In this document: one piece after another, positions 1 through 64,000 of the stretch
How the letters are laid out: every line of letters starts with the position of its first letter
Numbering within the stretch: position 1 is the stretch's first letter
Source of the DNA: Parapedobacter lycopersici
GTDB lineage: Bacteria; Bacteroidota; Bacteroidia; Sphingobacteriales; Sphingobacteriaceae
Direction: 5' to 3'
Length of the DNA stretch: 64,000 nucleotides
Assembly: GCF_040395035.1 (NCBI RefSeq)
Contig: NZ_JBEBRB010000001.1
Coordinates: 81,579 to 145,578, forward strand
The notes under the pieces: generated by a model
Seen by the model: only the letters and a program-made list of their open reading frames with translations
The model's database searches: none
What the model was told of the DNA's origin: nothing
Position numbers and translations under genes: made by a program

Positions 1-1
1 G

Positions 2-3000
2 GCATTTGATAACGACCCCGCAGCACGGGCACGGCAGGATATTGGACTGGACGGGTTAAACGACAGCGACGAGCGGGATTTTCATGCCAGTTTCCTCACC
101 CAGACACAGGCACTGCTCAATTCCAGTGCTGCCCAGGAGCTGATGGATGACCCCTCGGGTGACAACTTCCGTTATTTCCGCGGGCCGGACCTGGACAACC
201 AGAACGCAGGTATTCTGAAACGGTACGAACGTTTCAATGGTCCGGAAGGCAATGCACGCACCCCGGAACAATCACAGAACGAATTCGGCGTGGAAACATC
301 GGCTTCCACCCTCCTCCCGGATGGGGAAGACATCAACCGGGATAATAACATGAACGAGGCGGAAGAATACTACCAGTATAAGGTGTCACTCCGGCCACAG
401 GACATGGTAGTTGGTGAAAACTACATCTCCGACATGCATGTTGCGGAAGTTTCACTACCCAATGGCACGAAGGAACAGGTCAAATGGTACCAGTTCCGTA
501 TTCCGCTCGCGCAGTATAAAGAGCGTATCGGTGATATCCGCGATTTTAAATCGATCCGTTTCATCCGGATGTTTATGACCGATTTTGCCGATACTGCCGT
601 TGTCCGCCTGGCGCAGGTACAGCTCGCCCGTGGCGAATGGCGACGGTATAATGCGGAAAACAATACCGCCAAGGTAATCGTTGATCCCAGCATGGGCAAC
701 GTGAGCCTGGATCAGTCCACCATTGAAGTGGCAGCGGTCAATATTGAGCAAAATGGGAACCGTCAACCGATACCATATGTGGTTCCGCCGGGTATTGAAC
801 GCCAAATGGACTGGGGTAACCTGAACACCAACGTGAGGCTTAACGAACAATCCCTGTCGTTGGATGTAAAAAACTTACGCGACGGTTACGGACGCGCAGC
901 ATACCGCACGGCAACCAACGATTTCAGGGCCTATGGCCGTCTGGAAATGTTTATCCACGCCGAAGGGATGTACTTAAAGGATGGGGATTTCCGTGCATTT
1001 ATACGGGTAGGTACCGATGACCAGTATAACTACTACCAGTATGACATGCCGCTGAAAGTCACACAGCCCGGCACGGCAGATCCGGAAACCATCTGGCCCC
1101 AGGAAAACCGGATGAATATCCGTATCCAAATTTTCCAGGAGGCTAAGGAGGCACGGAATAAGGCAACGCTTAATGGACAGCCATGGCCAATTGATGAGCC
1201 TTTTACCTATTTTGATGGCCAGAATCGGGTAATCGTGATGGGGCAGCCCGATATCAGCAAGGTGCGTTTTTACATGCTTGGCGTGATGAATCCCCTTCGC
1301 GGCAGCGAGGTAAGTATTCCCGGCGATGACGGCCTGGATAAATCCGGTCTCTTCTGGTTTAATGAATTGCGCCTGAGCGACTTCGATGACAAAGGTGGCT
1401 GGGCGGTTACGGCAAGGATGAATGCGAAGTTAGCCGACTTTGCGAACATTACCGTTTCGGGCAGCAAAAGCACCATCGGCTTTGGCTCGATAGACCAGCG
1501 CATCGGCGAACGCAGCCGCAGCGAGGACCGCTATTTCGATATTGTGACCAACGCGGAACTGGGCAAATTCTTTCCGACAGATTATGGCCTGCGTATTCCG
1601 CTGTTCTTTAGCTACACGAACCAGGTAAGCACGCCGGAATACAATCCCCTCATGCCGGATATTGAGATGAACAGCGCGCTGGCCAATTTATCACGCAATA
1701 GTCGCGATTCGCTTTTGCGGGTTACCCAGGATTACACCACCCGCAAAAGTTTTAACCTCACCAACGTCCGCAAAATCCGTACGGATATTGAGAAGCCGGT
1801 TCGCCCTTGGGATATCGAGAACTTCAGTGCCACGTATGCTTATTCGCAGTATTATCACCGCGATTATTTAACCGAAATTGCGTTGCAGAAAAATTACCGT
1901 GCAGCACTGGATTACACATTCAGTGCCAGCGGCGAACACTTTATTGAGCCTTTAAAAAACAGCTTTAAGAAAAATTACCTGAGCTTGCTGCGGGATTTTA
2001 ATTTCAATCTGATGCCCTCGTTGCTCAATTTCCGCATTGATGTAAACCGGATATACAACGAAAATACGCTCCGCGACAACTCGCCCGACAATTTTCTGCC
2101 AAGCATGGGAACGCTGTATAATAAGAATTTTACGATGAACCGGATATACGGCATCAGCTGGAACCTGACGAAGTCATTAAGGCTTGATTTTAACGCCACG
2201 AATTACGCCATTGTAGATGAGCCCGACGGGCGACTGTATGGGCTGAAACGGGATACACTCTGGGAAAATTTCTGGCGGCTGGGTCGCACGACGGACTACA
2301 ACCACATGCTGAATATTACCTATTCATTGCCGATCAGCAAAATCCCCGGCTTAGACTGGATCAATGTGGATGCCCGGTACGGTGCTCAGTTTGCCTGGCA
2401 GACCGAGCCATTGCTATCCATTAACAGCGCCGAAATCAACATGGGAAACAGCATCCAGAATTCACGTACAATTCAGGTAAATCCGACATTAAACATGGCG
2501 GGCTTATATAATAAATTTGGTTTCATCCGCAATAATACCGGGCTGGACGCATCGGGTACAGCGGCATTTTTTACCGGTTTACTAACCAGCATCAAAAATA
2601 TTAATGCGGCCTATACGCGGGTACAGAACACCTTTTTACCCGGTTACCTGCCAAAGACAAATATGCTGGGGTATGACTTTGACCGAAATGCGCCCGGATG
2701 GGGATTCCTGTTTGGCAGTCAGCGTGACATCCGCATGCGTGCGGCGGCCAATGGATGGATCACTACCGACACATTGCAGACGCAGCTTTATATGAATTCG
2801 CTAACGGAGGATTTCTCACTACGCGCCCTGATGGAGCCTTTCCGCGACCTTAATATTGAGCTTACCGCGGTAAAACTAAATAACCGGAACTACACTTCAT
2901 CTTTCCAGTATACTGGCGAAACGGACAATTACCGGAACCTTACCCCGGTGACCACGGGGAACTACAGCATTTCTTACCTCTCCATCGGTACGGCATTTAA

Positions 3001-3898
3001 AGACCACGAACAGCTGTTCCGTACATTTGAACGAAACAGGCAGGCCGTTTCCCAGCGACTGGGACAACGTAACCCGAATTCAACCGGCTCGGAAGACGGG
3101 TTCGCAGATGGTTACGACCGCACCTCTCAAGATGTAGTCGTCAACGCTTTTTTGGCGGCTTATCGCGGCAAGGATGCGCGTCGGAGTAAATTAACCAGTT
3201 TTCCGAATATCCCGTTTCCGAATTGGAATGTTACTTATAATGGCCTGAGTAAAATACCCCTGCTTAGCGAATTTGTTACCTCACTGACCCTGCGTCACGG
3301 TTACAATAGCCGGTATTCCATTAATGGATACAATTCGGTGATCCGCTATTCGGAGGTAAATGGATTTCCGTTTGAGCGGGATATCAATGGCAATTTCCTG
3401 CCGGAATATCAGTTTCAGCAAATCTCGATCTTTGAGCAGTTTACACCGCTATTGGGCATGGACGCACGTTTTAAGAACGATCTGACTGCCAATGTGGAAT
3501 ATCGGAGAGGCCGTACGTTGAATCTCAGTCTGCAAAATAGCCAGCTGGCGCTGCTCAACGACGAATCCTTTGTGCTGGGTATGGGTTATCGCGCGACCGG
3601 CTTCCGGATGCCGTTTGGATGGTTCAGCAATTTCAAGATGAGCAACGACCTTAACTTTCGGCTGGATGTGTCTATCAACGATCTGAAAACACTGGTATAT
3701 CGCTCGGATATTAACGAATCGGAAGTGTCCGCAGGGAATAAAAGCATTTCCTACCGCCCGTCCATTGACTATGTCATAAACCAGCGGTTTAATATCCGAT
3801 TGTTTTTTGACAGCAATTCCGTACGACCATATACCTCACAGACTTTTGCCACTTCCTATGCGAATTTCGGCTTTAATCTGCGCGTGATGTTCCAGTAA
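2..3898 (+). CDS. sprA: Cell surface protein SprA / T9SS outer-membrane translocon, C-terminal part (5' truncated by window edge)
   Basis: Frame is open from base 2 (AFDNDPAARARQDIGLDGL...) into the 143..3898 ORF; SprA-like motifs WYQFRIP, DFKSIRFIRMF, WFNELRL, GFGSIDQ; ends in a beta-strand-rich barrel with FGFNLRVMFQ. Confidence 0.92.
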   Translation, partial: AFDNDPAARARQDIGLDGLNDSDERDFHASFLTQTQALLNSSAAQELMDDPSGDNFRYFRGPDLDNQNAGILKRYERFNGPEGNARTPEQSQNEFGVETSASTLLPDGEDINRDNNMNEAEEYYQYKVSLRPQDMVVGENYISDMHVAEVSLPNGTKEQVKWYQFRIPLAQYKERIGDIRDFKSIRFIRMFMTDFADTAVVRLAQVQLARGEWRRYNAENNTAKVIVDPSMGNVSLDQSTIEVAAVNIEQNGNRQPIPYVVPPGIERQMDWGNLNTNVRLNEQSLSLDVKNLRDGYGRAAYRTATNDFRAYGRLEMFIHAEGMYLKDGDFRAFIRVGTDDQYNYYQYDMPLKVTQPGTADPETIWPQENRMNIRIQIFQEAKEARNKATLNGQPWPIDEPFTYFDGQNRVIVMGQPDISKVRFYMLGVMNPLRGSEVSIPGDDGLDKSGLFWFNELRLSDFDDKGGWAVTARMNAKLADFANITVSGSKSTIGFGSIDQRIGERSRSEDRYFDIVTNAELGKFFPTDYGLRIPLFFSYTNQVSTPEYNPLMPDIEMNSALANLSRNSRDSLLRVTQDYTTRKSFNLTNVRKIRTDIEKPVRPWDIENFSATYAYSQYYHRDYLTEIALQKNYRAALDYTFSASGEHFIEPLKNSFKKNYLSLLRDFNFNLMPSLLNFRIDVNRIYNENTLRDNSPDNFLPSMGTLYNKNFTMNRIYGISWNLTKSLRLDFNATNYAIVDEPDGRLYGLKRDTLWENFWRLGRTTDYNHMLNITYSLPISKIPGLDWINVDARYGAQFAWQTEPLLSINSAEINMGNSIQNSRTIQVNPTLNMAGLYNKFGFIRNNTGLDASGTAAFFTGLLTSIKNINAAYTRVQNTFLPGYLPKTNMLGYDFDRNAPGWGFLFGSQRDIRMRAAANGWITTDTLQTQLYMNSLTEDFSLRALMEPFRDLNIELTAVKLNNRNYTSSFQYTGETDNYRNLTPVTTGNYSISYLSIGTAFKDHEQLFRTFERNRQAVSQRLGQRNPNSTGSEDGFADGYDRTSQDVVVNAFLAAYRGKDARRSKLTSFPNIPFPNWNVTYNGLSKIPLLSEFVTSLTLRHGYNSRYSINGYNSVIRYSEVNGFPFERDINGNFLPEYQFQQISIFEQFTPLLGMDARFKNDLTANVEYRRGRTLNLSLQNSQLALLNDESFVLGMGYRATGFRMPFGWFSNFKMSNDLNFRLDVSINDLKTLVYRSDINESEVSAGNKSISYRPSIDYVINQRFNIRLFFDSNSVRPYTSQTFATSYANFGFNLRVMFQ

Positions 3899-3958
3899 GG
3901 GAGACAGTGCTTTTTATTGAGCGCCAGTGAATAATTAGATTTTCTGTATCTTTGTACC

Positions 3959-4306
3959 ATGATCATAGAGGTATTGAAATCCAAGATTCATCGGGTACGG
4001 GTCACACAGGCAGAATTGAACTATGTGGGTAGTATCACGATTGATGAGGATTTGCTGGATGCGGCGAATATGCTCGCGAATGAAAAGGTGCAGGTCGTAA
4101 ACAACAACAACGGCGCCCGCTTTGAAACATATGTAATTAAGGGGGAACGGGGTTCGGGTACGATTTGCCTGAACGGAGCCGCGGCGCGGCTTGCACAGGT
4201 AGGCGATGTAATCATCATTATTTCATACGCGCAAATGGAATTTGAAGCGGCAAAAACGCATCAACCAATACTGGTTTTTCCTGATGAAAACAATAAGTTA
4301 ATTTAG
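3959..4306 (+). CDS. panD: Aspartate 1-decarboxylase
   Basis: [10 protein letters not shown]...[10 protein letters not shown] self-cleavage motif (G-S), CLNGAAAR. Confidence 0.97.
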
Positions 4307-4331
4307 GACACGACAACAACTAACACTAATT

Positions 4332-4367
4332 TTAGATTATCCTAATCAAAATGTTAGGCTAATCAAA
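4332..4367. promoter_or_regulatory. Putative metalloregulator operator (TTAG-N6-CTAA plus TTAGgCTAA, each followed by ctaatcaaa)
   Basis: ttagattatcctaa 4332-4345, ttaggctaa 4354-4362; ctaatcaaa repeated at 4342-4350 and 4359-4367; directly upstream of the -7 element of the TonB receptor gene. Confidence 0.45.
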
Positions 4368-4376
4368 CTTTATAAC

Positions 4377-4384
4377 TACCTTTG
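4377..4384 (+). promoter_or_regulatory. Bacteroidota -7 promoter element TAnnTTTG (TAccTTTG)
   Basis: Exact consensus match about 50 nt upstream of the receptor start. Confidence 0.6.
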
Positions 4385-4434
4385 CAGGAGTTACTCTTGT
4401 ATTGGTATGGTTAAACAGTAAAAATTAGTTGTTA

Positions 4435-6834
4435 ATGAATCGATTCTTTCTCCTCCACATCAAGCCTATCCCCTTTTTTCGGGCGTTATTAAAACATCTT
4501 TTTTTAGTTGGCTTATTCAGTACCCTTTGGGGTCATCTTCATGCACAGGATACCGGCACATTGACCGGAAAGGTTACCGCCATAGATTCCCTTCCCCTTG
4601 ACAAGGCATCCGTTACCATTGAACGCACCGATTTAGGCACCACAACCGGCACAGACGGGAGATTTGAGTTCCATCTTCCTCCCGGTAAATACGATGTATG
4701 GATACGCACAGTCGGTTATCAGCCCTACCGGAAAACCGTTATTGTTGCACCGGGCAATGTCACTGTTATGGATGCGACATTACAGGAAGACCACCTCAAC
4801 TTAAATGAAGTTGTCGTCAGTGCCACCCGGTACGGCGTAGACCGTCGGGAGGCCCCGGTCATTGTAAATGTGATCAGCCCGAAAATATTCAATGCAACAC
4901 AGTCTGTCGCCATGTCTGAAACACTGAATTACCAACCGGGTGTACGCGTGGAGACCAACTGTCAGAATTGTGGATTTACGCAGGTAAGGCTCAATGGACT
5001 GGGGGGTGCATATTCGCAGATCCTGATCAATAGCCGGCCCGTGTTCAGCGCCCTTAGCAGTGTATACGGCCTTGATCAGATCCCTACCAGCATGGTCGAC
5101 CGCATTGAGGTGGTACGGAGTGGTGGATCAGCGCTATTCGGATCGAATGCCATTGCCGGAACCATCAATGTAATTACCAAGGACCCGGTGGAAAACACCT
5201 GGCAAATCGGTTCCACCAACGCACTGGTCGACGGCTCCAAATGGGACAACACCGTCGATTTCAATGCCTCGATCATCTCGGAGGATCTAGCCACGGGCGT
5301 AACTTTTTACGGCATGAACCGGAATCGGCAGGCATTTGATGCCAATGGCGACGGATTTACGGAAATGACGAAGCTGAAAAACACGACTTTTGGTGGAAAG
5401 GCATTTTATATGCCCTCCGATGTTAACCGAATAACGCTGGATTTCAGTGTGATAAACGAATTCCGCCGCGGGGGAGATCGCCTTGACCTAGCTCCGCATT
5501 TTACCGACATCACGGAACAACTGGATTATAGTACATTTTTGGGTGGATTTACATTCGACCATTACAGTACGGACTATAAAAGCAAGTTTTCAGCTTATAC
5601 TTCTGCTCAGAAAGGAAAACGGAATAGTTTCTATGGCGGCATGGGAGGAAACAGGACACCTGCGGACAGTTTACTGGCGAACAACGCCTACGGCCATACC
5701 GACGACCTGGCATGGGTAGGCGGATTGCAGTTCACACACACCTTTGCGAATGACGTGCTGACCGCGGGAGCCGAACATCAGCTCAACGACACCCAGGATG
5801 AAATCGCCGGATATGCCCGTTTAGTCGACCAGACCGCCAACAGTACCGGGCTTTATGCACAATACGAATGGAAACCAGTGCGTGCATTTACGGCGCTCGT
5901 GGGTGCACGCTATGATTATGTGACCATTAACGGCCGTTACACGCTCCATAACATCAACCGGACTGGCGACATCCGTACCGGTGTGCTCAGTCCACGGCTT
6001 ACGTTGCTGTACAACATGACCGACTACCTCCAGTTCCGGGGTGGTTACGCCCGGGGATTCCGGGCACCACAGGCGTTCAATGAAGACATGCACGTATCCT
6101 CAGTTGGAGGCCAGCAGGTGTTTGTCCTGATTTCCAACAACCTGAAAACAGAATATTCCAACGCATACACGGCGTCGTTAAATTTAATGAAAAATATTGG
6201 AGACATACAGTTCAGCGCATTGGTCGAAGGCTTTTACACCGATCTGCGCAACCCGTTTACAAATGTGTTATCAACGGAGCTGGCAGGTGTGCTGTTTGAG
6301 GAAATGCGGAATGGCGAGGGGGCCTATGTGACCGGCACTAACATCGAACTGAGTATGGCCCCGTCCGCCCGCTATAGCCTGCAGGCCGGAGGCACCGTGC
6401 AACGCTCGCATTATCGCGATGCCCAGGTACTGTTTGACGGCGCCGCGGGGCTCCCGCCAGTAACCACGGATGAATTTGTAAAATCGCCCGATGTATACGG
6501 CTATGTCAGCAGTAACTGGAAAGCAACCGACCAACTCAGCGTCGACGTAACCGGCACATACACAGGATCAATGATCGTTCCGCACGTGGTAAATGACAAC
6601 GCCTTCGTCCTATTGAAAAATACTCCGGAGTTTGTTGAGCTTAACATGCGCCTGGGTTATGTATTTAACGTCAGAAAAGACTTTAGCATAGAATTGAGCG
6701 GAGGGGTGCAAAACGTATTGAATAGCTATCAAAAAGATTTTGATACAGGTCCGGCGAGGGACGCTGACTATATTTACGGCCCGGCAAGGCCACGCACCTA
6801 TTTCCTGGGGTTAAAAATCGGACACTTCCATTAA
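4435..6834 (+). CDS. TonB-dependent outer-membrane receptor with N-terminal carboxypeptidase-regulatory-like domain and CQNC motif in the plug
   Basis: Signal peptide ending LHAQD, LNEVVVSATR TonB box, plug VETNCQNCGFTQVRLNGL...DRIEVVRSGGSALFGSNAIAGTINVITK, C-terminal PRTYFLGLKIGHF. ATG at 4435 preferred over TTG at 4429. Confidence 0.92.
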   Translation: MNRFFLLHIKPIPFFRALLKHLFLVGLFSTLWGHLHAQDTGTLTGKVTAIDSLPLDKASVTIERTDLGTTTGTDGRFEFHLPPGKYDVWIRTVGYQPYRKTVIVAPGNVTVMDATLQEDHLNLNEVVVSATRYGVDRREAPVIVNVISPKIFNATQSVAMSETLNYQPGVRVETNCQNCGFTQVRLNGLGGAYSQILINSRPVFSALSSVYGLDQIPTSMVDRIEVVRSGGSALFGSNAIAGTINVITKDPVENTWQIGSTNALVDGSKWDNTVDFNASIISEDLATGVTFYGMNRNRQAFDANGDGFTEMTKLKNTTFGGKAFYMPSDVNRITLDFSVINEFRRGGDRLDLAPHFTDITEQLDYSTFLGGFTFDHYSTDYKSKFSAYTSAQKGKRNSFYGGMGGNRTPADSLLANNAYGHTDDLAWVGGLQFTHTFANDVLTAGAEHQLNDTQDEIAGYARLVDQTANSTGLYAQYEWKPVRAFTALVGARYDYVTINGRYTLHNINRTGDIRTGVLSPRLTLLYNMTDYLQFRGGYARGFRAPQAFNEDMHVSSVGGQQVFVLISNNLKTEYSNAYTASLNLMKNIGDIQFSALVEGFYTDLRNPFTNVLSTELAGVLFEEMRNGEGAYVTGTNIELSMAPSARYSLQAGGTVQRSHYRDAQVLFDGAAGLPPVTTDEFVKSPDVYGYVSSNWKATDQLSVDVTGTYTGSMIVPHVVNDNAFVLLKNTPEFVELNMRLGYVFNVRKDFSIELSGGVQNVLNSYQKDFDTGPARDADYIYGPARPRTYFLGLKIGHFH

Positions 6835-6849
6835 AATACCTCTATTGAT

Positions 6850-7329
6850 ATGAACCGACGGACATTTATTTCCTATTGTTGCCTTGTGGCGTGCATCGTT
6901 CCCCCAGGGTTTGTCAGCGCACTGCAGAAGCCACAGATTAACTGGCTGACGTTTGAGCAACTATCCGATTCTCTCGCCCGCAACCCGAAAAAAGTGTTAA
7001 TCAGTTTCTATACCGATTGGTGTGTTTATTGTCATAAAATGCACCAGGAGGTTTTCACCAATCCCAAAGTCGTACGTCAGGTGAATACCGCCTATTATGC
7101 GGTAAGGTTTGATGCCGAGTCTACCGATGCGATTCATTTTGACGGGCAACTGTTTTTAAACCGTCGTGCAACCAAACGCAGAAAAGGTTTTCACGATATC
7201 GCCTTACTGTTGGGTTCGCGAAACGGTCAATTTGCCGTACCGGTAACGCTTCTGCTGGATCCGGACTTCCGGATGGTACACCGCAGTTTTCAATACCTGG
7301 ATAGCAAAAAGCTTTTGGAGTTGCTGTAA
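6850..7329 (+). CDS. Exported thioredoxin-family protein (WCVYC)
   Basis: FYTDWCVYCHKM CxxC motif, N-terminal signal; 15 nt after the receptor stop. Confidence 0.85.
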   Translation: MNRRTFISYCCLVACIVPPGFVSALQKPQINWLTFEQLSDSLARNPKKVLISFYTDWCVYCHKMHQEVFTNPKVVRQVNTAYYAVRFDAESTDAIHFDGQLFLNRRATKRRKGFHDIALLLGSRNGQFAVPVTLLLDPDFRMVHRSFQYLDSKKLLELL

Positions 7330-7385
7330 TTTCGCTTTGGGGTGTAGCAATCCAGGGCAACCCAACGTTATAAAACGCATAGGAT

Positions 7386-7417
7386 CACCGGTAATTGCAT
7401 TTACCCGGTGGTTTGTT
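7386..7417 (+). terminator. Possible intrinsic terminator
   Basis: caccgg(taa)...(tta)cccggtg stem followed by gtttgtt. Confidence 0.4.
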
Positions 7418-7481
7418 AAATTGTGTTAATTGGTCTATTAATCGGATTATTTAAATAACTTTGCGGTTGCAAGGTGCTAAC

Positions 7482-8072
7482 ATGAACAACATGAAAAAAG
7501 TAAATTTACTTGTACTGGGCTTGGTCGTCACGATGGGTTTTTCTTCCTGTCTGAAAGAAGATTCATTTGACGAAAGCGCGCAGTTTGAACTTGAAAAACC
7601 CCGGTTGGAAAAATATGCAACAGAAAATTTCGATGACCCACAGCTCAATGAAACGTTGGGTATCTGGTATGAAGTGCTGGCTGAGGGTGATCCCGATTCA
7701 TATGAGTATAAAATTATCCAAAATGCGGAGAATCCTAATAATCCGTATGTAGAGGCACCCGAAGTCTTAGTAAAATATACCTTAAAGCTCCTTGACAATA
7801 CGGTAGTGGAAGAAAAATCAGCTGGCGTAGAGATGCCACTGGGAAGAACCATCTATGCTTGGCAATATGCATTTTTACCACAGCAGATTGACGGACGATC
7901 ATTTTCAGGACTAACAGAAAATGGCTTAAAGAAAGGCTCGCGAATCCGCATTGCAACACCCTCACGTTGGGCATACCGCAATAGTGGCAGTAACGGCATT
8001 GCTCCAAACACACCATTGGTATTTGATATCGAGGTACTCGACATCCATTCGCCTGATGATGACGCGGAGTAA
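7482..8072 (+). CDS. FKBP-type peptidyl-prolyl isomerase lipoprotein
   Basis: Lipobox GFSSC, VKYTLKLLD, IYAWQYA, PSRWAY, PNTPLVFDIEV. Start at ATG 7482 or 7491. Confidence 0.82.
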   Translation: MNNMKKVNLLVLGLVVTMGFSSCLKEDSFDESAQFELEKPRLEKYATENFDDPQLNETLGIWYEVLAEGDPDSYEYKIIQNAENPNNPYVEAPEVLVKYTLKLLDNTVVEEKSAGVEMPLGRTIYAWQYAFLPQQIDGRSFSGLTENGLKKGSRIRIATPSRWAYRNSGSNGIAPNTPLVFDIEVLDIHSPDDDAE

Positions 8073-8112
8073 CGGCTATATCTATAAGTAAATAAAGTAT
8101 TTCACATAAAAT

Positions 8113-9033
8113 ATGACCAAATCAACTTCTTATTTTACTGCTGCCGGACTCGCAATGATTATATCACTGGCAGGTTGTGAGAAAAAAGAATATCAATCGG
8201 TTGAAGAGATGGATAGCATCAATATCCAGGACTACATCCGGAAGAACAACCTAAATGTGCAGCGGTATAAAGAAACCGATCTTTTTTACGAAGTACTGAA
8301 CGAAGGTACCGGGAGACCGATCAGCTATGATCAGGTTTACCCGGTTGTATATACCGTCAAAAGTCACGATGGGGTATACAGTGCCAATGATACCCTAAAC
8401 ACGAATAACCGATATGGCGATTACTTCGGTTATTTCCCATTCGGATCGTCCCTCGCCGGCCTACCAAACTCACCGGTCGAGCAAACCGGCGACTTTAAAG
8501 AAGTTATCCGGGAAGCGTTACAGCGCACCAATGGCAAGATCCGGATCATCGTTCCCTCCCGGCTGATGTATGGACGCAAAGGCAATACAGCACTCGGCGT
8601 TCCGCCCAATGCATCACTGGATTACGAGGTGACCGTCCATGATAATTTTGAAGATTATGAAGACGGGGTTATTCGTAACGCGATTGCCAAAGCAGGATTG
8701 GACATCGCTGATTTTACCAAACGGGAAGATAATATCTATTACCATATCATTACGCCCGGTGATGGTGATGTGATTACTACGGATTCCACGGTAACGGTTG
8801 ATTATACCCTGCGGAATTCCGCGGGTATCACCATCGATTCGGGAACGGATGCAGAATTCAGTTTAGGCGGCGGTACCATTGAGGCGTGGCCTAAGATCAT
8901 CCCCTTGATTAAAAAAGGTGGAAAAATCAGGTTCTTCACGCCAAGTGCCCATGCCTATGGCCTTACCGGAAGCTCTACGGGTAGCATTGGTCCATTCCTG
9001 ACGTTGGACTTTGAAGTAGAGGTTAAGAAATAG
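8113..9033 (+). CDS. Two-domain FKBP-type peptidyl-prolyl isomerase lipoprotein
   Basis: Lipobox SLAGC; two FKBP units (IIVPSRLMYG...PPNASLDYEV and FTPSAHAYG...LTLDFEVEV). Confidence 0.82.
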   Translation: MTKSTSYFTAAGLAMIISLAGCEKKEYQSVEEMDSINIQDYIRKNNLNVQRYKETDLFYEVLNEGTGRPISYDQVYPVVYTVKSHDGVYSANDTLNTNNRYGDYFGYFPFGSSLAGLPNSPVEQTGDFKEVIREALQRTNGKIRIIVPSRLMYGRKGNTALGVPPNASLDYEVTVHDNFEDYEDGVIRNAIAKAGLDIADFTKREDNIYYHIITPGDGDVITTDSTVTVDYTLRNSAGITIDSGTDAEFSLGGGTIEAWPKIIPLIKKGGKIRFFTPSAHAYGLTGSSTGSIGPFLTLDFEVEVKK

Positions 9034-9049
9034 AAATAAAAACAAGCGC

Positions 9050-10084
9050 TCATCGGCCTCCCCTGTACCTCGATTCGTCCAGTATTTGCTGGGCGTCTTT
9101 GTTGGCGAGCAGGGCTGTAAGCGAAACCTCCGGGTGGCGGTCCATATAATTCCGTACGATTTGCCATCCGATAAAAACCCCTAATTTGGGTGCCGACTCA
9201 TTCCCTACACCTAATTCAGGTGTAAAGGGCGCCTCACCAAGGTATTTCTGAATGCGGTAATAATCGGCATCATACAACAATTTTTCCTGTAAAAACCAGG
9301 CCCAAATATCCCGTTCGTAGCGTGCTGCCCACTCCTGCTGCTGTCCGGTATATCCGATTTTAAGGCTATCCGCAACATTCGGAAGTACCTGATCCATCGT
9401 ATAAAGAATTTTTCCCTGATATACCATATGCTGAAGGAGGTTGACATTGAGATCGTCCTGTGGCAGTAACTCCTGGCGTATATAGCTTTCCACCACACGG
9501 GGGACGATATTTTCAGGGGTAAACCGGCGAGACAGGTAATGTGGAATGCTCTCGCGCAACGCCGGATAAAATTCGGATTCCCTCCCCAGGAACATATCCA
9601 GCCCGATACCGATGTATCCCTGTCCGATAGGAACCTGTATAGCAAATCCCGAGAAAAAGGCAATAAACCGCGGAACAGTCATTTCTGGAAAATAGTATTT
9701 CAAATGTTTAAAAGCATCGGTTAAACCCGCCTCATGTACTATCAGATCCGGATAGGTAGTGTAGACACTGCTTTTGAGCGCCTTAAAATCGTCCGTTTCA
9801 ATTACCTGTTTCAAAACTTCTGCAATGCGCAGGCTATCCAGTGGATTACCAGCCTCCAGCATATGCTGTATATAATCGGCATAGAAATAATCGTACCGGT
9901 TAATCCACTCCCGGTTCTTCTGAAGGATATTATCCCGACGGAGGCTATCCAATGCCTTATCAAATCGCTCGATGTGAACAACCACATCAATATGGCTGGT
10001 GTCTATGCGTTCCCTCCCTCCGCAGGAAGCCAGGACGATAATCAAAAAAAAGCCATAAATTAGCGGCGTTCGAATTTCAAGCAT
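9050..10084 (-). CDS. gldB: Gliding motility lipoprotein GldB
   Basis: Lipobox LASC, ERFDKAL, YIGIGLDMFLG, MVYQGKILY, ESAPKLGVFIGWQIVRNYM. Start moved to ATG 10084. Confidence 0.88.
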   Translation of the reverse strand: MLEIRTPLIYGFFLIIVLASCGGRERIDTSHIDVVVHIERFDKALDSLRRDNILQKNREWINRYDYFYADYIQHMLEAGNPLDSLRIAEVLKQVIETDDFKALKSSVYTTYPDLIVHEAGLTDAFKHLKYYFPEMTVPRFIAFFSGFAIQVPIGQGYIGIGLDMFLGRESEFYPALRESIPHYLSRRFTPENIVPRVVESYIRQELLPQDDLNVNLLQHMVYQGKILYTMDQVLPNVADSLKIGYTGQQQEWAARYERDIWAWFLQEKLLYDADYYRIQKYLGEAPFTPELGVGNESAPKLGVFIGWQIVRNYMDRHPEVSLTALLANKDAQQILDESRYRGGR

Positions 10085-10161
10085 TATTTTTGTTTCGTTA
10101 TTGGCAACGAAGTTAATGAAAAGTTGGTATTCAGACAGCCCACAGGTATAACGCAACCCAT

Positions 10162-10821
10162 ATGTTACGACGCATCATCCCATTTTTATTTTTAGTTATC
10201 TTACTTACCCTGAGTGGCCGGACTTCGGCACAGGACTATTACAGTTCTACTTATCAATACAAGCCCATATCGCTGGGTATCACGTTTTCACCCAATATGG
10301 GATGGATGCGATACGGTGATTCAGACCAATACAAGGGCGCGGCAAAATTGGGATATGCCTATGGTTTATTGGCAGATTTTGCCTTTTCGGAGAACTATTA
10401 TTTTTCTTCAGGATTATTAATCAACACATTGAACACAAAAAGTTCGGAACCGATTGCGGATGTGACAAGCGCAACGATGGACCGGGAGTACCGGATTCAA
10501 TATGCGGAAATACCCATTGCCCTAAAATTGAAAAGTACCCAGCGGTACTTCCGCAGTTACTACGGGCTATTTGGATTCACCGCCGGTTTTAAATTGAACG
10601 CGAAAGAAAAACAACAAGGTGCCGATACCCGTACCTCTCTGGGTAAGGAGGCAGATTTACTGCGTCTGGCATTACAGATTGGGGGTGGCGTTGAATGGCA
10701 ACTGGATCACAACCTGGTGATGATGACCGGGCTGACGTTCAACAACGGATTTACGCAGGCTATCAGAGCCGGCGAACCACGAAACTCGTATGCCGCATTC
10801 AACTTCGGTATTTTCTTCTAA
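10162..10821 (+). CDS. Outer-membrane beta-barrel (porin / PorT-like family) protein
   Basis: Signal peptide, amphipathic strands, YAEIPIALKLKS, C-terminal FNFGIFF. Confidence 0.75.
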   Translation: MLRRIIPFLFLVILLTLSGRTSAQDYYSSTYQYKPISLGITFSPNMGWMRYGDSDQYKGAAKLGYAYGLLADFAFSENYYFSSGLLINTLNTKSSEPIADVTSATMDREYRIQYAEIPIALKLKSTQRYFRSYYGLFGFTAGFKLNAKEKQQGADTRTSLGKEADLLRLALQIGGGVEWQLDHNLVMMTGLTFNNGFTQAIRAGEPRNSYAAFNFGIFF

Positions 10822-10840
10822 CCAGGCTTAATAAACGCAC

Positions 10841-12484
10841 ATGATCATCGCGCTGGCACAGCTCAACTACCACATCGGTAATTTTGAGCAAAATACTGCT
10901 AAAATAATCCGGACCATTCATGCTGCCCGGGATCAGGGCGCTGACCTTGTTGTGTTTGCCGAACTGGCGATTGGCGGTTACCCGGCAAAGGATTTATTAC
11001 GGTCTGACGCTTTTCTGACGGCCTGCCAACAATCGTTGCTTCAGATCGCCGAACAAAGCCTCGGCATTGCCTGCATCATTGGCGTGCCTTTGCCCAACAC
11101 GACAGGCAGGGGTAAAGCACTGTTCAACGCGGCAGCCTTTTTAGCTGAAGGCAAAGTGCAGCAAATCGTCAACAAAGGGTTGTTGCCCGATTATGACATA
11201 TTTGATGAATACCGTTATTTCCAACCAGCCGACACGCATCACTGCATATCCTATCAGGGGCACCGGATTGCGCTAACTATCTGTGAGGATCTCTGGAATG
11301 CTGTGGAACCTAAATTATATGCAGGGAGTCCGATGGACAAGTTACGTGAAGAACATCCGGACATAATTATCAATATTGCCGCGTCACCATTTTCATACAG
11401 TCACCAGCAAGAGCGCATTGCCGTATTGCAGGGTGAAGCAAGACGGTCAAAACTGCCGTTGCTGTACCTGAACCAGGTGGGGGCGCATACTGATATCATT
11501 TTTGATGGCCGGTCCATTATTCTTTCAGACGAAGGTGAGCTGGTGGACACGATGGCACCCTTCGAAGAGGATATTCGTTATTACCGGTTTGAAAGCAACG
11601 ACATTACGCCACTGCAAAAACGCAGCGATCTGCAGCAACCGGATGAAGTCGCCCTGATTTACCAGGCATTGTTGCTTGGCATCCGGGATTATTTCAAAAA
11701 ATCGGGATTTACGCGGGCGGTAGTGGGATTATCAGGCGGCATTGATTCTGCAGTCGTTGCGGCACTTGCATGCGAGGCGCTTGGGCCGGAGAATGTGATG
11801 GCCGTCCTTATGCCTTCCGTGTATTCGAGCGATCATTCCATCAGCGATGCACTTGATCTGGTACACTATACCGGATGCCTGCATGAGATTATTCCTATAC
11901 AACCGATCGCCGAAGCGTTCAATGACCAGTTAACGACAGCCTTTAAAGGGTTGTCGCAGGATATCACTGAGGAAAATATCCAGGCCCGTATTCGTGGCAC
12001 CCTGCTGATGGCCATGGCAAATAAACACGGTTACATTCTGCTGAACACTTCCAATAAAAGCGAAGCTGCGGTTGGCTACGGCACCTTATACGGGGATATG
12101 GCAGGCGCATTGGGCGTAATCGGTGATGTGTATAAGACGCAGGTATATCAATTGGCGCACTACATTAACCGCGACCGAGTACTCATCCCCCACAACACGT
12201 TAGTAAAGCCCCCTTCCGCGGAATTACGGCCAGACCAGCAGGACAGCGACTCACTGCCGGAATATGCGCTGTTGGATGCGGTGCTCTTTCAATATATTGA
12301 ACACGAAAAAAGTGCGGAACAACTTGTCGGTCTGGGCTTCGAACCTGCATTAGTGAACCGCATCCTGAGATTAGTCAACCAGGCTGAATTCAAACGTTTC
12401 CAAAGTCCGCCTATACTGCGGATAAGCAATAAGGCATTTGGTGGCGGACGAGTGATGCCGCTGGTAGCCAAATACCCCCTTTAA
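10841..12484 (+). CDS. nadE: Glutamine-dependent NAD+ synthetase
   Basis: N-terminal nitrilase domain (ICEDLW) and synthetase domain (GLSGGIDSA, ENIQARIRG, NKSEAAVGYGTLYGD, KPPSAEL). Confidence 0.96.
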   Translation: MIIALAQLNYHIGNFEQNTAKIIRTIHAARDQGADLVVFAELAIGGYPAKDLLRSDAFLTACQQSLLQIAEQSLGIACIIGVPLPNTTGRGKALFNAAAFLAEGKVQQIVNKGLLPDYDIFDEYRYFQPADTHHCISYQGHRIALTICEDLWNAVEPKLYAGSPMDKLREEHPDIIINIAASPFSYSHQQERIAVLQGEARRSKLPLLYLNQVGAHTDIIFDGRSIILSDEGELVDTMAPFEEDIRYYRFESNDITPLQKRSDLQQPDEVALIYQALLLGIRDYFKKSGFTRAVVGLSGGIDSAVVAALACEALGPENVMAVLMPSVYSSDHSISDALDLVHYTGCLHEIIPIQPIAEAFNDQLTTAFKGLSQDITEENIQARIRGTLLMAMANKHGYILLNTSNKSEAAVGYGTLYGDMAGALGVIGDVYKTQVYQLAHYINRDRVLIPHNTLVKPPSAELRPDQQDSDSLPEYALLDAVLFQYIEHEKSAEQLVGLGFEPALVNRILRLVNQAEFKRFQSPPILRISNKAFGGGRVMPLVAKYPL

Positions 12485-12591
12485 GCCCATTGATTAGTAT
12501 TAAAATCCGTTAAACCTTTTTTGGGATTAATCGTCTAATAAATGACTGATTACCACATAGGCGATTGTCTATACCGAAAGGAGGCTGACAA

Positions 12592-13173
12592 ATGAAAAAG
12601 CTGATTATATATATGCTACCATTGGTTATGGTGGCACTTTCCTGTTCTTCATACCGGTATCATATGACCAAAATGACCGGAAGAGACTTTTCGCAGTTCC
12701 ATACCTATGGCTGGCTACCGCCGGTAGATTCGCTTTCCAAGTCGTATTTTGACAACGATATTGCGCAAAACAACATTATGGAAACGGCGAACCGGGAATT
12801 GGAGGCCCGCGGACTGACCTATACCAAAGACAATCCCGACCTGCTATTCCGGTATATTGCCATCGTAAACAATAAAAGCAAGCCTTTATATGCCCCTGCT
12901 TATGGTTTTTATCCCTGGGGAATGTGGGGGTACAATCCGTGGATGTGGGGTGGATGGCACATGGGCTGGAATCAACCGGCGGGAAAAGCATTATACCGTG
13001 CAGGACACATTATCATTGAAGCCCGGGAACGAAAAACGGACGCCGTGATCTGGCAGGCAAGGGGTACGGGTGAGGTACGAACCCCCGAAGACGCAATCAA
13101 TAAGCTTCCAGAAGTAGTTGCCCAGGTGATGGCACAGTACCCCGTTCCGCCACAGACAACCAGCGGCCGCTAG
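12592..13173 (+). CDS. DUF4136-like lipoprotein
   Basis: Lipobox ALSC, DFSQFHTYGW, PDLL, G/W/Y-rich loop, VIWQARG. Confidence 0.7.
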   Translation: MKKLIIYMLPLVMVALSCSSYRYHMTKMTGRDFSQFHTYGWLPPVDSLSKSYFDNDIAQNNIMETANRELEARGLTYTKDNPDLLFRYIAIVNNKSKPLYAPAYGFYPWGMWGYNPWMWGGWHMGWNQPAGKALYRAGHIIIEARERKTDAVIWQARGTGEVRTPEDAINKLPEVVAQVMAQYPVPPQTTSGR

Positions 13174-13424
13174 CTTGGCGATCACTGTTTACCATCATTT
13201 CGGAACCATTCTTCGTGGCAGCCGGGCTATTATTTCCTGCCAACTTGATTCGTTTTTACTTTACTACTCAGTTAGCCAACAATAGCAAGGCGCTCAATCC
13301 CGCAATCTTTTTACGTTAAGATGAGCTTACCATCGAGAAAAATACCCGTATTTTGCGATAGGTAAAAGTACAGGCTCCTTATGTGGACGCCTATGGCAGT
13401 TTATATTACAAATAACATATTCAA

Positions 13425-14561
13425 ATGAAAATAGGCATTGTATGCTATCCTACCTTCGGCGGAAGTGGTGTAGTAGCAACGGAATTGGGGAAAGCGTTAG
13501 CTGCCCATGGGCACCAGATCCATTTCATCACGTACAGTCAGCCGGCACGACTTGATTTTTTTTCTGAAAACCTGTTTTATCACGAAGTTACCATTTCCAA
13601 ATACCCGCTTTTTGATTTCCCCCCTTATGAACTAGCACTTGCCAGTAAATTGGTTGATGTGGTCCGTTTTGAACAACTGGATATCCTGCATGTTCATTAT
13701 GCAATTCCACACGCCTCTGCCGCCTTTATGGCCAAACAAATACTGGCCACCTATAATATCAAAATTCCGGTGGTGACTACGCTGCACGGCACAGACATTA
13801 CGCTGGTTGGCAAAGACGCGAGTTATAGCCCGGTCGTTACTTTTTCCATTAACCAATCGGACGGGGTTACTGCCGTTTCGCAGAATCTGAAAGCGGAAAC
13901 ATTGAACCACTTTGATATCCATCGCGAAATCTGCGTCATACCCAATTTCATCGATCTTGCGCGATTTAACCTCAAGCCGCGACAGCATTTTAAGCAAGCT
14001 ATTGCTCCTGGCGATGAACGGGTATTGGTGCACACGTCTAACTTCCGGAAAGTAAAGCGTACAACCGATGTAATCCGGATATTTAAAAAAGTAAAGGAAA
14101 GAATACCGAGTAAACTGCTGATGGTAGGTGATGGACCCGAGCGCACGCATGCAGAACAATTGTCACGCGAACTCGGTGTCGCCGATGATGTCCGATTTCT
14201 CGGAAAGCAGGACGCCATTGAAGAAATCCTGTCTGTATCTGACCTATTCCTGATTCCCTCTGGCTCGGAAAGTTTCGGGCTTGCGGCATTGGAAGCCATG
14301 GCCTGTAAAGTACCCATTATTTCATCCAACACCGGCGGGTTACCTGAGCTAAATCACAATGGGGTTACCGGTTACCTCAGCGAAGTAGGTGATGTCGATG
14401 ACATGGCCGCCAATGCCATTCATATCCTGGAAGATAACGACCGGCTTGAGCAGTTTAAGGAGGCTGCCCTGAACCGGGCAAAAGATTTTCAGCTGGCCAA
14501 TATCATGCCGCTTTATGAGCAGTATTACCAGGAGGTCATTGCTGAAGTTGCTTCTTCGTAA
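13425..14561 (+). CDS. bshA: N-acetyl-alpha-D-glucosaminyl L-malate synthase
   Basis: MKIGIVCYPTFGGSGVVATELG, HVHYAIPHA, TTLHGTDITLVG, ESFGLAALEAMAC. Confidence 0.95.
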   Translation: MKIGIVCYPTFGGSGVVATELGKALAAHGHQIHFITYSQPARLDFFSENLFYHEVTISKYPLFDFPPYELALASKLVDVVRFEQLDILHVHYAIPHASAAFMAKQILATYNIKIPVVTTLHGTDITLVGKDASYSPVVTFSINQSDGVTAVSQNLKAETLNHFDIHREICVIPNFIDLARFNLKPRQHFKQAIAPGDERVLVHTSNFRKVKRTTDVIRIFKKVKERIPSKLLMVGDGPERTHAEQLSRELGVADDVRFLGKQDAIEEILSVSDLFLIPSGSESFGLAALEAMACKVPIISSNTGGLPELNHNGVTGYLSEVGDVDDMAANAIHILEDNDRLEQFKEAALNRAKDFQLANIMPLYEQYYQEVIAEVASS

Positions 14562-14656
14562 CGCCGGTATAACCGATTTCTTGCGATTGACGGGCCGACG
14601 GTACAAAAAAACTTTTATCTTTGGCGGTTGAAAAGTCTTTCCCAAGGCAATAATAT

Positions 14657-15364
14657 ATGAAATATAAACGCATCCTTCTGAAACTCAGCGGTGAAGCGCT
14701 GATGGGTGATCAGAGCTACGGCATCGACATTAATCGGGTCCTTCAATACGCCAAAGATATCAAGGAAATCCACGGTAAGGGAATGGAAATAGCCATCGTC
14801 ATCGGTGGCGGCAACATCTACCGCGGGCTTAGTGCCGAACAGGCGGGAATGGATCGTGTGCAGGCGGATTACATGGGTATGCTGGCTACCGTTATCAACA
14901 GCATGGCACTGCAGGATGCTTTGGAAAAGCTGCAGATCAAGACCCGGCTGCTCACTGCAATCAAAATGGAGCAGATCTGTGAGCCGTTCATCAGGCGGCG
15001 TGCTGTCCGACACCTTGAAAAGGGAAGGGTTGTTATTTTTGGTGCGGGTACGGGAAACCCATATTTTACTACCGATACCGCCGCTTCGCTACGTGCTATC
15101 GAAATCAATGCAGACGTTGTACTTAAAGGAACCCGCGTAGACGGTATTTATACGGCAGACCCGCTGAAAGATCCGAAAGCCACACGATTTGACGAGATCA
15201 CTTTTCAAGACGTATACAACCGCGGACTGAATGTAATGGACATGACCGCTTTCACATTATGCCAGGAAAATAAATTACCCATTATTGTCTTCGACATGAA
15301 CAAACCTGGGAATTTGGCGCGGCTTGCCAATGGCGAATCCATTGGGACGTTAGTGAAAGAATAG
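14657..15364 (+). CDS. pyrH: UMP kinase
   Basis: [34 protein letters not shown]. Confidence 0.97.
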
Positions 15365-15389
15365 TTGTTTTATCAAATAAATAAATGAC

Positions 15390-15953
15390 ATGGACGAACT
15401 TATAGCGCTACAATTAGAAGACAGTGCCGCCGAAATGGCGAAGGCGGTGGCTCATACCGAATCTGAACTGACCAAAATCCGCGCCGGAAAGGCCATGCCT
15501 TCCATGCTTGACGGTATATACGTAGATTACTACGGCACTGCGACACCGCTAGCGCAGATTAGCAATGTCAATACCCCCGACGCCCGTACACTGACGATAC
15601 AACCTTGGGAGAAAAACATGTTATCGGCCATCGAAAAAGCTATTCTGGATGCAAATATCGGTTTAACGCCCCAAAATGATGGCAATGTCATCCGGCTGAT
15701 CATCCCCCCCCTTACCGAGGAACGCAGACGGGATCTCGTAAAAAAGGTAAAAGAAGAAGCTGAAAAAGGCCGCGTAACCGTTAGGAACTTACGCAAAGAC
15801 GCCAATGACGGGATCAAAAAGCTTAAAAATGATGGCGTTTCCGAAGACGAGATCAAAGCCGGGGAAGCCGAAGTACAGAAGCTGACAGACAAATACATTG
15901 CCGCAGTTGACCGACTTGCCGAAGCTAAAGAAAAGGATATTATGACGGTATAA
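15390..15953 (+). CDS. frr: Ribosome recycling factor
   Basis: IRAGKA, YYGTATPL, PQNDG, PPLTEERRRDLVK; follows pyrH. Confidence 0.97.
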   Translation: MDELIALQLEDSAAEMAKAVAHTESELTKIRAGKAMPSMLDGIYVDYYGTATPLAQISNVNTPDARTLTIQPWEKNMLSAIEKAILDANIGLTPQNDGNVIRLIIPPLTEERRRDLVKKVKEEAEKGRVTVRNLRKDANDGIKKLKNDGVSEDEIKAGEAEVQKLTDKYIAAVDRLAEAKEKDIMTV

Positions 15954-15960
15954 TTACCGG

Positions 15961-17172
15961 CTAATGGTTAGAAATAACCAGTAAATCCAGGTCTTTGGGT
16001 GTCATTCCAAACTTATTGGCCATATCTTTATTAGTAAGGTGACCCTGAAAAAGGTATATCGCATTGCGGATACCGGGCCTTGACCAAATCAGATTCATTA
16101 CACTCCCCATTTCTCCAACATCCAGCAGGATTGGTGTTAGGATATTGGTTAGTGCGTATGTTGCTGTACGTGCGACCCGCGACGCAATATTGGGAACGCA
16201 GTAATGAATAACATCATATTTACGGAATACGGGCTCCGCATGATTCGTTATCTGAGAAGTTTCAAAACATCCCCCCTGATCGATACTCACATCTATAAGT
16301 ACCGAATTCGGCTTCATTTTGGCGACAGTTTCTTCGCTGATGACACACGGGCTCCGGCCGTTGGTTGCCCGGACGGCGCCAATCACCACATCACAGGAAA
16401 TTACCGCCTTGCGCAAAACAATTGGCTGAATAACCGAGGTAAACACCCGGCTTCCCACATTATTCTGCAACCGCCTGAGTCGGTACACGGATGAGTCAAA
16501 TACCTTAACCTGGGCTCCCAGTGAAATGGCTGTCCGTGCAGCAAACTCTCCTACCGTACCCGCTCCAATGATAACCATTTCCGTTGGCGGAACACCGGTA
16601 ATTCCACCAAGCATCAATCCTTTTCCATCAAAAACATTGCTAAGATATTCTGCCGCTATCAGCACTGAAGTAGCACCGACAATTTCACTCATTGCCCGTA
16701 CGACAGTAAGCGTGCCTCCCTCGTCGCGCAGGTATTCATACGATAAAGCTGTTATCTTCTTTTTCATCAGCGCCTGCAACAGCTCAAGGCTCATCAGCGA
16801 AGGCTGTTGAGAGGAAAGCAGCATCTGTCCGCTCCGCATCAACTCCACTTCTTCCAGTGTAGGCGGAGCGATCTTGATGACAATATTAGCTTTATAGACT
16901 TCTTCTTTGTTGTGTACAATACGCGCCCCCTGTTCGCTGTAATGATGGTCTAAAAAATTAGCGGCGTTTCCGGCCCCACTTTCCAACACTACTTCATGGC
17001 CATTTTCAATGAGCAACGCCACGGAAAGAGGCGTTAAGGGAACACGATTCTCCTGAAAGCTGATTTCTTTAGGTATTCCAATGAAGAGGCTGTCTTTCTT
17101 TTTCCGGTTTTCCAACACAGCTTCTTGGGGCTGCAACAACGCCTGACGCGCCAATTTAGATAGCTCATTCAT
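15961..17172 (-). CDS. ald: Alanine dehydrogenase
   Basis: IGIPKE..ENRVPLTP, IIGAGTVG, DVSIDQGGCFETS, HYCVPNI. Start moved to ATG 17172. Confidence 0.9.
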   Translation of the reverse strand: MNELSKLARQALLQPQEAVLENRKKKDSLFIGIPKEISFQENRVPLTPLSVALLIENGHEVVLESGAGNAANFLDHHYSEQGARIVHNKEEVYKANIVIKIAPPTLEEVELMRSGQMLLSSQQPSLMSLELLQALMKKKITALSYEYLRDEGGTLTVVRAMSEIVGATSVLIAAEYLSNVFDGKGLMLGGITGVPPTEMVIIGAGTVGEFAARTAISLGAQVKVFDSSVYRLRRLQNNVGSRVFTSVIQPIVLRKAVISCDVVIGAVRATNGRSPCVISEETVAKMKPNSVLIDVSIDQGGCFETSQITNHAEPVFRKYDVIHYCVPNIASRVARTATYALTNILTPILLDVGEMGSVMNLIWSRPGIRNAIYLFQGHLTNKDMANKFGMTPKDLDLLVISNH

Positions 17173-17365
17173 AGGGTTCACATTCGCAAAATTGTAATAC
17201 GCGAAAATAATCAAAGTTATTAACAATAACGACAGCCGATGGGCTTTGCCTGCATTAAAATTTCCGATAAATGGCTAAAAATGCAAATGAGCAGCTGAAT
17301 CTTTTTTTCTATCGGAAAATAGTATATTTGAAAACTATCAATTGTCACCCTATACAGTAAACTAA

Positions 17366-19291
17366 ATGTTTGATCGGTTTAGCATCGTACCCCGTTGGGT
17401 GATTTTTATGCTGGATTTGTGCTGCAGCGCTGTAGCATTGTTCTTTGCGTCATTATTATTAAATGGATTCAATTACCAGGCAATTCATTCGACGACATTC
17501 AGCCGGAACCTGCTTATTCTGTTAGGCGTTAATGTAATGGTGTTTTACCGGCTGCAAATGTATGCCGGCATCGTGCGATACACAAGTGCATTGGATTCCG
17601 TACGCATTCTATCATCCATATCATTAACAGTGATCATCCTCTTTCTCTTAAACAATATACTGATCGCATTCAACCGTGCGCCGCTATTAACCAACAGCCA
17701 GTTAATTACTTATGGATTAATGAGTTTTCTGTTTCTTATTACCTACCGGTCCGCGGTTAAGCTTTTCTTTCTATACATTAAAAACATGAAGGTCAACCGG
17801 CGGCAGACAATTATATACGGTGCCGGCGATGTAGGCATTGCCACTAAACGGACCCTGGATCACGATCATAACACCAATAATGTCGTTGTTGGTTTCATTG
17901 ACGACAACACGCAGAAAATCGGCAAAGTCATTGATGGTGTACGGATTTATGATACGGAATATTTTGAGCAGCTCATCCTACTGGGGAAAGTGGACGAGTT
18001 AATCATATCCACACATAATATCCCTGTTGAGAAGAAGACGAGAATCGTCGATTTGTGCCTGGAAAAAAACGTAAAGGTGCTTACCATGCCACCGGTTCAC
18101 CGCCTTATCAACGGCGAAGTTAATGCAAGCCACATCCAGAAAATGCGGATCGAGGACCTGCTCGAACGCGAAGCTATTAAAATCAACAATCAATCCATCA
18201 GCCGGCAGCTGAAGGGTAAACGTATTTTAGTAACCGGTGCGGCCGGATCCATCGGCAGCGAAATTGCACGGCAGCTGGGGCATTATGCGCCCCAGATGGT
18301 CATCCTGAATGATCAAGCTGAAACACCTTTACATGAATTGCACCTCGAGTTGCTAGAGAGTCAAAAAAGTCAGGTATACCATGCTTATATCGGTGATATT
18401 CGTGACTCGGAGCGTATGGAGTCGTTGTTTCGCACATTCAAGCCACATTACGTATATCATGCTGCGGCATATAAACACGTGCCGATGATGGAAAACCATC
18501 CCGTAGAAGCCGTCCGGACAAATATCATGGGCACCCGTCTTCTTGCCCGTCTGGCCGTACAGTACGGTGTCGAAAAATTTGTTATGATCTCTACAGATAA
18601 AGCGGTAAATCCTACTAACGTAATGGGCGCATCCAAACGCATCGCAGAGATCTATGTACAAACTTATTTCAATCACCTCTTACAAAAGAACACATTGCTG
18701 GAGGGCAATAATAGCCAACCACACACACTTTTTATTACCACCCGGTTCGGGAATGTACTGGGATCCAACGGCTCCGTGATACCAAGGTTTCAAGCTCAGA
18801 TTGAAAAGGGCGGACCACTAACGGTAACCCATCCCGAAATCACTCGTTTTTTCATGACCATTCCCGAAGCCTGCCAACTGGTACTGGAGGCAGGCTCTAT
18901 GGGAAAAGGCGGGGAAATCTATGTGTTTGACATGGGTGAGTCGGTAAAAATTGTGGAGCTGGCGAACAAAATGATCAAATTATCTGGCCTTATACCCAAC
19001 AAAGATATTACGATTGAATATTCGGGACTTCGTCCCGGTGAAAAATTATACGAAGAGTTGTTGAACGATTTAGAAAACACCTTACCCACACACCATCACA
19101 AGATCATGATCGCCAAGGTAAGGGAATATGATTTTGAAGCAGTCAACAAACAGATTGACAGCCTGGTTGCAAGCGCAAGGCATCAAAATGAACGGGAGAT
19201 CGTATTCAAAATGAAGGAAATGGTTCCCGAGTTCAAGAGTAATAATTCCGTCTATGAGGAATTGGATAGACGGAAAAATATGGGCACATAG
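17366..19291 (+). CDS. Membrane-bound nucleoside-diphosphate sugar 4,6-dehydratase (CapD/WbpM/PglF type)
   Basis: Four N-terminal TM segments, TGAAGSIGSE, HAAAYKHVP, STDKAVNPTNVMGASK, RFGNVLGS. Confidence 0.92.
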   Translation: MFDRFSIVPRWVIFMLDLCCSAVALFFASLLLNGFNYQAIHSTTFSRNLLILLGVNVMVFYRLQMYAGIVRYTSALDSVRILSSISLTVIILFLLNNILIAFNRAPLLTNSQLITYGLMSFLFLITYRSAVKLFFLYIKNMKVNRRQTIIYGAGDVGIATKRTLDHDHNTNNVVVGFIDDNTQKIGKVIDGVRIYDTEYFEQLILLGKVDELIISTHNIPVEKKTRIVDLCLEKNVKVLTMPPVHRLINGEVNASHIQKMRIEDLLEREAIKINNQSISRQLKGKRILVTGAAGSIGSEIARQLGHYAPQMVILNDQAETPLHELHLELLESQKSQVYHAYIGDIRDSERMESLFRTFKPHYVYHAAAYKHVPMMENHPVEAVRTNIMGTRLLARLAVQYGVEKFVMISTDKAVNPTNVMGASKRIAEIYVQTYFNHLLQKNTLLEGNNSQPHTLFITTRFGNVLGSNGSVIPRFQAQIEKGGPLTVTHPEITRFFMTIPEACQLVLEAGSMGKGGEIYVFDMGESVKIVELANKMIKLSGLIPNKDITIEYSGLRPGEKLYEELLNDLENTLPTHHHKIMIAKVREYDFEAVNKQIDSLVASARHQNEREIVFKMKEMVPEFKSNNSVYEELDRRKNMGT

Positions 19292-19360
19292 TATTTCGGA
19301 GACAAAACTTGCATATCATTTGTAAAAGTGTATTTTTGCAGTCCGAATTTAAACACAGAA

Positions 19361-20041
19361 ATGTCAAGTAATCAAAAACATAAAGCTACGGCGACTGCTC
19401 CGGTTAAAAAGGGAAGCGGTAGCTTCATCCTGGAAAATCAAAAAAGTCTGGTCTTCATCCTTGGTGCAATTGTCGTGTTGATTCTGTTATACATCGGTTA
19501 TCAGCGGTTTTATTTGGCGCCACGGGCGGAAACAGCTGCAAACCAGCTCTACAAAGCAGAGACATATGCGACCATCGACTCATTGCAGCAAAGAGCAATT
19601 GACGGTGATGGATCCTATCCGGGATTTAAAGAAATTGCGGACGAATATGAAAATACAAAGTCCGCTAATATTGCAAATGCCTATTTGGGTGGCCTATATT
19701 TACGCCAAGGTAAATACCAAGAGGCCATAAATGCACTGGAAAAGTACAGCAACACGGGCAGCACCATTCTCGATCCGCTGGTTATCGGGTTGCTTGGCGA
19801 TGCATACAGCGAACTTAAGGACTATAAAAAAGCGGCTTCCTATTATAAAAAGGCTGCCGAAAAAAACCAGAATATGTTTACCTCGCCCCTTTTGCTGAAG
19901 AAATTAGGGCTTGTGTATGAAGCACAGAATGATTTTAAACAGGCAATAACGGTTTACAAGCAGATCCAGGCAGATTATCCGGAGAGCCACGAGGCGTCCA
20001 CAGTAGAAAGCTACATAGCCCGTGCGGAAGCACAACTGTAG
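19361..20041 (+). CDS. Membrane-anchored tetratricopeptide-repeat protein
   Basis: One TM helix then TPR-like repeats; TAttTTTG element near 19331 supports ATG 19361. Confidence 0.8.
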   Translation: MSSNQKHKATATAPVKKGSGSFILENQKSLVFILGAIVVLILLYIGYQRFYLAPRAETAANQLYKAETYATIDSLQQRAIDGDGSYPGFKEIADEYENTKSANIANAYLGGLYLRQGKYQEAINALEKYSNTGSTILDPLVIGLLGDAYSELKDYKKAASYYKKAAEKNQNMFTSPLLLKKLGLVYEAQNDFKQAITVYKQIQADYPESHEASTVESYIARAEAQL

Positions 20042-20101
20042 CCTACCTAATATATTAGCAACGGCAGGCACTGACCTGCCCCACACATTTCTGTATTTGC
20101 T

Positions 20102-20614
20102 ATGGCCAGCAATCTTAAAAGTTTATCGGACTTTTCCCACCTCCATGTGGCTTCAGCCGCGCCTTACCGATTTGGCATTGTGGTTTCCCAATGGAACGCC
20201 CAAGTAACTGAAAGCTTATTGAACGGTGCATTACAGTCGCTGAAAAAACATGGCGCACATGAAGAAAACATTCTCCTTGCTGAAGTACCCGGCAGTTACG
20301 AGTTAACTACCGGAGCTGATATTTTACTTCGTGACCCGTCTTTGGATGCTGTAATCTGTTTGGGCTGCGTAATACAGGGGGAAACCCGCCATTTTGACTA
20401 CATCTGCAGTGCCGTCGCTCATGGTGTCACTCAGGTGGCAATAAAATATAATAAACCAGTTGTTTTTGGCGTTTTGACTACAGATAATCTGCAACAAGCG
20501 CTGGATCGGTCGGGCGGGATACATGGCAACAAAGGGGAAGAGGCCGCTATTACGGCAATCCAGATGGCGGCATTAAGCAATCGCCATGCTCCTCCGGCTA
20601 CGGGCACGGATTAG
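20102..20614 (+). CDS. ribH: 6,7-dimethyl-8-ribityllumazine synthase
   Basis: VVSQWN, VPGSYEL, LGCVIQGETRHFDY, FGVLTT, NKGEEAA. Confidence 0.96.
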   Translation: MASNLKSLSDFSHLHVASAAPYRFGIVVSQWNAQVTESLLNGALQSLKKHGAHEENILLAEVPGSYELTTGADILLRDPSLDAVICLGCVIQGETRHFDYICSAVAHGVTQVAIKYNKPVVFGVLTTDNLQQALDRSGGIHGNKGEEAAITAIQMAALSNRHAPPATGTD

Positions 20615-20672
20615 TACGGGGTTATACCAGTTTTAACAAAATAGTTATCTTTGTAAAACGAAATCCGCTGAC

Positions 20673-20795
20673 ATGAAAAAGACGATCACGATTGGTTTGA
20701 TTTTTTTATTGCTTGGATGCTTAGCATTGCAATCCTGCTCAAGGAGAACGTGCGCGGCCTATAATACCTATCCGAAAACAAAACGCATTCGATAA
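20673..20795 (+). CDS. Small 40-aa lipoprotein, not in the supplied ORF track
   Basis: Manual translation MKKTITIGLIFLLLGCLALQSCSRRTCAAYNTYPKTKRIR*; signal peptide II shape with LQSC; TAtcTTTG at 20646-20653. Confidence 0.65.
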   Translation: MKKTITIGLIFLLLGCLALQSCSRRTCAAYNTYPKTKRIR

Positions 20796-20883
20796 TTGTT
20801 AGCTTCACTTAGACAATCCAGTTGGCGCCGGGACGATTAAAGTTCAGGTTATTCGGGACTGGTTATTGACAGAGACTTGAGGG

Positions 20884-21636
20884 ATGATGGATAATCACGT
20901 AAAAATCTATCTAAGCGTATTATTATTCTTATTTAGTTATTGTACCACTTCTTATGGCCAAACGGCAGATACCGCCCTGGAAGCTAAAATCTGGAAAGGT
21001 ATTGGGGGAAAAGAAAATTGGCAGAAAGCAAGGTATTTTATGTTTAGCTGTCTCGGCGGTAAGGGCCAGCATTTCGTGCAGGGCGAACGCCGGTATTTAT
21101 GGGACAAACAGACGGGTGATTGCAGGTTTGAAGGAATTACAGCAGATGAGGATACGCTTGTGGTATTATTCAACTTAAAGACGTCTTCGGGTGCCGCATA
21201 TGTGAATGAGGAGCAGCAGGAAGATCAACAGGCAACAACACTCGTTGAGGAGGCACTTTCGGCATTCGAAACGGATGCTAATTTATTATTTCTACCAACC
21301 TCGCTGGAAGGAAAAGATGTTTCTTATATTGTAGAGGAAGAAAAATTAATTGGCTCCAAACGATTCAAGGTAATTAAGCTTCAAAATCATAAAACCAGTT
21401 TCGAAACTTCTGTGAAAGGCTTATTATATATCAACGAACAGACGGGCCATATTCAACACTGGCTACCAACGCAGACCGATCAGCCGATTTATTACGCAAT
21501 AAGTGGCTTTAAAGATATTGGGGGAGGACTGGTTTTACCGACTCGTTTCAGTGGAAATGACAGTACAGCAACCATAACGTACCCGCTGGCTGCAGCGCTT
21601 GTCAACATAGAAGCACATAAATTTAACAGACCGTAA
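20884..21636 (+). CDS. Hypothetical exported protein
   Basis: 250-aa ORF with signal peptide, co-oriented with and 4 nt upstream of ytxJ; no family recognised with confidence. Confidence 0.7.
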   Translation: MMDNHVKIYLSVLLFLFSYCTTSYGQTADTALEAKIWKGIGGKENWQKARYFMFSCLGGKGQHFVQGERRYLWDKQTGDCRFEGITADEDTLVVLFNLKTSSGAAYVNEEQQEDQQATTLVEEALSAFETDANLLFLPTSLEGKDVSYIVEEEKLIGSKRFKVIKLQNHKTSFETSVKGLLYINEQTGHIQHWLPTQTDQPIYYAISGFKDIGGGLVLPTRFSGNDSTATITYPLAAALVNIEAHKFNRP

Positions 21637-21640
21637 ACGA

Positions 21641-21973
21641 ATGAACTGGATAACATTGCATTCAATAGATCAATTGGAGGCCATCAAGAACAATCCTGAG
21701 CAAACTTGCATTATTTTTAAGCACAGCACACGCTGTCCCGTAAGCAGTATGGCAAAACGTAACATCGAATATACCAGCATCCCTGTTCCGGATGACATTA
21801 CGCCGTATTTTCTAGACCTCATTGCATTTCGCGAAATCTCCAATGCGATTGCGGAATGGTGGGGTATTAAGCATGAATCGCCTCAGTTATTATTAATCAA
21901 AGGGGATCAATGTATATATCACGCATCGCATAGTGATATTGATATGGAAGTGCTTTTACAGCAATTGGCTTAA
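21641..21973 (+). CDS. ytxJ: Bacillithiol-system redox protein YtxJ (monothiol bacilliredoxin)
   Basis: IIFKHSTRCPVS, YFLDLIAFREISNAIA, KHESPQLLLIK. Confidence 0.9.
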   Translation: MNWITLHSIDQLEAIKNNPEQTCIIFKHSTRCPVSSMAKRNIEYTSIPVPDDITPYFLDLIAFREISNAIAEWWGIKHESPQLLLIKGDQCIYHASHSDIDMEVLLQQLA

Positions 21974-21974
21974 C

Positions 21975-22382
21975 TCATTCCTCTTTCTTCCACCAGTCGC
22001 TTTGCAATTCATCGATCTCTCGACGATCTTTCTTTGTCGGACGGCCCGTACCCCGGTCTCTTTTAAGCGTGGAAGCATGAATTAGTGATTTGTAACCCCA
22101 TGTTTCCTCTACGGGGGTGAGGTCCTCGTAAAAATTCACTGCTGTTTTCGCGTCCACCCGTTTGTCCAATAAACCGGTGACACGCAGCACTTTTTTCTCT
22201 GCCCCCTTCTGTACATGATAATTGTCACCGATTCTCACAACATGGGATGGCTTTACCGCTTGCTGTCCTCCCGATTTAACCCGCCCCGCCCTGCAAGCAT
22301 CCGTGGCCAAGCTACGGGTTTTAAATAAGCGAATAGCCCATAAGTATTTATCGATCCGTAGTTTCTCCAATTCACTTGCCAT
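21975..22382 (-). CDS. S4-domain RNA-binding protein (Hsp15-like)
   Basis: LRIDKYLWAIRLFKTRSLA, RDRGTGRPTKKDRR. Confidence 0.92.
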   Translation of the reverse strand: MASELEKLRIDKYLWAIRLFKTRSLATDACRAGRVKSGGQQAVKPSHVVRIGDNYHVQKGAEKKVLRVTGLLDKRVDAKTAVNFYEDLTPVEETWGYKSLIHASTLKRDRGTGRPTKKDRREIDELQSDWWKKEE

Positions 22383-22493
22383 ATCACAAAATTAGCGATT
22401 AATCCCTAAATCTCATGATTTATCAATGTCGGCACGAAGATATCATTGGAATTTACTTACTTTGTTCTTCAGATTACAACATATTACCTTGCT

Positions 22494-23312
22494 ATGATTT
22501 TTGAATTAAAGAAACGGATTGAAGCCGCTTGGAACGACCGGCAATTATTGGAATATAAAGAATACAACGAAGCTGTTGAAGCCATCATACAGCGGCTGGA
22601 TCGCGGTGAATTGCGTGTGGCAGAACCCGTTGGCAGTCGCTGGCATGTAAACGATTGGATAAAAAAGGCTGTCATCCTTTATTTTCCGATCCGGAAAATG
22701 GAAGAGGAACAGGTAGGACCTTTTGTCTTCCATGACAAGATGAAATTAAAGACAAATTACAAAGAACTCGGTGTCCGTGTTGTGCCCCATGGCATCGCCC
22801 GCTATGGCGCATACCTAGCCAAAGGTGTAATTATGATGCCCTCCTATGTCAATATAGGCGCGTATGTTGATGAAGGTACCATGGTGGACACCTGGGCTAC
22901 TGTCGGATCATGTGCCCAAATCGGCAAACACGTGCACCTGAGTGGCGGGGTAGGTATCGGCGGCGTACTGGAACCTGTACAGGCATCGCCCGTCATTATT
23001 GAAGACAACGTATTTGTTGGGTCGCGAGCCATTGTCGTAGAAGGCGTACATGTAGAATCCGAGGCTGTGTTAGGGGCAAACGTCGTACTTACCGCATCGA
23101 CTAAAATTATCGATGTAACCGGTCCGGAGCCCGTGGAATACAAGGGCGTAGTGCCTGCGCGGTCTGTGGTAATCCCCGGGTCTTATTCCAAGAAATTTCC
23201 GGCTGGCGAATATCAAGTACCCTGTGCATTGATCATTGGCAAACGGAAAGATTCCACGGATAAAAAAACATCGCTCAACGATGCGCTACGCGAACATCAT
23301 GTTGCGGTGTAA
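22494..23312 (+). CDS. dapD: 2,3,4,5-tetrahydropyridine-2,6-dicarboxylate N-succinyltransferase
   Basis: WIKKAVILYF, FHDKM, VNIGAYVDEGTMVDTWATVGSCAQIG, GGVLEP. Start moved to ATG 22494. Confidence 0.96.
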   Translation: MIFELKKRIEAAWNDRQLLEYKEYNEAVEAIIQRLDRGELRVAEPVGSRWHVNDWIKKAVILYFPIRKMEEEQVGPFVFHDKMKLKTNYKELGVRVVPHGIARYGAYLAKGVIMMPSYVNIGAYVDEGTMVDTWATVGSCAQIGKHVHLSGGVGIGGVLEPVQASPVIIEDNVFVGSRAIVVEGVHVESEAVLGANVVLTASTKIIDVTGPEPVEYKGVVPARSVVIPGSYSKKFPAGEYQVPCALIIGKRKDSTDKKTSLNDALREHHVAV

Positions 23313-23388
23313 TCCGGAAGCAATCGATTATCGGAAATAAGAATATACTGGCGTCGGCTTCACCTCCCTACGCTGTGGAAAAGATACC

Positions 23389-23967
23389 ATGATTAGCACC
23401 GTACAGCCGTTGGATATCCAACAAGCTCTGGATACGCTCCGCACAGGTGGGCTCCTGCTCTACCCTACTGATACCATTTGGGGGATCGGCTGTGATGCAA
23501 CGGACCCGGTCGCTGTTGAAAAAGTGTATCAGCTGAAGGGACGCCATTCCGACAAAAGTTTTATCACGTTACTGCATCACGTAAGCCAGTTGGAAAGCTA
23601 TGTTGCGGACGTTCCGGAAATCGCCTACCAACTTATTGAATATACGGAGCGCCCGCTCACCATCGTGTATTCTTCAGCAAAAAATCTCGCCCCAAATGTA
23701 CTGGCTACTGATGGTAGCATCGGGATCCGTATTGTTAAACATCCCTTTTGTGAGCGCCTGCTTCAGCGCTTCCGCAAACCGATCCTCTCCACTTCCGCCA
23801 ATATCAGCGGTCAATCCGCACCCGGAAATTACGCAGATATTTCAGAAGAAATACGCCTCGGGGTAGATTATATTGTGGAATATGGCCGGGAGAATTTAGC
23901 GGTCGGTAAACCATCCGTGGTTATCAAGCTCGAAGCTGGGGGTAGGTTTACTTTTATCCGGAAATAG
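23389..23967 (+). CDS. L-threonylcarbamoyladenylate synthase (Sua5/TsaC)
   Basis: YPTDTIWGIGCDA, KGR, STSANISG. Confidence 0.93.
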   Translation: MISTVQPLDIQQALDTLRTGGLLLYPTDTIWGIGCDATDPVAVEKVYQLKGRHSDKSFITLLHHVSQLESYVADVPEIAYQLIEYTERPLTIVYSSAKNLAPNVLATDGSIGIRIVKHPFCERLLQRFRKPILSTSANISGQSAPGNYADISEEIRLGVDYIVEYGRENLAVGKPSVVIKLEAGGRFTFIRK

Positions 23968-23968
23968 T

Positions 23969-24832
23969 ATGCGATATAACGCGACACACTTAACCATCAA
24001 TGCAGGCGGCCGCTTATTGGACCTGTCTTCTCCCAAAATCATGGGGATCCTCAATGTTACTCCGGATTCGTTTTTTGATGGCGGACGCTATAACACGGTA
24101 CAGAAAGCACTGGCACAGGCGGAAAAGTTAGTTGAGGAGGGGGCGGATCTGTTAGACGTTGGTGCCTTTTCCACGCGCCCAAATGCCGAACACATCTCAA
24201 CAGCGGAAGAAATTAGCCGGCTGATCCCGGTTGTAAAAGCACTTCACGCAGCATTCGGAGACACCGTACCCCTATCGGTCGACACCTTCCGGTCCGAAGT
24301 AGCACGCCGGGCGGTGGAAGCCGGGGCAAATATCATCAATGATATATCCGGTGGGACGTTTGATGAAGCGATGTTTGCCACCGTGGCCGAGCTTAATGTA
24401 CCCTATATCCTCATGCATGCCCGCGGAACACACAAAACCATGCATCAAAAGACTGATGATATTGACATTGTTCGGGAAGTAGCCTTGTATTTTGGCCGAC
24501 GGGTCGCCAGTCTGCAGGCTCTCGGCGTAAAGGATATTATCCTGGATCCCGGACCTGGTTTTGGGAAAACGATGTCCCAAAATTTTGAACTGCTGAACCG
24601 CATGGATGAATTCCATATTTTTGGATGTCCTTTGCTTGGTGCAGTCTCCCGCAAATCACTTATCTACAAGACACTTGGAATAACCGCAGAAGAGGCGTTG
24701 AACGGCACTACAGCACTCCATGCGTTATTGTTGAACAGCGGAGTTCAGCTTTTGCGCGTACACGACGTGAAGGCAGCTAAAGAAGTTATCACGCTGCTTC
24801 GTCCAACCTTCAAACAAAAAGTTAACGGATAA
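23969..24832 (+). CDS. folP: Dihydropteroate synthase
   Basis: [38 protein letters not shown]. Confidence 0.96.
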
Positions 24833-26897
24833 TACTTCCGGGCACGGTACCCGTTTGCGGTGCCACAAAATCCAATCGCCCATCAGCATCCTCAGCCATC
24901 AAGATCATCCCCTGCGAGCGAATTCCTTTTATTTCCCGTGGTTCCAGGTTAGCCAATAAAGACACCTGCTTACCGACAATAGCCTCAGGATCAAAAAATT
25001 CCGCAATACCGGATACAACGATGCGTTGGTCAATGCCCGTATTCAACGTAAGCTTAAGGAGTTTTTTGGTCTTCGCCACTTTTTCCGCCCCTATAATGGT
25101 CGCCGTGCGGATATCCAATTTAATAAAGTCTTCAAACGCAATATTATCTTTAAGTGGCTGGACTGTCTTCGTCGCAGTTTCCGCCGTTTGCCGGGCTCGG
25201 GCAAGCTTTTCAAGCTGACGATCTACCTGGTCGTCAGTAATTTTTTCAAAAAGGAGCAGTGCCTGTCCCAGTTGATGGCCGGCTGACAGAAGCGCATCCC
25301 CACCAGCGGCTTTCCAGTCTCGGGCTTCCAGATTAAGCATGGCGAACAGTTTATCTGCTGTATGGGGCAGGAAAGGCTGCGCCAGTACGGCGAGGTTTGC
25401 GGCAATTTGCAAACTCACATTTAACACCGTCTTCACCCTCGATTCATCAGTTTTTATTAGTTTCCATGGCTCTGCATCGGCCAGGTATTTATTTCCTAGC
25501 CGGGCTACATTCATTACCTGGGCCAGCGCTTCGCGAAAGCGATATTGCGAAAGGGAGACAGCAATATGCTGCGGGTATCGCTCCAATTCTGAGAAGATGA
25601 ACCGATCAGTCTCGGTCAGTCCTTCTGCCGGCATTACCCTCCCATCAAAGTACTTATGTGAAAGCACCAGTACTCGATTGACAAAATTACCCAAAATAGC
25701 AACCAGCTCGTTATTCACGCGGGCTTGGAAGTCTTTCCATGTAAACTCACTATCCGACGTTTCCGGCAATATGGATGTCAGTACGTATCGCAGTTCGTCC
25801 TGCTTATCCGGGAACTCCTCCAAGTATTCATGTAGCCACACTGCATGGTTGCGAGATGTAGACAATTTCTCTCCCTCCAGGTTAAGGAATTCGTTAGCCG
25901 GAATATTTTCAGGCAATACGTATTCACCATGTGCATGAAGGATACTGGGAAAGGTAATACAGTGGAACACGATATTATCCTTACCGATGAAATGGATCAG
26001 GCAGGTATTGTCAGCCGGATCAGGTTGTTGCTTCCAGTATTTCTCCCAGTCGTTTCCGGTATCCAGTGCCCATTGTTTCGTAGCCGAAATATAGCCAATT
26101 GGCGCATCGAGCCATACATATAGTTTTTTGCCTGCCGCCTCTTCCAGTGGCACATCCACGCCCCAGTCAAGATCCCGCGTCATAGAACGTGGCTGCAATC
26201 CGGATTTAAGCCAGGAACGGCACTGTCCGTATACATTAGGTTTCAGTACATCTTTCTTGCCTTCAAGCAGCCATTTTTCCAGCCAGGGCTGGTATTTATC
26301 CAACGGAAGGTACCAATGTTTGGTTTCACGGAGCACCGGCGGTTTACCGCTGAGTGTTGAAATAGGATTGATCAGATCTGTCGGGTTGAGTGACGTGCCG
26401 CATTTTTCGCATTGATCACCATACGCGCCCTCGCTTTTGCAATTGGGGCATGTACCGGTAATGTAGCGGTCGGCTAAAAACTGATGATATTCCTTATCGT
26501 AATATTGTTCGGTTACCTGTTCGATAAACTCCCCTTTTTCATACAAATTGAGAAAAAACTCCTGAGACAACTCGTGATGCAACGGTTCGGATGTACGATG
26601 ATAAATATCAAATGAAATTCCGAACTGTGCAAAGCTATCCTTAATTTGTGCATGGTATTTATCGATGATGGCCTGAGGTGTTGTGCCTTCCTTCTTGGCC
26701 TTGATGGTGATAGCGGCACCATGTTCATCCGAACCGCACACGTATACCACATCTTTACCCTGCAGCCGCAGGAAGCGAACATAGATATCCGCTGGGATAT
26801 ATGCCCCAGCCAAATGCCCAATATGTAACGGACCATTCGCATAAGGTAATGCGGATGTGATGGTATAGCGTTTAAATGGTAAAGCGATATTACTCAA
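24822..26897 (-). CDS. metG: Methionine--tRNA ligase with C-terminal tRNA-binding domain
   Basis: [12 protein letters not shown] (HIGH), Zn-knuckle CPNC/CEKC, KLSTS (KMSKS-like), C-terminal OB domain. Confidence 0.97.
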
Positions 26898-27030
26898 TGT
26901 CGTTCAGCTAATTAGTGGGTAATGAAATCAATTTTACAGAAAGATGAATGCTGTAATTTGCATCTTTGCGCAAAGATAAGTCAATTTGCGTGGAATAAAA
27001 TAACGCGGGCAGATAAAATCAACAATCAGT

Positions 27031-27438
27031 ATGACAGCATTATCGTCATGGGGCAGATTCAGGAATAGCGGACTATTGCTCATCCGTTTGGGACTGGGTA
27101 TCATGTTTATCGTACACGGTTACCCAAAACTTATGGGTGGTCCGGCATACTGGGAAGGTGTGGGTCAGGCGATGCAGCATATCGGTATTCATTTCCTTCC
27201 CGTCGTTTGGGGGTTACTTGCGGCTATCGTTGAAACCGGAGGCGGAATATGCCTCATCATTGGTCTTTTCTTCCGTCCCGCGGCAATTTTACTGGCCTTT
27301 ACTATGTTGATGGCCACTTTGCATCATTTGAAGTCGGGTGATGGGTTAATGACCGCATCCCATGCCATCGAAATGGGCATCGTATTTTTGGGACTGGCTT
27401 TTGTAGGGCCCGGCAAATACAGTGTAGATAAACGTTAG
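27031..27438 (+). CDS. DoxX-family membrane protein
   Basis: LLIRLGLGIMFIVHGYPKL, ETGGG, GPGKYSVD. Confidence 0.88.
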   Translation: MTALSSWGRFRNSGLLLIRLGLGIMFIVHGYPKLMGGPAYWEGVGQAMQHIGIHFLPVVWGLLAAIVETGGGICLIIGLFFRPAAILLAFTMLMATLHHLKSGDGLMTASHAIEMGIVFLGLAFVGPGKYSVDKR

Positions 27439-27448
27439 CACAACTGCA

Positions 27449-28117
27449 ATGGACGAACCAATAGACTACAAAGCAGTAGCAGCCCAATTGGCCAAACCAA
27501 CTGGAGATACCGGGATCGGGGTAGCCGAGCGTATGAACATCAGCAACGGCGATATGACCCGGCATGCAATTGACCTACTGAATTGCGCGAATGGCGATCG
27601 TGTACTGGAAATTGGACCCGGGAACGGACGGTTTGCCGGATATGTATTATCCAAAGGCAGCGACATCCATTATACAGGAGTGGATATCTCCGAAACTATG
27701 GTGGAGACGGCCCGGAAAATCAACAAACAGCACGTCGATGCGGGACAGGCGATCTTCGAGTGGACCGATGGCTCGCATTTTCCTTTTGCTGATCACACGT
27801 TCGACAGGATATTTACGGTTAATACATTGTATTTTTGGCAAAATCCAACAACACAACTTGCTGCAATCAGAAGGATGCTGAAGCCAAATGGTGTTTTTTG
27901 TCTCGCAATAGCCAGCCGGGAATTCATGGAACAACTCCCTTTTACGGCTTATGGCTTTATCCTTTACACGCCGGAAGAAGCGGCGGCGTTATTGCGCAAC
28001 AGCGGTTTCTTGCTAACGGATACCGTTAGCCGGAACCACCCGACGGTCAGTGCCGCCAAGCGAGAAGTAATCCGCGAAGAAATATTTATCACTGCACATC
28101 GCCGTCATAATAGCTAA
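27449..28117 (+). CDS. Class I SAM-dependent methyltransferase
   Basis: VLEIGPGNG, GVDISETM, FDRIFTVNTLYFW. Confidence 0.88.
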   Translation: MDEPIDYKAVAAQLAKPTGDTGIGVAERMNISNGDMTRHAIDLLNCANGDRVLEIGPGNGRFAGYVLSKGSDIHYTGVDISETMVETARKINKQHVDAGQAIFEWTDGSHFPFADHTFDRIFTVNTLYFWQNPTTQLAAIRRMLKPNGVFCLAIASREFMEQLPFTAYGFILYTPEEAAALLRNSGFLLTDTVSRNHPTVSAAKREVIREEIFITAHRRHNS

Positions 28118-28142
28118 CAGATAGAAAAAAATTATCGAAACC

Positions 28143-28173
28143 TTTGGAGGGAATGGAATTACTTCTATCTTTG
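28143..28173 (+). promoter_or_regulatory. Bacteroidota promoter of tRNA-Glu (TTTG-N19-TAtcTTTG)
   Basis: TTTG 28143-28146 and TATCTTTG 28166-28173 with 19-nt spacer. Confidence 0.7.
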
Positions 28174-28190
28174 CAGACCGAAAAAAATAC

Positions 28191-28262
28191 GGCCCGTTCG
28201 TCTAGGGGTTAGGACGCAAGATTTTCATTCTTGAAACAGGGGTTCGATTCCCCTACGGGCTA
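28191..28262 (+). tRNA. tRNA-Glu (TTC), CCA not encoded
   Basis: Acceptor GGCCCGT/ACGGGCT, anticodon stem CAAGA/TCTTG with loop TTTTCAT (TTC at 28224-28226), T arm AGGGG-TTCGATT-CCCCT. Confidence 0.96.
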
Positions 28263-28280
28263 CATCTAAAACACACAAAA

Positions 28281-28304
28281 GCCTGCAAGTTTGCGGGCTT
28301 TTTT
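28281..28304 (+). terminator. Intrinsic terminator after tRNA-Glu
   Basis: gcctgc-aagttt-gcgggc stem-loop followed by T6. Confidence 0.75.
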
Positions 28305-28461
28305 ACTTTTAAGCATATAGACTTACAATGATTCCCGAGAAAAGTAAGTCATCAATTATTCTTTTCCTTACTTTTTCGTAAACACAATAAGACAGCAGAA
28401 GTACAAGCTAAGCTTATTAACTAATGTTATTTTACTTCGTAACTTTTAAAATGAGTTGGCT

Positions 28462-28908
28462 CTATTTTCGTTTCAACTGGGCTATAATTCTCAGCAATGA
28501 CGCCCGGTTCTTAGCTTCATGATAGAAGCGGGGGAGTTTTTCCAGCAAAGTGAAATGCGAGCGGTCTTTGTGCTCCCTCAACCCGGCAGCAATGTACCGT
28601 TCTAGGTATTCCAAATGAGCCAAATTATAAGCCCAAAACACCTCGTTTTTAAAGGGATATTGCAGCCATAGCGTTCCATCAAAGTACGCGTGGGCCGGTA
28701 GAATCCATTTTCCGGTTGTGCCTAAAAACGATATTTCACCTGAACTTTCACGATTATAACTGCAGCTTAAGCATACCAACCTCGCTCGGTGTGATTCGTA
28801 GTCGACTTTTGCAATTGCCTTTAGGGCACACTTTGGACAGCAGACCCAAACTTCTTCCCGGAAATCCGAAAGACGCTTTTTTTGGTCCTGAAAACGATTG
28901 GTATCCAT
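28462..28908 (-). CDS. Hypothetical protein with two CxxC motifs (Zn-ribbon-like)
   Basis: CPKC and CLSC, C-terminal WAYNLAHLEYLERYIAA. Confidence 0.7.
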   Translation of the reverse strand: MDTNRFQDQKKRLSDFREEVWVCCPKCALKAIAKVDYESHRARLVCLSCSYNRESSGEISFLGTTGKWILPAHAYFDGTLWLQYPFKNEVFWAYNLAHLEYLERYIAAGLREHKDRSHFTLLEKLPRFYHEAKNRASLLRIIAQLKRK

Positions 28909-29176
28909 GCTAAATAAAAGAATGTAAACTTGTAAGTAGCTAAAATAAGGAGATTCCGAAAGGAAAAAAATACTCGCTTTCGGGTATTTTACCGCTTGTA
29001 TTCCCGTTCTGCTTTATCAGCCTGCAACTCCTTCCGATGACTTGTCAGGTTGTATCATTCCGGCTTGATCAGAATTAATGCGCGTTCGAATTGCAGCCCA
29101 GAAGCAGCATTCGTTAAAAAGGCCGATATCTCCATGCTGCAACTCGTCGATTATAAAAAAAATACAAAAAAAATGC

Positions 29177-29218
29177 GCAGCTATTTGACTGCATATATAT
29201 TTGCATTCAAATAGCTGT
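29177..29218. promoter_or_regulatory. ArsR-type autoregulatory operator (two boxes) overlapping -7 element
   Basis: Perfect 11-bp inverted repeat cagctatttga 29178-29188 / tcaaatagctg 29207-29217; TAtaTTTG at 29196-29203; abuts the ArsR start. Confidence 0.65.
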
Positions 29219-29422
29219 ATGATGGAATTAAGAAGAGATGTATTTCAGGCGATAGCTGACCCTATCCGAAGGGCAATAATTACTTTGATAGCACTTCAGG
29301 CCATGACACCCAGTGCTATAGCTGAAAATTTTGGATCATCGCGGCAAACAATAATACACCGTTTGCCGCTCAGCTTGAATTCCTGGATTCTGAAAACTCA
29401 CGGACGACGCCAACTGAACTAA
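29219..29422 (+). pseudogene. Truncated ArsR/SmtB regulator fused by deletion to an out-of-frame SRPBCC remnant
   Basis: [20 protein letters not shown]...SSRQT then homology stops; 29353-29409 reads [12 protein letters not shown] then, after a frameshift, (K)LTDD, matching AQLEFLEFEKLTDD in the intact SRPBCC at 61969-62433. Confidence 0.8.
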
Positions 29423-29449
29423 ACACTAATCACGTAAAACAAAGAAATT

Positions 29450-29827
29450 ATGACAAAGCGAAACAAAATCATCTACTGGATCGCCACTTGCTGGTTGGCC
29501 CTGGGAATGCTTTCAACCGGAGTCGTGCAATTGATCAAAATGAAAGAGGAGATGGATGCAATGACTCTTCTGGGTTATCCGGCTTACTTACTTAGCATAT
29601 TGGGTACATGGAAGCTACTTGGTGTTATTGCCATACTTATCCCTAAATTTGCTTTACTTAAAGAATGGGCTTATGCCGGTTTCTTTTTTGCAATGACCGG
29701 AGCAATCGTCTCACACTTGATTATTGGAAATGGCGCAAAAGAACTTTTCGGACCTACGTTGTTACTTGTTCTCACCGTCGTTTCCTGGCTTTTTAGACCC
29801 GAAGGCAGAAAATTGCAGTTTAATTAA
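29450..29827 (+). CDS. DoxX-like family membrane protein (paralog of 61561-61962)
   Basis: KIIYWIAT, LGYPAY, LKEWAYAGFFF shared with the 61.5-kb copy. Confidence 0.88.
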   Translation: MTKRNKIIYWIATCWLALGMLSTGVVQLIKMKEEMDAMTLLGYPAYLLSILGTWKLLGVIAILIPKFALLKEWAYAGFFFAMTGAIVSHLIIGNGAKELFGPTLLLVLTVVSWLFRPEGRKLQFN

Positions 29828-29840
29828 GCATATATAGACA

Positions 29841-30404
29841 ATGAAAAGTACAAAAGAATTGGCACCGACTGTCCGGGAAGACCTGTTGCACATATTGAAA
29901 CTCCGTTTCGAGAAAAACATGAACCGGCACAAAGGCATGAATTGGGAACAGGTACAGACTAAACTGGAGACCAATACCGAAAAATTATGGTCACTCCATA
30001 ACATGGAGAACACTGGTGGTGAGCCCGATGTGATTGAACACGACCGGAATACCGGTGAATATATTTTTTACGATTGTTCAGCAGAAAGTCCAAAAGGTCG
30101 AAGAAGCCTCTGTTATGACCGCGAAGCACTTGACGCCAGAAAAGCACATAAGCCCGAAAACAGTGCGAAAGATATGGCCGCCGAACTGGGCATCACCCTA
30201 TTGACCGAAAAACAATATCAACTCCTGCAGCAATTCGGAAAATTCGACACAAAAACGTCAAGCTGGATAGAAACACCGTCAAATGTCAGGGAACTTGGCG
30301 GCGCCATTTTTGGCGACTGGCGTTTCGGCCGCGTTTTCATTTATCACAATGGTGCGGACTCTTATTACGCCGCCAGGGGATTCCGCGGACTGTTACGGGT
30401 ATAA
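29841..30404 (+). CDS. DUF4256-like protein
   Basis: RFEKNMNRHKG, METGGEPDV-like segment, ESPKGRRSLCYD, DTKTSSW, HNGADSYYAARGFRG. Confidence 0.82.
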   Translation: MKSTKELAPTVREDLLHILKLRFEKNMNRHKGMNWEQVQTKLETNTEKLWSLHNMENTGGEPDVIEHDRNTGEYIFYDCSAESPKGRRSLCYDREALDARKAHKPENSAKDMAAELGITLLTEKQYQLLQQFGKFDTKTSSWIETPSNVRELGGAIFGDWRFGRVFIYHNGADSYYAARGFRGLLRV

Positions 30405-30465
30405 TACGGTCCTATAGTAAGTATAGCACCCACCTGACCACCCTATCCCTAAAAGAGCTGACGAT

Positions 30466-30503
30466 ATAGGATTAGGAAACGGCAAACCGTTCCCTAATCC
30501 TAT
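30466..30503. terminator. Strong hairpin between convergent genes (possible bidirectional terminator)
   Basis: 16 of 17 bp stem ataggattaggaaacgg / ccgttccctaatcctat with caaa loop; no clear U tract. Confidence 0.55.
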
Positions 30504-30545
30504 TCCGGTATCGGGGGGTATCGTTACGTTAATGCACTGGTCTCG

Positions 30546-30872
30546 TTAAGCCTCTTCTATTCCGGCTTCCGGTGCATTTTTTTTGACAGAGGAGATACCA
30601 TTATCTCTTCCCGAAGCACTTTCGTACATTTCACTGTTTCCGATGACCTGATGGTTACCGGCCTTTAAGACAAAATAGTGTTTACCGTTGGTCGCCGTTT
30701 TCTTCTCATAACGTTCATCCTTGGATGCATTCTCCTTAACCGACTTAATACCATTCTTTAGCGAGGCTTTGGAATTATACATTTCGCTGCTTAAAATGGT
30801 TTCACCATTTCCTGCTTTCAGGGCAAAATGAAACTGCCCATTCTTTGCCGTTTTTACAACAAATTTTCCCAT
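30546..30872 (-). CDS. YegP-family protein (tandem DUF1508)
   Basis: Two repeats F(H/Y)F.LKAGN...I..SEMY.S...(K/D)NGI.SVK.NA. Confidence 0.9.
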   Translation of the reverse strand: MGKFVVKTAKNGQFHFALKAGNGETILSSEMYNSKASLKNGIKSVKENASKDERYEKKTATNGKHYFVLKAGNHQVIGNSEMYESASGRDNGISSVKKNAPEAGIEEA

Positions 30873-30959
30873 AACGATTTAGTTTTATGTCAAAAATAAA
30901 AAATTATTTGAGCGGGACAAGGAACTATGAGCTTTTTATTGCGCCATATAAGTGAGGCA

Positions 30960-31685
30960 TCAATGGGTTAGCTTGGACGCGGCCGCCTGATCAACAAACC
31001 AGGTGACATCACGAGCATCAATAAGTTGAGCCGGATATACCTGTGGATTGGTCGCCCCTTCCAATACCTGATGCAGAGCTTCCGCTTTATTAGCACCATA
31101 GGCAACTACGGCAATTTGCTTCGCATGGTTCACCAATGACACCGTCAGCGTAACGCGATACATTTCCTGTGATGGTAAATAATAAGCGTCCACCCATTTT
31201 GCACGTTCATCCAGCACAGCCGTTCCCGGAAACCAGGATGCGGTGTGTCCATCTGCTCCCATGCCCAGTAGGATCAGGTCAAACACGCCTTCGTCTCCCA
31301 GGTAGCGTTTCAGCAGCCGCTCATACGCTACTGCAAACTCAATTGCATCCAACTCGTCTGACCACATCGGAAAAACCTGTTCATCAGGCACCGGCACATG
31401 GTTAAGCAGTGTTTCAAATGACATTTTCGCATTGCTGCGGCTGTCGGTCAGCGGTACCCACCGCTCGTCCCCCCAGAAAACATATACGTGTTCCCAGGCA
31501 ACCTGTTCCCGGTAAGGAGTTTTCGCCAGCAACTCATATAATCCGACCGGCGAGGAACCACCCGTAAGCGCTACGGTAAAATGTCCCTTTTCGGCGATAG
31601 CCTGTTTCGCTGCTTGTGCAAACAATGCAGCAAGATCAAGATTCAACTCCGGTATTGTTGAAAATTGCTTAATCCGGTTTGCCAT
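30960..31685 (-). CDS. pgl: 6-phosphogluconolactonase
   Basis: VALTGGSSP, FWGDERWVP, LGMGADGHTAS. Confidence 0.95.
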   Translation of the reverse strand: MANRIKQFSTIPELNLDLAALFAQAAKQAIAEKGHFTVALTGGSSPVGLYELLAKTPYREQVAWEHVYVFWGDERWVPLTDSRSNAKMSFETLLNHVPVPDEQVFPMWSDELDAIEFAVAYERLLKRYLGDEGVFDLILLGMGADGHTASWFPGTAVLDERAKWVDAYYLPSQEMYRVTLTVSLVNHAKQIAVVAYGANKAEALHQVLEGATNPQVYPAQLIDARDVTWFVDQAAASKLTH

Positions 31686-31695
31686 AACTTTTGCT

Positions 31696-33207
31696 TTAAG
31701 TATGCATATTCAACGCCCAGACATGACCCTGCCGGGCAATTAATGCCTCTGCACTTTCCGGACCCCAGGTGCCGGCAGCGTAATTGGGAAAATCAAGTGA
31801 ATCTCTGCTTTCCCAGGCCTCCAATATCGGTGTTATTACGTCCCAGGCCTCTTCCACCTGGTCAGAGCGCATAAACAACGTGGCGTCGCCCCGCATGGCA
31901 TCCAGCAATAACGTTTCGTATGCTTCGGGAGTCTGTGTAGAACATTTGTCGTAATCAAACACCATTTCCGCCGGATTAAGGCTCATTTCCAATCCGGTTT
32001 TCTTCGTGGTAAAACGCAAACGGATATCCATCTGCGGCTGTATATTAATCGTTAACCGATTGGGCATGAGGTTGCCCGCCTGTGCCGGTGAAAAGGTGGA
32101 ATGAGGTACCGGACGGAATTGAATCGTAATGGAAGAGGTCTTTTCCTGCATCCGCTTCCCTGTCCGTAAATAAAACGGCACCCCCTGCCACCGCCAATTG
32201 TCAATGTATAATTGCATGGCGACAAAAGTCTCCGTATTGGAAGAAGGGCTAACGCCGCTTTCCTGCCGGTATGACGGCACCTTTTTGCCGGCTAACCAAC
32301 CACTATTGTATTGTCCTCTTATGGCATATTGATGTATTTCTTCCGGCTTAAACCTGCGTACCGCGCGCAACACGTCCACTTTGCGGTTACGTATCTCTTC
32401 GGCTGCCAATGAAATGGGCGCTTCCATGGCGACCATACACAGCACCTGCAGCAAGTGGTTCTGGATCATGTCGCGAAGCGCACCGGACTGCTCGTAATAA
32501 CCACCGCGGTCCTCCACGCCCACCTGTTCAGCAACGGTAATCTGGATATAATCAATATAATTTCGGTTCCATAGCGGTTCAAACAACGCATTGGCAAAAC
32601 GGAAAGCCAGGATATTCTGTACAGTTTCCTTACCCAGGTAATGGTCAATACGGTAAATCTGTTCTTCCTGAAAAGTGTTTCCAAATAATTGGTTTAAGGC
32701 TACGGCCGTCTGCTTATTGTATCCAAAAGGCTTTTCAATTACGATACGGTCCTGGGTAGCTTCGTTTGCCAAGGCATATTTACCGATATTCGTTGCCGCC
32801 ATATCGATAAACTGTGGTGCAATTGATAAATAAAACAGCCGGTTTGCGCGCAGCTTCCATTCGCTGTCCAGCTTAGCAAGGTCCGATCCGAGTTGTTGAT
32901 ACGCTTCCGGGTCGTTAATGTCTGATTTAAGGTAGGAAACCGACGCACTGAACTGTTTCCATTTTTCCTTGTCAGGTACCCCGCTTCTAGAAAACTGCAA
33001 CAAGCCTTCATGCAGGTGTTCGTGATATGTCTTGTCCGTTAACGGCGTCCGCCCCAATCCAATAATCGCAAATTTATCAGGCATCCACCCTTCCAGGTAG
33101 AGGTTGTAAAATGCGGGAATCAGCTTTCTTTTGGCAAGGTCTCCGGTACCGCCAAAAATGATAATGATGGTCGGGGTTATTTTTTTGCCTGCTTTCATGT
33201 TCATCAC
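31696..33207 (-). CDS. zwf: Glucose-6-phosphate dehydrogenase
   Basis: [41 protein letters not shown]. Confidence 0.97.
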
Positions 33208-33233
33208 TTTCCAAATAAAACACTATCTATTAA

Positions 33234-34646
33234 TCATCCATTCCACTGTGTGTGGAATACCCCTTCACGGTCAATGCGTTCATATTGATGCGCACCAAAA
33301 AAGTCTCGTTGCGCCTGGATCAGGTTAGTCGGCAACGTTTCGCTACGGTAAGCGTCAAAGTAAGCGAGCGCAGACATAAAGGCCGGTACAGGAATCCCTC
33401 TGTTTACAGCTTCGGCGACGACGGCACGGATATGTTGCTGCATATTGACAACCCGACGGCCAATTTCGTCATCGAGCAACAGGTTGGGAAGCGCCCGGTC
33501 TCGTTGGTAAGCCGCCCTGAAGTCTTCCAGGCAAGCCGCGCGGATGATGCATCCACCACGCCAGATCCGGATGATTTCATCCAATTGCAGCCCATACTGG
33601 TAAGCCTCAGATGCAATCCGCAACTGAGCCAGACCCTGAGCATAAATTGCCGTCATCGCAACGTAATATGCATTTTTCACTTGCGCAATAAACTGTTCTT
33701 CGAGCAGTGACTCATGTACTACCGGTTTCCAGCGTAACCGCTTTGCCGCCTCCGTACGTTCCGTCTTGAGCTTGGATAAGTCGCGCATAGTCACCGCGGC
33801 GTCGATGGTGGGTACAGGTGCCTGTAAGTCCATCGCATTTTGCGACGTCCATTTCCCCGTGCCTTTGGCCTTTGCCCAGTCGGAAATAACATTAACGAGC
33901 CGCTGCCCGGTTTCGGTATCAACCTCATTCAACACTTTCGCCGTTATCTCAATTAAAAAGGAATTAAGTTCCGTTTCATTCCAGGCTTCAAACGTCTGCT
34001 GCAGCCGGTCATCAGGTAAACCCAGCCCCCTCTTCAATAGATCATATGTTTCCGCAATCAGCTGCATAATCGCATACTCAATACCATTATGCACCATTTT
34101 CACGTAGTTTCCTGCAGAACCACTGCCCATGTAAGCCACACACGCATCTCCGTTTACCTTTGCGGCAACGGCTTCAAAAACGGGGCGCAGCCGTTCATAC
34201 GCACGCCGGTCGCCGCCCGGCATCATGCTTGGTCCGAAACGGGCGCCGTGTTCGCCACCCGAAATACCCATTCCGAAAAAGTGGATCCCCTTCGCTGCCA
34301 GTTCCGTTACCCGGCGGTCTGTATCCGTAAAATAAGTGTTGCCGCCATCTACAATGATATCTCCGTTCTCCAGGTAAGGAAGCAACGATGCTATAGCACC
34401 ATCGACAGGCCCGCCGGCCGGCACCAGCAGCATCAGTGCCCTGGGGTGTTTAAGCGACCCGGCAAACTCCGCTACCGAAGTGGTGCCCATCACCTGTTGA
34501 TCACGGGTGGCTTCTTTCTCCAGTGAAGTAACCTTTACCGCATCCAGATCCAGACCCGCTACGGCAAAACCATGGTCGGCCATATTCAAGAGTAAATTTC
34601 TTCCCATCACACCCAGCCCCACAATACCAAAATCGTATTGACTCAT
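33234..34646 (-). CDS. gndA: NADP-dependent 6-phosphogluconate dehydrogenase
   Basis: GLGVMGRNL, VKMVHNGIEY, KGTGKWT, NLIQAQRDFFGAH. Confidence 0.97.
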   Translation of the reverse strand: MSQYDFGIVGLGVMGRNLLLNMADHGFAVAGLDLDAVKVTSLEKEATRDQQVMGTTSVAEFAGSLKHPRALMLLVPAGGPVDGAIASLLPYLENGDIIVDGGNTYFTDTDRRVTELAAKGIHFFGMGISGGEHGARFGPSMMPGGDRRAYERLRPVFEAVAAKVNGDACVAYMGSGSAGNYVKMVHNGIEYAIMQLIAETYDLLKRGLGLPDDRLQQTFEAWNETELNSFLIEITAKVLNEVDTETGQRLVNVISDWAKAKGTGKWTSQNAMDLQAPVPTIDAAVTMRDLSKLKTERTEAAKRLRWKPVVHESLLEEQFIAQVKNAYYVAMTAIYAQGLAQLRIASEAYQYGLQLDEIIRIWRGGCIIRAACLEDFRAAYQRDRALPNLLLDDEIGRRVVNMQQHIRAVVAEAVNRGIPVPAFMSALAYFDAYRSETLPTNLIQAQRDFFGAHQYERIDREGVFHTQWNG

Positions 34647-34684
34647 ATTATCCTTCTTTAATTGTTTCCATTATGTGAATGTGA

Positions 34685-35131
34685 TCATCGCCGATGTTCC
34701 AATGCAATGACTTTCTGCAGCCTACGCTCAAATCGGCCCGTGCCGATATACCGGGCCCGCAGGAAGGTATCGACCAGCTCCCGGATAAGCATCGGGCCGG
34801 TAACCCGACCGCCTATACATAAGAGGTTCATGTCATCATGTTCCACGCCCTGACGGGCAGAATACGTGTCTGTAATGAGGGCAGCACGTACGCCGGATAT
34901 CTTATTGGCAGCAATGGATACACCCACCCCGCTTCCACAGATAGCAATACCCCGCTCAACCGTCTTGCTGGCAATCGCTTCTGCCAATGGCACCACAATA
35001 TCTGGGTAATCGTCATCAGGGTCCGGTGTCATTGCACCGAAATCAATCACTTCGTATTGCTTATTTAACTCAGCTATCACAGCCTGTTTCTGTTCAAAAC
35101 CGGCATGGTCGGCCGCTATGCCTATTTTCAT
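34685..35131 (-). CDS. rpiB: RpiB/LacAB-family sugar-phosphate isomerase
   Basis: IAADHAG, DDYPD, CGSGVGVSIAANK, GRFERR. Confidence 0.9.
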   Translation of the reverse strand: MKIGIAADHAGFEQKQAVIAELNKQYEVIDFGAMTPDPDDDYPDIVVPLAEAIASKTVERGIAICGSGVGVSIAANKISGVRAALITDTYSARQGVEHDDMNLLCIGGRVTGPMLIRELVDTFLRARYIGTGRFERRLQKVIALEHRR

Positions 35132-35354
35132 ATTGCTAACAGTGGAGATTATCCGTTCGTCTTATTCGTTTTCCCGACAAATAATACTTGAAGATAAGCA
35201 AAAAAGTTTTGCCTTGCTTCCATCCTGGACGCCGTCTTTCCAGTCACTCGGTTAATTTACATTATCCGGACGCAAATATAACGACGTTAGATGACTGTAT
35301 CGTGGCTTCGGATAAACGATTTATAGATATTCCGTTGCGCCTCCGAACGGGAGA

Positions 35355-37535
35355 TCATTTAAGTGCAAATGCAATGTAATTCCCCCCCAGCTTCGCACCT
35401 CTTGCCCCGCCTGCGGCAATAACCACGTATTGCCGGCCATCCACTTCATAAGTAATCGGTGTCGCAAATCCGCCCGCCGGCAGCTGGTATTCCCAAAGCA
35501 CCTTTCCTGTTTTTTTATCAAATGCGCGGATCCGCTCATCCCTTGTGCCGGCAATAAAAATCAGTCCGCTGGCCGTAACCACCGGTCCGCCGTAATTTTC
35601 CGTACCCGTAACGGGAACGCCCTTCGCTGTCAGTTCCGGATATTCGCCCAGCGGAACCCGCCACACGTATTCACCGGTATTCAGGTCAATGGCATTCAGT
35701 GTTCCCCAGGGTGGCTTCACCCCCGGGTAACCGTCCTGATCCGTCAGTCGTTCCCACACTTTTTTAACATAACGTGGCTTAAAGCCGAAAGGCTGTCGCT
35801 CCGCCGTCTGTTCACTACTTTCCACGCGCTTTCCGTCGCCTGTACGCGGACGGGCGGCATCGGGATTAAGCAAATAATCAACAATCCGTTCACGGTCACC
35901 TTCGGGAAGATGTCCGAATGAGGGCATGCGCCCCGTTCCCGCGGCAATCAACGCCTTCAGCTGACCTGCCGAAAGCTTACCGCCAATGTCCCGGAGCGAA
36001 GGAAACTCCAATCCGTTGCCCCGGCGGTCAGCGCCGTGGCATGACGCACAGTTAACCGCATACAGCGCATGTCCTTCCGATAATTTAGCGGTCTGTGCGT
36101 TGAGCGTTGCCGTATCCACCATCTGGAGCAGCCATGGATCGTTATTCGAGTTGACATACAATATGCCTTCCGGGTCCGTAGCATTACCGCCCCACTCGGC
36201 CCCACCGCTGTAACCAAACAGGATCGTCCCCTCCACGCTGGGCGGGGTATACTTGTGGTCGGTCCGGTATTTCAGGTACCGTTCCCGGATATAGGCGTGC
36301 GATTCGGGGGAAATGTCGGTGATATCATCCTCCGTAAAAACCTGATGGGCAAAAGGGGCCGGCTTGAGCGGGAATTTCTGTGTGGGATAGGGCTGTTCAC
36401 CCGGCAGGCCGGCGGTGGGCACCGGTCGTTCCTCCACCGGAAAAAGCGGCTCGCCGCTGTCCCTGTCGAGCACATAAACCAGCCCGTCCTTGGTTGCCTG
36501 CGCTACCGCATCCACCAGTTTTCCGTTATGTCTTACCGTTACCAGGTTCGGCTGGCTCGGAATATCCCGGTCCCACAGGTCGTGGCGGATGGTCTGATAA
36601 TACCATTTGAGCTTCCCGGTTTCCGCATCCAGCGCAACGATACTGTTGGAAAAGAGGTTGGCGCCAGGGCGGTCGCCGCCATAAAAGTCCGAAGCAGGGG
36701 AGCCCGTACCAAAATACACCGTGCCCCGCGACTCGTCCACCACCATTCCCGGCCAGCTATTCACGCCGCCGATCCGCTGGTAAGCATCAGGGGGCCAGGT
36801 ATCGTATCCAACCTCGCCGGGATGCGGCACGGTATGGAATACCCATAGCAGCTTTCCGGTTACCACATCGAAACCCCGCACATAACCCGGTGCTGCATTT
36901 CCGTCCTCCGATACCGAGGAGCCCATCACCAGCACGTCTTTGTAGATCACACCGGGACTTGTCGCATTGACGTTAAGTCCCGAAACCTCACGGTCGAGCC
37001 CGTCATCCAGCCCCTGGTAAAGGCTTACCGCGCCACCGGTACCGAAACCCTCCACCAGTACGCCGCGGTCGGCATCAACCGCATAGAGGTTAGGGCCAAC
37101 GGTATACAATATGCGCCGGTCGTTTCCGCGCTCCCAGTATACCACACCGCGGTTTACGTGTATCCGCTTTTCAGGCGGGTCGAATTTCCAGCGCAATTCT
37201 CCCGTGGCCGCATCCACCGCAAACAGCTTCAGTCCCGGAGTTGTGCCATATAGCACGCCCCGAACCACAATCGGCTGGGTTTGAATCTGCAGGGCACGGG
37301 GTTCCTTACCGGGTTCGGGCGTTTCAGCTGCATCAAACATCCATGCAACCTCCAGCTGGCCTACGTTGTCCGGGGTAATCTGCGTCAGCGGCGAATACCG
37401 GTTCCCGGCCTTATTGCCCCCGTAAACCGGCCAGTCTGTCCCAGTCTTATAATCATAAGCCGTGCCGCTTCCCGTACAGTTTATGTATAGCACACCTGTT
37501 GCCAGCAGGCATGCTATGAGTCCATTCCGCATCAT
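35355..37535 (-). CDS. PQQ-dependent dehydrogenase (quinoprotein glucose dehydrogenase-like) with embedded c-type cytochrome; probable lipoprotein
   Basis: WPVYGGN..GNRYSPLTQI, beta-propeller W motifs, HDLWDRD, GGAEWGG, internal CASCH, PPWGTLNAIDL, N-terminal YINC. Start moved to ATG 37535. Confidence 0.88.
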   Translation of the reverse strand: MMRNGLIACLLATGVLYINCTGSGTAYDYKTGTDWPVYGGNKAGNRYSPLTQITPDNVGQLEVAWMFDAAETPEPGKEPRALQIQTQPIVVRGVLYGTTPGLKLFAVDAATGELRWKFDPPEKRIHVNRGVVYWERGNDRRILYTVGPNLYAVDADRGVLVEGFGTGGAVSLYQGLDDGLDREVSGLNVNATSPGVIYKDVLVMGSSVSEDGNAAPGYVRGFDVVTGKLLWVFHTVPHPGEVGYDTWPPDAYQRIGGVNSWPGMVVDESRGTVYFGTGSPASDFYGGDRPGANLFSNSIVALDAETGKLKWYYQTIRHDLWDRDIPSQPNLVTVRHNGKLVDAVAQATKDGLVYVLDRDSGEPLFPVEERPVPTAGLPGEQPYPTQKFPLKPAPFAHQVFTEDDITDISPESHAYIRERYLKYRTDHKYTPPSVEGTILFGYSGGAEWGGNATDPEGILYVNSNNDPWLLQMVDTATLNAQTAKLSEGHALYAVNCASCHGADRRGNGLEFPSLRDIGGKLSAGQLKALIAAGTGRMPSFGHLPEGDRERIVDYLLNPDAARPRTGDGKRVESSEQTAERQPFGFKPRYVKKVWERLTDQDGYPGVKPPWGTLNAIDLNTGEYVWRVPLGEYPELTAKGVPVTGTENYGGPVVTASGLIFIAGTRDERIRAFDKKTGKVLWEYQLPAGGFATPITYEVDGRQYVVIAAGGARGAKLGGNYIAFALK

Positions 37536-37567
37536 GCTAATATTCGTATTGAGAGTTGTCAAATCCC

Positions 37568-38932
37568 TTAAGGCCGGATGATTGTACCGTCTCCTTTGCG
37601 GATCGTCCACCGAGAGCGGGTGCCGATCGGATATTTCGCCGCTTCCTTCTCATTGATATCCACACCCAGTCCCGGTTTGTCACTCAGTTGGAAGTATCCA
37701 TTCTCAATGACCGGAGTGCCCGGCAGTACCTCATGAACCCGCTCGTTGAAAAACTGGGACTCCTGGATGCCAAAATTCCAAACTGCGGCGTTGATTGCGT
37801 TATTTGCCGCATGTCCAACCGGAGAAGTATCTCCCGGTCCGTGCCATGCCGTCTTCACGTTAAACCATTCGCCCAGCCGGGCCACTTTCATCGCCGGTGT
37901 AATGCCTCCGATCTGCGAAATGTGAATCCGTATATAGTCAAAAAGCTGGTCCTTCATGTAGTCCCGGAACTCATTGATATTATTGAACAATTCGCCCATC
38001 GCCAACGGAACCGTCGTCGATGCTCGGAGCTGCCGGAACCAGCCCATATTCTCAGGCGAAAACGGATCCTCAATGAAAAATGGCCGGTACTCTTCCAGAC
38101 GCTTGATCATATTGATCGCATCCATCGGCTCCACGCGCTCGTGGACGTCATGGCACAGTTCCAGTTTCTCCCCAAACCGCTTCCTTACTGCTTCAAACAT
38201 CTTGGGAACCGTTTCCAGATAAGACCGTTGGTCCATGTACTCATCGCTCTCCTTACCGTAGCCCGCCGCCCGGAAATCCGGAACATAGTCCTTGTCGAGC
38301 CCCACACCTCCGTATGCACCCAGCTGGATCCGCACATGCCGGAAACCGCGCTCCACATACCCCGCAACATTATCGCAAACTTCTTCGATATCCCGTCCGC
38401 TTGCGTGTGCGTAAGTATCAATCGCAAACCGTGTTTTACCACCCAGAAGCTGGTATACCGGTACACCAAGACGCTTGCCTTTAATATCCCAAAGTGCCTG
38501 GTCCAGGCCCGAAAGCGCATTGTTCAGCACCGGCCCGTTCCGCCAGTACGAACTTACATATGCCGCCTGCCACATGTCTTCGATGTTATCCACATCACGT
38601 CCCTGGCAGAATTCGTTTAAATAAATATCAATCGCTGGCACCACTACCGCGGCTCGCTGGGTAAATGTAGCACAGCCAAGTCCGTAAAGACCCGGCTCGC
38701 TGGTTTCAACCTTTACAATCACCAGGTTTGCCCCACCGGGGGCCGTCGTAATTGCCCGCACACGCGTGATCGTAACCGGTGCCGCACCGCGCGCATATTG
38801 TGGCGTCAGCCGGTCCATACCACGCGCCTCACCCATACCCATGAGTCCAAATGCACCCGCAGCCGAGCCCAGGCCCAGTAGCTTTAGCATCTCCCGCCGA
38901 TTCGATAATGTCTGTTTCGCTTTAGATTCCAT
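37568..38932 (-). CDS. Enolase-superfamily sugar-acid dehydratase (ManD/RspA-like) with twin-arginine signal
   Basis: SSYWRNGPV, LDQALWDIKGK, HDVHER, FIEDP, MGELF, WHGPGD; N-terminus SNRREMLKLLGLG...EARG. Confidence 0.88.
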   Translation of the reverse strand: MESKAKQTLSNRREMLKLLGLGSAAGAFGLMGMGEARGMDRLTPQYARGAAPVTITRVRAITTAPGGANLVIVKVETSEPGLYGLGCATFTQRAAVVVPAIDIYLNEFCQGRDVDNIEDMWQAAYVSSYWRNGPVLNNALSGLDQALWDIKGKRLGVPVYQLLGGKTRFAIDTYAHASGRDIEEVCDNVAGYVERGFRHVRIQLGAYGGVGLDKDYVPDFRAAGYGKESDEYMDQRSYLETVPKMFEAVRKRFGEKLELCHDVHERVEPMDAINMIKRLEEYRPFFIEDPFSPENMGWFRQLRASTTVPLAMGELFNNINEFRDYMKDQLFDYIRIHISQIGGITPAMKVARLGEWFNVKTAWHGPGDTSPVGHAANNAINAAVWNFGIQESQFFNERVHEVLPGTPVIENGYFQLSDKPGLGVDINEKEAAKYPIGTRSRWTIRKGDGTIIRP

Positions 38933-39401
38933 AATTGTTATTTTAAGTGTTCATATTCAAAGTCGTATTTGCGGCAACAGCTAACAAACCTGATAACCGC
39001 CAATTGCGAACCCCTGCAACTGATGATACCTACTGGCCATTAAAAACTCCTGCGATAAAAAGTGGTTCGGCGAATCAGCAATCCGCCTAATTTGGCAGTT
39101 TCCTGTGAAACCCTCACCAATATTACGGATTAATTGCTAATAAAAGCACGGTTTATCCAAAAAATGACCCATATAATTCCTCCGGTTGATATTACGCGGC
39201 ACAGACAGGCACTGACCCGTGCGGCGGATCTGTATGTTCTCAATATTCACTATTGCAGTTTAGATAACGGACTTGCATTTTACATTAATCGGCAGAAAAA
39301 GAAAACGCAGGTTACCTATAGCTCGGTTGGCAGGGAGAGTGGTACACTGCCGCATTGACCGTTTCATTTTTAATGCTCGGCACATCGGTAGTAACCAAAA
39401 G

Positions 39402-39433
39402 AAAAGGCTATCTTTTCTTATCGATAGCCTTTT
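39402..39433. terminator. Intrinsic terminator downstream of eda (bidirectional shape)
   Basis: aaaaggctatc / gatagcctttt perfect inverted repeat with 10-nt loop. Confidence 0.7.
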
Positions 39434-39468
39434 ATCTTGTTTTGCTGCTGGGACTGGCCTGATCCGGC

Positions 39469-40107
39469 CTATTTCACCCAGCCCATTAATTGTCCGGCAC
39501 GTGCTGCCAGCCAGTCGTAACCCGCAGCACCATCCGGTTGGGCAAATAACTTGGATCCCATGCCCACAGCACTGACACCCGCTTCAAACCATTCGGAAAT
39601 ATTCTGTTGGTCTGGGCTCACTCCGCCGGTCGGCATAAAACGCATCGTGGGGAAAAGCGGCTTAATCGCTTTTAAAAACTTCGTGCCCAAAGTATCACCG
39701 GGAAACAGTTTTACCAATGGCGCGCCAAGGTCTTCCGCCAGACTGATCTCCGTCGGTGTCATGCAGCCCGGTATCCACAATACGTTTTGCTGTAAGGTTA
39801 CCTCCGCGATTTCTCTTTTAACCACCGGACTGACGATAAAATCAGCCCCGGCCTTCAGGTATTGCGTTGCTGTGGCGGCATCCTTAATCGTGCCTATTCC
39901 CAGTTTCAGCTCCGGGAGATTCGCATTCCGGAATTCAAGCAAATGCCCAAAATTATCCAGCGCATTGGCACCCCGGTTTACAAATTCAAAAACCCGAATC
40001 CCTCCCTCATAGCACGCATTAACCACATCGATACACGTTTGCGGGTTATCGTGGTAATAAACCGGCAATACCGGATAGGCAAGAATATGATCAAGTATTT
40101 TTTCCAT
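39469..40107 (-). CDS. eda: KDPG/KHG aldolase
   Basis: GGIRVFEF, GIGTI, FIVSP, PGCMTPTEI, KLFP, PTGGV. Start moved to ATG 40107. Confidence 0.9.
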   Translation of the reverse strand: MEKILDHILAYPVLPVYYHDNPQTCIDVVNACYEGGIRVFEFVNRGANALDNFGHLLEFRNANLPELKLGIGTIKDAATATQYLKAGADFIVSPVVKREIAEVTLQQNVLWIPGCMTPTEISLAEDLGAPLVKLFPGDTLGTKFLKAIKPLFPTMRFMPTGGVSPDQQNISEWFEAGVSAVGMGSKLFAQPDGAAGYDWLAARAGQLMGWVK

Positions 40108-40183
40108 TATGTTTTGCTTTATGCGATACACGCCGGGCCTAAGCTGTTCTACTGCTTCCCTTTCGCGTACGGCTACTGTTAAT

Positions 40184-41179
40184 TTATATTTCCCCGTCTC
40201 CGAAATCTCCTTTTACAAACAACTTCTTAAATCCGGCGGAAGTTGCCGTATCCACAATTTCCTGACCCGGTTTCCCCGCCGTAAGCGCATAAATAAGTCC
40301 CGCCATAAATGCGTCACCGCTGCCAATACGGTCTACCACTTCATTCGTCTCGTGGATCGTCGAAATAAAATTGCTTTCCCTGTCGTGGTATGTACCGTAC
40401 AGCAGGTTGTGAGTCGGAGAGTCCATAAAACGGAAGGTATAAGCAACATGCTTACACCGTGGGATAAGGTCAAAGATTTCGCGTGCCGACTGTGTCGCGT
40501 GCTCAAAATAAACGTCGGCAGGGGTATCCCTGCCCAGCGTTTCCAGCACTGCGGTGCCCAGCATTTTATTTGCCGCCCAAATATTCCCCATCACCACGTC
40601 GCAGTATTGCAGCAGGTCAGGCATAACCTCAATGGGCTGCTTACCGTAATTCCAAAGCTTATTGCGGTAGTTAAGATCGACAGACACAGTCAGCCCTTTC
40701 CGTTGGGCAGTCGCCAATGCTTCTTTGCAGACTTCTGCCAACGCGGTATTCAACGCAGGGGTAAGCGCACTCCAGTGAAACCAGGTATAGCCTTCGAGCA
40801 CACGGTCCCAGTCGATCATACCGGGCTCCAGTTGACTAAGCGCGGAATACTTGCGGTCGTACACCACTTCGCCTTTTGATAGTCCGTTGGCGGAAAGCAG
40901 GAAGTACAGCCCCAGGCGATCGCCTTCAAGCAGACAGGGCGTGGTATCCACACCCAGTTTATGGAGTACCTGTATCACCTGTTTTGATAATTCGTTATCC
41001 GGGATTCGACTCATGTAACTGCATCGTAGTCCCCATTGGCCGAGCGAGGCCGCGACATTGGCTTCAGACCCTCCCGGGAAAACCGTCACCCCATTACCCT
41101 CACCTAAAAAAGTCTCGCCGGCCGAGCTCAGTCGAAGCAGCAGCTCGCCAAACGACAGTATGTTATGTTGTTCATTCAT
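40184..41179 (-). CDS. kdgK: 2-keto-3-deoxygluconate kinase (PfkB family)
   Basis: FGELLLRL, GGSEANVA, VDLNYRNKLW, VDRIGSGDAF. Confidence 0.88.
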   Translation of the reverse strand: MNEQHNILSFGELLLRLSSAGETFLGEGNGVTVFPGGSEANVAASLGQWGLRCSYMSRIPDNELSKQVIQVLHKLGVDTTPCLLEGDRLGLYFLLSANGLSKGEVVYDRKYSALSQLEPGMIDWDRVLEGYTWFHWSALTPALNTALAEVCKEALATAQRKGLTVSVDLNYRNKLWNYGKQPIEVMPDLLQYCDVVMGNIWAANKMLGTAVLETLGRDTPADVYFEHATQSAREIFDLIPRCKHVAYTFRFMDSPTHNLLYGTYHDRESNFISTIHETNEVVDRIGSGDAFMAGLIYALTAGKPGQEIVDTATSAGFKKLFVKGDFGDGEI

Positions 41180-41267
41180 GATCGGAAAATTGGGTGGCTA
41201 ATATACGAAAATAGCCATATTCCGGGGAATTACGCTTAATAAATATCAGGATAAAGCGGTCTTGTCA

Positions 41268-42458
41268 CTAATCGTTTACATATTGGAAAGCCTGCGCAAA
41301 ATCCGCGATCAGGTCATCGATATGTTCTATGCCCACGGAAATCCGCAATAAGCCTTCGTTAATCCCTGCCCGCTCCTTCTCCTGCTTGGAGTGGTGCTTC
41401 CCCCACATGCTGGCCGGGTGCACAATCAGCGACTCTACACCACCCAGGCTGGCCGCATTCGCAAAGATCTTCAATTGACGGAGTATGTTCTGTGCACGGT
41501 GGAACTGCTGTTGCTCATCCTTTCCATCCACCTCAATACAAAGCATTCCGGTAAAACCCCTCATTTGGGTCTTAGCCAATTCATGCTGCGGATGCGAGGG
41601 AAGTCCGCTATAAATGACGCGCCGGACCAGCGGTTGTTGTTCAAGCCACTGCGCCAATTGCAGCGCATTTTCATTAATCTGACGTACACGCATGGCGAGC
41701 GTGCGCAGCCCCCGGAGCAATAACCAGGTATCAAACGGTGCCAGCGCACCGCCGAATGAAAGCAGTTTTTTCCAGGCAATATTAATCGCTTCCGTTGTAC
41801 CGCAGATGACGCCCGCTGTAAGATCGCTGTGCCCGCCGAGGTATTTTGTCGCGCTGTGCACCACGATGTCAATCCCGAAATCGCCCGGCCGCTGGTTGAT
41901 GGGACTCGCGAAGGTATTGTCGCAGATCGTCGTAATGCCATTCCCTCTTGCCAATGTACCCACGAAAGCCAGGTCGGTTATGGCCAGATTCGGATTGGAT
42001 GGTGTTTCCAGATAAATCAGGGTGGTATTTTCGCGGATTGCTTCCCGGAAAGAATTATTGTCACGTTGGTCGGCATAGGATACCGATATCCCAAATTGCG
42101 GCAAAACTTCCCGAAGAAATATGCCGGCGGCCGAATAATGGGACAGCTGGGCAACCACATGGTCACCCGCTTTGACTATCGACAGGATTGCGGTACTGAT
42201 GGCCGCCATGCCGGTGGCCGTCAACAGCGCAGCCTCCTTGCCCTCCAGCCTGGCTAACAGCTCGGCCGTCTGGCTGCTGACCGGATTGCCATGCCGCTGA
42301 TAGAAATGCGGGTACCTCGGCGCAGTAGCTGCTTCAATGAATTCATCCACCCCCGGCGGGGCATAATAGGTTGCGGTTTGGTAAATTGGAGGTACTACAG
42401 AACGGGATGTATTAAATGCATTACCCGAATGGATTAAATCCGTTTCAATATGGTTCAT
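41268..42458 (-). CDS. PLP-dependent trans-sulfuration enzyme (cystathionine gamma-synthase/lyase or methionine gamma-lyase family)
   Basis: ETPSNP, DNTFASP, HSATKYLGGHSD (PLP lysine), SLGGVESL, LLRISVGIE. Confidence 0.9.
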   Translation of the reverse strand: MNHIETDLIHSGNAFNTSRSVVPPIYQTATYYAPPGVDEFIEAATAPRYPHFYQRHGNPVSSQTAELLARLEGKEAALLTATGMAAISTAILSIVKAGDHVVAQLSHYSAAGIFLREVLPQFGISVSYADQRDNNSFREAIRENTTLIYLETPSNPNLAITDLAFVGTLARGNGITTICDNTFASPINQRPGDFGIDIVVHSATKYLGGHSDLTAGVICGTTEAINIAWKKLLSFGGALAPFDTWLLLRGLRTLAMRVRQINENALQLAQWLEQQPLVRRVIYSGLPSHPQHELAKTQMRGFTGMLCIEVDGKDEQQQFHRAQNILRQLKIFANAASLGGVESLIVHPASMWGKHHSKQEKERAGINEGLLRISVGIEHIDDLIADFAQAFQYVND

Positions 42459-42588
42459 GCTGTTTGAAATTTGATAAGGCTAAGGTAAGGAGATCTTCGG
42501 CGAAAACAAATATACCGGCAATGAAACCGGCCCGATGGATGTCCCTTTCCGCCTTCCGAAACCATAGGCAACTCCGGGATGGAACGCA

Positions 42589-42618
42589 CTGCGGCTATCC
42601 CTGATGAAATAGCCGCAG
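42589..42618. terminator. GC-rich hairpin downstream of DoxX gene
   Basis: Perfect 10-bp stem ctgcggctat / atagccgcag, 10-nt loop. Confidence 0.5.
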
Positions 42619-42685
42619 CAATAGTACCCGCCCCCCTGTATAACGGGATGAAATGCCTTTTAATGTGTTCTGTGTAGTGGTCCTG

Positions 42686-43075
42686 TTATTTGCTGATCAT
42701 TGGCAGGTACTTCCGGCGGTTCTCAATAATGACCCAGATATTAGTGGCCATAATAAACAGCGCAACCGGTAATCCCGATGGTGCTACGGTTGAATGTACG
42801 CACAGCACGCCAACTGTAATGGGCAGGATGACAATGGCCCCAAGTGCCCGGGACCTTGCCGGGATAAAAAGCACGCCGCCGATAATTTCGATGGCGGCCA
42901 CCAACGGCATCAGCCAGCTGACTTCCATCAGTGCCATGCTGTCCTTGATCAGCTCTTCCGGCAGGTCAGGGGGTACCGGCATGTAATTAAAAATTTTGTT
43001 CAATCCCGAGTTGATGTAACCCAATCCGAATAAGAGACTCAGTACAAATAAAATTTTCGCTTTCATCGTGTTCAT
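42686..43075 (-). CDS. DoxX-family membrane protein
   Basis: LFGLGYINSGLNK, EIIGGVL, four hydrophobic segments. Confidence 0.82.
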   Translation of the reverse strand: MNTMKAKILFVLSLLFGLGYINSGLNKIFNYMPVPPDLPEELIKDSMALMEVSWLMPLVAAIEIIGGVLFIPARSRALGAIVILPITVGVLCVHSTVAPSGLPVALFIMATNIWVIIENRRKYLPMISK

Positions 43076-43302
43076 TTTTAACGTTTATAATTGTTCAATA
43101 ATAAAATATATTCCTCAATCATCTTTTCCTTCTCATCGTCTTTCTGCCTTGGCTAAAACAAAATTCCTGATAAAATCCGACAGTGGGGTGGTGTGAAAGT
43201 GTCATCTTTGAGGGGTTATCACGACAAAATACTGCCATTGATGCAATATCCTCCCGAATAAGTAATAAACACCTGTTTTCAGTCCGGAAGGGCTGCCAAA
43301 AA

Positions 43303-43330
43303 AATAAAAGAGTTTTTTGTCTTTTATTAA
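43303..43330. promoter_or_regulatory. Putative Rrf2 operator, site 1
   Basis: AATAAAAGA-N8-TCTTTTATT palindrome just upstream of TActTTTG (43339-43346). Confidence 0.7.
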
Positions 43331-43364
43331 AATAACATTACTTTTGTACCATAAACAAACGTGA

Positions 43365-43799
43365 ATGTTCTCTAAAACCTGCGAGTATGCAATAAGGGCT
43401 GTGATCTTCATCGCACGCGAGTCGAAAGACGGACGGCGTGTCGGTGTCCGGGAAATCGCCCAAGGCATCGGTTCACCGGTATATTTCATCGCCAAAATTC
43501 TGCAGGAGCTCAGTAAAAAGGGGATTATCCAGTCGCTGAAAGGTCCCACCGGCGGATTCTATATGGACGGACAATCACTTGATTATACGTTAGCCGATAT
43601 CGTGGTGGCCATTGACGGCGATAAACTGCTCACCGGCTGCGCGCTCGGGCTAAACGAATGTTCGGAGAAACGGCCCTGTCCCCTGCACTTTGAATTCAGG
43701 CATATCCGAAAGGAACTGCACGCACTGCTGGCGCGGACAAAACTGAGTGAATTACAGGATAAATTTGATGCCTCCATCTTTTATCTGGGCAGTAAGTAA
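43365..43799 (+). CDS. Rrf2-family transcriptional regulator with three Fe-S-type cysteines
   Basis: MFSKTCEYAIRA, KILQEL, SLKGPTGGF, CALGLNECSEKRPCPLH. Confidence 0.93.
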   Translation: MFSKTCEYAIRAVIFIARESKDGRRVGVREIAQGIGSPVYFIAKILQELSKKGIIQSLKGPTGGFYMDGQSLDYTLADIVVAIDGDKLLTGCALGLNECSEKRPCPLHFEFRHIRKELHALLARTKLSELQDKFDASIFYLGSK

Positions 43800-43810
43800 A
43801 ATTTTTTGAA

Positions 43811-43838
43811 TTAATAAAAGACAAAAAGGTATTAATAT
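43811..43838. promoter_or_regulatory. Putative Rrf2 operator, site 2
   Basis: ttaataaaagacaaaaa 43811-43827 is the exact reverse complement of 43314-43330. Confidence 0.65.
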
Positions 43839-43845
43839 CGTTTTT

Positions 43846-45969
43846 ATGACACTTTACAACAAAGCAAACCTATCCCTGGTTGGCGTTACATTGCAGGTAC
43901 CCAATATTTATTCATTGCAGCTCGGCTGGTCCGAGTTGGCAATGGGTGCACTCGTCGTTATGCTCCTGGTACTGCTTGGGGTACTGTTATCGTTATACCG
44001 GCGGGTTACTGCCATCCGTAACAGCATCCAGGGTGGGTTTGATATCCGGATCAGACGCCAGCTCAGCCAGCTCAACGGCCGCCAGCTGGACATCGTGCTG
44101 CAACACAAAAAACAGGGTGGTCAAAAACGGGGTACCCTCGCAGCATCGGGAAAGGCGGTGCTTCTGATGATGGCGTTACTGGCCGGCCTCCCTGCGTGGG
44201 CGCAGCCCGACGGTGCTGCTTCGGGTATTGCCTGGGGTAGTGCCGGCATTGTCATCACCCTTGTACTTATACTCATTCCTGTACTCTGCGGCCTCGTTTT
44301 AATGGTTGTGAAGATCCGGCGGACACTAACCCGCTACCAACGCCGGCAGCACAGTGCATTGGCCGATGAATTGGCCCAGTACCTGGATGGACTAACAAAA
44401 AGCGAAGAACTGGATCAGTTGACCAGACGGAAGTCGGCGCTGGACTACCAGCTGACAAATACCGAACTCGCCGGCAACAGCGACGTACACGACAGGCGGG
44501 GCCTGGTAGCTTCTGCGAGCAGCGACGTGAATTTGCCCATTGCCGCGCCAAAAAAACGGGCGGTACGACGGCCCAATATAGACAGTAACCTGGCCAAACT
44601 GGTGCTGTGGTACATCGGCACCTCAGCATTCTGGCTACTATTCGGTACAACGGTTGGCCAATACCTCGGCATCAAATTTCTCGCACCGGATGCCGATCAG
44701 CTAAGCTGGCTGAGTTTTGGCCGGCTCCGTCCGGTACACACCAATGCGGTATTCTGGGGATGGGCATCACTGGGCATGCTGGGATTGGGTTACTACATCG
44801 TACCCCGGGTAAGTAATACGCCCATCGCAAACCTTCGGCACGGCTGGCTCTCGCTGATCCTGATCAACGTTACGGTTGTACTGGGTACCGTCAGCCTCAT
44901 GGCAGGTATCAACAATGGCGGTGGCGAATATCGCGAATATATCTGGCCGGTCATGCTCCCGTTTGCTGTAGCGTTGGTGCTAACCCTGACGAATTTCCTA
45001 AAAACCGTTGCCCGCCGGAAAACTACGGAAATCTACATCTCCAACTGGTATATGATTTCGGCCATCATTTTCACGATTGTCATTGCGCTGGTGGCTTATC
45101 TTCCTTTTTGGCAGAATGGTCTCGGGGAAATTATTGTACAGGGCTACTACATGCACCAGGGCGTAGGTATGTGGTTTATGCTTTTTACACTGGGCATTGT
45201 ATATTACTTCCTGCCGCAGCAGCTTAATAAACCGATCTACTCCTACAGCCTCGGCATCCTCGCTTTCTGGACGCAGATTTTATTTTATACGCTGATTGGC
45301 ACCCACCACTTCATCTTCAGCGCCATTCCATGGTGGCTGCAGACGGTAGCCATCGTGGGCAGTGCGGGTATGGCCATTCCAGTAGTGGCCGGCACCACCA
45401 ATTTCCTGATGACATTCAAAGGCGCTTGGTATAAAGTAAAAGACAGCTACACGCTTCCTTTCTTCCTGGCTGGTATTATCTTCTATTTTACCGGTTCCAT
45501 GCAGGGTACGGCTGAAGCGTTCCGATACACCAACCTCATCTGGCATTTCACCGACTTTACGGTGGCCCACTCGCACCTCACCATGTACGGCATTATCTCG
45601 TTCCTCCTCTGGGGAAGCATGTATGCCGTAGTGCCGCGCCTCACGGGTCAGGAACCTCCCCAGCTCACCGTTGGGGCTCATTTCTGGTTCTCGCTCATCG
45701 GCCTGATGTTCTATACCGTACCGCTCATGTATGGCAGCTCCTTACGCGGCCTGATGTGGATGGACGGAAAGCCGTTTATCGACAGCGTGGTGCTGATGGC
45801 TCCCTATTGGCTGTGGCGGGCCATCGGAGGCACGCTGATGTGGCTCTCACACCTGCTGTTCGCCTATAATCTTTACAAAATGTACAGCACAGACAAGCAA
45901 TCGAACATCGTCGAAGAAGCACTCGAAAAACTGACCGGTAATGACGCTCAGGTCACGCAAACAAAGTAA
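43846..45969 (+). CDS. Divergent cbb3-type (C-family) heme-copper oxidase subunit I with about 245-aa N-terminal extension
   Basis: RLRPVHTNAV (H298), YYMHQGVG (H437), FYTLIGTHH (Y481,H487,H488), TDFTVAHSH (H575,H577). Confidence 0.88.
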   Translation: MTLYNKANLSLVGVTLQVPNIYSLQLGWSELAMGALVVMLLVLLGVLLSLYRRVTAIRNSIQGGFDIRIRRQLSQLNGRQLDIVLQHKKQGGQKRGTLAASGKAVLLMMALLAGLPAWAQPDGAASGIAWGSAGIVITLVLILIPVLCGLVLMVVKIRRTLTRYQRRQHSALADELAQYLDGLTKSEELDQLTRRKSALDYQLTNTELAGNSDVHDRRGLVASASSDVNLPIAAPKKRAVRRPNIDSNLAKLVLWYIGTSAFWLLFGTTVGQYLGIKFLAPDADQLSWLSFGRLRPVHTNAVFWGWASLGMLGLGYYIVPRVSNTPIANLRHGWLSLILINVTVVLGTVSLMAGINNGGGEYREYIWPVMLPFAVALVLTLTNFLKTVARRKTTEIYISNWYMISAIIFTIVIALVAYLPFWQNGLGEIIVQGYYMHQGVGMWFMLFTLGIVYYFLPQQLNKPIYSYSLGILAFWTQILFYTLIGTHHFIFSAIPWWLQTVAIVGSAGMAIPVVAGTTNFLMTFKGAWYKVKDSYTLPFFLAGIIFYFTGSMQGTAEAFRYTNLIWHFTDFTVAHSHLTMYGIISFLLWGSMYAVVPRLTGQEPPQLTVGAHFWFSLIGLMFYTVPLMYGSSLRGLMWMDGKPFIDSVVLMAPYWLWRAIGGTLMWLSHLLFAYNLYKMYSTDKQSNIVEEALEKLTGNDAQVTQTK

Positions 45970-45981
45970 TGATAAGCACCC

Positions 45982-46983
45982 ATGGAATTTTTCAACAACC
46001 ATACTAAACTCTTCACCACCGCCTTTCTCTTCTTTGCGATACTTACGCTGTTCGTGGTGATTATCCCCGCCATTAGCAACCAACAGCGCAATGCCGAACT
46101 GCCGAATGCGGTACCGCTCAGCGAAGATGCCCGGAAGGGCAAGGAACTGTTCATCGCCAACGGTTGTGTCGCCTGTCATACGCAACAAGTGCGCAACGTG
46201 GATATGGACAGCCGTTGGGGAAGCCGGCCGGGCATCGCCGCCGACTATGCGGGCATGAAGCGAATGGATATCTGGCGCAATACGGCAACGCTCGCCGGCA
46301 CTGAGCGCACCGGTCCGGACCTCACCGATGTAGGCAACAGGCAACCGAGTCTCGACTGGAACCTGGTTCACCTCTATAATCCACGGATTGTGGTCATGGA
46401 ATCTATTATGCCAGCTTATCCCTGGTTATTTGAATATAAAACCGTGCTTTCAAAAGGAGACGTGGCTGTCACCGTACCCGAAGCCTTTCTCAACGGGAAG
46501 GAAGGAAAAGTAGTAGCAAAAAAAGAGGCCCTGCAGCTCGTCGCATACCTGCAATCATTGAAACAGGTGGAATTACCGGGAGAAAGCCCGACGCCCCAGT
46601 TCCTCTATAAAAGAGAAGCGGACGCAACAGACAGTTCCGGCGGAACCACCGTGGGTGCCGATGGTGCCCTACTTTACGCCAATAACTGCCAGGCATGCCA
46701 CCAGGCCGACGGAAAAGGGCTGGCCGGCGCATTTCCCTCACTGGCCGGCAGCCCGGTAGTAACGGGCAACGATCTGTCGCTGTACGTAGACATTATCATG
46801 AACGGTTATGACGCACGGCCGGAATATGGTGCCATGCCGGGTGTGGGTACAATGATGGGCTTTTCCGCCGAGGAAGTTGCAGCCATTATTAATCATGAAC
46901 GGACCAGCTGGGGCAACGGCGGCAAACAGGTGACGGCGGAAGAAGTACAGGAAATTTTAACCCTATTGGAAACCGCGAATTAA
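45982..46983 (+). CDS. cbb3-type subunit II (CcoO-like) fused to a second cytochrome c domain
   Basis: GCVACHTQQVR, RTGPDL, HLYNPR, SIMPAYPWL; second CQACH domain with AFPSLAGS and MPG. Confidence 0.9.
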   Translation: MEFFNNHTKLFTTAFLFFAILTLFVVIIPAISNQQRNAELPNAVPLSEDARKGKELFIANGCVACHTQQVRNVDMDSRWGSRPGIAADYAGMKRMDIWRNTATLAGTERTGPDLTDVGNRQPSLDWNLVHLYNPRIVVMESIMPAYPWLFEYKTVLSKGDVAVTVPEAFLNGKEGKVVAKKEALQLVAYLQSLKQVELPGESPTPQFLYKREADATDSSGGTTVGADGALLYANNCQACHQADGKGLAGAFPSLAGSPVVTGNDLSLYVDIIMNGYDARPEYGAMPGVGTMMGFSAEEVAAIINHERTSWGNGGKQVTAEEVQEILTLLETAN

Positions 46984-47103
46984 GCTGCGACTGTCATGTA
47001 CGGCAACAAAAACTCACATACAGATGAAACCTGCAGAAAATACCCATTACACCAAAGACATGAGTAATTCACGCAAGATTCATTGCCTTTAAAAGTAAAT
47101 CAA

Positions 47104-47382
47104 ATGAAAAAAAGAATATATACCCTACTGAGTCTGATGCTTCCCACCCTTACCGGGTTGGCATGCCCGGTGTGTGAAAGGCAGCAGCCGAAACTGTTCC
47201 AGGGAATAACCCACGGCGCAGGGCCAGCCAGCGATTGGGACTACCTGATTATCGCCATTATGGTGGCAATCGTTGTCTTTACGCTCTATTTCTCCGTTAA
47301 GATGCTGGTACGGCCGGGAGAAAACAAGCCGAATCATATTAAACATACCATATTAACTTTGGAAGATGGCAGCGAAAAGTAA
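47104..47382 (+). CDS. Small membrane protein with signal peptide and CPVC motif
   Basis: MKKRIY...GLACPVCERQQP, THGAGP, one TM helix; inside the oxidase operon. Confidence 0.7.
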   Translation: MKKRIYTLLSLMLPTLTGLACPVCERQQPKLFQGITHGAGPASDWDYLIIAIMVAIVVFTLYFSVKMLVRPGENKPNHIKHTILTLEDGSEK

Positions 47383-47773
47383 AGTCATAATCTACATCGA
47401 TGACGAGCCCAACCCCATCGCGGCTTTCGATACCCCGGTTAATTTCGAACTGGATACCCGGAAGCTGGTTGATGGCCTGCACGAGCTCACCATCATCAGT
47501 AAGGATCCGACCGGCAAGGAAGGAATCCGCAAAGTTCCTTTTGAAGTACGGAATGGACCTGCCATCAGCATCGAGGGCATCCGGGAAAACGCCGTGGTGG
47601 ACGGTATTGTGCCACTCATGATCAATGCATACGGCAAAGGCGATCAGAAGGACTTTCTGATCTCAGGGAGTGAAACTCCCCAGAGCATACCTGCCTGGGT
47701 ATGGATTTTGATTATTGGTTTTGCAGGGTGGGCATTATTCTATCTATTTAGGTATTTTGCAATGCCGCTATAA
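47366..47773 (+). CDS. Hypothetical protein, Ig-like beta-rich domain with C-terminal TM anchor
   Basis: FELDTRKLVDGLHELTI...FEVRNGP beta-sandwich pattern; C-terminal WVWILIIGFAGWALFYL; overlaps previous stop. Confidence 0.7.
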   Translation: MAAKSKVIIYIDDEPNPIAAFDTPVNFELDTRKLVDGLHELTIISKDPTGKEGIRKVPFEVRNGPAISIEGIRENAVVDGIVPLMINAYGKGDQKDFLISGSETPQSIPAWVWILIIGFAGWALFYLFRYFAMPL

Positions 47774-47782
47774 GGCGTAAAA

Positions 47783-48190
47783 ATGGGAACGATCATGGAA
47801 AAGAAAAACGACATCACAACAATTGACGATATCCAGCAACTGGTAGACACGTTTTACGGCAAGGTAAGGGAAAATCCATTAATAGGGCCAATCTTCAATG
47901 GCGTAATCGGCGATCGCTGGCCGGAGCATCTCGCAAAAATGTACCGGTTCTGGCAAACCGTGCTGTTCGGCGAACACACGTATTTCGGCAGTCCATTCCC
48001 CCCGCATGCCCAGCTTCCGGTGGATCGGCGGCATTTCGACACCTGGCTGGGACTGTGGCACGCTACCATCGACCAGTTTTTTGAGGGAGAGAAGGCTACA
48101 GAAGCAAAATGGCGGGGCGATAAGATGGCCGAAATGTTTCTTGCCAAAATCGACTACTTCAGAAATAATCAATCATCCCCGCTGTTATGA
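47783..48190 (+). CDS. Group III truncated haemoglobin
   Basis: LVDTFYGKVR, IGPIF, WPEHLAKMYRFW, PFPPH, HFDTWL. Confidence 0.92.
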   Translation: MGTIMEKKNDITTIDDIQQLVDTFYGKVRENPLIGPIFNGVIGDRWPEHLAKMYRFWQTVLFGEHTYFGSPFPPHAQLPVDRRHFDTWLGLWHATIDQFFEGEKATEAKWRGDKMAEMFLAKIDYFRNNQSSPLL

Positions 48191-48630
48191 GTACCCTCGT
48201 TAAACAACCTACTGCGGTTGCCTGTCTTTTTATCTGGATCGGCATGGTCTGCGGCATTAGTTTCCTGGAAGCCTGGCTTAAATTCCGCGCACCCGGTGTC
48301 ACGATGCCGATCGGCCTGGGAATCGGCCGCCTCGTTTTCAATACCCTCAACAAAGTAGAATGGGTGCTTGCCGCCATCGTTGTGGTCACCGCCATGATGC
48401 ACACCAATACGCTGTTTTCAGCCAGGAATGCATTTCTGCTTCTTGCGGTTATCATCCTCATCCTGCAAACGGCGTGGCTGTTGCCCACATTGGATGCCCG
48501 GGCTCAACTGGTTATCGAAAACAAGCCGCTTCCGCCCTCCAATCTGCATTACCTGTTCATTGGGGCGGAAGTGCTGAAAATTGCAGGCCTCTTTGCCGCG
48601 GCAATCGGCCACTTTGAAAAAACTACCTAA
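48187..48630 (+). CDS. Four-TM membrane protein (DUF4149-like)
   Basis: WIGMVCGISFLEAWLKF, GRLVF, WLLPTLDARA; ATGA overlap with the globin gene. Confidence 0.72.
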   Translation: MSTLVKQPTAVACLFIWIGMVCGISFLEAWLKFRAPGVTMPIGLGIGRLVFNTLNKVEWVLAAIVVVTAMMHTNTLFSARNAFLLLAVIILILQTAWLLPTLDARAQLVIENKPLPPSNLHYLFIGAEVLKIAGLFAAAIGHFEKTT

Positions 48631-48640
48631 AAATACCGCC

Positions 48641-49369
48641 ATGGAAATTACAACCCAACATACTGTCGGCCAGGTGGTCGCCAGAGACTACCGCTCGGCC
48701 GCTGTATTCAGCAAGGCCGGAATCGATTTTTGCTGCGGAGGCAACCGGACCATCGACGAAGCCTGCCAGCAGGCAGGTGTCGCCCCTGCTCCCCTGATCG
48801 ACGCCCTTAAAGCCGCCCTTACGACGGATCAGGGTACCGGGGAAAATGACTACGACGCGTGGCCGCTTGACATGCTCGCCGACCATATTGAAGATACACA
48901 TCACCGCTATGTCGAATCCAGGATCTCGGAAATTACGCCACTGCTTCAGAAAATAAAAACAGTGCATGGCGACCGCCATCCGGAACTTGCCCGGATCATG
49001 GACTTGTTTACGGAAGCCGGCGGGGAACTCACTTTGCACATGAAGAAAGAAGAGCTGATGCTCTTCCCGTTTATCCGGCGGATGGCACAGGCACAGCGCC
49101 AAGGGGAACCGCTGCCGCCCTCCCGCTTTGGGACGGTAGCCAATCCGATCGCCATGATGGAGCACGACCACGATGGCGAAGGCGAGCGCTTCCGCCAGAT
49201 TGCCGCGCTGTCCGGAAATTACACTCCCCCATCGGATGCCTGCAACACCTACCGGGTAACCCTGGCCTTGCTGCAGGAATTTGAAGCCGACCTCCACCTG
49301 CATATTCACCTGGAAAATAACATCCTATTTCCGAAAGCAGTCCAAATGGAAAGCGAGCTGTCGTCCTGA
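48641..49369 (+). CDS. ric: Iron-sulfur cluster repair di-iron protein (Ric/ScdA/YtfE)
   Basis: GIDFCCGG, HHRY, HMKKEELMLFP, MMEHDHD, HIHLENNILFP. Start moved to ATG 48641. Confidence 0.95.
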   Translation: MEITTQHTVGQVVARDYRSAAVFSKAGIDFCCGGNRTIDEACQQAGVAPAPLIDALKAALTTDQGTGENDYDAWPLDMLADHIEDTHHRYVESRISEITPLLQKIKTVHGDRHPELARIMDLFTEAGGELTLHMKKEELMLFPFIRRMAQAQRQGEPLPPSRFGTVANPIAMMEHDHDGEGERFRQIAALSGNYTPPSDACNTYRVTLALLQEFEADLHLHIHLENNILFPKAVQMESELSS

Positions 49370-49395
49370 CAGTGGGCCACTCAACAACCGCGATC

Positions 49396-49860
49396 ATGGA
49401 TAACAAGCCACTGAAAAGAAGCGCGTATTTAAAGTCCATCAGCCGCGATCACCACCATGGATTGCTGTTCTGCTGGAAAATCCGGGAAGGGTTCAAACGG
49501 GGTGTCGCCGCGGATCGTATTAAACAGTACGCCGACTGGTTCTGGCGGGCGCACCTCATCGATCATTTCGCCCTGGAAGAGCGGTACATCTTTCCCGTTC
49601 TTGGCGACGGCCACGAGCTGGTGAAACGGGCGCTTGCCGAGCATAGGCGGCTGAAGCGGTTGTTCGAACAGGAAACGGAAGTGTGGCGCTCCCTGAGTTT
49701 GATTGAAGAGGAACTGGACGAACACATCCGTTTTGAGGAGCGGGTGCTGTTCAGCGAGTTACAACGCGTGGCTACCACCCCGCAGCTGGCCGAGATAGCC
49801 GAACACCATGGCGGCGCGGCGCATGCGCCCGAGTGGGGAGACGAATTCTGGAAAGACTAA
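49396..49860 (+). CDS. Hemerythrin-domain protein
   Basis: SRDHHHGL, HF..EERYIFP, EH, HIRFEERVLF. Confidence 0.85.
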   Translation: MDNKPLKRSAYLKSISRDHHHGLLFCWKIREGFKRGVAADRIKQYADWFWRAHLIDHFALEERYIFPVLGDGHELVKRALAEHRRLKRLFEQETEVWRSLSLIEEELDEHIRFEERVLFSELQRVATTPQLAEIAEHHGGAAHAPEWGDEFWKD

Positions 49861-52800
49861 GTGGTCATATCCCGCAGTATGCGGATCGCCTGTTCAATAT
49901 CGGGAACCTGTTCAAAGGCTATGCGAAGGGAACCCTTTACCTCTTTCAGGTTGCAGATTGTCGGATTCTGCTGCACAAACTGCAATACCCTGCCAAACTG
50001 GTCGCTTTCAAAATAGCCCGGATTAGTGGAAAAATAACCCCGGAGCACCTGCTTCTTGAACGAAATTTTCTCAAAGCCGATTTCCCTCCCCAGCCATTGC
50101 AGGCGCAGCGTGTTGAGCAGCTCCTCTACCTGACGGGGCGTCGGACCGAAACGGTCGCGCAGCGATTGCCTAAAAGCTTCCAGTTGCTCTTCATTTTCGA
50201 GTTTGGCAATTTCATTATAGAGATTATACCGCTCACCTACATGGGTAACGTACTCATCGGGAATAAGCACTTCCAGGTCGGTATCAATCTGCGTGAATGA
50301 TACAAAATCACGCGGCTTAACATCCTTGAACAGGTCTGCAAATTCATCGTCCTTCAGTTCCTGTATAGCCTCGTCGAGGATTTTGTGGTACATTTCGAAG
50401 CCGATTTCGGCGATAAAGCCGCTCTGTTCCGCTCCCAGCAGGTTGCCGCTGCCCCGGATATCAAGGTCGCGCATAGCCACGTTAAAGCCGCTGCCGAGCT
50501 CCGAGAATTCCTCGATGGCGCTAAGCCGTTTATAAGCCTCGGCAGTAAGGGTAGACAGCGGTGGACTCAACAGGTAACAGAAGGCCTTTTTATTGGACCT
50601 GCCTACCCGTCCGCGCATCTGATGGAGATCGCTCAGCCCAAACATATGGGCGTGGTTGATGATAATCGTATTGGCATTGGGAATATCAAGGCCTGCCTCA
50701 ATGATGGTTGTGGCTACCAGGACATCGTATTCGTGGTTGATAAACTTGAGCATCACATCCTCAAGCGCATCGCCTTCCAATTGTCCGTGAGCCACGCCAA
50801 CGCGGGCCTGGGGCACCAGCTTCTTGATCATGTTGCCCAGCTGGGGGAGATCAGCCACGCGGTTGTGGATAAAAAACACCTGCCCCCCGCGGTCGATTTC
50901 ATACGAAACAGCCTCCTGGATCAGCGTTTCATTGAAGACGTGGAGTTCGGTCTGCACGGGCTGGCGGTTGGGTGGCGGTGTATTGATGATGCTGAGATCA
51001 CGGGCGCCCATCAATGAAAAATGCAACGTACGCGGAATCGGCGTAGCCGTCAGCGTAAGCGCATCCACGTTGGCACGGAGCTGCTTGAGTTTTTCCTTCA
51101 CTCCAACGCCGAATTTCTGCTCCTCGTCTACGATCATCAGGCCGAGGTCCTTAAACTTCACATCCTTGCTTACCAGCCGGTGTGTGCCGATTATGATATC
51201 CAGTTTACCTTCGGCAAGTCTTGCCAGGGTTGCCTTGATTTCTTTCGATGTCTTAAAACGGTTGATGTAGTCCACCGAGCAGGGAAACCCTTCAAGCCTT
51301 TCGGAAAACGTACGGTAATGCTGCATGGCCAGGATCGTGGTCGGTACCAGCACGGCCACCTGCTTGCTGTCGGCCACCGCCTTGAACGCCGCACGGACGG
51401 CTACTTCCGTTTTACCGAACCCTACGTCGCCGCATACCAGGCGGTCCATCGGGTGGGGCGATTCCATATCGCGCTTGACGTCTAGCGTAGCCTTCTCCTG
51501 ATCGGGGGTATCTTCATAGATAAATGAAGCCTCCAGCTCCGTCTGCAGGTACGTATCGGGGTTAAAGGCATTGCCGGTCTGGGCTTTGCGCTTGGCGTAA
51601 AGCCGGATCAGGTCACGCGCAATATCCTTAACTTTTTTTTTAGTGGTCTTCTTCAGTTTTTCCCACGCATCGGTACCCAGTTTGTTCATTTTGGGTACCG
51701 CACCCTCCTTTCCGCTGTACTTGGAAATGCGGTTGAGGGAATTGATGTTGACATACAGCAGGTCATTGTCTGCATATACCAACCGGATCATCTCCTGCAC
51801 CTTCCCGTTTACCTCCACCTTTTCCAGTCCGGCATACTTGCCGATACCGTGGTCAATATGTGTGATAAAATCCCCCGGCTTCAGCTCACGCAGCTCCTTG
51901 AGCGTAATCGCCTGGGAGCGTTCGTAGCCTTTTTTACGTTTATATTTATAATAACGGTCGAATATCTGGTGGTCAGTATAACAGGCGATGCCCCGGTCCA
52001 GATCGGCGAACCCTTCCCGCAGCGACAGGTGGATGGGTGTAAACGTAATGGATTTATCCAGGTCATCCAGGATAGCGATCAGCCGTTCGATCTGCTTCGG
52101 TGAATCACTGAAAATGCAGTTCTGCATTTTTGCCTGTTCATTTTCCCTGAAATTATGGATCAGCAGGTTAAAGTCCTTATTGAACGAAGGCTGCGGGCGC
52201 TGTGCAAACGTAATGGTGTGCGTGGCGTCGTAAAAAAACTGCTTGCCGAACTCCACGACGGCAAAGTCGCGCAACATGGCCGACAGGTTTTTTTCGTCGA
52301 CAAAATTAAACAACGGGTTTACCCATTCGGGATGCTGCTGTCTATCGGCTTCCGGAAGCGCTTTCCAGAGTTCCTGGGCTTTCTTATATCCCTTACCTAC
52401 CACATCCAGCGTAAACTGGACGTCCTTGAACCAGATGGCGGAATCCGCCGAAACGTATTCCAGCAAAGCGATGTTTCCTTCCGTGAGGAATTTCGCCTGC
52501 ACATTTGGTACAATCGTCACCGTCCGTATTTTGCTGACGGAAAGCTGGCTTTCCACATCAAACGTACGGATGCTATCAATGTCGTTCCCGAAAAACTCAA
52601 TGCGGTAAGGCAAGTCGTTCGAAAAAGAAAAAATATCCACGATACCGCCACGGATCGCGTACTGGCCCGGTTCGTATACGAAGTCGACCCGCTCAAACGC
52701 ATACTCCTGGAGGAATTCATTGATGAAATCGATATCCAATGACGCGTTCTGACTGATTTCCAATGTGTTTTTTTCCAGATCGGTCCGGTTGATCACCTTT

Positions 52801-53189
52801 TCAGCCAATGCTTCGGGGTAAGTGACCACCAACCGGGGCAGTTCCGACACATGGTTCAGCGTGTTCAATGTTTCTGCACGCTGCAGCACATGGGCGCTAT
52901 CGGTTTGGGTAAAATCAAATGCTTTGCGGTACGAAGCCGGGAAGAACAGTACCTGTTTGTCGAACAGGCTCTCCAGGTCACTCAGGAAATACGACGCCTC
53001 CTCATGGGTGGGCAGCACAAACACCATGGGCTTTTCCTGAAGCTGATAGCAAGCCACAGCCACCATCGCATCAGCCGACCCGATCAGTCCCTTAAGCTGG
53101 ACTTTCGGATTTTTTCCGTGCAATGCCTTCGTCAAGGCTGTTACGTGCTCGCTTTGACGATAATTCGCTAATATATCATCGATGCCCAC
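49857..53189 (-). CDS. mfd: Transcription-repair coupling factor
   Basis: CarD-like HIDHGIGKY, DRLVCGDVGFGKTEV, DEEQKFG, TATPIPRTL, QMRGRVGR, RDLDIRG. GTG start at 53189 inferred from TAccTTTG about 20 nt upstream. Confidence 0.97.
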   Translation of the reverse strand: MGIDDILANYRQSEHVTALTKALHGKNPKVQLKGLIGSADAMVAVACYQLQEKPMVFVLPTHEEASYFLSDLESLFDKQVLFFPASYRKAFDFTQTDSAHVLQRAETLNTLNHVSELPRLVVTYPEALAEKVINRTDLEKNTLEISQNASLDIDFINEFLQEYAFERVDFVYEPGQYAIRGGIVDIFSFSNDLPYRIEFFGNDIDSIRTFDVESQLSVSKIRTVTIVPNVQAKFLTEGNIALLEYVSADSAIWFKDVQFTLDVVGKGYKKAQELWKALPEADRQQHPEWVNPLFNFVDEKNLSAMLRDFAVVEFGKQFFYDATHTITFAQRPQPSFNKDFNLLIHNFRENEQAKMQNCIFSDSPKQIERLIAILDDLDKSITFTPIHLSLREGFADLDRGIACYTDHQIFDRYYKYKRKKGYERSQAITLKELRELKPGDFITHIDHGIGKYAGLEKVEVNGKVQEMIRLVYADNDLLYVNINSLNRISKYSGKEGAVPKMNKLGTDAWEKLKKTTKKKVKDIARDLIRLYAKRKAQTGNAFNPDTYLQTELEASFIYEDTPDQEKATLDVKRDMESPHPMDRLVCGDVGFGKTEVAVRAAFKAVADSKQVAVLVPTTILAMQHYRTFSERLEGFPCSVDYINRFKTSKEIKATLARLAEGKLDIIIGTHRLVSKDVKFKDLGLMIVDEEQKFGVGVKEKLKQLRANVDALTLTATPIPRTLHFSLMGARDLSIINTPPPNRQPVQTELHVFNETLIQEAVSYEIDRGGQVFFIHNRVADLPQLGNMIKKLVPQARVGVAHGQLEGDALEDVMLKFINHEYDVLVATTIIEAGLDIPNANTIIINHAHMFGLSDLHQMRGRVGRSNKKAFCYLLSPPLSTLTAEAYKRLSAIEEFSELGSGFNVAMRDLDIRGSGNLLGAEQSGFIAEIGFEMYHKILDEAIQELKDDEFADLFKDVKPRDFVSFTQIDTDLEVLIPDEYVTHVGERYNLYNEIAKLENEEQLEAFRQSLRDRFGPTPRQVEELLNTLRLQWLGREIGFEKISFKKQVLRGYFSTNPGYFESDQFGRVLQFVQQNPTICNLKEVKGSLRIAFEQVPDIEQAIRILRDMTT

Positions 53190-53342
53190 TGCGGTAAAAC
53201 GGGGGCAAAGGTAACGAAAAAACGGCATTTCTGTACACGAAATAAACCTAAATAGCAACGTAGCAGGCACCCACCGCGCAGCAAGCAATTAAATTTCCCG
53301 GATTTTAACCTGATTTGGCGTTAATGTTGCTATATTGTTTTC

Positions 53343-53963
53343 ATGCTGAAAAAATGCACATTACTCATCGGGATAATTACTCTCCTGATGGCCTGCGGTT
53401 TGGACAAACAGGCAAAAGAACTGCGCGCACTGGAAAACTGCCGCTATGAATTTGTATCCGCTGACAGTATCTTTCTGGCCGGAACGGACGTGGGTCGGCT
53501 GATCGCCGGCGGCCGCCTTGATGTGGGGAGTCTTCCGGGCGTTGCGCTGGGGTTCTTAAACCGGGATGTCCCACTGTCCGGTTTATTACAGGTACGGGTC
53601 ACCAACCCGACCAGAAGCCGGGCCGGTATACAGCAATTCGCTTATAAAATCCTGATCGAGGACCGCGAGGTCATGGACGGAACGTCCGATCTTCCGGTCA
53701 TTATTCCAGCGGGGGAAACTGTCATTGTTCCGGTAAAATTGCAGGCAAATGTATATTCCTTTCTTTCCGACAGGCAAACCCAGGGCAAACTGCTGACGTT
53801 CCTGAAAAAGGTACAAAATGGCCAGTCGGACGAAAAAATCAAAGTAAGCCTGAAGATTAAGCCGACGCTTGCACTGGGCAATAAACAACTGAACTACCCC
53901 GGCTATATTACGGTTGACAAGGAGGTTGACGGCCGTATGCTCACCGGTAAACAGGTGCTGTAA
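53343..53963 (+). CDS. Lipoprotein, LEA_2/WHy-like
   Basis: Lipobox LMAC, VTNP, YKILI, IPAGETVIVPV. Confidence 0.65.
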   Translation: MLKKCTLLIGIITLLMACGLDKQAKELRALENCRYEFVSADSIFLAGTDVGRLIAGGRLDVGSLPGVALGFLNRDVPLSGLLQVRVTNPTRSRAGIQQFAYKILIEDREVMDGTSDLPVIIPAGETVIVPVKLQANVYSFLSDRQTQGKLLTFLKKVQNGQSDEKIKVSLKIKPTLALGNKQLNYPGYITVDKEVDGRMLTGKQVL

Positions 53964-54019
53964 TAAAAAATCGGCACAGATATACCTGAGGTTCCGTCGC
54001 CAAAAATTCACCACGGACC

Positions 54020-54592
54020 TTACGTGTGCTCCTCCCGGATATGGCGTTCCAGAAACTTAACCCGCTCCACAACAGGTACCAGGGGTACGTCAATCAATTG
54101 ATAGCCGTATTTGCTGTAGGTCTTTTTCATCATTTCATAGGTAAACACCGCCTCTTCCCACGTTTGCTTTCGTTCGGCGTCGGTATGATAGATTTCTGGC
54201 CAGGGAGGCAAAATAAACACACGGCGATGATAACGGTACCGGCTGGCCAGCTCCGGCTCGTCGGGAATTTCCAGACCGATCATGGCCGCATAACATAATG
54301 TATCCGGTATTCCCCGGTCAAAAAACACCACGCTGCCCGGTGTGTATTCATCCATCGTTTGCAGGTAGCTCTCCACGGACGTCTTTAGCATCAGCTGGGT
54401 ATAAGCGGCTTTATTTTGCCACGGCAGTGCATCACCGCCACAGGCAACCTGTTCCCGGATAATTTCACGGGCAACCTCTGGAATGCAGGGAAATTGTTTC
54501 GCCCGCAGGGCATCCAGCAGGGTTGTTTTGCCCGTTCCCGGTCCACCCGTGATCACGAAAAACCGGTTTGGAGGAAAACGCTGTTCACCCAT
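54020..54592 (-). CDS. P-loop ATPase (AAA_28 type)
   Basis: VITGGPGTGKTTLL, FFDRGIPD, ERKQT. Confidence 0.85.
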   Translation of the reverse strand: MGEQRFPPNRFFVITGGPGTGKTTLLDALRAKQFPCIPEVAREIIREQVACGGDALPWQNKAAYTQLMLKTSVESYLQTMDEYTPGSVVFFDRGIPDTLCYAAMIGLEIPDEPELASRYRYHRRVFILPPWPEIYHTDAERKQTWEEAVFTYEMMKKTYSKYGYQLIDVPLVPVVERVKFLERHIREEHT

Positions 54593-54636
54593 ACTGCAAA
54601 AAATCCGCCTTTCGGCCACTAACTAATAAAAGGGGG

Positions 54637-54909
54637 TTAGTCAAAGTCAAAAAAGTCGCCTAAAAAGGACTTTTTCTTACGGGGATGACTCTGGTGGTAC
54701 CGGTCGTCGTACTTCGGACGGTCGCGGTCGCGATCCCAATCTCCCGACGGGTTGCGGGAGGCATTTGTTTCTTCCCTTTCAGCGTAGCTGATAATTTTGT
54801 CGAGCTCACCCCGGTCCAGCCATATTCCCCTGCACGACGGACAATAATCGATCTCTACCTGATTCCTTACGGACATCAATAACGTTTCATTGCAATTCGG
54901 ACATTTCAT
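54637..54909 (-). CDS. zf-TFIIB-domain protein
   Basis: MKCPNC...EIDYCPSCRGIWLDRGELDKI, C-terminal KKSFLGDFFDFD. Confidence 0.88.
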   Translation of the reverse strand: MKCPNCNETLLMSVRNQVEIDYCPSCRGIWLDRGELDKIISYAEREETNASRNPSGDWDRDRDRPKYDDRYHQSHPRKKKSFLGDFFDFD

Positions 54910-55034
54910 CGTTACGTTAGTTATGTTTACAAACAAACATACCATTTTATCCGGGTCGTACCCCGGGATCATGGTAATAATATGGATACCTTGGTGCCTG
55001 TACTAAAAGATGCCGAAGTTCGGATAGCCGGGCG

Positions 55035-56084
55035 CTAACCGCCGTACTGTTCCGCGTAATATTGCTGATAATGGCCGGACGTTACATCCTGCAGCCATTC
55101 TTCATTTGCGAGGTACCAGTCCACCGTTTTTTCCAGCCCTTCCTCAAACTGCAGGCTGGGCTCCCAATCCAGGTCCTGTTTCAGCCTGGTGGCATCAATG
55201 GCATACCGCAAATCGTGCCCTGCGCGGTCTTTTACAAACGTGATGAGCTTGGCGGATTCCCCTGCTGCCCGCCCCAGTTTTTTATCCATAATCCGGCAGA
55301 GCAGCTGGATCAGGTCAATATTCTTCCATTCATTATGCCCGCCGATATTGTAGGTCTGGCCCGGGGCTGCCCCATGGAAGATCACATCAATAGCACGTGC
55401 ATGGTCCTCCACCCAAAGCCAATCGCGCACGTTCTCGCCTTTGCCATACACCGGCACCGGCCGGTTATTTTTAATATTATTAATGGCCAACGGGATCAGT
55501 TTCTCCGGAAAGTGGAAGGATCCGTAATTATTGGAACAGTTGGAAATCACCGTATCCAGCCCGTACGTATCATGGTACGCCCTTACAAAATGGTCAGAAG
55601 AAGCTTTGGATGCCGAATAAGGTGAATGGGGATCATACTTTGTCTCTTCGGTAAACATACCCGTATCGCCCAGTGCCCCGTAGACCTCGTCCGTAGACAC
55701 ATGATAAAACCGGTGTTCCGCATATTCGCCTTCCCAATACTTTTTCGCCGCGTTCAGCAGGTTTACGGTACCTACCACATTGGTCAGTACAAACTCCAGC
55801 GGACTGCTGATGGAGCGGTCGACATGCGACTCTGCCGCCAGGTGAATCACGGCCGCAGGCCGCTCAGCCGCAAACAGTTCATCCAGAAAAGCCGTGTCTG
55901 TGATATCGCCCTTCACAAACCGGTAGTTGGGCCGGTCTTCGATATCGCGAAGATTCGCCAAGTTACCGGCATAAGTCAACTTATCCAGGTTAATCACTTC
56001 GTAATCGGAATAACGGGTCACAAACCGCCGGACTACATGCGATCCGATAAACCCGGCTCCGCCGGTAATGATAATTTTTTTCAT
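55035..56084 (-). CDS. rfbB: dTDP-glucose 4,6-dehydratase
   Basis: TGGAGFIGSH, HLAAESHVDRSI, STDEVYG, YSASK, DRAGHDLRY. Confidence 0.96.
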   Translation of the reverse strand: MKKIIITGGAGFIGSHVVRRFVTRYSDYEVINLDKLTYAGNLANLRDIEDRPNYRFVKGDITDTAFLDELFAAERPAAVIHLAAESHVDRSISSPLEFVLTNVVGTVNLLNAAKKYWEGEYAEHRFYHVSTDEVYGALGDTGMFTEETKYDPHSPYSASKASSDHFVRAYHDTYGLDTVISNCSNNYGSFHFPEKLIPLAINNIKNNRPVPVYGKGENVRDWLWVEDHARAIDVIFHGAAPGQTYNIGGHNEWKNIDLIQLLCRIMDKKLGRAAGESAKLITFVKDRAGHDLRYAIDATRLKQDLDWEPSLQFEEGLEKTVDWYLANEEWLQDVTSGHYQQYYAEQYGG

Positions 56085-56102
56085 AATACAACTACTCAAT
56101 AA

Positions 56103-57131
56103 CTAACTCAGCGGATTCGTCTTCAAATACTGTTCCCATTTCCATGCCGACTGCATCATCTCTTCAATTCCCAATGCAGCCTTCCAGCCCAGCTTCTCGG
56201 TGGATTTCGTTACATCCCCCCACACCTGTTCCACATCTCCGGCACGGCGGGGTCCGATCTGATAATCAAGCTTCACACCCGTGGATTCCTCGAATGCCCG
56301 GATAACTTCCAGCACCGAATTGCCGGTGCCCGTCCCTACATTGAATACGTCGTAGTTTCCATCCGGGTTTCCTTGTTCCAGCAGGTCAATAGCTGCCACG
56401 TGTGCTCTGGCCAGATCCACCACATGGATATAATCGCGTATTGCCGAGCCGTCGGGCGTACTGTAGTCGTCGCCGAAAACCGTAATCGGGCCGCGCTTGC
56501 CAATTGCGCTTTGGGTAATAAACGGAATGAGATTCTGCGGCACACCAAGGGGCAGTTCGCCAATGAGCGCGCTTTCATGGGCACCCACCGGATTAAAGTA
56601 CCGAAGCGATATGATCCGGTAATTATCAGATGCCGCCGCTGTTTCAGACAGGATTTCCTCAGCAATCTGTTTCGTATTGCCATAGGGTGATTCGGCCTGC
56701 TTTACGGGTGCCGTTTCGGTTACCGGTAATTGATCGGGCTGGCCATATACGGTGCAGCTGGATGAAAACACAAAATTTACCGGCTTACCTGCATAGGCAT
56801 TAAGCAAGTTAATCAACGAAAATAAATTGTTGTGATAATATTTAAGCGGCTGTTGAACAGATTCACCCACGGCCTTATAAGCCGCAAAGTGAATGATCCC
56901 GCTGACATCCGGATTAGCCGCTACGAATGCCCGGACCCGCTGTTCGTCGCAAAGATCAAACTCGTGGAATTCCGGCTTTTCACCGGTAATTTTTTCAATC
57001 TGGTCAAGTACCCGCACATTGGAATTGGAAAGGTTATCCACAATTACCGGCGTATATCCGGCCTGCTGCAACGCAACCACCGTGTGCGAACCGATGTAGC
57101 CGGTACCGCCAGTTACTAAGATTTTGCTCAT
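56103..57131 (-). CDS. galE: UDP-glucose 4-epimerase
   Basis: TGGTGYIGSHT, HFAAYKAVGES, YGNTK, LRYFNPVGAH, RDYIHVVDLA. Confidence 0.96.
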   Translation of the reverse strand: MSKILVTGGTGYIGSHTVVALQQAGYTPVIVDNLSNSNVRVLDQIEKITGEKPEFHEFDLCDEQRVRAFVAANPDVSGIIHFAAYKAVGESVQQPLKYYHNNLFSLINLLNAYAGKPVNFVFSSSCTVYGQPDQLPVTETAPVKQAESPYGNTKQIAEEILSETAAASDNYRIISLRYFNPVGAHESALIGELPLGVPQNLIPFITQSAIGKRGPITVFGDDYSTPDGSAIRDYIHVVDLARAHVAAIDLLEQGNPDGNYDVFNVGTGTGNSVLEVIRAFEESTGVKLDYQIGPRRAGDVEQVWGDVTKSTEKLGWKAALGIEEMMQSAWKWEQYLKTNPLS

Positions 57132-58115
57132 TTATCGTTTATTATAATACGTAAAATCCTTATGTGCTATTTCCTGGTCGGGCAACGATTTAAAATAATC
57201 ATACGTAATCCGGAGCCCTTCTTCCCGCCCTACTTTGGGTTCCCATCCCAGGATTTCCCGCGCTTTGGTAATATCAGGCCGCCGCTGCTTGGGATCGTCC
57301 ACCGGCAGATCCCGGTAAACCAGCTGCCTGTCCGTACCGGTGAGTTTAATAATCTCCTCGCCAAACTGCCGGATGGTAATCTCATCGGGGTTACCGATGT
57401 TTACGGGATGCGGGTAGTCGCTCAGGAGCAGCCGATAAATACCCTCCACTTGATCGTCTACATAGCAGAAAGACCGTGTCTGGGAGCCGTCGCCGAAAAC
57501 CGTCAGGTCTTCGTCGCGCAATGCCTGCCCGATAAATGCCGGCAATACCCGGCCGTCATTGAGCCGCATCCGGGGACCATAAGTATTAAAAATGCGCACA
57601 ATACGTGTTTCCAGTCCATGGAAGGTGTGGTACGCCATGGTAATGGCCTCCTGAAAGCGCTTCGCCTCATCGTAAACACCCCGTGGTCCCACCGGGTTCA
57701 CATTTCCCCAGTACGTTTCCGGCTGGGGGCTTAGCGTAGGATCACCATACACTTCCGATGTAGAGGCTACCAGAATCCGGGCACCTTTCGCCCGGGCCAG
57801 GCCCAGCAGGTGGTGGGTACCCAGCGAGCCCACTTTCAGGGTCTGGATGGGGATCTTCAGGTAATCGATCGGGCTTGCTGGCGACGCAAAGTGAAGAATA
57901 TAGTCCAATTTGCCCGGCACATGCACAAAGGTAGATACATCATGCCGGTAAAATTCGAAATTAGGCAGCTTGAACAGGTGTTCAATATTACGGAGATCAC
58001 CCGTAATCAGGTTGTCCATCCCGATGACATGGTAATCTTCATGGATAAAACGATCGCAGAGGTGGGACCCCAAAAAACCCGCTGCACCAGTGATAAGTAT
58101 CCGCGCTTTTGACAT
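57132..58115 (-). CDS. UDP-glucuronic acid decarboxylase
   Basis: [44 protein letters not shown]. Confidence 0.93.
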
Positions 58116-58199
58116 AAGCTAATTTGCATATCATTTACCCCCTGAGCCCAATTGCTTAAGTAGGTAACTTTAGTTAAGTTTGAGGCGAATATAAGGATT

Positions 58200-59501
58200 A
58201 TGCAGGCAATTTACCTGGTCAGTATCAAAATTTACGGTTTATTTTTATGGCTGTTATCGCCCTTTCACGCCAAGGCCCGAAAGTGGGTCGGCGGTCGCCG
58301 GAATCTCCTGCACCGCATCGCACGGGAGGTTGATCCGGACCGCGGATGCATCTGGTTTCACTTTGCCTCACTGGGCGAGTTCGAGCAAGGACGCCCGGTA
58401 TTGGAGGCGTTGCGCGCCCGACGGACCGATAAGCCTTTTCTGGTCACTTTTTACTCGCCTTCGGGTTATGAAATCCGCAAAAACACCCCCTTGGCCGACC
58501 ACGTCTATTACCTGCCCGCCGACACCCCGCGCAATGCTCGCCGCTTTGTTGAACTGGTTAATCCCGAATTTGCGGTTTTCACCAAATACGAATACTGGCC
58601 GTATTATTTTCAGGCGCTGCACCGCAGGAACGTTCCCCTGTATCTGATTTCCGCTATTTTCCGGCCCGGACAGGTGTTCTTCCGCTGGTATGGGGGCCTG
58701 TTCCGCAAAGCACTCCGGTGCGTGACTTTCTTTTTCACCCAGAATGAAGAAAGCCTGCGGTTGCTGGCACCGCTGGGCCATACCAATGCCGTGCTTGCCG
58801 GGGATACCCGGTTCGACCGCGTGGTTACGCTGCCCCGGATGCGCAAAGAACTCCCCGGGATTGCAGACTTCGTAGCCGGTCATCCGGTGCTGGTCGCCGG
58901 CAGCACCTGGCCTGCAGACGAAGTCCTGCTCGCTGGTCTGCGCGGGCGGTATCCCGACTGGAAACTCATCCTTGCGCCGCATGAAATCCACGAAGAGCAC
59001 ATCCTTTCCATCGAAAAGCTATTTCCGGACAGCCAGCGGTATTCTCATATGAACGGAGGCACCGATCGGCTTTCAGTTACCGGAAATCAGGTCACCGGCC
59101 GCGCAACACCGGCCGTGGACCGTCGGCTATCAACCACCCTCATCATCGATAACATTGGTATGCTTTCCACGCTGTATGGTTACGGTCACGTAGCCTATAT
59201 CGGCGGCGGCTTTGGCAAGGGCATTCACAATACGCTGGAGGCGGCCACTTACGGCATTCCCGTTGTATTCGGCCCCAATTACCGGAAATTCCAGGAGGCA
59301 AAGGACCTGATCGTCGAAGGTGGCGGTTTCACGGTCGCGGACGCCGACGGACTGGCTGCGGTTTTTAACGAGCTGCAAACGGAGGGACAACGTCTCGTGG
59401 CCGGACGGAAGAGCGGGGCTTATGTGGCCCGCAAGGCCGGGGCCACAGCCATCATCATGGCAAAAATAGCGCCCGTACGGGAAAAAGGTTCCGGGAATTA
59501 A
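58200..59501 (+). CDS. waaA: 3-deoxy-D-manno-octulosonic acid (Kdo) transferase
   Basis: WFHFASLGEFEQG, GDTRFD, AGSTW, GGGFGKGIHNTLEAA, FGP. Confidence 0.92.
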   Translation: MQAIYLVSIKIYGLFLWLLSPFHAKARKWVGGRRNLLHRIAREVDPDRGCIWFHFASLGEFEQGRPVLEALRARRTDKPFLVTFYSPSGYEIRKNTPLADHVYYLPADTPRNARRFVELVNPEFAVFTKYEYWPYYFQALHRRNVPLYLISAIFRPGQVFFRWYGGLFRKALRCVTFFFTQNEESLRLLAPLGHTNAVLAGDTRFDRVVTLPRMRKELPGIADFVAGHPVLVAGSTWPADEVLLAGLRGRYPDWKLILAPHEIHEEHILSIEKLFPDSQRYSHMNGGTDRLSVTGNQVTGRATPAVDRRLSTTLIIDNIGMLSTLYGYGHVAYIGGGFGKGIHNTLEAATYGIPVVFGPNYRKFQEAKDLIVEGGGFTVADADGLAAVFNELQTEGQRLVAGRKSGAYVARKAGATAIIMAKIAPVREKGSGN

Positions 59502-60628
59502 TCGGTAAAAAACAGTTCCGAAGCGATGTGGTCGGCCAGCAGTTTTCCACTCCTGGTCAGTGTAGCCACCTCCTCCCTTACCAGGATATCCCCAGACTGC
59601 AGGAATGCCTGTAATGCTGCCGCGAGGACGAGCCGGCGCTCCCGGCCGAATTCAGTTTCAACAATCCGCAGATCAAGTCCCCAGACCGTCCGCAATGATG
59701 TCATAATGTACTCGTTCAATCGATCCCGGCTCGTCAGGAATTCACGTTCCCCGGGCAGTTTATTGTCCTGCAACGCCCGGAGGTATTTCACATTATTGCT
59801 TACATTCCATTGCCGCGTACCGCCATCAAAGGAATGGGCGGAGGGACCGACACCGAGGTAGGAAACACCCCTCCAATAGTTGCTGTTGTGCCTTGCGTAG
59901 CGCCCTTCCCGGGCGAAATTCGATATTTCGTATTGGATATACCCGGCCTGGTCCAGCGCATCCATCAGGTATTCAAATTGCACCGCACTTTGCTGCTCGT
60001 CCATCGGCCGCTGCTTCCCTTTCCGGATCAGGGCCGCCAACGCGGTCTGCGGTTCCACAGTCATGCTGTATGCAGAAATGTGCGGCACATTAAATGCAAG
60101 CATTTTTGCCACGTTCCGCTGCCACTTCTCGTTGGTGAGCAATGGATAACCATAAATCAGGTCGGCCGTGATATTGTCAAAACCGGCATCCTGAAGCCGT
60201 TTTATCGCAGTTTCGGCGTCCGCAGCCCCGTGTGCGCGGTTCATCCAGCGCAGGTCCTCCTCAAAAAATGACTGAATGCCAACGCTCAGGCGATTCACCG
60301 GTGTATCGCGAAGCCCGGCAATGAAACCGGCATGCAAATCATCCGGATTGGCCTCCAGTGTGATTTCGGCGCCCGATGACACCGGAAATAGATCCGTCAC
60401 GGTTCCAAGCAGTCGCCGTATTTCATCCGGCGCGAGCAGTGAAGGGGTGCCCCCGCCGAAATAAATGGTTTCGACGGGCTCATTGCCCAGGTATGCCTTC
60501 CGCAGGTTCAATTCGCGCTGCATGGCGTCGATCATTTCATCGCGGTATTTCAGCGAAGTGCTGAAATGAAAATCGCAGTAATGACACGCCTGCTTACAAA
60601 AAGGAATATGAAAATAAATACCCGCCAT
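59498..60628 (-). CDS. hemW: Radical SAM heme chaperone HemW
   Basis: YFHIPFCKQACHYCDF (CX3CX2C), YFGGGTPS, YEISNF, HNSNYW. Confidence 0.93.
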   Translation of the reverse strand: MAGIYFHIPFCKQACHYCDFHFSTSLKYRDEMIDAMQRELNLRKAYLGNEPVETIYFGGGTPSLLAPDEIRRLLGTVTDLFPVSSGAEITLEANPDDLHAGFIAGLRDTPVNRLSVGIQSFFEEDLRWMNRAHGAADAETAIKRLQDAGFDNITADLIYGYPLLTNEKWQRNVAKMLAFNVPHISAYSMTVEPQTALAALIRKGKQRPMDEQQSAVQFEYLMDALDQAGYIQYEISNFAREGRYARHNSNYWRGVSYLGVGPSAHSFDGGTRQWNVSNNVKYLRALQDNKLPGEREFLTSRDRLNEYIMTSLRTVWGLDLRIVETEFGRERRLVLAAALQAFLQSGDILVREEVATLTRSGKLLADHIASELFFTD

Positions 60629-60884
60629 TTTTGATCCAACGATAAATGATATAAATAACGGAAGACAATTACATCATCTTCGTTAATAATCTTATTGAAG
60701 TGATTTAAACTTTTTTGATGCAAGACAAGCGGTCCAAAAGCTATAATTTAAAATTATCACACTACAAAATTACGGTCAAATGAACTGCAAGTACGCGAAA
60801 CTACTGTAATCGTCAGCAAAAGTGGACATATTTATCGCTATCTAAGAGCAGATTTCGTTAATAAAGTTACTGATTCCTGCGTTG

Positions 60885-60991
60885 GATCGTTGGGTTTTCG
60901 TTGTTTGAATATTTGATACCTTCATTTATTTAAACGCTTAGGTTCTTGAATTTCCCCATTTCCAAACGACTAAATTTGCCTGCCGTTATGT
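60885..60991 (-). repeat. Truncated attC-like hairpin remnant downstream of the low-GC cassette
   Basis: Minus strand starts ACATAAC (60991-60985); inner arms 60962-60969 / 60887-60894 pair 7 of 8; distal GTTA end not found. Confidence 0.4.
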
Positions 60992-61095
60992 TCAAGTAAA
61001 ACAATGATGATCTAATTTTAGTAACAGTTGCCGTGCATCTTGCAGTTAATGTGTCGCTTGTGCTTTTTCAATCCGAGCTAACTAGATTGATTATT

Positions 61096-61557
61096 TTAAT
61101 ACGCTCCTTTTATGACAAAAAATGACCCTCTAATGGTTCCCGCCAACTTAGATTTTTGGCGAGCAAATTTGAATTTGCTCAATTCCTCCGGCACTTCCAT
61201 TCCTTCGGAAAGTTTAAATCCTACAGCCCTTTTTTTCGGATTGTCAAGTGGGTATAAAACATTAATTCCAAGGCCGCTTTCGTAAAAAACGAACACCCAT
61301 TTTATATTTTCAACCTGCAATGTTGCTGTTTCCAAGGGTTTCGATGCGATCACTATACCGCGCTCTTCCTTTAATATTTTATGAACCCACGCGATTGTTT
61401 CAATGCTTTCATCGGCTGGCGTAACACTAAATTCCGTGTTGTATTTATTCATAAAATATCGTGCTTCATTTGCACGTAAACCAGCAAGCGCTGCTGCAAC
61501 AGGAGATGACGCTAAGCCTGTTATGGACACATTTTTAAAATCTATCGTTGTTGTCAT
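61096..61557 (-). CDS. Conserved-looking hypothetical protein
   Basis: 153-aa ORF (ALAGLRANEARYFMNKY, KRAVGFKLSEGM, GTIRGSFF), 3 nt after the DoxX stop; no function recognised. Confidence 0.75.
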   Translation of the reverse strand: MTTTIDFKNVSITGLASSPVAAALAGLRANEARYFMNKYNTEFSVTPADESIETIAWVHKILKEERGIVIASKPLETATLQVENIKWVFVFYESGLGINVLYPLDNPKKRAVGFKLSEGMEVPEELSKFKFARQKSKLAGTIRGSFFVIKGAY

Positions 61558-61560
61558 ATT

Positions 61561-61962
61561 TTATAATTTATTTGTTATTAGGATGATTTTTCTGTCCGAA
61601 GGTCTGAAATACCAGGAAATTGCAATCAGCACAAGGTAAAGTAAAGAAGGCAATATCAAATTGAAAGTATCGCCCGATGCAATGTGTGAATATAAGGCCC
61701 CGGTTACGGTGAAGAAGATACCCGCATAAGCCCATTCTTTCAGCAATGGAAATTTTGGAATAAGAAATGCAATCACACCCAGTATTTTCCATATTCCGAG
61801 TAGTGTAAGAATGTAAGCGGGATAACCTAAATGTGTTAGGTTTTCTTCGGTACCCGGCCCGTCAGCCTGTATCCTAAATAGCTGAATAATGGCGGTAGAT
61901 ACCATACCCAGACATAACCACACGGTTGCTATCCAATAAATTATTTTATCTCTTTTTTTCAT
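61561..61962 (-). CDS. DoxX-like family membrane protein (paralog of 29450-29827)
   Basis: KIIYWIAT, LGYPAY, LKEWAYAG. Confidence 0.88.
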   Translation of the reverse strand: MKKRDKIIYWIATVWLCLGMVSTAIIQLFRIQADGPGTEENLTHLGYPAYILTLLGIWKILGVIAFLIPKFPLLKEWAYAGIFFTVTGALYSHIASGDTFNLILPSLLYLVLIAISWYFRPSDRKIILITNKL

Positions 61963-61968
61963 GCTTTG

Positions 61969-62433
61969 CTATTTTAATCTGTTTACTATTTCTTGTAGTT
62001 TATTGTGAGCCATATTAAGTCCATACGCAAATGGAAGTTTTAATTGTTCTGCTCTATGTTGCTCCGACCTGTAAATGATTTGTATTGTCAATTTGCTTGT
62101 ATCATCTGTCAGTTTTTCAAATTCCAAAAATTCAAGTTGAGCGCCTATAGACATATTTTCCATTTCAAATGTCCGTATGATCTTCTGGTTTGACACAAAT
62201 TCGTGTATTGTCCCGTTTGCACGGAAAACAACAGTTCCGTTGTGCGACGTTTCAAAAGCATAAGAACCGTGTTTTTTGTTGTCTAATTTCAACACTTTTG
62301 CTCCCATCCATTGTTCAACAAGTTCTGGTTCTTCATAAGCTTTAAAAAGCAATTCCAAGGGCAAATCAAATTCTCGTACAATCGTTAATTCCTGTTTGCC
62401 TTCTTCAGCTACAATTTTGGTTTTTTGCTCCAT
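61969..62433 (-). CDS. SRPBCC / AHSA1-like (CalC-type) protein
   Basis: ELTIVREFDLPLELLFKAY..PELVEQW, IIRTFEME; standard partner of ArsR. Confidence 0.88.
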   Translation of the reverse strand: MEQKTKIVAEEGKQELTIVREFDLPLELLFKAYEEPELVEQWMGAKVLKLDNKKHGSYAFETSHNGTVVFRANGTIHEFVSNQKIIRTFEMENMSIGAQLEFLEFEKLTDDTSKLTIQIIYRSEQHRAEQLKLPFAYGLNMAHNKLQEIVNRLK

Positions 62434-62434
62434 T

Positions 62435-62758
62435 TCATTTTTTGTTTTTATAATGCTTCATTAGGGATTCTAATTTATTGAACCTGTCGTCCCACATTTT
62501 GCGGAAAGGCGCTAAAAAATCGTCCACGGCTTTCATTTTTTCGGGATTAAGTTGATAATGAATTTCCCTCCCATTTTGTTCTTGTTTGAGCAAATCACAT
62601 TCAGTTAATATTTTAATGTGGTTAGAAATCGTGGGTCGCGAATAATCAAAATTAGCAGCGATAGCGCCTGCCGGCATTGCCTGAGTAGCAAGCAACAATA
62701 AAATTGCCCGCCTTGTGGGGTCGGAAATTGCTTGAAATACGTCTCTTCTTGTTTTCAT
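62435..62758 (-). CDS. ArsR/SmtB-family transcriptional regulator
   Basis: [35 protein letters not shown]. Confidence 0.93.
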
Positions 62759-62761
62759 ATT

Positions 62762-62803
62762 GAAGTCATTTGGCTACAAATGTAAGCGTAGTCATTTAAC
62801 TAC
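62762..62803. promoter_or_regulatory. ArsR-type operator (two 16-bp boxes, 26-bp period) overlapping -7 element
   Basis: Minus strand GTAGTTAAATGACTAC (62803-62788) and GTAGCCAAATGACTTC (62777-62762), with TAcaTTTG between them. Confidence 0.65.
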
Positions 62804-62889
62804 ACAAGTTTTTGTTCATTTTTTTCAGTTAGCATTTTGTAGAAATGGTTTTGATGGGGCTTTGTCGTGGTTTAATGTCTATTAGCCCT

Positions 62890-63021
62890 GCCTATAACGG
62901 CTCAAGTCTTTGCGTTCCGACGGGTTGGAGTACAAAGTTTCAATGTATTGCTAAAGTTTAATAGAAGCACGAAGTCAAGTTTGCATGTCAGTCCGTCTGA
63001 CTCAAAACCCGTGTCAGTGGC
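62890..63021 (-). repeat. 132-bp attC-like imperfect hairpin upstream of the low-GC cassette
   Basis: Minus strand GCCACTGAC...GTTATAGGC ends; inner arms tttgagtcagacgg / ccgtcggaacgcaaa pair 12 of 14 with one extrahelical A. Confidence 0.6.
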
Positions 63022-63179
63022 CCTGGTTATCAGTATCGTTTTAAATGTCGGCCATTATTCAGTGCCAAAGCTAACCTGGAGATCAGAATTAACTTGTTCC
63101 GCAGGAAGCTTTCATTTTTTTATGTTTCTTTGCGCAAGAAACATAGCCGGATGATCGCTCCTGCTAAACTGATTCCAAT

Positions 63180-64000
63180 ATGGCACACAGCAACAAGTCC
63201 TCCGTTTTTCTTTACCTGGGTTTATTATTTAGCGCCTGTCAATTGACAGAAAATGCAAAACAGGAGGGCACCGGGGGATCAATTCCACCTACCGCCGAAG
63301 CAACGGAACAGCCGGCAATGCCGGCAGCGGAACCTTCTTCCGACGGCAGGGTTGATTCCGCCGTCTACTGGGCGGGGTTGCATGCACTGGCTCATGGCGA
63401 TACCACCGGAAGGTGGCCCGTAGCGGACCAGCCGATTCCGCTTAAAGGGGCTGTATTGCCCGGCAAACGGATCATCGCCTATTATGGAAACCTATATTCC
63501 CGTCAGATGGGTATTCTTGGTGAACTGCCCCCTGTGCAAATGCTGGATAAACTGGATGCCGAAGTGGCTGCCTGGAATGCAGCGGATACGGGTATTCCGG
63601 CAGTTCCCGCACTCCATTACATTGCCGTCACCGCACAGGGCAGTCCCGGACGGGACGGCAAACACCGGCTGCGCATGCCATTCAGCCAGATCGATTCCGT
63701 GCTTCGCATTGCCAAAAAAAGAGATGCGCTGGTCTTTCTGGACATCCAGGTCGGCTTCAGCACGCTGGAAGACGAGATCCCGCGCCTCGACACCTTTCTG
63801 CGTATGCCGCACGTGCACCTGGGTATTGACCCTGAATTTTCCATGAAAGAAGACCTACCCCCGGGCAAACGGATTGGCTCATTTACCGCTAAGGACATCA
63901 ATTTTGCCGCCGCGCATCTTGCCAAACTGGTCCGCAACAATAACCTCCCTCCCAAGGTCCTTGTGGTGCATCGCTTTACCCAGGGTATGATTAAGGATTA
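63180..64000 (+). CDS. Lipoprotein of unknown function, 3' truncated by window edge (not in ORF track)
   Basis: Manual translation MAHSNKSSVFLYLGLLFSAC...IIAYYGN...HLGIDPEFSMK...VLVVHRFT, open to the end of the window. Confidence 0.8.
   Translation, partial: MAHSNKSSVFLYLGLLFSACQLTENAKQEGTGGSIPPTAEATEQPAMPAAEPSSDGRVDSAVYWAGLHALAHGDTTGRWPVADQPIPLKGAVLPGKRIIAYYGNLYSRQMGILGELPPVQMLDKLDAEVAAWNAADTGIPAVPALHYIAVTAQGSPGRDGKHRLRMPFSQIDSVLRIAKKRDALVFLDIQVGFSTLEDEIPRLDTFLRMPHVHLGIDPEFSMKEDLPPGKRIGSFTAKDINFAAAHLAKLVRNNNLPPKVLVVHRFTQGMIKD

What the first reader, a model, noticed from the sequence alone, without database searches (positions are those of the whole stretch)
43303..49860. Rrf2-led operon joining a non-canonical cbb3-like oxidase to NO-defence proteins: top candidate novel system
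Seen: nine co-oriented genes with short gaps or overlaps: 3-Cys Rrf2, long CcoN-like, diheme CcoO-like, CPVC membrane protein, Ig-like anchored protein, group III truncated Hb, 4-TM protein, Ric, hemerythrin. No CcoP, CcoQ or ccoGHIS. Established: NsrR (Rrf2 family) controls ric/ytfE and NO-detoxifying globins; cbb3 oxidases are the closest O2-reductase relatives of cNOR and some reduce NO. Inference: an NO- or hypoxia-induced terminal reductase module, either an NO-tolerant oxidase or a new C-family-derived NO reductase, packaged with Fe-S repair and gas-binding proteins.
Basis: partly seen in the sequence, partly recalled or inferred. Interest (0 to 1): 0.82.

Follow-up and report, generated by a model that had tools for sequence, protein, structure and literature searches.

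The report
Rrf2-controlled variant cbb3 oxidase operon
This is a real nine-gene operon found in hundreds of soil and freshwater Bacteroidota species, joining an unstudied branch of cbb3-type respiratory oxidases, whose catalytic site looks oxygen-reducing, to nitric-oxide stress proteins under its own Rrf2 repressor; whether it mainly handles O2 or NO needs a bench test.

Summary
Nine co-oriented genes lie at 43365-49860, and a promoter-overlapping operator lies at 43303-43328.

- **Subunit I.** It belongs to a compact, strongly supported clade inside the C family of haem-copper oxidases. That clade is separate from canonical CcoN/CcoNO and far from qNOR. All six His ligands, the helix-VII cross-link Tyr and the Ca-site Glu are invariant in 84 relatives, and no NOR-type Glu is present. 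By sequence it is an O2-reductase-type enzyme, not a NOR-type one.
- **Four-gene core.** Subunit I, a CcoO-cytochrome c fusion, a DUF6019 small membrane protein and a tail-anchored beta-sandwich protein occur together in 60 of 60 complete loci.
- **Other genes.** Rrf2 and a group III globin each occur in 46 of 60 loci. RIC, hemerythrin and the 4-TM protein vary.
- **"No CcoP" is only half right.** In other Bacteroidota classes the beta-sandwich protein carries a C-terminal cytochrome c, so it is the remnant of a CcoP-like third subunit.
- **ccoGHIS.** A canonical ccoI-S-NO-Q-P-G-H locus lies on the same contig.
- **Operator.** The palindrome AATAAAAGA-N8-TCTTTTATT is conserved before rrf2 or ccoN across three orders. 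It also precedes RIC and nirK in some relatives.

Best reading: an NO-derepressed alternative cbb3-type oxidase module. No paper on it was found.

The parts
43303..43328 (.). Operator: perfect palindrome AATAAAAGA-GTTTTTTG-TCTTTTATT, 37 nt upstream of the rrf2 start codon
   Evidence: It occurs once in the 3.04-Mb genome at 0 mismatches, and the next best site has 2. At <=3 mismatches it is found upstream of rrf2 in 58 of 68 related loci, at a fixed -57 to -68, against 5 of 340 control windows.
43339..43346 (+). TACTTTTG, matching the Bacteroidota -7 promoter element TAnnTTTG. A TTTG (-33-like) lies inside the operator spacer.
   Evidence: Read from the sequence. The same TAnnTTTG follows the operator in L046, L049 and L027. 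The consensus itself is from my own knowledge, not tested here.
43365..43799 (+). Rrf2-family regulator, 144 aa, with invariant Cys6, Cys92, Cys99, Cys105 and His108
   Evidence: Pfam Rrf2 89.6 bits and TIGR00738 87.3 bits (above the 73.3 cut-off). The NsrR equivalog gives only 29.9 bits against a 182 cut-off. Conservation over 67 orthologues.
43811..43837 (+). Second site: the operator half-site AATAAAAGA at -33 of the ccoN-like start, within the conserved block AATAAAAGAYAAAAAGGTATTAATA
   Evidence: It is the exact 17-nt inverted copy of part of site 1. A half-site at about -33 is present in 42 of 61 loci where rrf2 is directly upstream, and the block is conserved in Chitinophaga L049.
43846..45969 (+). 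Subunit I of a variant C-family haem-copper oxidase, 707 aa. Residues 1-245 are a poorly conserved N-terminal extension with about 3 hydrophobic segments. The core is residues 246-690.
   Evidence: COX1 273 bits. The best solved relatives are cbb3 CcoN (9g6b, 3mk7; E 1e-59), and no NorB scored at E<1e-3. H298, E361, H437, Y481, H487, H488, H575 and H577 are invariant in 84/84 relatives. The clade has 100/100 support.
45982..46983 (+). Subunit II: a CcoO-like monohaem domain fused to a second class I cytochrome c domain (CVACH, CQACH), 333 aa
   Evidence: FixO 91.9 bits and Cytochrom_C 61.2 bits. NF011054 'CcoO/cytochrome c' scores 99 bits, below the 447 cut-off. Present in 60/60 loci.
47104..47382 (+). 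Small membrane protein: signal/anchor, CPVCE...GITHGxGP...WDY, one TM, then the invariant PGE..HIK tail. Probable small subunit or assembly factor.
   Evidence: Present in 60/60 loci. 14 of 27 members hit Pfam DUF6019. The Cys motif is missing in the L028/L029 versions.
47366..47773 (+). Tail-anchored beta-sandwich protein, 135 aa, with no signal peptide and a C-terminal TM helix. It is the anchor part of a CcoP-analogous third subunit.
   Evidence: Present in 60/60 loci. AF2 pLDDT 81.7, six strands plus helix 110-132. The orthologues in L028, L029, L031 and L032 continue after the TM into a monohaem cytochrome c domain.
47783..48190 (+). Group III truncated haemoglobin, 135 aa
   Evidence: Bac_globin 29.8 bits (cut-off 21). 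The best solved relative is 2ig3 (Ctb), E 2e-16. Present in 46/60 loci.
48187..48630 (+). 4-TM membrane protein, 147 aa, function unknown (weak DUF4149 likeness)
   Evidence: Present in 16/60 loci, and next to RIC in L031 and L032. 2 of 18 members hit DUF4149, best E 5e-4.
48641..49369 (+). RIC/YtfE-type di-iron Fe-S repair protein, 242 aa
   Evidence: TIGR03652 237.7 bits, above the 204.7 cut-off; ScdA_N plus Hemerythrin domains. Present in 24/60 loci.
49372..49860 (+). Single-domain hemerythrin-like protein, 162 aa
   Evidence: Hemerythrin 37.3 bits, above the 25.3 cut-off. Present in 31/60 loci. It converges on mfd (49857-53288, - strand).

Best explanation
The locus encodes a second, lineage-specific cbb3-type (C-family) cytochrome c oxidase.

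Proposed composition (inferred, not shown):
- subunit I;
- a dihaem CcoO-cytochrome c subunit;
- a DUF6019 small membrane protein;
- a tail-anchored protein with a cytoplasmic beta-sandwich, descended from a CcoP-like subunit.

Proposed regulation:
- The enzyme is co-transcribed with cytoplasmic haem and di-iron proteins: a group III globin, RIC and a hemerythrin.
- A dedicated Fe-S Rrf2 repressor binds the palindrome AATAAAAGA-N8-TCTTTTATT, which overlaps the promoter.
- NO, or a related oxidant, damages the repressor's cluster. That releases the operator and switches on the whole set.

Proposed function:
- The oxidase then keeps electron flow to O2 going when the other haem-copper oxidases are blocked by NO. 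It probably also turns over some NO, as canonical cbb3 enzymes do.
- The globin, RIC and hemerythrin buffer O2/NO and repair Fe-S clusters.

Shown here: gene content, conservation of the core, active-site type, phylogenetic place, operator conservation and operator targets.

Inferred: the signal (NO), the subunit roles of the two small proteins, and the enzyme's substrate preference.
For: Identity of the enzyme:
- The best solved relatives are cbb3 CcoN, and no NorB matched.
- All ligands and the helix-VII Tyr are invariant in 84/84 relatives, and Gly stands at the NOR Glu211 position.
- In the careful tree the family has 100/100 support. It is sister (100/98) to ordinary ccoN-ccoO-cyt c-ccoI operons of other Bacteroidota classes. 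That pair sits next to the clade holding P. stutzeri CcoN and this genome's own CcoNO. qNOR lies on a distant long branch.

Complex:
- The four-gene core is present in 60/60 loci.
- The beta-sandwich protein is fused to a cytochrome c in four distant members.

Regulation:
- The operator is unique in this genome.
- It is conserved before rrf2 in 58/68 loci.
- It stands directly before ccoN in 8 of 21 loci where rrf2 is not adjacent.
- It also precedes RIC (L069), nirK (L078) and DUF1858-DUF2249 genes.

NO theme:
- RIC, a group III globin and hemerythrin are in the operon.
- Recurrent neighbours include a 2Fe-2S ferredoxin, Crp/Fnr, DUF1858-DUF2249 and FeS_assembly_P.
- nirK shares the same-strand gene row in G196, and a qNOR lies 6 kb away in G149.

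Need:
- This genome has no cytochrome bd, no NOR and no nirK, so every terminal oxidase it has is a haem-copper enzyme.
- Canonical cbb3 oxidases are strongly inhibited by NO, yet they show NO reductase side activity (review PMC9266656).

Precedents:
- P. aeruginosa orphan CcoN3/CcoN4 isoforms give resistance to nitrite and cyanide (PMC5697931, citing Hirai 2016).
- C. jejuni induces the group III globin Ctb under nitrosative stress (PMC5577044).
Against: - There are no expression or activity data.
- The regulator fails the NsrR equivalog model (29.9 bits against 182), so NO sensing rests on context alone.
- RIC, hemerythrins and Rrf2 proteins also answer to oxidative, iron and redox signals.
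- Four of 8 module-bearing genomes do have cytochrome bd, so the module does not simply replace bd.
- Fourteen of 60 loci lack the adjacent rrf2 and 14 lack the globin.
- The family-specific changes next to CuB (Trp203 to Gly, Gly206 to Met, Asn208 to Gln; invariant in 84/84) could alter chemistry in ways sequence cannot predict.
- nirK in one operon with the module (G196) is the pattern usually seen for NO reductases.
Confidence: 0.6

Rival explanations
1. The enzyme is a dedicated respiratory NO reductase that arose inside the C family while keeping CuB and the Tyr, possibly conserving energy through the retained proton path. The globin, RIC and hemerythrin are its NO-damage escort.
For: - It is in the same-strand gene row as nirK in G196, and nirK lies within 9 kb in L028 and L078.
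- The operator stands before nirK in L078.
- This genome and G215 and G253 have no recognised NOR.
- There are invariant family-specific changes next to CuB.
- Canonical cbb3 already reduces NO slowly (PMC9266656).
Against: - Every NOR family described so far lacks the active-site Tyr, and new NORs were recognised by that loss (PMC11214002). Here the Tyr is invariant.
- There is no Glu at the FeB position.
- The clade sits among O2 reductases.
- G149, G185 and three Chitinophagaceae MAGs carry a qNOR or a cNOR-related enzyme beside or near the module, which would make a second NOR redundant.
- This genome has no nitrite reductase to feed it.
Confidence: 0.15
2. The operon is a hypoxia-, iron- or redox-responsive high-affinity oxidase module with no special link to NO. 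The Rrf2 protein reports Fe-S or redox status (IscR/RsrR-like), and the globin and hemerythrins handle O2.
For: - The regulator's best solved relatives are RsrR (6y45, 6hsd) and IscR, ahead of NsrR.
- It has the IscR-like Cys-x6-Cys-x5-Cys-x2-His pattern.
- Group III globin Ctb did not protect C. jejuni against NO (PMC5577044). The title of the Ctb paper listed among that article's references describes Ctb as implicated in oxygen metabolism.
- Most loci have no nirK or nor gene nearby.
Against: - RIC is a classic nitrosative-stress gene and is in the operon or under the same operator.
- The operator also precedes nirK in L078.
- About 8% of loci adjoin nirK, qNOR or a cNOR-related enzyme.
- The genome already has a canonical high-affinity cbb3 with its own assembly genes.
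Confidence: 0.15
3. The nine genes are a chance or recently assembled neighbourhood, not a functional unit.
For: The accessory genes (4-TM, RIC, hemerythrin) vary between loci, and P. indicus lacks RIC and the 4-TM protein.
Against: - The core is present in 60/60 loci across three orders, and also in other classes.
- Gaps between genes are short.
- The operator is shared across the family.
Confidence: 0.01

Closest known systems
Canonical cbb3-type cytochrome c oxidase CcoNOQP (P. stutzeri 3MK7/5DJQ; the fused CcoNO-CcoQ-CcoP of Bacteroidota, present in this genome at C1:203000-215374)
   Same: - C-family subunit I with the same six His ligands, the helix-VII Tyr, the Ca-site Glu, and Tyr223/Tyr317 of the proton path.
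- A CcoO-type monohaem subunit.
- c-type haems as the electron entry.
   Different: - Only 30-33% identity to CcoN, and in a separate clade.
- It scores 250 bits on the ccoN model against a 583 cut-off.
- Trp203 to Gly, Gly206 to Met, Ser240 to Gly, His243 to Ala and Glu323 to Gln (P. stutzeri numbering).
- It has a 245-aa N-terminal extension.
- There is no CcoQ and no dihaem CcoP. Instead there are a CcoO-cytochrome c fusion, a DUF6019 protein and a tail-anchored cytoplasmic beta-sandwich.
- No ccoGHIS genes are in the operon.
- It is under Rrf2 control with NO-stress genes.
P. aeruginosa orphan CcoN3Q3/CcoN4Q4 isoforms
   Same: Alternative C-family catalytic subunits, induced by respiratory poisons (nitrite, cyanide), that confer resistance at low O2 (PMC5697931).
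   Different: - Those are close paralogues that borrow the CcoO/CcoP of the main operons.
- This is a distant clade with its own full subunit set and its own regulator.
- No function has been tested here.
cNOR/qNOR nitric oxide reductases
   Same: - The same superfamily branch (C-family side).
- A cytochrome c partner subunit.
- Genomic company of nirK in a few relatives.
   Different: NORs lack the Tyr and carry Glu211/Glu215-type residues for FeB (all 6 qNOR rows). This enzyme has the Tyr and Gly/Met at those positions. No NorB or qNOR scored at E<1e-3.
NsrR regulons (E. coli ytfE/hmp, Neisseria nirK/norB, Bacillus, Streptomyces)
   Same: An Rrf2 repressor with three C-terminal Cys. It is autoregulated from a promoter-overlapping palindrome. 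Its targets include RIC, a globin and, in a relative, nirK.
   Different: - It is not an NsrR orthologue by the NCBIfam model.
- It has an extra invariant Cys6 and His108.
- Its 9-8-9 operator was not compared with published NsrR boxes.
- Its main target is a respiratory oxidase.
C. jejuni NssR regulon globin Ctb (group III truncated haemoglobin)
   Same: Ctb is the closest solved relative of the operon's globin (E 2e-16). It is NO-induced in an organism that respires through a cbb3 oxidase (PMC5577044).
   Different: - The regulator family differs (Crp/Fnr against Rrf2).
- Ctb is not encoded with the oxidase.
- The role of Ctb itself is unsettled.

Membership tests
C-family (cbb3-type) haem-copper O2 reductases | Six conserved His: low-spin haem b (2), high-spin haem b3 (1) and CuB (3) | tested here: met
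   H298, H577 (haem b), H575 (haem b3) and H437, H487, H488 (CuB) align with P. stutzeri H60, H347, H345, H207, H257, H258. They are invariant in 84/84 relatives.
C-family (cbb3-type) haem-copper O2 reductases | Cross-link Tyr on helix VII, six residues before the HH pair | tested here: met
   Y481 aligns with Y251 and is invariant in 84/84 relatives. The cross-link itself cannot be seen from sequence.
C-family (cbb3-type) haem-copper O2 reductases | Placement inside the C-family radiation in a superfamily tree | tested here: met
   Careful IQ-TREE of 96 rows with A-type and qNOR outgroups. The family has 100/100 support, lies nested among CcoN clades, and is not inside the canonical clade.
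C-family (cbb3-type) haem-copper O2 reductases | CcoO-type monohaem cytochrome c subunit encoded next to subunit I | tested here: met
   FixO 91.9 bits, above the 29.6 cut-off.
C-family (cbb3-type) haem-copper O2 reductases | Scores above NCBIfam's ccoN (TIGR00780) and ccoO (TIGR00781) equivalog cut-offs | tested here: not met
   250.7 bits against 583.15 for ccoN, and 78.6 bits against 200.65 for ccoO. It is therefore a C-family member but not a canonical CcoN/CcoO equivalog.
C-family (cbb3-type) haem-copper O2 reductases | Separate dihaem CcoP and CcoQ subunits, with ccoGHIS assembly genes alongside | tested here: not met
   None is in the operon. CcoP is replaced by a cytochrome c domain on CcoO plus the beta-sandwich anchor protein. 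ccoGHIS is present elsewhere in the genome.
C-family (cbb3-type) haem-copper O2 reductases | Cytochrome c:O2 oxidoreductase activity with high O2 affinity | not testable with these tools
   This needs a purified enzyme or membranes.
cNOR/qNOR nitric oxide reductases | Loss of the active-site Tyr, and Glu ligands for FeB (Glu211 and neighbours) | tested here: not met
   The Tyr is kept, and Gly441 and Met445 stand where the 6 qNOR rows have Glu.
cNOR/qNOR nitric oxide reductases | Grouping with NorB in trees or sequence searches | tested here: not met
   No NorB among the PDB hits at E<1e-3. qNOR lies on a separate 4.4-unit branch.
NsrR (NO-sensing Rrf2 repressor) | Rrf2 fold with three conserved C-terminal Cys for an Fe-S cluster | tested here: met
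   Pfam Rrf2 89.6 bits. C92, C99 and C105 are invariant in 67 orthologues.
NsrR (NO-sensing Rrf2 repressor) | Scores above the NsrR equivalog cut-off (NF008240) | tested here: not met
   29.9 bits against 182. It works like an NsrR by context but is not filed as one.
NsrR (NO-sensing Rrf2 repressor) | Regulon of NO-detoxification or repair genes behind a conserved palindromic operator | tested here: met
   The operator stands before rrf2 and the oxidase operon, which holds the globin, RIC and hemerythrin. It also precedes RIC (L069) and nirK (L078).
NsrR (NO-sensing Rrf2 repressor) | NO-dependent loss of DNA binding | not testable with these tools
   This needs EMSA or spectroscopy.
RIC/YtfE di-iron repair proteins | ScdA_N plus hemerythrin-like domains, above the TIGR03652 cut-off | tested here: met
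   237.7 bits against 204.7.
Group III truncated haemoglobins | Closest to Ctb-type globins rather than to groups I or II | tested here: met
   2ig3 (Ctb) at E 2e-16, against the next hit, 1ux8 (molecule name in the hit table: YjbI protein), at E 2e-4.

The most novel reading that the evidence does not exclude
The family is the first C-family enzyme whose physiological substrate is NO, or both NO and O2. It would use a Tyr-containing CuB site remodelled by Trp203 to Gly and Gly206 to Met, and would keep a cytoplasmic proton path. That would give Bacteroidota an energy-conserving NO reductase, which would explain missing nor genes in carriers that have nitrite reductase. The cytoplasmic beta-sandwich of the CcoP-like subunit would be a docking site for the co-encoded globin or RIC.
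Probability: 0.15. Interest if true: 0.85.

Novelty: new variant of a known kind. Interest (0 to 1): 0.62.

Why it matters
Haem-copper oxidases are poisoned by nanomolar NO. The accepted bacterial answer is cytochrome bd or a separate NO reductase. This genome has neither.

Here a whole branch of cbb3-type oxidases, found in at least 583 species of soil, rhizosphere, freshwater and wastewater Bacteroidota, is wired into an NO-stress regulon with its own subunits.

If it is an NO-tolerant oxidase, it shows a new way to keep aerobic respiration running next to denitrifiers and nitrifiers. If it reduces NO, gene-based N2O budgets miss a common enzyme, because annotation pipelines call it plain 'cbb3-type cytochrome c oxidase subunit I'.

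The finding also supplies three directly testable items:
- a clean operator motif for an uncharacterised Rrf2 subfamily;
- two new candidate oxidase subunits (a DUF6019 protein and a cytoplasmic beta-sandwich anchor);
- a natural set of active-site substitutions next to CuB.

Tried and rejected
- Literature: four full-text searches combining cbb3, Rrf2/NsrR, truncated haemoglobin, Bacteroidota and carrier genus names found no paper on this cluster. Muntyan et al. 2015, said to define an 'unknown group' beside authentic cbb3 with a 'mandatory Glu', is not held. I therefore could not check whether that group is this family.
- Fold search for the 135-aa protein gave only generic Ig/FnIII/cadherin-like hits, none at E<1e-3. 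No specific relative can be named.
- Pfam and NCBIfam gave nothing above cut-off for the CPVC, beta-sandwich and 4-TM proteins of the window. Only scanning whole alignments found DUF6019 and a weak DUF4149 likeness.
- Regulon search in the window's own genome found no second good operator copy. In this organism the regulon seems to be this operon alone.
- No anti-correlation with cytochrome bd: 4 of 8 carriers have it.
- No clean link with nirK: 2 of 8 carriers have it above cut-off, and the window's genome has none.
- The sigma-70 promoter and terminator scan gave only intragenic, weak hits and is not informative for Bacteroidota.
- Rejected: membership of the eNOR/sNOR/gNOR/nNOR families. 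Those are B-family relatives with CuA-type subunits and no Tyr (PMC11214002).
- Rejected: membership of the 'N2O red' family of that paper. It is also described there as lacking the Tyr.

Full report
**1. What is in the sequence**

The window carries nine + strand ORFs between 43365 and 49860. They have short gaps or overlaps, apart from about 120 nt before the CPVC gene. That gene's likely start is the ATG at 47104 rather than the TTG at 47083, because orthologues begin MKK....

Profile searches confirm each identity:
- Rrf2;
- a COX1-domain protein of 707 aa, with the domain at residues 251-664;
- a FixO plus cytochrome c fusion with two CxxCH motifs;
- a Bac_globin protein;
- a RIC protein above the TIGR03652 cut-off;
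- a hemerythrin.

The globin's closest solved relative is the group III globin Ctb (2ig3, E 2e-16). The CPVC, 135-aa and 147-aa proteins of the window hit nothing on their own.

The organism is essentially Parapedobacter lycopersici: subunit I is 98% identical to strain KACC 18788.

**2. The enzyme**

Subunit I aligns end to end with solved cbb3 CcoN subunits (9g6b, 3mk7; E about 1e-59). No NorB chain reaches E 1e-3.

In P. stutzeri numbering, these residues are kept:

| P. stutzeri residue | Residue here |
|---|---|
| His60 | H298 |
| Glu122 | E361 |
| His207 | H437 |
| Tyr251 | Y481 |
| His257 / His258 | H487 / H488 |
| Tyr317 | Y547 |
| His345 / His347 | H575 / H577 |

All of them are invariant in 84 of 84 Bacteroidia family members. 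They are also kept in members from other classes.

The positions where qNOR has Glu are Gly441 and Met445. Murali et al. (PMC11214002) state that O2 reduction requires the redox-active Tyr, and that the new NOR families were recognised by its loss. By that yardstick this is an O2-reductase-type site.

It is not a canonical one, however:
- It scores 250 bits against the 583 cut-off of the ccoN equivalog.
- It has invariant family-specific residues beside CuB: Trp203 to Gly, Gly206 to Met and Asn208 to Gln.
- It also has Ser240 to Gly, His243 to Ala and Glu323 to Gln. These last three also occur in other non-canonical C-family clades.

**3. Phylogeny**

I built a 96-row tree (IQ-TREE, LG+C20, ultrafast bootstrap / SH-aLRT). 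It included 50%-identity representatives from 1.8 billion proteins, family members from other genomes, the genome's own CcoNO and A-type oxidases, six qNORs, and two solved CcoN sequences.

Results:
- The family is monophyletic (100/100) on a stem of 0.58.
- Its sister (100/98) is a 27-row clade of unfused CcoN.
- That pair stands next (86/74) to the 12-row clade (100/100) containing P. stutzeri CcoN, 9g83 and this genome's CcoNO.
- qNOR sits elsewhere on a very long branch.

Five loci of the sister clade are ordinary ccoN-ccoO-cytochrome c-ccoI operons without any of the NO-related genes.

Equally, the enzyme is not an intermediate towards NOR.

**4. Distribution and neighbourhood**

In an even sample of 301 Bacteroidota genomes, 8 carry a family member. 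The score gap is clean: at least 593 bits for members against at most 264 bits for everything else. Carriers include:
- Sphingobacteriales: Parapedobacter, Pedobacter, Albibacterium, Sphingobacterium;
- Chitinophagales: Chitinophaga, Niabella, Ferruginibacter, Hydrotalea and others;
- Cytophagales: Larkinella, Dyadobacter.

Among 60 loci with complete flanks:

| Gene | Loci (of 60) |
|---|---|
| Subunit I | 60 |
| CcoO-cytochrome c | 60 |
| CPVC protein | 60 |
| 135-aa protein | 60 |
| rrf2 directly upstream | 46 |
| Globin | 46 |
| Hemerythrin | 31 |
| RIC | 24 |
| 4-TM protein | 16 |

Other recurrent neighbours are a 2Fe-2S ferredoxin (26 loci), a Crp/Fnr regulator (15), DUF1858-DUF2249 (15), FeS_assembly_P (13) and a 427-aa membrane protein without a Pfam match (13).

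Recognised N-oxide enzymes lie within 9 kb in 7 of 87 loci, about 8%:
- nirK in L029 (same-strand row directly after the globin), in L078, and a nirK-like gene in L028;
- qNOR in L032, and at the edge of L086, L088 and L092;
- a cNOR-related enzyme with a NorC-like cytochrome and a second rrf2 in L086-L088 and L092.

**5. The two small core proteins**

The 135-aa protein has no signal peptide. Its model (pLDDT 81.7) is a six-strand beta-sandwich followed by a TM helix. Fold matches are generic.

In four members from other Bacteroidota classes the same protein continues after the TM helix into a monohaem cytochrome c domain, giving 269-285 aa with one CxxCH. In one of them (L028) CcoO is monohaem.

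A c-type cytochrome domain must be periplasmic, so the beta-sandwich is cytoplasmic. The protein is thus the anchor part of a CcoP-analogous third subunit. In the window's lineage its haem domain sits on CcoO instead. This corrects 'no CcoP'.

The CPVC protein belongs, weakly, to DUF6019 (14 of 27 members). Its most conserved part is not the Cys pair, which is absent in L028 and L029. It is the PGE..HIK motif after the TM helix. Whether it is a subunit or an assembly factor is open.

'No ccoGHIS' is true of the operon only. The genome has ccoI, ccoS, ccoNO (1287 bits), a CcoQ-sized ORF, ccoP, ccoG and a CcoH-sized ORF about 85 kb away on the same contig.

**6. Regulation**

A perfect palindrome, AATAAAAGA-N8-TCTTTTATT, lies at 43303-43328, 11 nt before a TAnnTTTG box (43339-43346). 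It is the only perfect copy in the genome.

Conservation across related loci:
- At no more than 3 mismatches it is found 57-68 nt before the rrf2 start in 58 of 68 loci (15 of them perfect), against 5 of 340 control windows.
- Where rrf2 is directly upstream, a half-site sits at about -33 of the ccoN-like start in 42 of 61 loci.
- Where rrf2 is not adjacent, the full palindrome stands before the oxidase gene in 8 of 21 loci.
- Further copies precede RIC (L069), nirK (L078, 2 mismatches, 207 nt upstream) and DUF1858-DUF2249/DUF488 pairs (L087, L112, L115).

The regulator keeps Cys92, Cys99 and Cys105, and also Cys6 and His108, in at least 95% of 67 orthologues. It fails the NsrR equivalog model. 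It therefore works like an NsrR by context but is not filed as one.

**7. Physiological setting**

This genome has two A-type oxidases, the canonical cbb3 and this enzyme. It has no NOR, no nirK and no cytochrome bd.

Published background:
- P. aeruginosa uses orphan CcoN isoforms for resistance to nitrite and cyanide (PMC5697931).
- C. jejuni induces its group III globin under nitrosative stress, although that globin did not protect the cells against NO (PMC5577044).

Together these make an NO-derepressed alternative oxidase the most economical reading (0.6). The rivals are:
- a dedicated NOR, 0.15;
- a signal other than NO, 0.15. Here the enzyme would be the same and only the trigger would differ.

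**8. Limits and verdict**

Nothing here measures expression or activity. No paper on the cluster was found.

Other agents of this scan met the same family in other genomes and read it similarly. That is not independent evidence, but their lead that the operator also precedes nitrite-reductase genes was reproduced here once (L078).

This is a new variant of a known kind, of moderate to high interest.

Noticed in passing
L087:12857-14341 (+); L086, L088 and L092 at about 17000-18400 (-): Beside the module, some Chitinophagaceae genomes carry three further genes: a 494-aa haem-copper enzyme whose only solved relatives are cNOR NorB (4xyd, E 3e-11), a NorC-like 133-aa cytochrome c, and a second rrf2. 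In the printed alignment the helix-VI His and the NOR Glu positions are both Gly. It may belong to the cNOR-related 'N2O red' family of PMC11214002.
   Followed up: partly
representatives P0132-P0269: Many 50%-identity representatives of C-family-like proteins lack CuB or haem ligands. For example, only 16 of 27 rows in the sister clade keep His207, and 14 of 27 keep the Tyr. A sizeable part of 'CcoN-like' diversity may therefore not be oxidases.
   Followed up: no
G000:C1:203000-215374 (L005), about 85 kb from the finding: A canonical Bacteroidota cbb3 locus: P-type ATPase (ccoI), a 69-aa ORF (ccoS-sized), fused ccoNO (1287 bits), a 63-aa ORF (ccoQ-sized), ccoP, ccoG, and 150-aa and 230-aa ORFs. 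The contig ends inside ccoI.
   Followed up: yes
L045/L046 12633-13169 (Parapedobacter indicus): In P. indicus the syntenic operon lacks the 4-TM and RIC genes. A ParE toxin gene with a 79-aa partner sits between the hemerythrin and mfd, and DUF4395 replaces DoxX upstream.
   Followed up: no
G124 (L028): One carrier from another Bacteroidota class has only an A-type oxidase and this variant enzyme, with no canonical cbb3. There the variant would be the only C-family oxidase, and a nirK-like multicopper gene lies about 6.5 kb away.
   Followed up: no
window 43846-44580: The 245-aa N-terminal extension of subunit I is poorly conserved: 19-39% column identity to the window sequence, against 74-87% in the core. 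It is absent in members from other classes (436-487 aa), so it is a Bacteroidia-specific add-on.
   Followed up: partly
window 42686-43075 (-): A DoxX-family membrane protein is transcribed divergently from rrf2 and shares the 290-nt intergenic region that holds the operator. The same arrangement is seen in L050, but not in P. indicus.
   Followed up: no
window 49857-49860: The stop of the hemerythrin gene overlaps by 4 nt the stop of the convergent mfd gene (49857-53288, - strand). No terminator-like hairpin lies between them.
   Followed up: no

Follow-up and report, generated by a model that had tools for sequence, protein, structure and literature searches.

The window analysed here, a stretch of 64,000 nucleotides of Parapedobacter lycopersici DNA taken at its full length, contains a run of genes that includes ccoN*, an open reading frame for a CcoN-like haem-copper subunit I (Table 1). 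An operator and a pair of promoter boxes, which we take to follow the Bacteroidetes consensus, precede a gene for an Rrf2-family regulator. Then come ccoN* and genes for a fusion of CcoO with a class-I cytochrome c, two small proteins called o99 and o135, a truncated globin, a predicted membrane protein, a RIC/YtfE/ScdA-type di-iron protein and a hemerythrin-domain protein. The listed TTG start of the RIC gene overlaps the preceding gene; translation probably begins at the ATG of residue 21 instead. Synteny of the oxidase operon is conserved in 80 related loci: the Rrf2 gene lies upstream of ccoN* in 63 of them, the fusion gene comes next after ccoN* wherever the contig reaches that far, o99 orthologues are present in 77 (in the remaining loci the contig ends earlier), and the globin gene lies 3' of the oxidase genes in most. 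The ccoN* operon contains no ccoGHIS genes.

Table 1. Features of the ccoN* locus (positions are those of the window; CcoN* residues are numbered from the listed start).
Feature	Position	Strand	Description
Operator	43303..43328	.	perfect palindrome AATAAAAGA-N8-TCTTTTATT
-33-like box	43316-43319		TTTG, inside the operator spacer
-7-like box	43339-43346		TACTTTTG, 19 nt on
Rrf2-family regulator	43365..43799	+	144 aa; Pfam Rrf2 (PF02082), 89.6 bits
ccoN* ORF (P0001)	43846..45969	+	707 aa; COX1/CcoN-like, PF00115, 273 bits, residues 251-664
CcoN* N-terminal extension	43846..44580	+	~245 aa; 2 predicted TM helices (~28-61, ~133-157) and a conserved amphipathic segment
CcoN* catalytic core	44581..45969	+	C-family haem-copper subunit I, PF00115; top PDB hits: CcoN chains of cbb3 oxidases
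CcoN* helices VI-X	45154..45576	+	region of the first-pass annotation, from codon H437 exactly to codon H577
M445 (replaced)	45178-45180	+	
G470 (replaced)	45253-45255	+	
A473 (replaced)	45262-45264	+	
Q553 (replaced)	45502-45504	+	
T448 (gained polar)	45187-45189	+	
Q477 (gained polar)	45274-45276	+	
T549 (gained polar)	45490-45492	+	
E557 (gained polar)	45514-45516	+	
CcoO-class-I cytochrome c fusion (P0002)	45982..46983	+	333 aa; CVACH and CQACH haem sites
o99, small membrane protein	47083..47382	+	99 aa as listed; one TM helix; conservation from MKK, residue 8
o135	47366..47773	+	135 aa; cytoplasmic Ig-like domain and C-terminal anchor GSE(103)TPQSIPAW-TM
o135 E103	47672-47674	+	putative channel-entry Glu
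Truncated (bacterial-like) globin	47783..48190	+	135 aa; PF01152, 29.8 bits
Predicted four-TM membrane protein	48187..48630	+	147 aa; no significant Pfam match; in ~1/3 of related loci
RIC/YtfE/ScdA-type di-iron protein	48581..49369	+	ScdA_N, 76.7 bits; Hemerythrin, 64.5 bits
Hemerythrin-domain protein	49372..49860	+	162 aa; Hemerythrin, 37.3 bits; final gene of the run
mfd	49857-53288		convergent with the hemerythrin-domain gene; TRCF/Mfd domains

CcoN* is predicted to act as catalytic subunit in an accessory cbb3-type (C-family) haem-copper oxidase, a variant specific to Bacteroidota. Its best PDB matches were CcoN chains of cbb3 oxidases (E 1e-59), the top 7 Foldseek matches were all cbb3 CcoN, and the neighbouring FixO-type partner gene supports the same placement. 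The phmmer alignment with Pseudomonas stutzeri CcoN (3mk7_A, E 2e-58) was gap-free over query residues 451-577 with an offset of +230, and identity to canonical CcoN was about 29%. NorB was not recovered by phmmer with CcoN* at E<=0.01, and in Foldseek it scored far below CcoN (3o0r_B, E 3e-6, vs 2e-14). The TIGR00780 (ccoN) score of 250.7 bits is under the cut-off of 583.15, which by the NCBI criterion makes CcoN* a ccoN homologue and not an equivalog. The N-terminal extension matched no family; it is present in a crown group (homologues of 657-731 aa) and absent from the basal Bacteroidota homologues G124 and G149.

The formal alignment bore out what the first-pass annotation had said of the metal ligands. 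All six His ligands, two of low-spin haem b, one of haem b3 and three of CuB, are present (H60 to H298, H207 to H437, H257/H258 to H487/H488, H345/H347 to H575/H577), as are the cross-link Tyr of helix VII (Y251 to Y481) and the Ca ligand (E122 to E361), and N333 aligns with N563. All of these residues, together with the kept and replaced ones described below, are invariant in 119 full-length relatives, and the ligands and substitutions also in the 81 related-locus sequences. On this comparison the O2-reducing metal site of CcoN* is complete. The Glu of the NOR-type HLWVEG motif is missing, as had been noted, since helix VI reads MHQGVGMWFM; with Y481 present, this rules out membership of the cNOR/qNOR (NorB) group. 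The six new haem-copper oxidase (HCO) families, five NOR and one termed 'N2O red', all lack the active-site Tyr (Murali et al. 2024, PMC11214002), and membership of these is ruled out by the retained Tyr and the three CuB His. The proposed likeness of the helix-X segment AHSHLTMYG to NorB did not hold, since H[AS]HLxxxG is the rule among non-canonical C-family representatives.

The proton channel is where CcoN* departs from the canonical enzymes. The canonical K(C) set, reportedly T215, Y223, S240, H243, N289, Y317 and Y251, is incomplete, with 4 residues kept (Y223 as Y453, N289 as N519, Y317 as Y547 and the cross-link Tyr) and 3 replaced. The replacements found with phmmer, T215 to M445, S240 to G470, H243 to A473 and E323 to Q553, along with E557 in place of M327, are the same that had been read off by spacing, as is the kept Y223. 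In P0124, the canonical paralogue that the genome also encodes, these four positions still read T, S, H and E. T215 and S240, both said to have a role in the channel of canonical enzymes, rank with the most conserved channel residues in the rest of the C-family (Thr at 215 in 29 and Ser at 240 in 26 of the 31 other intact representatives, and in 6/6 canonical ones for each), so that losing them is a genuine remodelling specific to the lineage. Across three orders, the replacements and the new polar residues show strict conservation, and the changes at the four canonical positions are fixed by selection. The other positions give a different picture. Position 323, a Glu hydrogen-bonded to the haem b3 proximal His in canonical enzymes, is Gln in 29/31 other intact non-canonical representatives, and E323 therefore defines the canonical clade and not the whole C-family; position 243 is Gly in 26/31 other intact C-family representatives, and Gln or Glu at position 327 is the majority state among non-canonical enzymes. 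By this measure Q553/E557, next to the haem b3 proximal His, is the ordinary state for non-canonical C-family enzymes, and the Glu323/His243 pair is a mark of the well-studied canonical clade alone. Of the remodelling proposed in the first-pass annotation, the part that concerns T215 and S240 thus stands, whereas the H243 replacement and the haem b3 positions are not peculiar to CcoN*.

The order of the substitutions was read from the tree and the residue tables. In the basal G124 and G149, T215 is kept and G470, A473, Q477, Q553 and E557 are already present. In this reading S240 was replaced by Gly early in the lineage, together with the appearance of the polar Q477 one turn up, and the change of H243 to Gly/Ala was likewise early; the change of T215 to Met is later, unique to the crown group that gained the N-terminal extension, and usually accompanied by T448 one turn lower. 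Thr448 is found in 116/119 full-length relatives. Five of the 81 crown-group members combine M445 with Met or Pro at 448, which weakens the case for T448 as an obligatory stand-in for T215. Position 477 lies on the same helix face as the lost polar residues. Throughout the clade formed by the variant and its sister group, where 470 is Gly, each lineage has a polar residue at 477 (His in the Planctomycetota-type sister group), whereas sequences that keep S240 have a hydrophobic one. Outside this clade S240 is missing in two exceptions, P0179, which keeps H243, and G037i, which has Phe at 247. The covariation of channel residues carries no statistical weight because the changes occurred once or twice in evolution. 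An AF2 model of the full subunit (50-sequence clade alignment) had a mean pLDDT of 61, with the active-site helices (residues 482-509 and 554-568) below 50, and channel continuity is accordingly read from helical periodicity only.

The partner subunits bear on the same question. The fusion protein scores 91.9 bits with FixO (PF02433; cut-off 29.6) and 48.8 bits with Cytochrome_CBB3. The operon contains no dihaem CcoP, and the fusion, with its single cytochrome c domain, is predicted to take the place of a separate CcoO and dihaem CcoP. The o99 protein has an invariant CPxCE...GITHGxGP motif and no Pfam match, and is possibly a subunit or a metal-handling factor. The o135 protein is 62-87% identical between related loci, and in an alignment of 77 sequences at least 95% have its conserved GSE motif (E103). 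It matches FixP_N faintly (E 0.27), and a PDB sequence search gave chance-level matches only; hhalign against 62 canonical CcoP anchors gave P 8.7e-5, compared with 0.08-0.36 for control anchors. The E-x5-P-x-W spacing is common to o135 and canonical CcoP, the canonical Glu being P. stutzeri residue 49 by offset, a residue that is said to form the channel entry. Basal o135 homologues consist of the Ig-like domain, the anchor and a cytochrome c domain, and match FixP_N with E 0.0028. It appears from these alignments that o135 is a remnant of a CcoP anchor on which the channel-entry Glu survives as E103.

Altogether, the cytoplasmic K(C)-type path of CcoN* looks rewired and not lost, given the kept residues, the new polar residues on the same helix faces and the entry Glu apparently carried by o135. 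Its upper residues (Y481, Y547, N519, Y453) are kept, and its lower part would be rebuilt with Q477, and usually T448, as polar replacements and with E103 of o135 supplying the entry Glu. The positions in question are indeed replaced in the formal alignment, but Q477, T448 and T549 on the same helix faces may compensate. A differing proton source, which had also been suggested, becomes less likely because channel residues are kept, polar residues are gained and the o135 Glu is in entry register.

The operator precedes the Rrf2 gene or ccoN* in 77/80 related loci. A PWM scan of the P. lycopersici genome recovered one strong operator (39.6 bits; next best 16.9) and no second one, so that the regulon here consists of a single operon. 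Relatives have additional operators before RIC and DUF2249/hemerythrin genes, and where the RIC gene is unlinked it is preceded by its own operator copy. Three Cys of the regulator (C92-x6-C99-x5-C105) are arranged as in Rrf2 proteins that bind an Fe-S cluster. Among NCBIfam models only the superfamily model passes its cut-off; the NsrR model NF008240 gives 29.9 bits against a cut-off of 182, and with the SUF-regulator, IscR and RirA models the scores are similar or higher but likewise under cut-off. The operator also does not resemble known NsrR boxes. We infer that the operon is autoregulated by its own 3-Cys Rrf2 protein through the palindrome over the promoter; NO or a related redox insult would damage the Fe-S cluster and derepress the operon.

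NosZ, NirK, NirS, Hmp-type globin, cytochrome bd and any NOR were all looked for in the genome and not found, and among the families searched there is no NOR, Hmp or flavodiiron-type candidate besides CcoN*. A role in denitrification is ruled out here by the lack of NirK, NirS and NosZ. The genome also encodes a canonical high-affinity cbb3 oxidase (fused CcoNO-CcoQ-CcoP) with assembly genes. Haloferax induces DUF2249 proteins and a truncated globin along with denitrification genes (PMC11218638), and in P. stutzeri the cbb3 oxidase can turn both NO and nitrite into N2O (review PMC8780969). Nothing in the literature searched dealt with the CcoN* clade, with NsrR in these genera or with the channel residues. 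The Rrf2, RIC, globin and hemerythrin neighbours fit a different physiological role for the variant; RIC, hemerythrin and globin might just as well act in O2, iron or redox stress.

As the operon is shared with nitric-oxide-stress genes, the oxidase probably sustains respiration, or removes NO, under NO stress, and it is most likely an NO-stress-induced oxidase. The complex would consist of CcoN*, the CcoO-cytochrome c fusion, o99 and o135, co-transcribed with the globin, RIC and hemerythrin genes. It would pass electrons to O2 while the ordinary oxidases are inhibited by NO and would probably reduce some NO itself, as canonical cbb3 can, and the globin, RIC and hemerythrin would handle NO and repair Fe-S centres. 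We regard as evenly poised the combined reading of a variant accessory cbb3 oxidase with a rewired cytoplasmic channel in an operon induced by NO stress through its own Rrf2 regulator.

The substitutions might instead be lineage markers that leave ordinary cbb3 behaviour intact, only the regulation being different. Half of the differences in question are commonplace outside the canonical clade, and in proton paths water often substitutes for polar side chains; the near-universal conservation of T215 and S240 in other intact C-family representatives, the strict conservation of the replacements and new polar residues over three orders and the reportedly crippling effect of mutating T215 or S240 in canonical enzymes argue against this explanation, which we find somewhat unlikely. 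Highly doubtful, in our judgement, is a lower channel truly blocked by M445, G470 and A473, with protons taken from the periplasm as in cNOR and a non-electrogenic, non-pumping enzyme. Three of the seven tested canonical channel residues are apolar, one being a bulky Met, and a few members also lack T448, but Y453, N519 and Y547 never vary, and two polar residues, Q477 and T549, have been gained; moreover, the retention of the CcoP-anchor-like o135 as a separate gene with an in-register Glu, after loss of its cytochrome domain, would be hard to explain were the cytoplasmic entry unused.

The system may also have nothing to do with NO, the Rrf2 protein sensing O2, redox or iron/Fe-S status, the oxidase serving hypoxia or Fe-S stress and the globin and hemerythrins acting as O2 carriers or buffers. 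The roughly equal, sub-cut-off scores on the SUF-regulator, IscR, RirA and NsrR models agree with this, as do O2 binding by hemerythrin and truncated globins and the classic standing of C-family oxidases as high-affinity microaerobic enzymes. RIC/ScdA, however, is a hallmark NO-regulon member with its own operator where unlinked, the DUF2249/hemerythrin targets are tied to N-oxide metabolism, and a canonical high-affinity cbb3 with assembly genes is already at hand, and we consider this explanation unlikely. Conversely, CcoN* could be a dedicated NO reductase, a Tyr-containing NOR derived from the C-family for detoxification in a non-denitrifier, its channel and haem b3 changes being adaptations to two-electron NO chemistry. 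The NO-stress-type neighbours, the dedicated Fe-S-type regulator, the lack of another NOR, Hmp or flavodiiron-type candidate among the families searched and the NO reductase activity that canonical cbb3 already shows (PMC8780969) speak for it. It is made quite improbable by the invariant CuB His and cross-link Tyr, the much weaker NorB match and the occurrence of Q553/E557 in many C-family enzymes with no NO context: that Tyr is absent from all HCO NORs, characterised or predicted, and helix VI of CcoN* is without the additional Glu ligand of cNOR/qNOR (PMC11214002).

Returning to the NO-stress-induced oxidase, a Tyr-containing C-family enzyme with a rebuilt path and a neutral haem b3 partner might be NO-insensitive, or an electrogenic, energy-conserving NO scavenger that uses cytoplasmic protons; we think this rather unlikely. 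If true, it would provide non-denitrifying soil Bacteroidota with a respiratory defence against NO that stands in for Hmp, NOR or cytochrome bd and would break the rule that NO-processing HCO enzymes have lost the cross-link Tyr. Knowledge of cbb3 oxidases comes almost wholly from one proteobacterial clade, and the supposed family hallmarks E323 (haem b3 tuning) and H243 (channel) prove to be peculiar to that clade. With its two best-conserved lower-channel residues swapped and the entry Glu on a reduced CcoP anchor, the CcoN* lineage would be a natural experiment in the rebuilding of a single channel. That RIC, globin, hemerythrin and an Fe-S regulator constantly accompany the oxidase, in the absence of Hmp, NOR and cytochrome bd, suggests unrecognised NO-tolerant respiration or NO consumption in aerobic soil bacteria, with a bearing on NO/N2O turnover deduced from genomes in which such enzymes are labelled just 'cbb3 oxidase'.

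The canonical CcoNOQP enzyme of P. stutzeri (3MK7/5DJQ) shares with the variant a 12-helix subunit I, the six His, the helix-VII Tyr, the Ca-ligand Glu, Y223/N289/Y317, a monohaem partner of FixO type and, apparently, an anchor resembling FixP_N that carries an entry Glu. It has none of T215M, S240G, H243A, E323Q and M327E, nor the new Q477, T448 and T549, and lacks the 245-aa N-terminal extension with its two extra TM helices; it has a dihaem CcoP, whereas the variant carries a c domain on CcoO and a separate Ig-like anchor protein and alone has the extra CPxC membrane protein, Rrf2 control and NO-stress neighbours. Also related to CcoN* are the non-canonical C-family oxidases of Planctomycetota, Burkholderiales (Ottowia, Alicycliphilus), Anaerolineae and others, annotated just 'cbb3-type subunit I', which share Q323, Q/E327, G/A243 and the H[AS]HLxxxG helix-X motif but keep T215 and have no N-terminal extension. 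P0128/P0129, the nearest sisters, have S240G and a polar residue at 247 as well, and in three Bacteroidota examples of an intermediate group none of the Rrf2, RIC and globin neighbours was found.

The NOR families (cNOR/qNOR, eNOR, sNOR, gNOR, nNOR, bNOR) and 'N2O red' resemble CcoN* in the haem-copper fold and the association with N-oxide genes, and cNOR also in its cytochrome c partner; they differ in lacking the active-site Tyr, and cNOR/qNOR have an added Glu ligand. NsrR regulons (hmp, ytfE/ric, nnrS) likewise feature a 3-Cys Rrf2 protein, an autoregulatory palindrome over the promoter and RIC and globin targets, but the variant regulator falls below the NsrR cut-off, its chief target is a haem-copper oxidase operon and its regulon in this genome is a single operon. 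The orphan CcoN3 and CcoN4 of P. aeruginosa, which reportedly give nitrite- or cyanide-tolerant cbb3 isoforms, are, as is proposed for CcoN*, alternative catalytic subunits used when respiratory inhibitors are present; they are close paralogues that use the canonical CcoO/CcoP, whereas CcoN* has a whole separate complex and its own regulator.

In CcoN*, the variant cbb3-like subunit I encoded in the window, residues 251-664 matched COX1 (Pfam, 273 bits), and the score against the NCBIfam ccoN equivalog (250.7 bits) was far under the 583-bit cut-off. The closest solved structures were the cbb3 CcoN chains 9g6b_A and 3mk7_A (E about 1e-59), followed by ba3 oxidases (E about 5e-5), and no match to NorB was found among solved structures at E<=0.01. 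A predicted 3D model had a mean pLDDT of 61, too low for use. Alignment of CcoN* to P. stutzeri CcoN with phmmer was of high confidence, gap-free over query residues 451-577 (offset +230), and reproduced all residue mappings of the first-pass annotation (P. stutzeri/CcoN* numbering): the ligands and cross-link Tyr H60/H298 (upstream), H207/H437, Y251/Y481, H257-258/H487-488, H345/H575 and H347/H577; the replacements T215/M445, S240/G470, H243/A473, E323/Q553 and M327/E557; and the retained Y223/Y453. Its statement that the NOR glutamate is missing agrees with helix VI, which reads MHQGVGMW. Beyond that list, N289/N519 and Y317/Y547 are retained and the Ca ligand E122 corresponds to E361. None of the mapped residues varies among 119 full-length homologues (Sphingobacteriales, Chitinophagales, Cytophagales) or across 81 sequences from related genome loci. 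A literature search for this clade found nothing.

T215, S240 and CcoP E49 are functionally important in canonical enzymes. To place CcoN* within the C-family, a library of representatives at 50% identity was searched, 66 near-full-length representatives and the same-genome canonical paralogue (P0124) were aligned, and only aligned sequences with all six His entered the tree. The T215-S240-H243-E323 combination forms one compact cluster, which includes P0124. Among the other intact representatives, Gln is found at 323 in 29/31, Gly at 243 in 26/31 and Gln or Glu at 327 in 26/31, and almost all have the helix X motif H[AS]HLxxxG; named members of these non-canonical clusters are Planctomycetota, Burkholderiales (Ottowia, Alicycliphilus, Diaphorobacter) and Anaerolineae. 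E323→Q, H243→A and a "new" E557 had been read as changes of CcoN*, and its helix X motif as NorB-like; because these are majority states elsewhere in the C-family, and the motif is near-general there, they are not alterations of CcoN*. At these positions, the special clade is that of the P. stutzeri reference. Loss of T215 and S240 did prove unusual: of the 31 other intact representatives, 29 keep T and 26 keep S, and all 6 canonical ones keep both.

Other C-family members were observed alongside. In many full-length CcoN-like representatives of 465-666 aa (P0171, P0217, P0237, P0254, P0255-P0262, P0269, P0273), few or none of the six His ligands and the Tyr remain, but Y223/Y317-like positions are retained; these proteins appear to be a fairly large group of metal-free membrane proteins with the CcoN fold. 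P0272 (clustering with WP_425652636.1 of Brevibacillus sp., a Bacillota "cbb3-type subunit I") has six intact His and Met at 215 but Ile where the cross-link Tyr would be; it may be a NOR-like offshoot of the C-family, because all known or predicted HCO NO reductases lack the active-site Tyr (PMC11214002). A third Bacteroidota type (loci L171-L173 of genomes G116, G033 and G037; 456-563 aa, about 285 bits against the variant profile) keeps T215, has G243/Q323 and keeps S240 in 2/3; CcoO and cytochrome c genes are adjacent, and there are no Rrf2, RIC or globin neighbours.

The nearest sisters, P0128 (Planctomycetota) and P0129, share S240→G with the variant and have His at the position of P. 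stutzeri L247, where the Bacteroidota variant lineage has Gln (Q477) and representatives retaining S240 have Leu, Ile or Val. Residues 470, 473, 477 and 481 form an i, i+3, i+7, i+11 stripe, and this helical periodicity would place Q477 on the channel face, between the lost His and the cross-link Tyr. The two basal Bacteroidota members of a phylum-wide sample (genomes G124 and G149; 56-59% identity, no N-terminal extension) already carry G470/A473/Q477/Q553/E557, and have T215 kept and Val at 218. T215→M is found only in the crown group, which also acquired the 245-aa N-terminal extension. At position 218, crown-group sequences have Thr in 116/119 and 76/81 cases, Asn in genome G095, and Met or Pro in 5/81; the T549 position is T or S in all. 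Q477 and T549 look like fixed replacements, and T448, given the Met/Pro sequences, like a frequent yet dispensable one; the channel substitutions are single evolutionary events, and their apparent compensation has no statistical weight.

The canonical entry Glu lies on the CcoP anchor and is reportedly P. stutzeri CcoP E49 (Buschmann 2010; Lee 2011). CcoP is absent from the variant operon. The same-genome canonical CcoP carries KE(115)LDNPVPAW, in which E115 is residue 49 by the offset of the 3mk7_C alignment (query 105 = chain 39), and the E-x5-P-x-W spacing recurs near the C-terminus of the operon protein o135, in the sequence GSE(103)TPQSIPAW just ahead of a TM helix. Of 77 aligned sequences, at least 95% conserve the GSE motif. 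FixP_N (Pfam) matched o135 only faintly (E 0.27); profile-profile comparison with 62 canonical CcoP anchors gave P 8.7e-5 in the E103 register, against 0.08-0.36 for control single-TM anchors. The basal o135 homologues (274-285 aa) have a CcoP-like architecture (FixP_N E 0.0028), with an Ig-like domain, an anchor (AETPSPIPSW) and a cbb3-type cytochrome c domain. In the crown group the cytochrome domain would thus have shifted to CcoO, with the anchor retained as a separate, strongly conserved gene. In G149, the CcoP-like protein and a CcoO-cytochrome c fusion are both present.

CcoN* is encoded in a run of nine same-strand genes downstream of the palindrome AATAAAAGA-N8-TCTTTTATT. The four oxidase genes stay grouped in all of 80 related loci where the contig extends that far, with the Rrf2 gene upstream in 63/80, the globin downstream in most, and RIC and hemerythrin in many. 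The palindrome, a predicted operator, was found in 77/80 loci, and no second strong site occurs in the 3.04-Mb genome. A TAnnTTTG box lies 12 nt downstream of it, and the palindrome's spacer holds TTTG 19 nt before that box, an arrangement like that of Bacteroidetes promoters. Loci without an adjacent Rrf2 gene nonetheless have it upstream of ccoN*, and relatives have additional predicted operators upstream of RIC, DUF2249-hemerythrin and DUF1858-DUF2249 genes. An isolated AATAAAAGA half-site in the Rrf2-ccoN* spacer could be either a remnant or a weak internal operator. One relative has an operator-like site ahead of a peroxidase gene, a hint that periplasmic peroxide- or NO-related defence may belong to the regulon in some genomes. 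The hemerythrin ORF runs into the mfd stop region with its final 4 bases.

Features of the variant operon and of related loci (window positions unless a locus is named)
Feature	Position	Strand	Description
DoxX-family membrane protein	42686-43075	-	divergent; operon boundary
Palindrome	43303-43328		predicted operator
Gene 1			Rrf2 regulator with C92/C99/C105
Half-site	43813-43821		in spacer 43800-43845; right arm absent
Gene 2, ccoN*	43846..45969	+	707 aa
Helices VI-X of CcoN*	45154-45576	+	exactly codon H437 to codon H577
Gene 3			CcoO-cytochrome c fusion
Gene 4			CPxC membrane protein, 99 aa
Gene 5, o135	47366..47773		135-aa ORF
Gene 6			truncated globin
Gene 7			four-TM protein
Gene 8			RIC/ScdA
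Gene 9			hemerythrin
mfd	49857-53288	-	transcription-repair coupling factor; convergent; operon boundary
Canonical operon, L087	G000:C1:205000-214500		beyond window; fused ccoNO (709 aa), 63-aa CcoQ-like ORF, monohaem CcoP (297 aa, one CAACH), ccoG, FixH-like gene, DsbD/TauE-like membrane protein
Basal CcoP-like gene, L168 (G124)	5013-5870		cytoplasmic Ig-like, FixP_N-like anchor, one cytochrome c domain
Basal CcoP-like gene, L169 (G149)	6105-6929		same architecture
Operator-like site with following gene, L013	3244-4533		29 bits; upstream of dihaem cytochrome c peroxidase gene

The genome also encodes two A-type oxidases and a canonical ccoNO-Q-P-G-H operon, which contains the assembly genes not present in the variant operon; these could be shared with the variant oxidase. 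NirK, NirS, NosZ, NOR, Hmp-type globin and cytochrome bd were searched for in this genome and none was found. The variant is present in 4/151 evenly sampled Bacteroidota genomes, 3/4 of which also showed a canonical-type copy, and in at least 583 species genomes overall. It is an accessory enzyme.

The most economical reading of these sequences is that the variant is an alternative oxidase, repressed by Rrf2 and induced under NO stress, whose cytoplasmic proton path is rewired yet functional. The Rrf2 regulator would repress the operon and NO stress would induce the oxidase, which would keep respiration running, perhaps consuming NO, and the globin, RIC and hemerythrin would deal with NO and mend Fe-S centres. 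In Haloferax, denitrification genes are induced together with DUF2249 proteins and a truncated globin (PMC11218638). An oxidase responsive to O2, iron or redox is a rival to NO induction. With T215 and S240 lost, the channel might instead be blocked and protons taken from the periplasm; the persistence of the anchor as a separate conserved gene speaks for continued use of the cytoplasmic entrance. The substitutions might also be functionally neutral, a reading to be set against the invariance of M445 and G470 among the 119 homologues.

Finally, the variant might be a true NO reductase, and canonical cbb3 enzymes do reduce NO and nitrite (PMC8780969). CcoN* is set apart from the known and predicted HCO NO reductases by its complete O2-reductase site, including the Tyr, which all of those enzymes lack (PMC11214002).

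Follow-up and report, generated by a model that had tools for sequence, protein, structure and literature searches.

The window, i.e., the whole 64,000-nt stretch of Parapedobacter lycopersici DNA analyzed here (genome G000), carries between hemW and a lipoprotein-like gene a low-GC segment with four co-oriented minus-strand genes at 61096-62758: an ArsR/SmtB-family repressor, an SRPBCC-domain protein, a DoxX-family membrane protein and a conserved protein that we term p153. Upstream of these lies a single attC-like site, and beyond the last gene is non-coding debris followed by the stump of an IS5-family element (Table 1). The segment stands at 37.2% G+C against 49.2% for the remainder of the window and has the lowest G+C among all of its 2.4-kb stretches; the flanking hemW and lipoprotein genes stand at 53.8% and 55.2%, respectively. 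An earlier note, made from the sequence alone, had described a low-GC four-gene block stranded between these two genes, and this description holds.

Table 1. Features of the hemW–lipoprotein gene junction (window coordinates)
Feature	Coordinates	Strand	Basis or remark
hemW (radical SAM / HemN_C), left flank	59498..60628	-	Pfam PF04055 + PF06969
Left direct-repeat copy	60624..60632	.	GCCATT exact, GCCATTtTT extended
Inserted low-GC segment	60633..63050	-	2,418 bp, or 2,427 bp with one repeat copy; not in G001
IS5-family remnant: left end and first 8 codons (MNCKYAKLL*) of DUF4096 transposase ORF	60693..60809	+	IS comparison
Non-coding debris past last gene, with ACATAAC (60991-60985)	60810..61095	-	fold, covariance model
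p153, conserved 153-aa protein, operon gene 4	61096..61557	-	homolog search
DoxX-family membrane protein	61561..61962	-	PF13564 DoxX_2, E 2.5e-21
SRPBCC / AHSA1-domain protein	61969..62433	-	PF08327, E 3.4e-11
ArsR/SmtB-family (SdpR-like) repressor, operon gene 1	62435..62758	-	PF12840, PF01022
Putative promoter/operator region	62759..62835	-	repeat pair, -7-like box
Decayed attC-like site, 130 nt	62890..63019	-	covariance model 109.6 bits, E 2.5e-30
31-nt tail of donor sequence preceding attC	63020..63050	-	inside insert, outside attC model
Right direct-repeat copy (GCCATTATT)	63051..63059	.	alignment to G001 empty site
Lipoprotein-like gene, right flank, continues past window end	63180..64000	+	ORF list

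A Filled and an Empty Site in Sister Genomes

The earlier note had proposed a search of relatives for an empty hemW–lipoprotein junction, and one is found in G001, the sister genome of G000 (93% identical). There, the two genes are directly joined with nothing in between: contig C12 of G001 is contiguous where window positions 54002-60632 and 63051-64000 match, with a 9-nt overlap and no gap (blastn). The hemW product is 96% identical to its G001 counterpart at the amino acid level and the lipoprotein-like product 95%, the gene for the latter starting 124 nt from hemW in G001. The low-GC block is real and foreign DNA, in all likelihood an insertion, the limits of which (60633 and 63050) are wider than the 60985-62898 of the earlier note. 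It is flanked by a direct repeat, GCCATT, exact over 6 bp and matching at 8/9 positions over GCCATTnTT, with the empty site holding one GCCATTATT, to which both copies align. The insert itself begins with TTTGATCC and ends with AAATGTCG. The hemW ATG (60628-60626) falls inside the left repeat copy, while on the minus strand the right copy leaves a relic ATG-GCC-GAC-ATT-TAA behind the original hemW upstream region. The left junction lies beyond the IS remnant and the right one 31 nt outside the attC; both show the GCCATT repeat, and neither has the G|TT / GWT pattern that attC recombination leaves. No GWT or dif-like features were apparent by eye at the hemW-upstream target site, and no tRNA or tmRNA genes or Rfam families were found as integration target or repeat identity.

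The polarity of this difference is without a root because the adjacency of hemW and the lipoprotein gene is seen in G000 and G001 and in none of the other Parapedobacter species compared; an exact-pattern scan of metagenome contigs likewise yielded no further strains with a filled or empty site. The segment might then have been ancestral to both genomes and lost in G001 through slippage or recombination between the GCCATTnTT repeats, as would suit the near-perfect repeat around it, the presence of exactly one copy in G001 and the lack of an outgroup with the same locus. Against this, the ends of such a deletion must match the foreign low-GC limits exactly and reconstitute a tight divergent promoter region of 124 nt; G001 is without an attC-type site anywhere in its genome; and a second orphan cassette of G000, on contig C82, is likewise missing from G001. 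Hence, we regard a loss in G001 as unlikely and an insertion in G000 as the more likely course.

A Four-Gene Operon with Relatives in Low-GC Bacteroidota

The operon bears the features of those regulated by ArsR/SmtB proteins: an HTH repressor is encoded first (its product matches NF033788 with 78.5 bits, over the cut-off of that model) and palindromic operator-like repeats lie upstream. Two copies of the palindrome-like GTAGnnAAATGACTnC (repeat family D6) are found at 62764-62783 and 62790-62809, together with a TAcaTTTG -7-like box at 62784->62777 and a hairpin at 62805->62786 within the operator-like region. Regarding the suggestion of the earlier note that the block carries its own promoter and repressor, the repressor gene with its duplicated operator-like repeat is evident, and the region upstream of it is a likely promoter. 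The operon would respond to the ArsR repressor that it encodes, with thiol or electrophile stress as the probable setting. The last gene product, p153, has more than 8000 homologs, with identities of 73-85% across phyla in named genomes and up to 92% in other assemblies. It gives no match in Pfam, NCBIfam, PHROG or PDB, and its AF2 model (pLDDT 92) has no fold neighbor in the PDB or among viral structures; the database name 'phage tail protein' for this family finds no support in the fold or PHROG comparisons.

Over ~1.75 kb, the block is 80-84% identical in nucleotide sequence to operons of low-GC Bacteroidota, namely Niabella hirudinis DSM 25812 and metagenome contigs L217-L220, whereas the top match inside the genus reaches 76% or less, pointing to a foreign affinity of the operon. 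These relatives share both the gene content and the gene order of the four-gene block, and the similarity includes the operator region, which is kept together with the operon up to ~62835 in L220, L137 and L217. Unlike the window copy, they are not flanked by attC, and some run on into hydrolase and MFS genes. No attC was found in the 8-12 kb fetched around the closest relatives (L137, L217-L219), and L220 has a weak one (23.5 bits) ~4 kb from the operon; therefore, this is mostly an ordinary chromosomal operon. Cassette-borne versions occur inside arrays of two other genomes: in G017:C12, arsR-SRPBCC-doxX and one further gene lie between attC sites at 3781-3878 and 5868-6001, and in G028:C96 the same three genes and one further gene adjoin an attC.

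A Decayed attC-like Site and the Debris beyond the Operon

Both the covariance model and an alignment to 12 copies found in other genomes identify the attC-like site. Its R'' end reads CACTGAC (63019-63013), with the AAC mutated to GAC, and its R' end is GTTATAG (62898-62892), so that the heptamer placed at 62898 by the earlier note is indeed the terminus of an attC-like element. The copy retains 21/29 base pairs versus 25-29 in the others and has a fold z-score of ~0. The canonical attC architecture (R'' ...AAC, R' GTT...) is present at the level of the family, with the window copy decayed. No second attC was detected by the covariance model in the 64-kb window. The sole site is upstream of arsR with both of its ends intact and therefore belongs to the preceding cassette, of which the adjoining 31-nt tail is probably the end. 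Accordingly, the genes here have no attC at their own 3' end, and neither junction shows a G|TT joined to attI or a GWT site.

On the other side of the operon, the ACATAAC that the earlier note took for a second hairpin boundary exists as a sequence. The 476-nt stretch 3' of the last gene gives a fold no more stable than those of its shuffles (z +0.47), and with filters off the covariance model finds no attC 3' of p153 (E>1). GTTAT and ATAAC occur four times each per strand in the insert versus 5.2 and 3.5 expected by chance. A part of the debris, at about 60806-60864, matches an intergenic stretch of G014:C27, which holds no ORF of >=50 aa and explained nothing of its origin. The adjacent IS5-family sequence is 79-84% identical to IS copies in G009:C42 and G016:C112, the transposase ORFs of which match PF13340 and PF13586. 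Of the terminal sequence and DDE transposase (DUF4096 / DDE_Tnp_1_2) that make up such an element, only this remnant is left, the remaining part having been deleted.

The earlier note had envisaged a discrete mobile cassette extending from GTTATAG to ACATAAC and moved by single-strand hairpin recombination. Such a cassette would account for the true R' end at GTTATAG and has a counterpart in the homologous four-gene cassettes between two attC sites in G017:C12. It is, nevertheless, contradicted by the limits from the genome comparison, by the lack of a hairpin or covariance-model match at or after 60985 and by the chance frequency of the pentamers; further, it calls for an attC after the genes, cut at G|TT, whereas the attC here is upstream and complete. 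We therefore hold it to be very improbable. The attC upstream, the lack of one after the genes and the IS5-family remnant beyond together point to an array fragment rather than a cleanly excised cassette.

Cassette Arrays and Recombinases in Related Genomes

When 15 members of the attC family, drawn from 12 genomes, are aligned, the similarity runs from (Y)TAAC to CGTT and stops exactly there. Every copy that comes with its upstream flank closely follows a same-strand ORF of 124-298 aa, which differs from copy to copy; in the 13 other copies (L014-L022, L024-L027), the end of this ORF ranges from a few-nt overlap with the attC to ~40 nt upstream of it. The main stem displays compensatory changes in 18/18 pairs with 90-97% of cells paired, and a covariation score of 0.50 versus 0.05-0.07 in slid controls, these counts having been made on a model-fitted alignment, which favors the structure. 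Same-strand arrays of such sites were recovered with the covariance model in 28/41 relatives, e.g., five sites spaced at 0.8-1.0 kb in G027:C45 and six in G017:C12. Every major order of Bacteroidota has the core motif, and arrays occur among these orders as well; integron-like gene-cassette arrays of this kind are common in Bacteroidota.

Tyrosine recombinases of 352-437 aa are encoded ~0.5-3.5 kb from the array ends in G017, G027, G032, G015, G014 (where it is a pseudogene) and G036, a co-occurrence that the earlier note had suggested looking for. In Parapedobacter soli KCTC 12984 (G016), ~870 nt separate the recombinase from the first attC. Among NCBIfam models, these recombinases match TIGR02249 (integron integrase) best, scoring 202-224 bits versus a cut-off of 265, in two stretches with model positions 180-237 skipped; in the PDB, they come closest to XerA and XerC-like proteins. 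They are divergent from the array in G017 and G015 and co-oriented with it in G027, G032 and G014. A search with this family recovered as closer relatives only proteins from Flavobacteriales, Ignavibacteria and metagenomes, which are named 'site-specific tyrosine recombinase/integron integrase'. No canonical integron integrase above the 265-bit cut-off was found in G000 and about 40 relatives, and in G000 itself no TIGR02249 match exceeds 76 bits, in agreement with the earlier note that the block lacks an integrase. Thus, an adjacent IntI with the IntI-specific additional domain, as in an integron platform, was not found. What recurs instead, in the relatives and at 10/80 of the 8-kb loci that surround the motif in the rest of the phylum, is a Xer-like tyrosine recombinase beside a co-directional array with repeated intergenic elements. 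The window, with one repeat and no recombinase, is therefore derived from such an array without being one.

Origin and Fate of the Insert

Taken together, we propose as the probable origin of 60633-63050 the horizontal acquisition of a fragment of a Bacteroidota-type integron-like gene-cassette array. The donor would be an array with 134-nt attC-like sites and a Xer/IntI-related tyrosine recombinase lacking the IntI-specific insert. In minus-strand order, the fragment would comprise the last 31 nt of one cassette with its attC and then the complete next cassette, i.e., the self-regulated operon arsR, SRPBCC, doxX and p153, followed by debris with the IS5-family stump in place of the next attC. 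It would have entered the G000 lineage after the split from G001, leaving the 6-bp direct repeat GCCATT. The array as donor context is what we infer from these features. The junctions are without the hallmarks of attC recombination; the link to the arrays therefore rests on one decayed attC and the homologous cassettes elsewhere, i.e., in G017 and G028, which favor the tie to an integron-like system drawn by the earlier note. As for the joining mechanism, our best guess is a microhomology-assisted illegitimate recombination of the incoming DNA.

The direct repeat could also be the target-site duplication of a transposable element, composite or passenger-carrying and related to the IS5 family, that brought in the segment. 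The length of the repeat is typical of such duplications and the IS5-family stump is 64 nt from the left junction. Yet, this end is internal and away from the junction, and the insert has no transposase gene. Terminal inverted repeats, as would be expected of a composite or passenger-carrying (MIC) transposon, were not found at its ends: the best end-to-end match (AACGATAnATGATA) has a score of 9 and is equalled by 445/5000 shuffles and 294/2855 random segment pairs (9-10% of controls). Moreover, IS5-family elements with DUF4096 ORFs usually generate target duplications of 2-4 bp, as against the 6-bp repeat seen here. We consider a transposon origin quite unlikely.

In the acquisition of an array fragment that we favor, entry 1-4 nt ahead of the hemW start codon would have cut hemW from its native promoter; transcripts that start in the operon or at the old promoter now probably read through into this gene. 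This would be a case of a housekeeping gene being cut off from its promoter by the insertion of an array fragment. The block is now an inert relic because its attC is decayed and G000 is without an array recombinase. With the AAC core and about a quarter of the attC base pairs lost, no second site as partner and no array-type recombinase, it would no longer be mobilizable.

Relationship to Known Systems

Single or clustered attC sites without an integron integrase have been described as SALIN/CALIN (Cury et al. 2016, PMC4889954; Neron et al. 2022, PMC9024848; Loot et al., 10.1101/2022.09.11.507474). The segment resembles these in having an attC-type site with adjacent cargo of foreign composition at an ordinary chromosomal locus, and no integrase nearby or in the genome. 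It differs in that its attC is from a Bacteroidota family, the recombinase of which lacks the IntI-specific domain, in that this site is upstream of the cargo and in that the junctions lie elsewhere than at G|TT / GWT. The arrays of the relatives, in turn, share with sedentary chromosomal integrons (e.g., the Vibrio superintegron with its 120-130-nt VCR-type attC) the long, sequence-conserved and structurally covarying sites with AAC...GTT ends, an attC after each cassette in one uniform orientation, and an array flanked on one side by a tyrosine recombinase. In contrast to those, the Bacteroidota recombinase has no IntI additional domain, falls below the TIGR02249 cut-off and varies in its orientation to the array.

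By layout, the closest described kind appears to be the rAID-1 (recombinase-associated acquired interbacterial defence) arrays of gut Bacteroidales (Ross et al. 2019; 10.1101/471110). Like the arrays of the relatives, these have a XerD-like tyrosine recombinase heading a co-directional low-GC gene array, with repetitive intergenic sequences 'reminiscent of integrons'. The rAID-1 recombinases are delimited by >44% identity to the B. fragilis rAID-1 recombinase (10.1101/471110). The window differs in being a fragment without a recombinase and in having a regulated stress operon as cargo, where rAID-1 arrays have orphan immunity genes. With these arrays published in 2019, the earlier note is right only in part in calling such cassettes poorly described in Bacteroidota, and on the array system itself our findings are a modest addition that goes little beyond the rAID-1 literature. 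What the filled and empty sites do provide is the position, exact to the base, of both junctions of a piece of array DNA that ended up in a recombinase-less genome.

A Second Orphan Cassette

The orphan cassette on C82 has its 3' junction exactly at the G of the attC G|TT, joined to GAT, which fits the attC x GWT pattern. The two orphan cassettes might conceivably reflect an off-array dissemination route, in which the array recombinase, acting transiently in trans, targets ordinary chromosomal sites: at C82, it would have joined the attC G|TT to the GAT target, and in the window it would have used the 6-bp GCCATT as a classical overlap, in the manner of a Xer-type enzyme and not of IntI. If so, the window junction would be what a second recombination mode of this family, one on double-stranded DNA, yields in nature, a scenario to which we assign a low probability. 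With the window read as an array fragment, the two loci still indicate that ordinary chromosomal sites receive cassettes from the Bacteroidota system, apparently by more than one way, and that the settled cassettes survive as regulated, probably expressed genes as their recombination sites decay.

A foreign insert between hemW and the lipoprotein gene

Comparison with the sister genome G001 (same genus, ~93% DNA identity) sets the limits of the insert: window positions 54002-60632 and 63051-64000 align, with a 9-nt overlap, to a single unbroken stretch of its contig C12, which lacks the intervening 2,418 bp (60633-63050) and supplies the empty hemW-lipoprotein junction that the earlier note had proposed to seek in relatives. 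The empty site reads ...ATACCC-GCCATT-ATTCAG..., and in the window this target sequence flanks the insert as a direct repeat (GCCATTtTT at 60624-60632; GCCATTaTT at 63051-63059), exact over 6 bp and matching at 8/9 positions when extended. Since the left copy holds the hemW start codon, the insert lies 1-4 nt upstream of hemW, whose former upstream region is now 2.4 kb off, beyond the insert, in unchanged orientation. The two flanking genes are unlinked in the genus's other 17 genomes, which leaves gain here versus loss in G001 unrooted; we favor gain, given the foreign composition, break points that match the compositional limits exactly, and the content of the insert.

The four genes have a G+C content of 35-40% as against 54-55% in the flanking hemW and lipoprotein genes, and the minimum of the whole 64-kb window is a 2.4-kb stretch beginning near 60600. 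The low-GC block first noticed at 60985-62898 is thus borne out in its composition but not in its limits, the zone being wider.

Features of the insert, in the direction of the operon
Feature	Window position	Strand	Remarks
Tail before attC, 31 nt	63050-63020	minus	presumed end of previous cassette
attC copy	63019->62890	minus	covariance model 109.6 bits
Upstream region	62889-62759	minus	duplicated palindromic repeat and TAcaTTTG box
ArsR/SmtB-family repressor	62435-62758	minus	first gene
SRPBCC/AHSA1-domain protein	61969-62433	minus	
DoxX_2 membrane protein	61561-61962	minus	
p153	61096-61557	minus	153 aa, no family match
Non-coding DNA after operon, 463 nt	61095-60633	minus	
IS5-family left end and first eight codons	60693-60809	plus (opposite to operon)	79-84% identity to full copies in two relatives (G009, G016)

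The genes stand head-to-tail on the minus strand (62758-61096). Upstream of arsR, the two palindromic copies (62764-62783 and 62790-62809) and the TAcaTTTG box are read, by the known Bacteroidota -7 consensus, as a putative operator and promoter. With an ArsR-type repressor alongside SRPBCC and DoxX partners, the operon may respond to oxidative or thiol-reactive stress. The product of the fourth gene, p153, has over 8000 homologs; those from named genomes span several phyla (Bacteroidota, Bacillota, Chloroflexota and archaeal MAGs) at 73-85% identity, and those from other assemblies reach 92%. It has no match in Pfam, NCBIfam, PHROG or PDB, and its confident AF2 model (pLDDT 92.3) has no detectable relative in PDB or among viral models; hence, there seems to be no basis for the name 'phage tail protein' that databases give it.

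An attC-type site and the arrays of its family

A search of the insert against 40 relatives found window positions 62882-63021 again in numerous genomes from several families (71-85% identity), in many cases close to the end of a contig. In the window's minus-strand orientation, 15 aligned copies share a similarity that runs from (Y)TAAC to CGTT and ends exactly there; where an upstream flank is present, a different same-strand ORF of 124-298 aa ends at the element or at most ~40 nt before it. The hairpin predicted for an intact copy is long and imperfect (DNA fold z -3.2, bottom strand). The covariance model built from the alignment of these copies matches in 28 of 41 relatives, as same-strand arrays with a spacing of 0.7-2 kb (5 sites on G027:C45, 4 on G030:C27, 6 on G017:C12 and at least 7 on G015:C28). 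Across 72 matches, in an alignment that was fitted to the model and so favors the structure, the main stem shows compensatory changes in 18/18 pairs, 90-97% of cells paired, and a covariation score of 0.50 versus 0.05-0.07 with slid partners. The conserved core AACACGGGTTTTGYRTCAG, along with arrays, also occurs in Sphingobacteriales, Chitinophagales, Cytophagales, Flavobacteriales, Bacteroidales and Ignavibacteria-type genomes.

The insert's copy is the only site that the covariance model finds in the whole window, and its R' end is the GTTATAG (62898->62892) that the earlier note had correctly placed as a boundary. It is decayed: its R'' end reads CACTGAC rather than ...TAAC, it has two small deletions, it retains 21/29 pairs (other copies, 25-29), and its fold is no stronger than that of shuffled sequences. 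The boundary proposed at the other end, ACATAAC (60991-60985), lies in non-coding debris with no significant fold (z +0.47) and no attC by the covariance model, and the GTTAT/ATAAC cores said to bound the block number four each per strand in the insert, the chance expectation. Of the original observation, therefore, the low G+C, the four genes and the GTTATAG end stand, whereas the ACATAAC boundary and the narrow limits do not. The same debris carries the IS stump; the ORFs of its full copies match DUF4096 and DDE_Tnp_1_2.

Two side observations concern attC-bearing loci of relatives. Group II introns targeting attC sites are known from integrons; locus L025 (G030:C71), at 4001-4313, has an attC with R'' CACAC instead of TAAC and, directly after it, a match to group II intron D1-D4 (RF02001, 33.9 bits). 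Locus L014 (G027:C44) has, a few kb from an array, a DUF805b RNA motif (1623-1658; RF02914, 44.8 bits) unrelated to the insert.

Provenance and joining of the insert

The arsR-SRPBCC-doxX module occurs at 66-76% identity in most genomes of the genus without any attC. The nearest relatives of the exact four-gene version are low-GC Bacteroidota chromosomal operons (84% over 1.8 kb in locus L220; 80% in Niabella hirudinis and L217-L219), and none of these is flanked by attC sites. On G017:C12, a homologous module plus a 212-aa gene sits between two attC sites of the six-site array, and on G028:C96 a homolog adjoins an attC. Judged by these comparisons, the operon is both a widespread self-regulated unit and one sometimes captured as a cassette. 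Similarity to the relatives' operons stops at ~61046 and ~62835, both within the insert. The window's operon arrived with the attC of a preceding cassette, which points to an array as its immediate donor. Elsewhere in the window, a second doxX-like stretch (~29570-29690; G000:C1:111151-111266), 78% identical to the insert's doxX, belongs to a damaged arsR-SRPBCC-doxX copy noted earlier at 29219-29422.

The best explanation, and one we hold to be likely, is that the insert is a piece of an integron-like array, stranded here together with a putative stress operon that the array had captured. The fragment would have comprised the 31-nt tail of the previous cassette, its attC, the operon captured as a cassette, and the debris with the IS stump; our favored guess is that it joined 1-4 nt upstream of hemW by microhomology-assisted illegitimate joining. 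The idea of a cassette moved by hairpin recombination is supported as to the link with integron-like arrays, but its signature is missing. Recombination of an excised cassette (attC x attI or attC x genome) predicts a TTRRRY start, an attC end cut after the last G, and an abutting GWT target (Loot et al., bioRxiv 10.1101/2022.09.11.507474); none of these features is present at 60633 and 63050.

The direct repeat fits three modes of joining: (i) the favored microhomology-assisted joining of incoming DNA; (ii) a target duplication from some transposition, although the insert has no terminal inverted repeats above chance and its IS5-family stump is internal rather than at a junction; (iii) an exchange by a classical tyrosine recombinase, with the repeat as its overlap region. 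The right junction (63045-63056), AATGGC-CGACA, bears a possible resemblance to AATGGCACGACA, ~45 nt upstream of an attC in L014; if the donor already had AATGGC, the repeat would be microhomology and not a target duplication.

The only other match of the covariance model in the window's genome (27.5 bits) is on contig C82 (L133), where an attC (6320-6453) lies 36 nt downstream of a low-GC 199-aa ORF. In G001 (C1:615643-615671), 29 other nt replace this 754-nt unit (5691-6445). Its 5' junction is imprecise; its 3' junction coincides exactly with the G of GTT in the attC (...CCCGAACC-G|ATCACGG versus ...GCCGT-G|ATCGCGG in G001), i.e., with the integron-type crossover point, and abuts a GAT (GWT) target, the pattern of attC x attG recombination. 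Thus, attC-type recombination into ordinary chromosomal sites probably occurred in this lineage, in a form whose signature the window's insert lacks.

Array recombinases and known systems

A tyrosine recombinase accompanying the repeats, which had been suggested as a check, lies ~0.5-3.5 kb from an array end in six relatives (G017, G015, G027, G032, G014, where it is a pseudogene, and G036), in differing orientation relative to the array; 10 of 80 8-kb loci around the motif elsewhere in the phylum also contain one. These proteins (352-437 aa; PF13495 and PF00589) bear the NCBI family name 'site-specific tyrosine recombinase/integron integrase'. Their best-scoring model is TIGR02249 'integron integrase', at 202-224 bits versus a cut-off of 265 bits (~197-221 bits against NF040815), and their closest solved structures are archaeal XerA and XerC-like proteins, before IntI4. 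Each matches TIGR02249 in two pieces that skip positions 180-237, the IntI-specific insert region. No integrase above the TIGR02249 cut-off was found in the window's genome or the others searched. On this evidence, the recombinase that accompanies the arrays is no canonical integron integrase.

IntegronFinder surveys recovered nearly no integrons in Bacteroidetes, the yield being In0 elements and a single complete integron, from Salinibacter (PMC9024848), and the phylum is absent from taxon-specific attC models (PMC8352920). By description, the closest published kind appears to be the rAID-1 arrays reported in gut Bacteroidales (Ross et al., preprint 10.1101/471110). The insert is a decayed, off-array member of the Bacteroidota array system described above.

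In agreement with the earlier note's 'without an integrase', no array recombinase was found in the window's genome; with its attC decayed and single, the block is presumably immobile now. The insert genes and hemW share one strand, and the stretch from p153 to hemW yielded no terminator-like hairpin; hence, hemW is probably transcribed by read-through, starting either at the operon promoter or at its own native promoter, now displaced.

Among cultured strains, Parapedobacter soli KCTC 12984 (G016; L240/L285) has an array recombinase that is intact and shares 92% identity with that of G015, encoded ~870 nt from the first attC and divergent from it, and at least 15 attC sites in its genome, making it a convenient strain for bench work on the array system.

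Follow-up and report, generated by a model that had tools for sequence, protein, structure and literature searches.

A solitary, probably degraded attC-type site from an integron-like cassette system in Parapedobacter lycopersici

The closest published system to the one considered here is rAID-1 (recombinase-associated acquired interbacterial defence) of gut Bacteroidales (Ross et al. 2019, bioRxiv 10.1101/471110); among 423 Bacteroidales genomes, 226 have it. A XerD-like recombinase is encoded at its 5' end, co-directional with short low-GC genes, and its intergenic repeats were described as 'reminiscent of integrons' (10.1101/471110). rAID-1 was delimited by a recombinase at least 44% identical to B. 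fragilis BF9343_RS08045, by at least two co-directional downstream genes with a G+C content of 41% or less, and by conserved intergenic motifs (10.1101/471110); a 2025 follow-up treats the mechanism of rAID biogenesis as an open question (10.1101/2025.05.03.651265). A second point of reference is provided by integrons, whose attC sites are known from cassette arrays, from CALINs and as single orphan sites (Cury et al. 2016; IntegronFinder 2.0, PMC9024848).

We analysed a 64,000-nucleotide stretch of the Parapedobacter lycopersici genome (the window), in which an earlier note had picked out positions 62890-63021 as the recombination site of an uncharacterised cassette system. A cassette system is indeed what the site belongs to, although not a wholly uncharacterised one, rAID-1 having been published in 2019 (bioRxiv 10.1101/471110). 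We consider it very probable that the window site is a solitary, mutationally degraded attC-type member of this system and an inactive fossil in its present genome. The reading in the earlier note is largely right, and the window copy is most likely an orphaned and decayed representative of a Xer-type, integron-like cassette system already described in outline.

The explanation that we propose runs as follows. In intact Bacteroidia systems each cassette, consisting of one or several genes, would terminate in such a site, whose strand antisense to the genes would probably form a long hairpin with imperfect pairing. A tyrosine recombinase related to Xer and IntI and encoded beside the array would cut and rejoin at the conserved AAC/GTT, and cassettes would exit as circles and then re-enter. 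In the window, the site and an ArsR-SRPBCC-DoxX cassette would have come jointly in a foreign fragment of 2.4 kb and low G+C whose ends do not coincide with the crossover points of the site, and the site would then have decayed without a cognate recombinase.

The window site and its structured family

Covariance model R1, built from related copies and describing a family of about 137 nt in length, matches the window within one base of the coordinates in the earlier note. The site and its two outer boxes are:

62890..63022, minus strand: probable degraded attC-type folded recombination site (R1 covariance model, 118.4 bits, E 1e-29 to 1e-31)
about 63013/63014..63022, minus strand: R'' box, GCCACTGAC (63014-63022), ..CCACTGAC (63013..63022), with AAC mutated to GAC
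62890..62898, minus strand: R' box, GTTATAGGC, with GTT intact

The canonical orientation of the site is the minus strand, which is also the direction of the cassette genes. The architecture that had been read from the letters is reproduced in full by the model alignment: paired outer boxes, a one-sided unpaired spacer of 5 nt, an inner stem with 12 of 14 pairs and one bulged base, and a long AT-rich loop. Across the whole consensus the window site retains 28 of 37 pairs (the family median is 31), among them 13 of the 17 inner-stem pairs. Plus-strand position 63015 is a C in the window site and a T in 72-75 of 77 relatives, so that the minus-strand AAC reads GAC, as the earlier note had it. 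In the alignment of 77 relatives this R'' triplet pair is A-T in 72 copies and is broken in only four, the window site among them. The motif TAAC...GTTA as a whole is kept in 72-75 of the 77 family copies.

Folding of both strands as DNA, which had been suggested as a check, gave a divided answer. The window copy lies at the level of shuffled sequences (z -0.35 for the plus strand and +0.11 for the minus strand), and the window hairpin by itself is therefore no evidence; intact copies folded as single-stranded DNA reach z values of -3.3 to -6.8. Whereas the hairpin alone does not rise above chance, the homology of the site to a structured family (118 bits) is far above it.

Copies 75-85% identical to window positions 62882-63021 turned up in a DNA search of relatives; they come from several families within the class, and several lie at contig ends. 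Seven aligned copies have a mean column identity of 90% (consensus ..CTAACGGTTTnGGGCTTTGCGTTCGGGCGGG...CCCGCCTGACGCAAAACCCGTGTTA..). Of 151 Bacteroidia genomes sampled, 90 (about 60%) have R1 matches, and the link to Flavobacteriales and Sphingobacteriales drawn in the earlier note agrees with loci of Flavobacterium, Pedobacter, Algoriphagus, Runella and Chitinophagaceae.

We next turn to the conservation of the fold. In the 77-copy alignment, 88% of pair cells hold standard pairs, compared with 39-46% when the partners are slid by 1-3 columns, and both sides have changed at 34 of the 37 pairs, values that none of 500 shuffles reached; the alignment was fitted to the model, which biases the pair counts towards it, and the margin over the slid controls is large despite this. 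The long inner stem is paired in 92-96% of cells, with several alternative pair types at most positions. G.T cells on the modelled strand number 327, against 74 A.C cells (which correspond to G.T on the other strand); this asymmetry comes from few positions of the same model-fitted alignment, and it points to the strand antisense to the genes as the one that would fold, as in integrons. Copies lacking, or copies present without compensatory changes or a gene-flanking arrangement, were the outcomes that the earlier note had named as fatal to its reading; the copies exist, the compensatory changes are there, and same-strand arrays between ORFs are found in relatives, as described below.

Conservation also extends past the boxes. 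At cassette starts, GTTA is followed after 10-25 nt by a ..ATTTTAtGACGACA-like motif, and a purine-rich, GAAAGAAAAC-like run precedes the R'' box; both were seen in arrays L047-L052, L070 and others. The R boxes of the family pair over about 9-12 nt.

The genome that carries the window (3.04 Mb in 130 contigs) contains no cognate array-type recombinase, its best matches being ordinary Xer proteins of at most 35% identity, and it holds two copies of the site family in total, the window site and one weak copy on another contig. The imperfect hairpin of an attC site, with spacer, bulges, variable loop and conserved structure, is present in the window copy; the conserved pair of AAC in R'' and GTT in R' is not, since R'' reads GAC. 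That GAC signals inactivation, as suggested in the earlier note, is plausible, and the additional breaks in the stem agree with it. Given the lack of a cognate recombinase, the change of AAC to GAC and the loss of several stem pairs, the window copy is most likely an inactive fossil.

Cassette arrays in relatives and the recombinase beside them

Four genomes picked at random from those with R1 matches were surveyed for the arrangement of sites. Each of these Bacteroidia genomes contains same-strand arrays of 5-14 sites spaced 0.3-4.5 kb apart. All sizeable ORFs between array sites are encoded on the other strand from the model, each with a stop codon that abuts the model's GTTA end, and the natural orientation of the site is therefore the reverse complement of the model. 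In the arrays, a site thus comes after every gene or group of genes. The window site differs from these arrays in being single and in lying 5' of its adjacent genes.

At all ten junctions of the array in genome G092, the bases that lie 5' of TAAC in a given site can pair with those 3' of GTTA in the site before it, perfectly or with one mismatch across the 8-10 bases compared, and the outer bases are not complementary to the partner within their own site. The same neighbour-site complementarity is found in the array of G017, a member of the window's own genus. In integrons, the two ends of one cassette make up a single site in the excised circle. By analogy, we take the complementarity of cassette ends as the mark of circular cassettes that would be cut at AAC/GTT, and it argues for a crossover at or beside these triplets. 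The relatives' arrays thus have the same-orientation sites 3' of ORFs and the complementary cassette ends of attC arrays.

The cargo of the G092 array (L047, contig C1, 137-16983) includes an AAA_21/DUF4435 ATPase, a PIF1-like helicase with TPR repeats, a DnaJ-domain protein and an ORC/CDC6-like protein, together with many ORFs without a family. It looks like accessory or defence cargo that goes beyond immunity genes.

A conserved, covarying hairpin directly 3' of ORFs could also act in RNA, as an intrinsic terminator or as a processing or stabilising element, with no DNA recombination at all, and rAID genes have been reported to be highly expressed (10.1101/2025.05.03.651265). The conserved G.T pairs, however, are on the antisense strand and would be C.A mismatches in the mRNA. 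An intrinsic terminator consists of a short GC-rich hairpin and a T-run, and neither a terminator-like match nor a T-run was found within 62890-63022. Neither the window region nor six intact copies gave a relevant match in Rfam, and a tRNA/tmRNA scan found no gene near the island. An RNA role would, moreover, leave unexplained both the pairing of outer bases between neighbouring sites and the strict linkage to a recombinase. We regard it as very unlikely, and the preferred reading is that of a DNA recombination site.

A tyrosine recombinase of 360-380 aa is encoded at one end of the arrays. Its best curated family is NF040815 of NCBIfam ('site-specific tyrosine recombinase/integron integrase', of XerA type), with 213-222 bits against a cut-off of 220, and its best matches in the PDB are the archaeal XerA proteins 4a8e and 5hxy. 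When compared with VchIntIA (2a3v), it has 21 residues in place of the 63 of IntI residues 180-242, and therefore lacks the IntI-specific domain. It also carries an N-terminal extension of about 95 aa that has no Pfam match.

In a scan of species-representative genomes, at least 588 loci encode relatives of this recombinase, with named hosts in Flavobacterium, Chitinophaga, Pedobacter, Algoriphagus, Polaribacter, Runella, Paludibacter, Muribaculaceae and Bacteroides. Searching 54 of the recombinase loci with the site model gave 44 hits in 19 loci. All 44 lie downstream of the recombinase and in a single orientation, and the upstream flanks (about 10 kb in most of the 54 loci) gave no site hits. 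In most loci the recombinase and the cassettes point in the same direction. The window's own genus has a more distant 362-aa subfamily that is divergent from its array, and one genome (G105) has a truncated 246-aa copy that is likewise divergent. Both co-directional and divergent orientations occur among integrons.

Several further features of these loci were observed. Divergent and co-directional arrangements can be contrasted in G015:C28, G016:C102 and G105:C2 on the one hand and G092:C1 and G172:C35 on the other. Two recombinase loci, L091 and L144, bear the labels of MAGs from Azoarcus sp. and Rhodobacteraceae; mis-binning of the contigs is the probable reason, and transfer beyond Bacteroidota is possible. 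In a Paludibacter MAG (L125, 11827-11902) about 170 nt separate the stop codon of the recombinase from a 76-nt hairpin, CATAACGG...GGTGTTATGG, which has the orientation opposite to that of weak array sites further downstream and is a candidate for a primary (attI-like) site.

With a recombinase of this kind at the end of the arrays, they might be taken for sedentary chromosomal integrons or CALINs, whose classical attC sites are served by a true IntI. The AAC...GTT boxes, asymmetric spacer, imperfect stem, variable loop and complementary cassette ends are all present, and the adjacent recombinase reaches 190-208 bits on the integron integrase model TIGR02249. These scores nevertheless fall short of the cut-off of 265, the match is split into two pieces, the IntI-specific domain that marks the cognate integrase of an attC site is missing, and the closest structural relatives by sequence are archaeal XerA proteins. 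The roughly 137 nt of conserved sequence across families is also unlike attC sites in general. A CALIN, furthermore, comprises at least two neighbouring sites without an integrase, and the window holds one site even with search filters off. In surveys with IntegronFinder, Bacteroidetes have essentially no integrons outside Salinibacter (PMC9024848), against 90 of 151 genomes for the present family. Classical integrons are in our view an improbable explanation, and a separate site family with a Xer-type recombinase accounts better for these observations.

The lack of signal in the single-sequence fold, and the presence of two copies in its own genome, would also suit a chance hairpin or a REP- or MITE-like dispersed repeat unconnected with cassette exchange. 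REP and MITE repeats are numerous in a genome and scattered over both strands. The sites described here, by contrast, are few and stand in same-strand tandem arrays beside one recombinase family, they have neither terminal inverted repeats of their own nor target duplications, and the window copy matches the model with an E value of about 1e-29. The many dispersed copies, and the own terminal repeats or RAYT or transposase, by which REP, BIME or MITE elements are recognised do not apply to the window site. We hold such an origin to be extremely improbable and retain the assignment to the cassette system.

The low-GC island and its arrival

The window site lies near one end of a segment of low G+C content, the features of which are:

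60624-60629 and 63051-63056: direct GCCATT repeats flanking the island
60630..63050: low-GC island of 2.4 kb, 35-40% G+C compared with 54-60% in the flanks; absent from G001
62435..62758, minus strand: ArsR-family repressor, first cassette gene (Pfam HTH_20, HTH_5)
61969..62433, minus strand: SRPBCC/AHSA1-like protein, second cassette gene (Pfam AHSA1)
61561..61962, minus strand: DoxX-like membrane protein, third cassette gene (Pfam DoxX_2)
61096..61557, minus strand: 153-aa ORF without a family match, in the position of the DUF1801/OmdA gene of G017 and G028
60697..60804, plus strand: 108-nt left-end fragment of an IS5-family element inside the island, 82-84% identical to G016 and G009

In the nearest relative (G001) a HemN-like gene directly adjoins the downstream gene and both flanks align at 93%, so that window positions 60630-63050 are an extra 2.4 kb relative to that genome. 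The island was also found, in the same flanking context, on six metagenome contigs. The opposite polarity, a deletion in G001 instead of an insertion in the window genome, is possible, G001 being the only close comparator; other members of the genus are too divergent beyond the HemN gene to polarise the event.

The four co-directional genes of the island have 33-43% G+C, and no recombinase is encoded upstream of them. In G017 the ArsR-SRPBCC-DoxX genes form, together with a DUF1801/OmdA gene, one cassette between two array sites, and in a genome from another family (G028) the same ArsR-SRPBCC-DoxX block stands beside a site in which GTT is mutated to GCT. A motif ..ACCACGACA.. downstream of the R' box is common to the window site and the G028 copy. 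DNA homology of the island to the G028 block ends at 61585, inside the DoxX gene, and to the left of this point lie the 153-aa ORF and the IS5-family fragment. The ArsR cassette starts with the bases 3' of the R' box (minus strand), and the window site is the site upstream of the ArsR cassette, not the 3' site of its adjacent genes.

A second site that would close the ArsR cassette was sought with the model, filters off, and none was found in 59500-64000; nor was a good match found to the expected complement GCCTATAAC. The sequences GTTATG/CATAAC near 60985 were considered as a closing site and set aside, as they form no significant hairpin (z +0.49 to -1.45).

In the gap between the site and the ArsR gene (62759-62889) there are two direct repeats that contain AAATGACT and probably form an ArsR operator. 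The same gap holds a TAcaTTTG motif of the Bacteroidota -7 type, and the ArsR cassette seems to bring its own regulated promoter. A segment 33 kb upstream in the window (29573-29688) is 78% identical in DNA to the DoxX part of the island and, judging from this identity, represents a second, older copy of the ArsR-SRPBCC-DoxX module.

The segment 60693-60804 had the appearance of a MITE, a candidate that was rejected when G016 showed it to be the left end of an IS5-family element. In G016 and G009, both of the same genus, the matching sequence lies just upstream of orfA of a DUF4096 transposase. In G016, an IS4-type element is inserted into this left end. The IS5-family fragment may bear on how the island was assembled.

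The window site itself was considered as the mediator of island insertion, and this was rejected because the junctions are the GCCATT repeats and not AAC/GTT. The island ends about 30 nt beyond the site on one side and 2.3 kb away from it on the other. As the junctions lie outside the boxes of the site, the fragment entered by another route; an event associated with an IS, or illegitimate recombination at the 6 bp of microhomology, would be examples. Near both island ends there is a weak inverted match of 7 nt, AACGATA, and chance suffices to account for it.

A second solitary cassette was observed on another contig of the same genome (C82, L165; 5691-6444), where a gene for a 199-aa OmdA/YdeI-like protein precedes a site at 6317-6453. 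G001 lacks this cassette and has 29 bp instead. The right junction of the cassette is located precisely behind the G of GTT in the site, and its left junction follows the target sequence GCAAC.

Comparison with known systems

The likeness to integrons covers the AAC...GTT boxes, the asymmetric unpaired spacer, the imperfect stem and variable loop, the location of sites at the 3' end of ORFs in arrays, and a recombinase that is co-directional or divergent. The start of each cassette is complementary to the R'' box of its own site, which implies crossover at GTT and circular intermediates, and the bottom strand may be the folding strand here too. The differences are an array recombinase without the IntI-specific domain and with an N-terminal extension of about 95 aa, extensive primary sequence kept across families, longer paired R boxes of about 9-12 nt, and cassettes that are often multi-gene. 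On present sequence comparisons, membership of the classical integrons fails on the integrase. Standard integron tools seem not to register these arrays, since surveys with IntegronFinder report essentially no Bacteroidetes integrons (PMC9024848).

For Xer systems, the likeness lies in the recombinase, whose best sequence match is XerA. Xer systems, however, resolve dimers at a single short, double-stranded dif site in each replicon, and arrays of 137-nt hairpin sites between accessory genes are not their substrate. The window genome, for its part, retains ordinary Xer genes and is without the array type.

Whether the site family and its XerA-like recombinase amount to a second, independently built integron-type gene-capture machine, common across Bacteroidota and with rAID-1 as its gut-Bacteroidales branch, is a question on which we see the chances as about even. 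Classical integrases read extrahelical bases with the IntI-specific domain. In a second machine, folded single-stranded sites would be recombined without this domain, and the N-terminal extension of about 95 aa or the longer R boxes might give specificity. Orphan sites would then be footprints of cassette traffic into enzyme-less genomes.

Integron surveys find almost nothing in Bacteroidetes, and yet a site family with the full signature is present in about 60% of the Bacteroidia sampled, beside a non-IntI recombinase. The work on rAID-1 noted integron-like repeats and left the mechanism open; the present results yield testable predictions, namely a folded bottom-strand substrate, a cut at AAC/GTT and circular cassettes, which rest on the complementarity of cassette ends, a fold conserved through compensatory changes and the G.T strand bias. 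The window copy suggests that sites and cassettes also reach enzyme-less genomes by routes other than the sites themselves, and decay there.

The differences from rAID-1 concern where the system is found and what it carries. rAID-1 was defined in Bacteroidales and by orphan immunity cargo, whereas the present family occurs in Flavobacteriales, Chitinophagales, Cytophagales and Sphingobacteriales and carries cargo of a general accessory and defence-like kind. The window carries the ArsR-SRPBCC-DoxX genes and the 153-aa ORF instead of orphan immunity genes, and has one site and no recombinase. A folded-site model, as used here, is not part of either description of rAID (10.1101/471110; 10.1101/2025.05.03.651265). 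On the other side of the comparison, the arrays of the relatives combine a Xer-like recombinase with co-directional low-GC genes and repeated intergenic sequences, and the G+C content of the island (35-40%) is inside the rAID limit of 41%. Homologues of the recombinase with 41-50% identity occur in Bacteroides, Muribaculaceae and Paludibacter, and the Paludibacter locus has three weak site-model hits downstream. Architecture, low G+C content and the Bacteroidales homologues would all fit a kinship between rAID-1 and the system to which the window site belongs.
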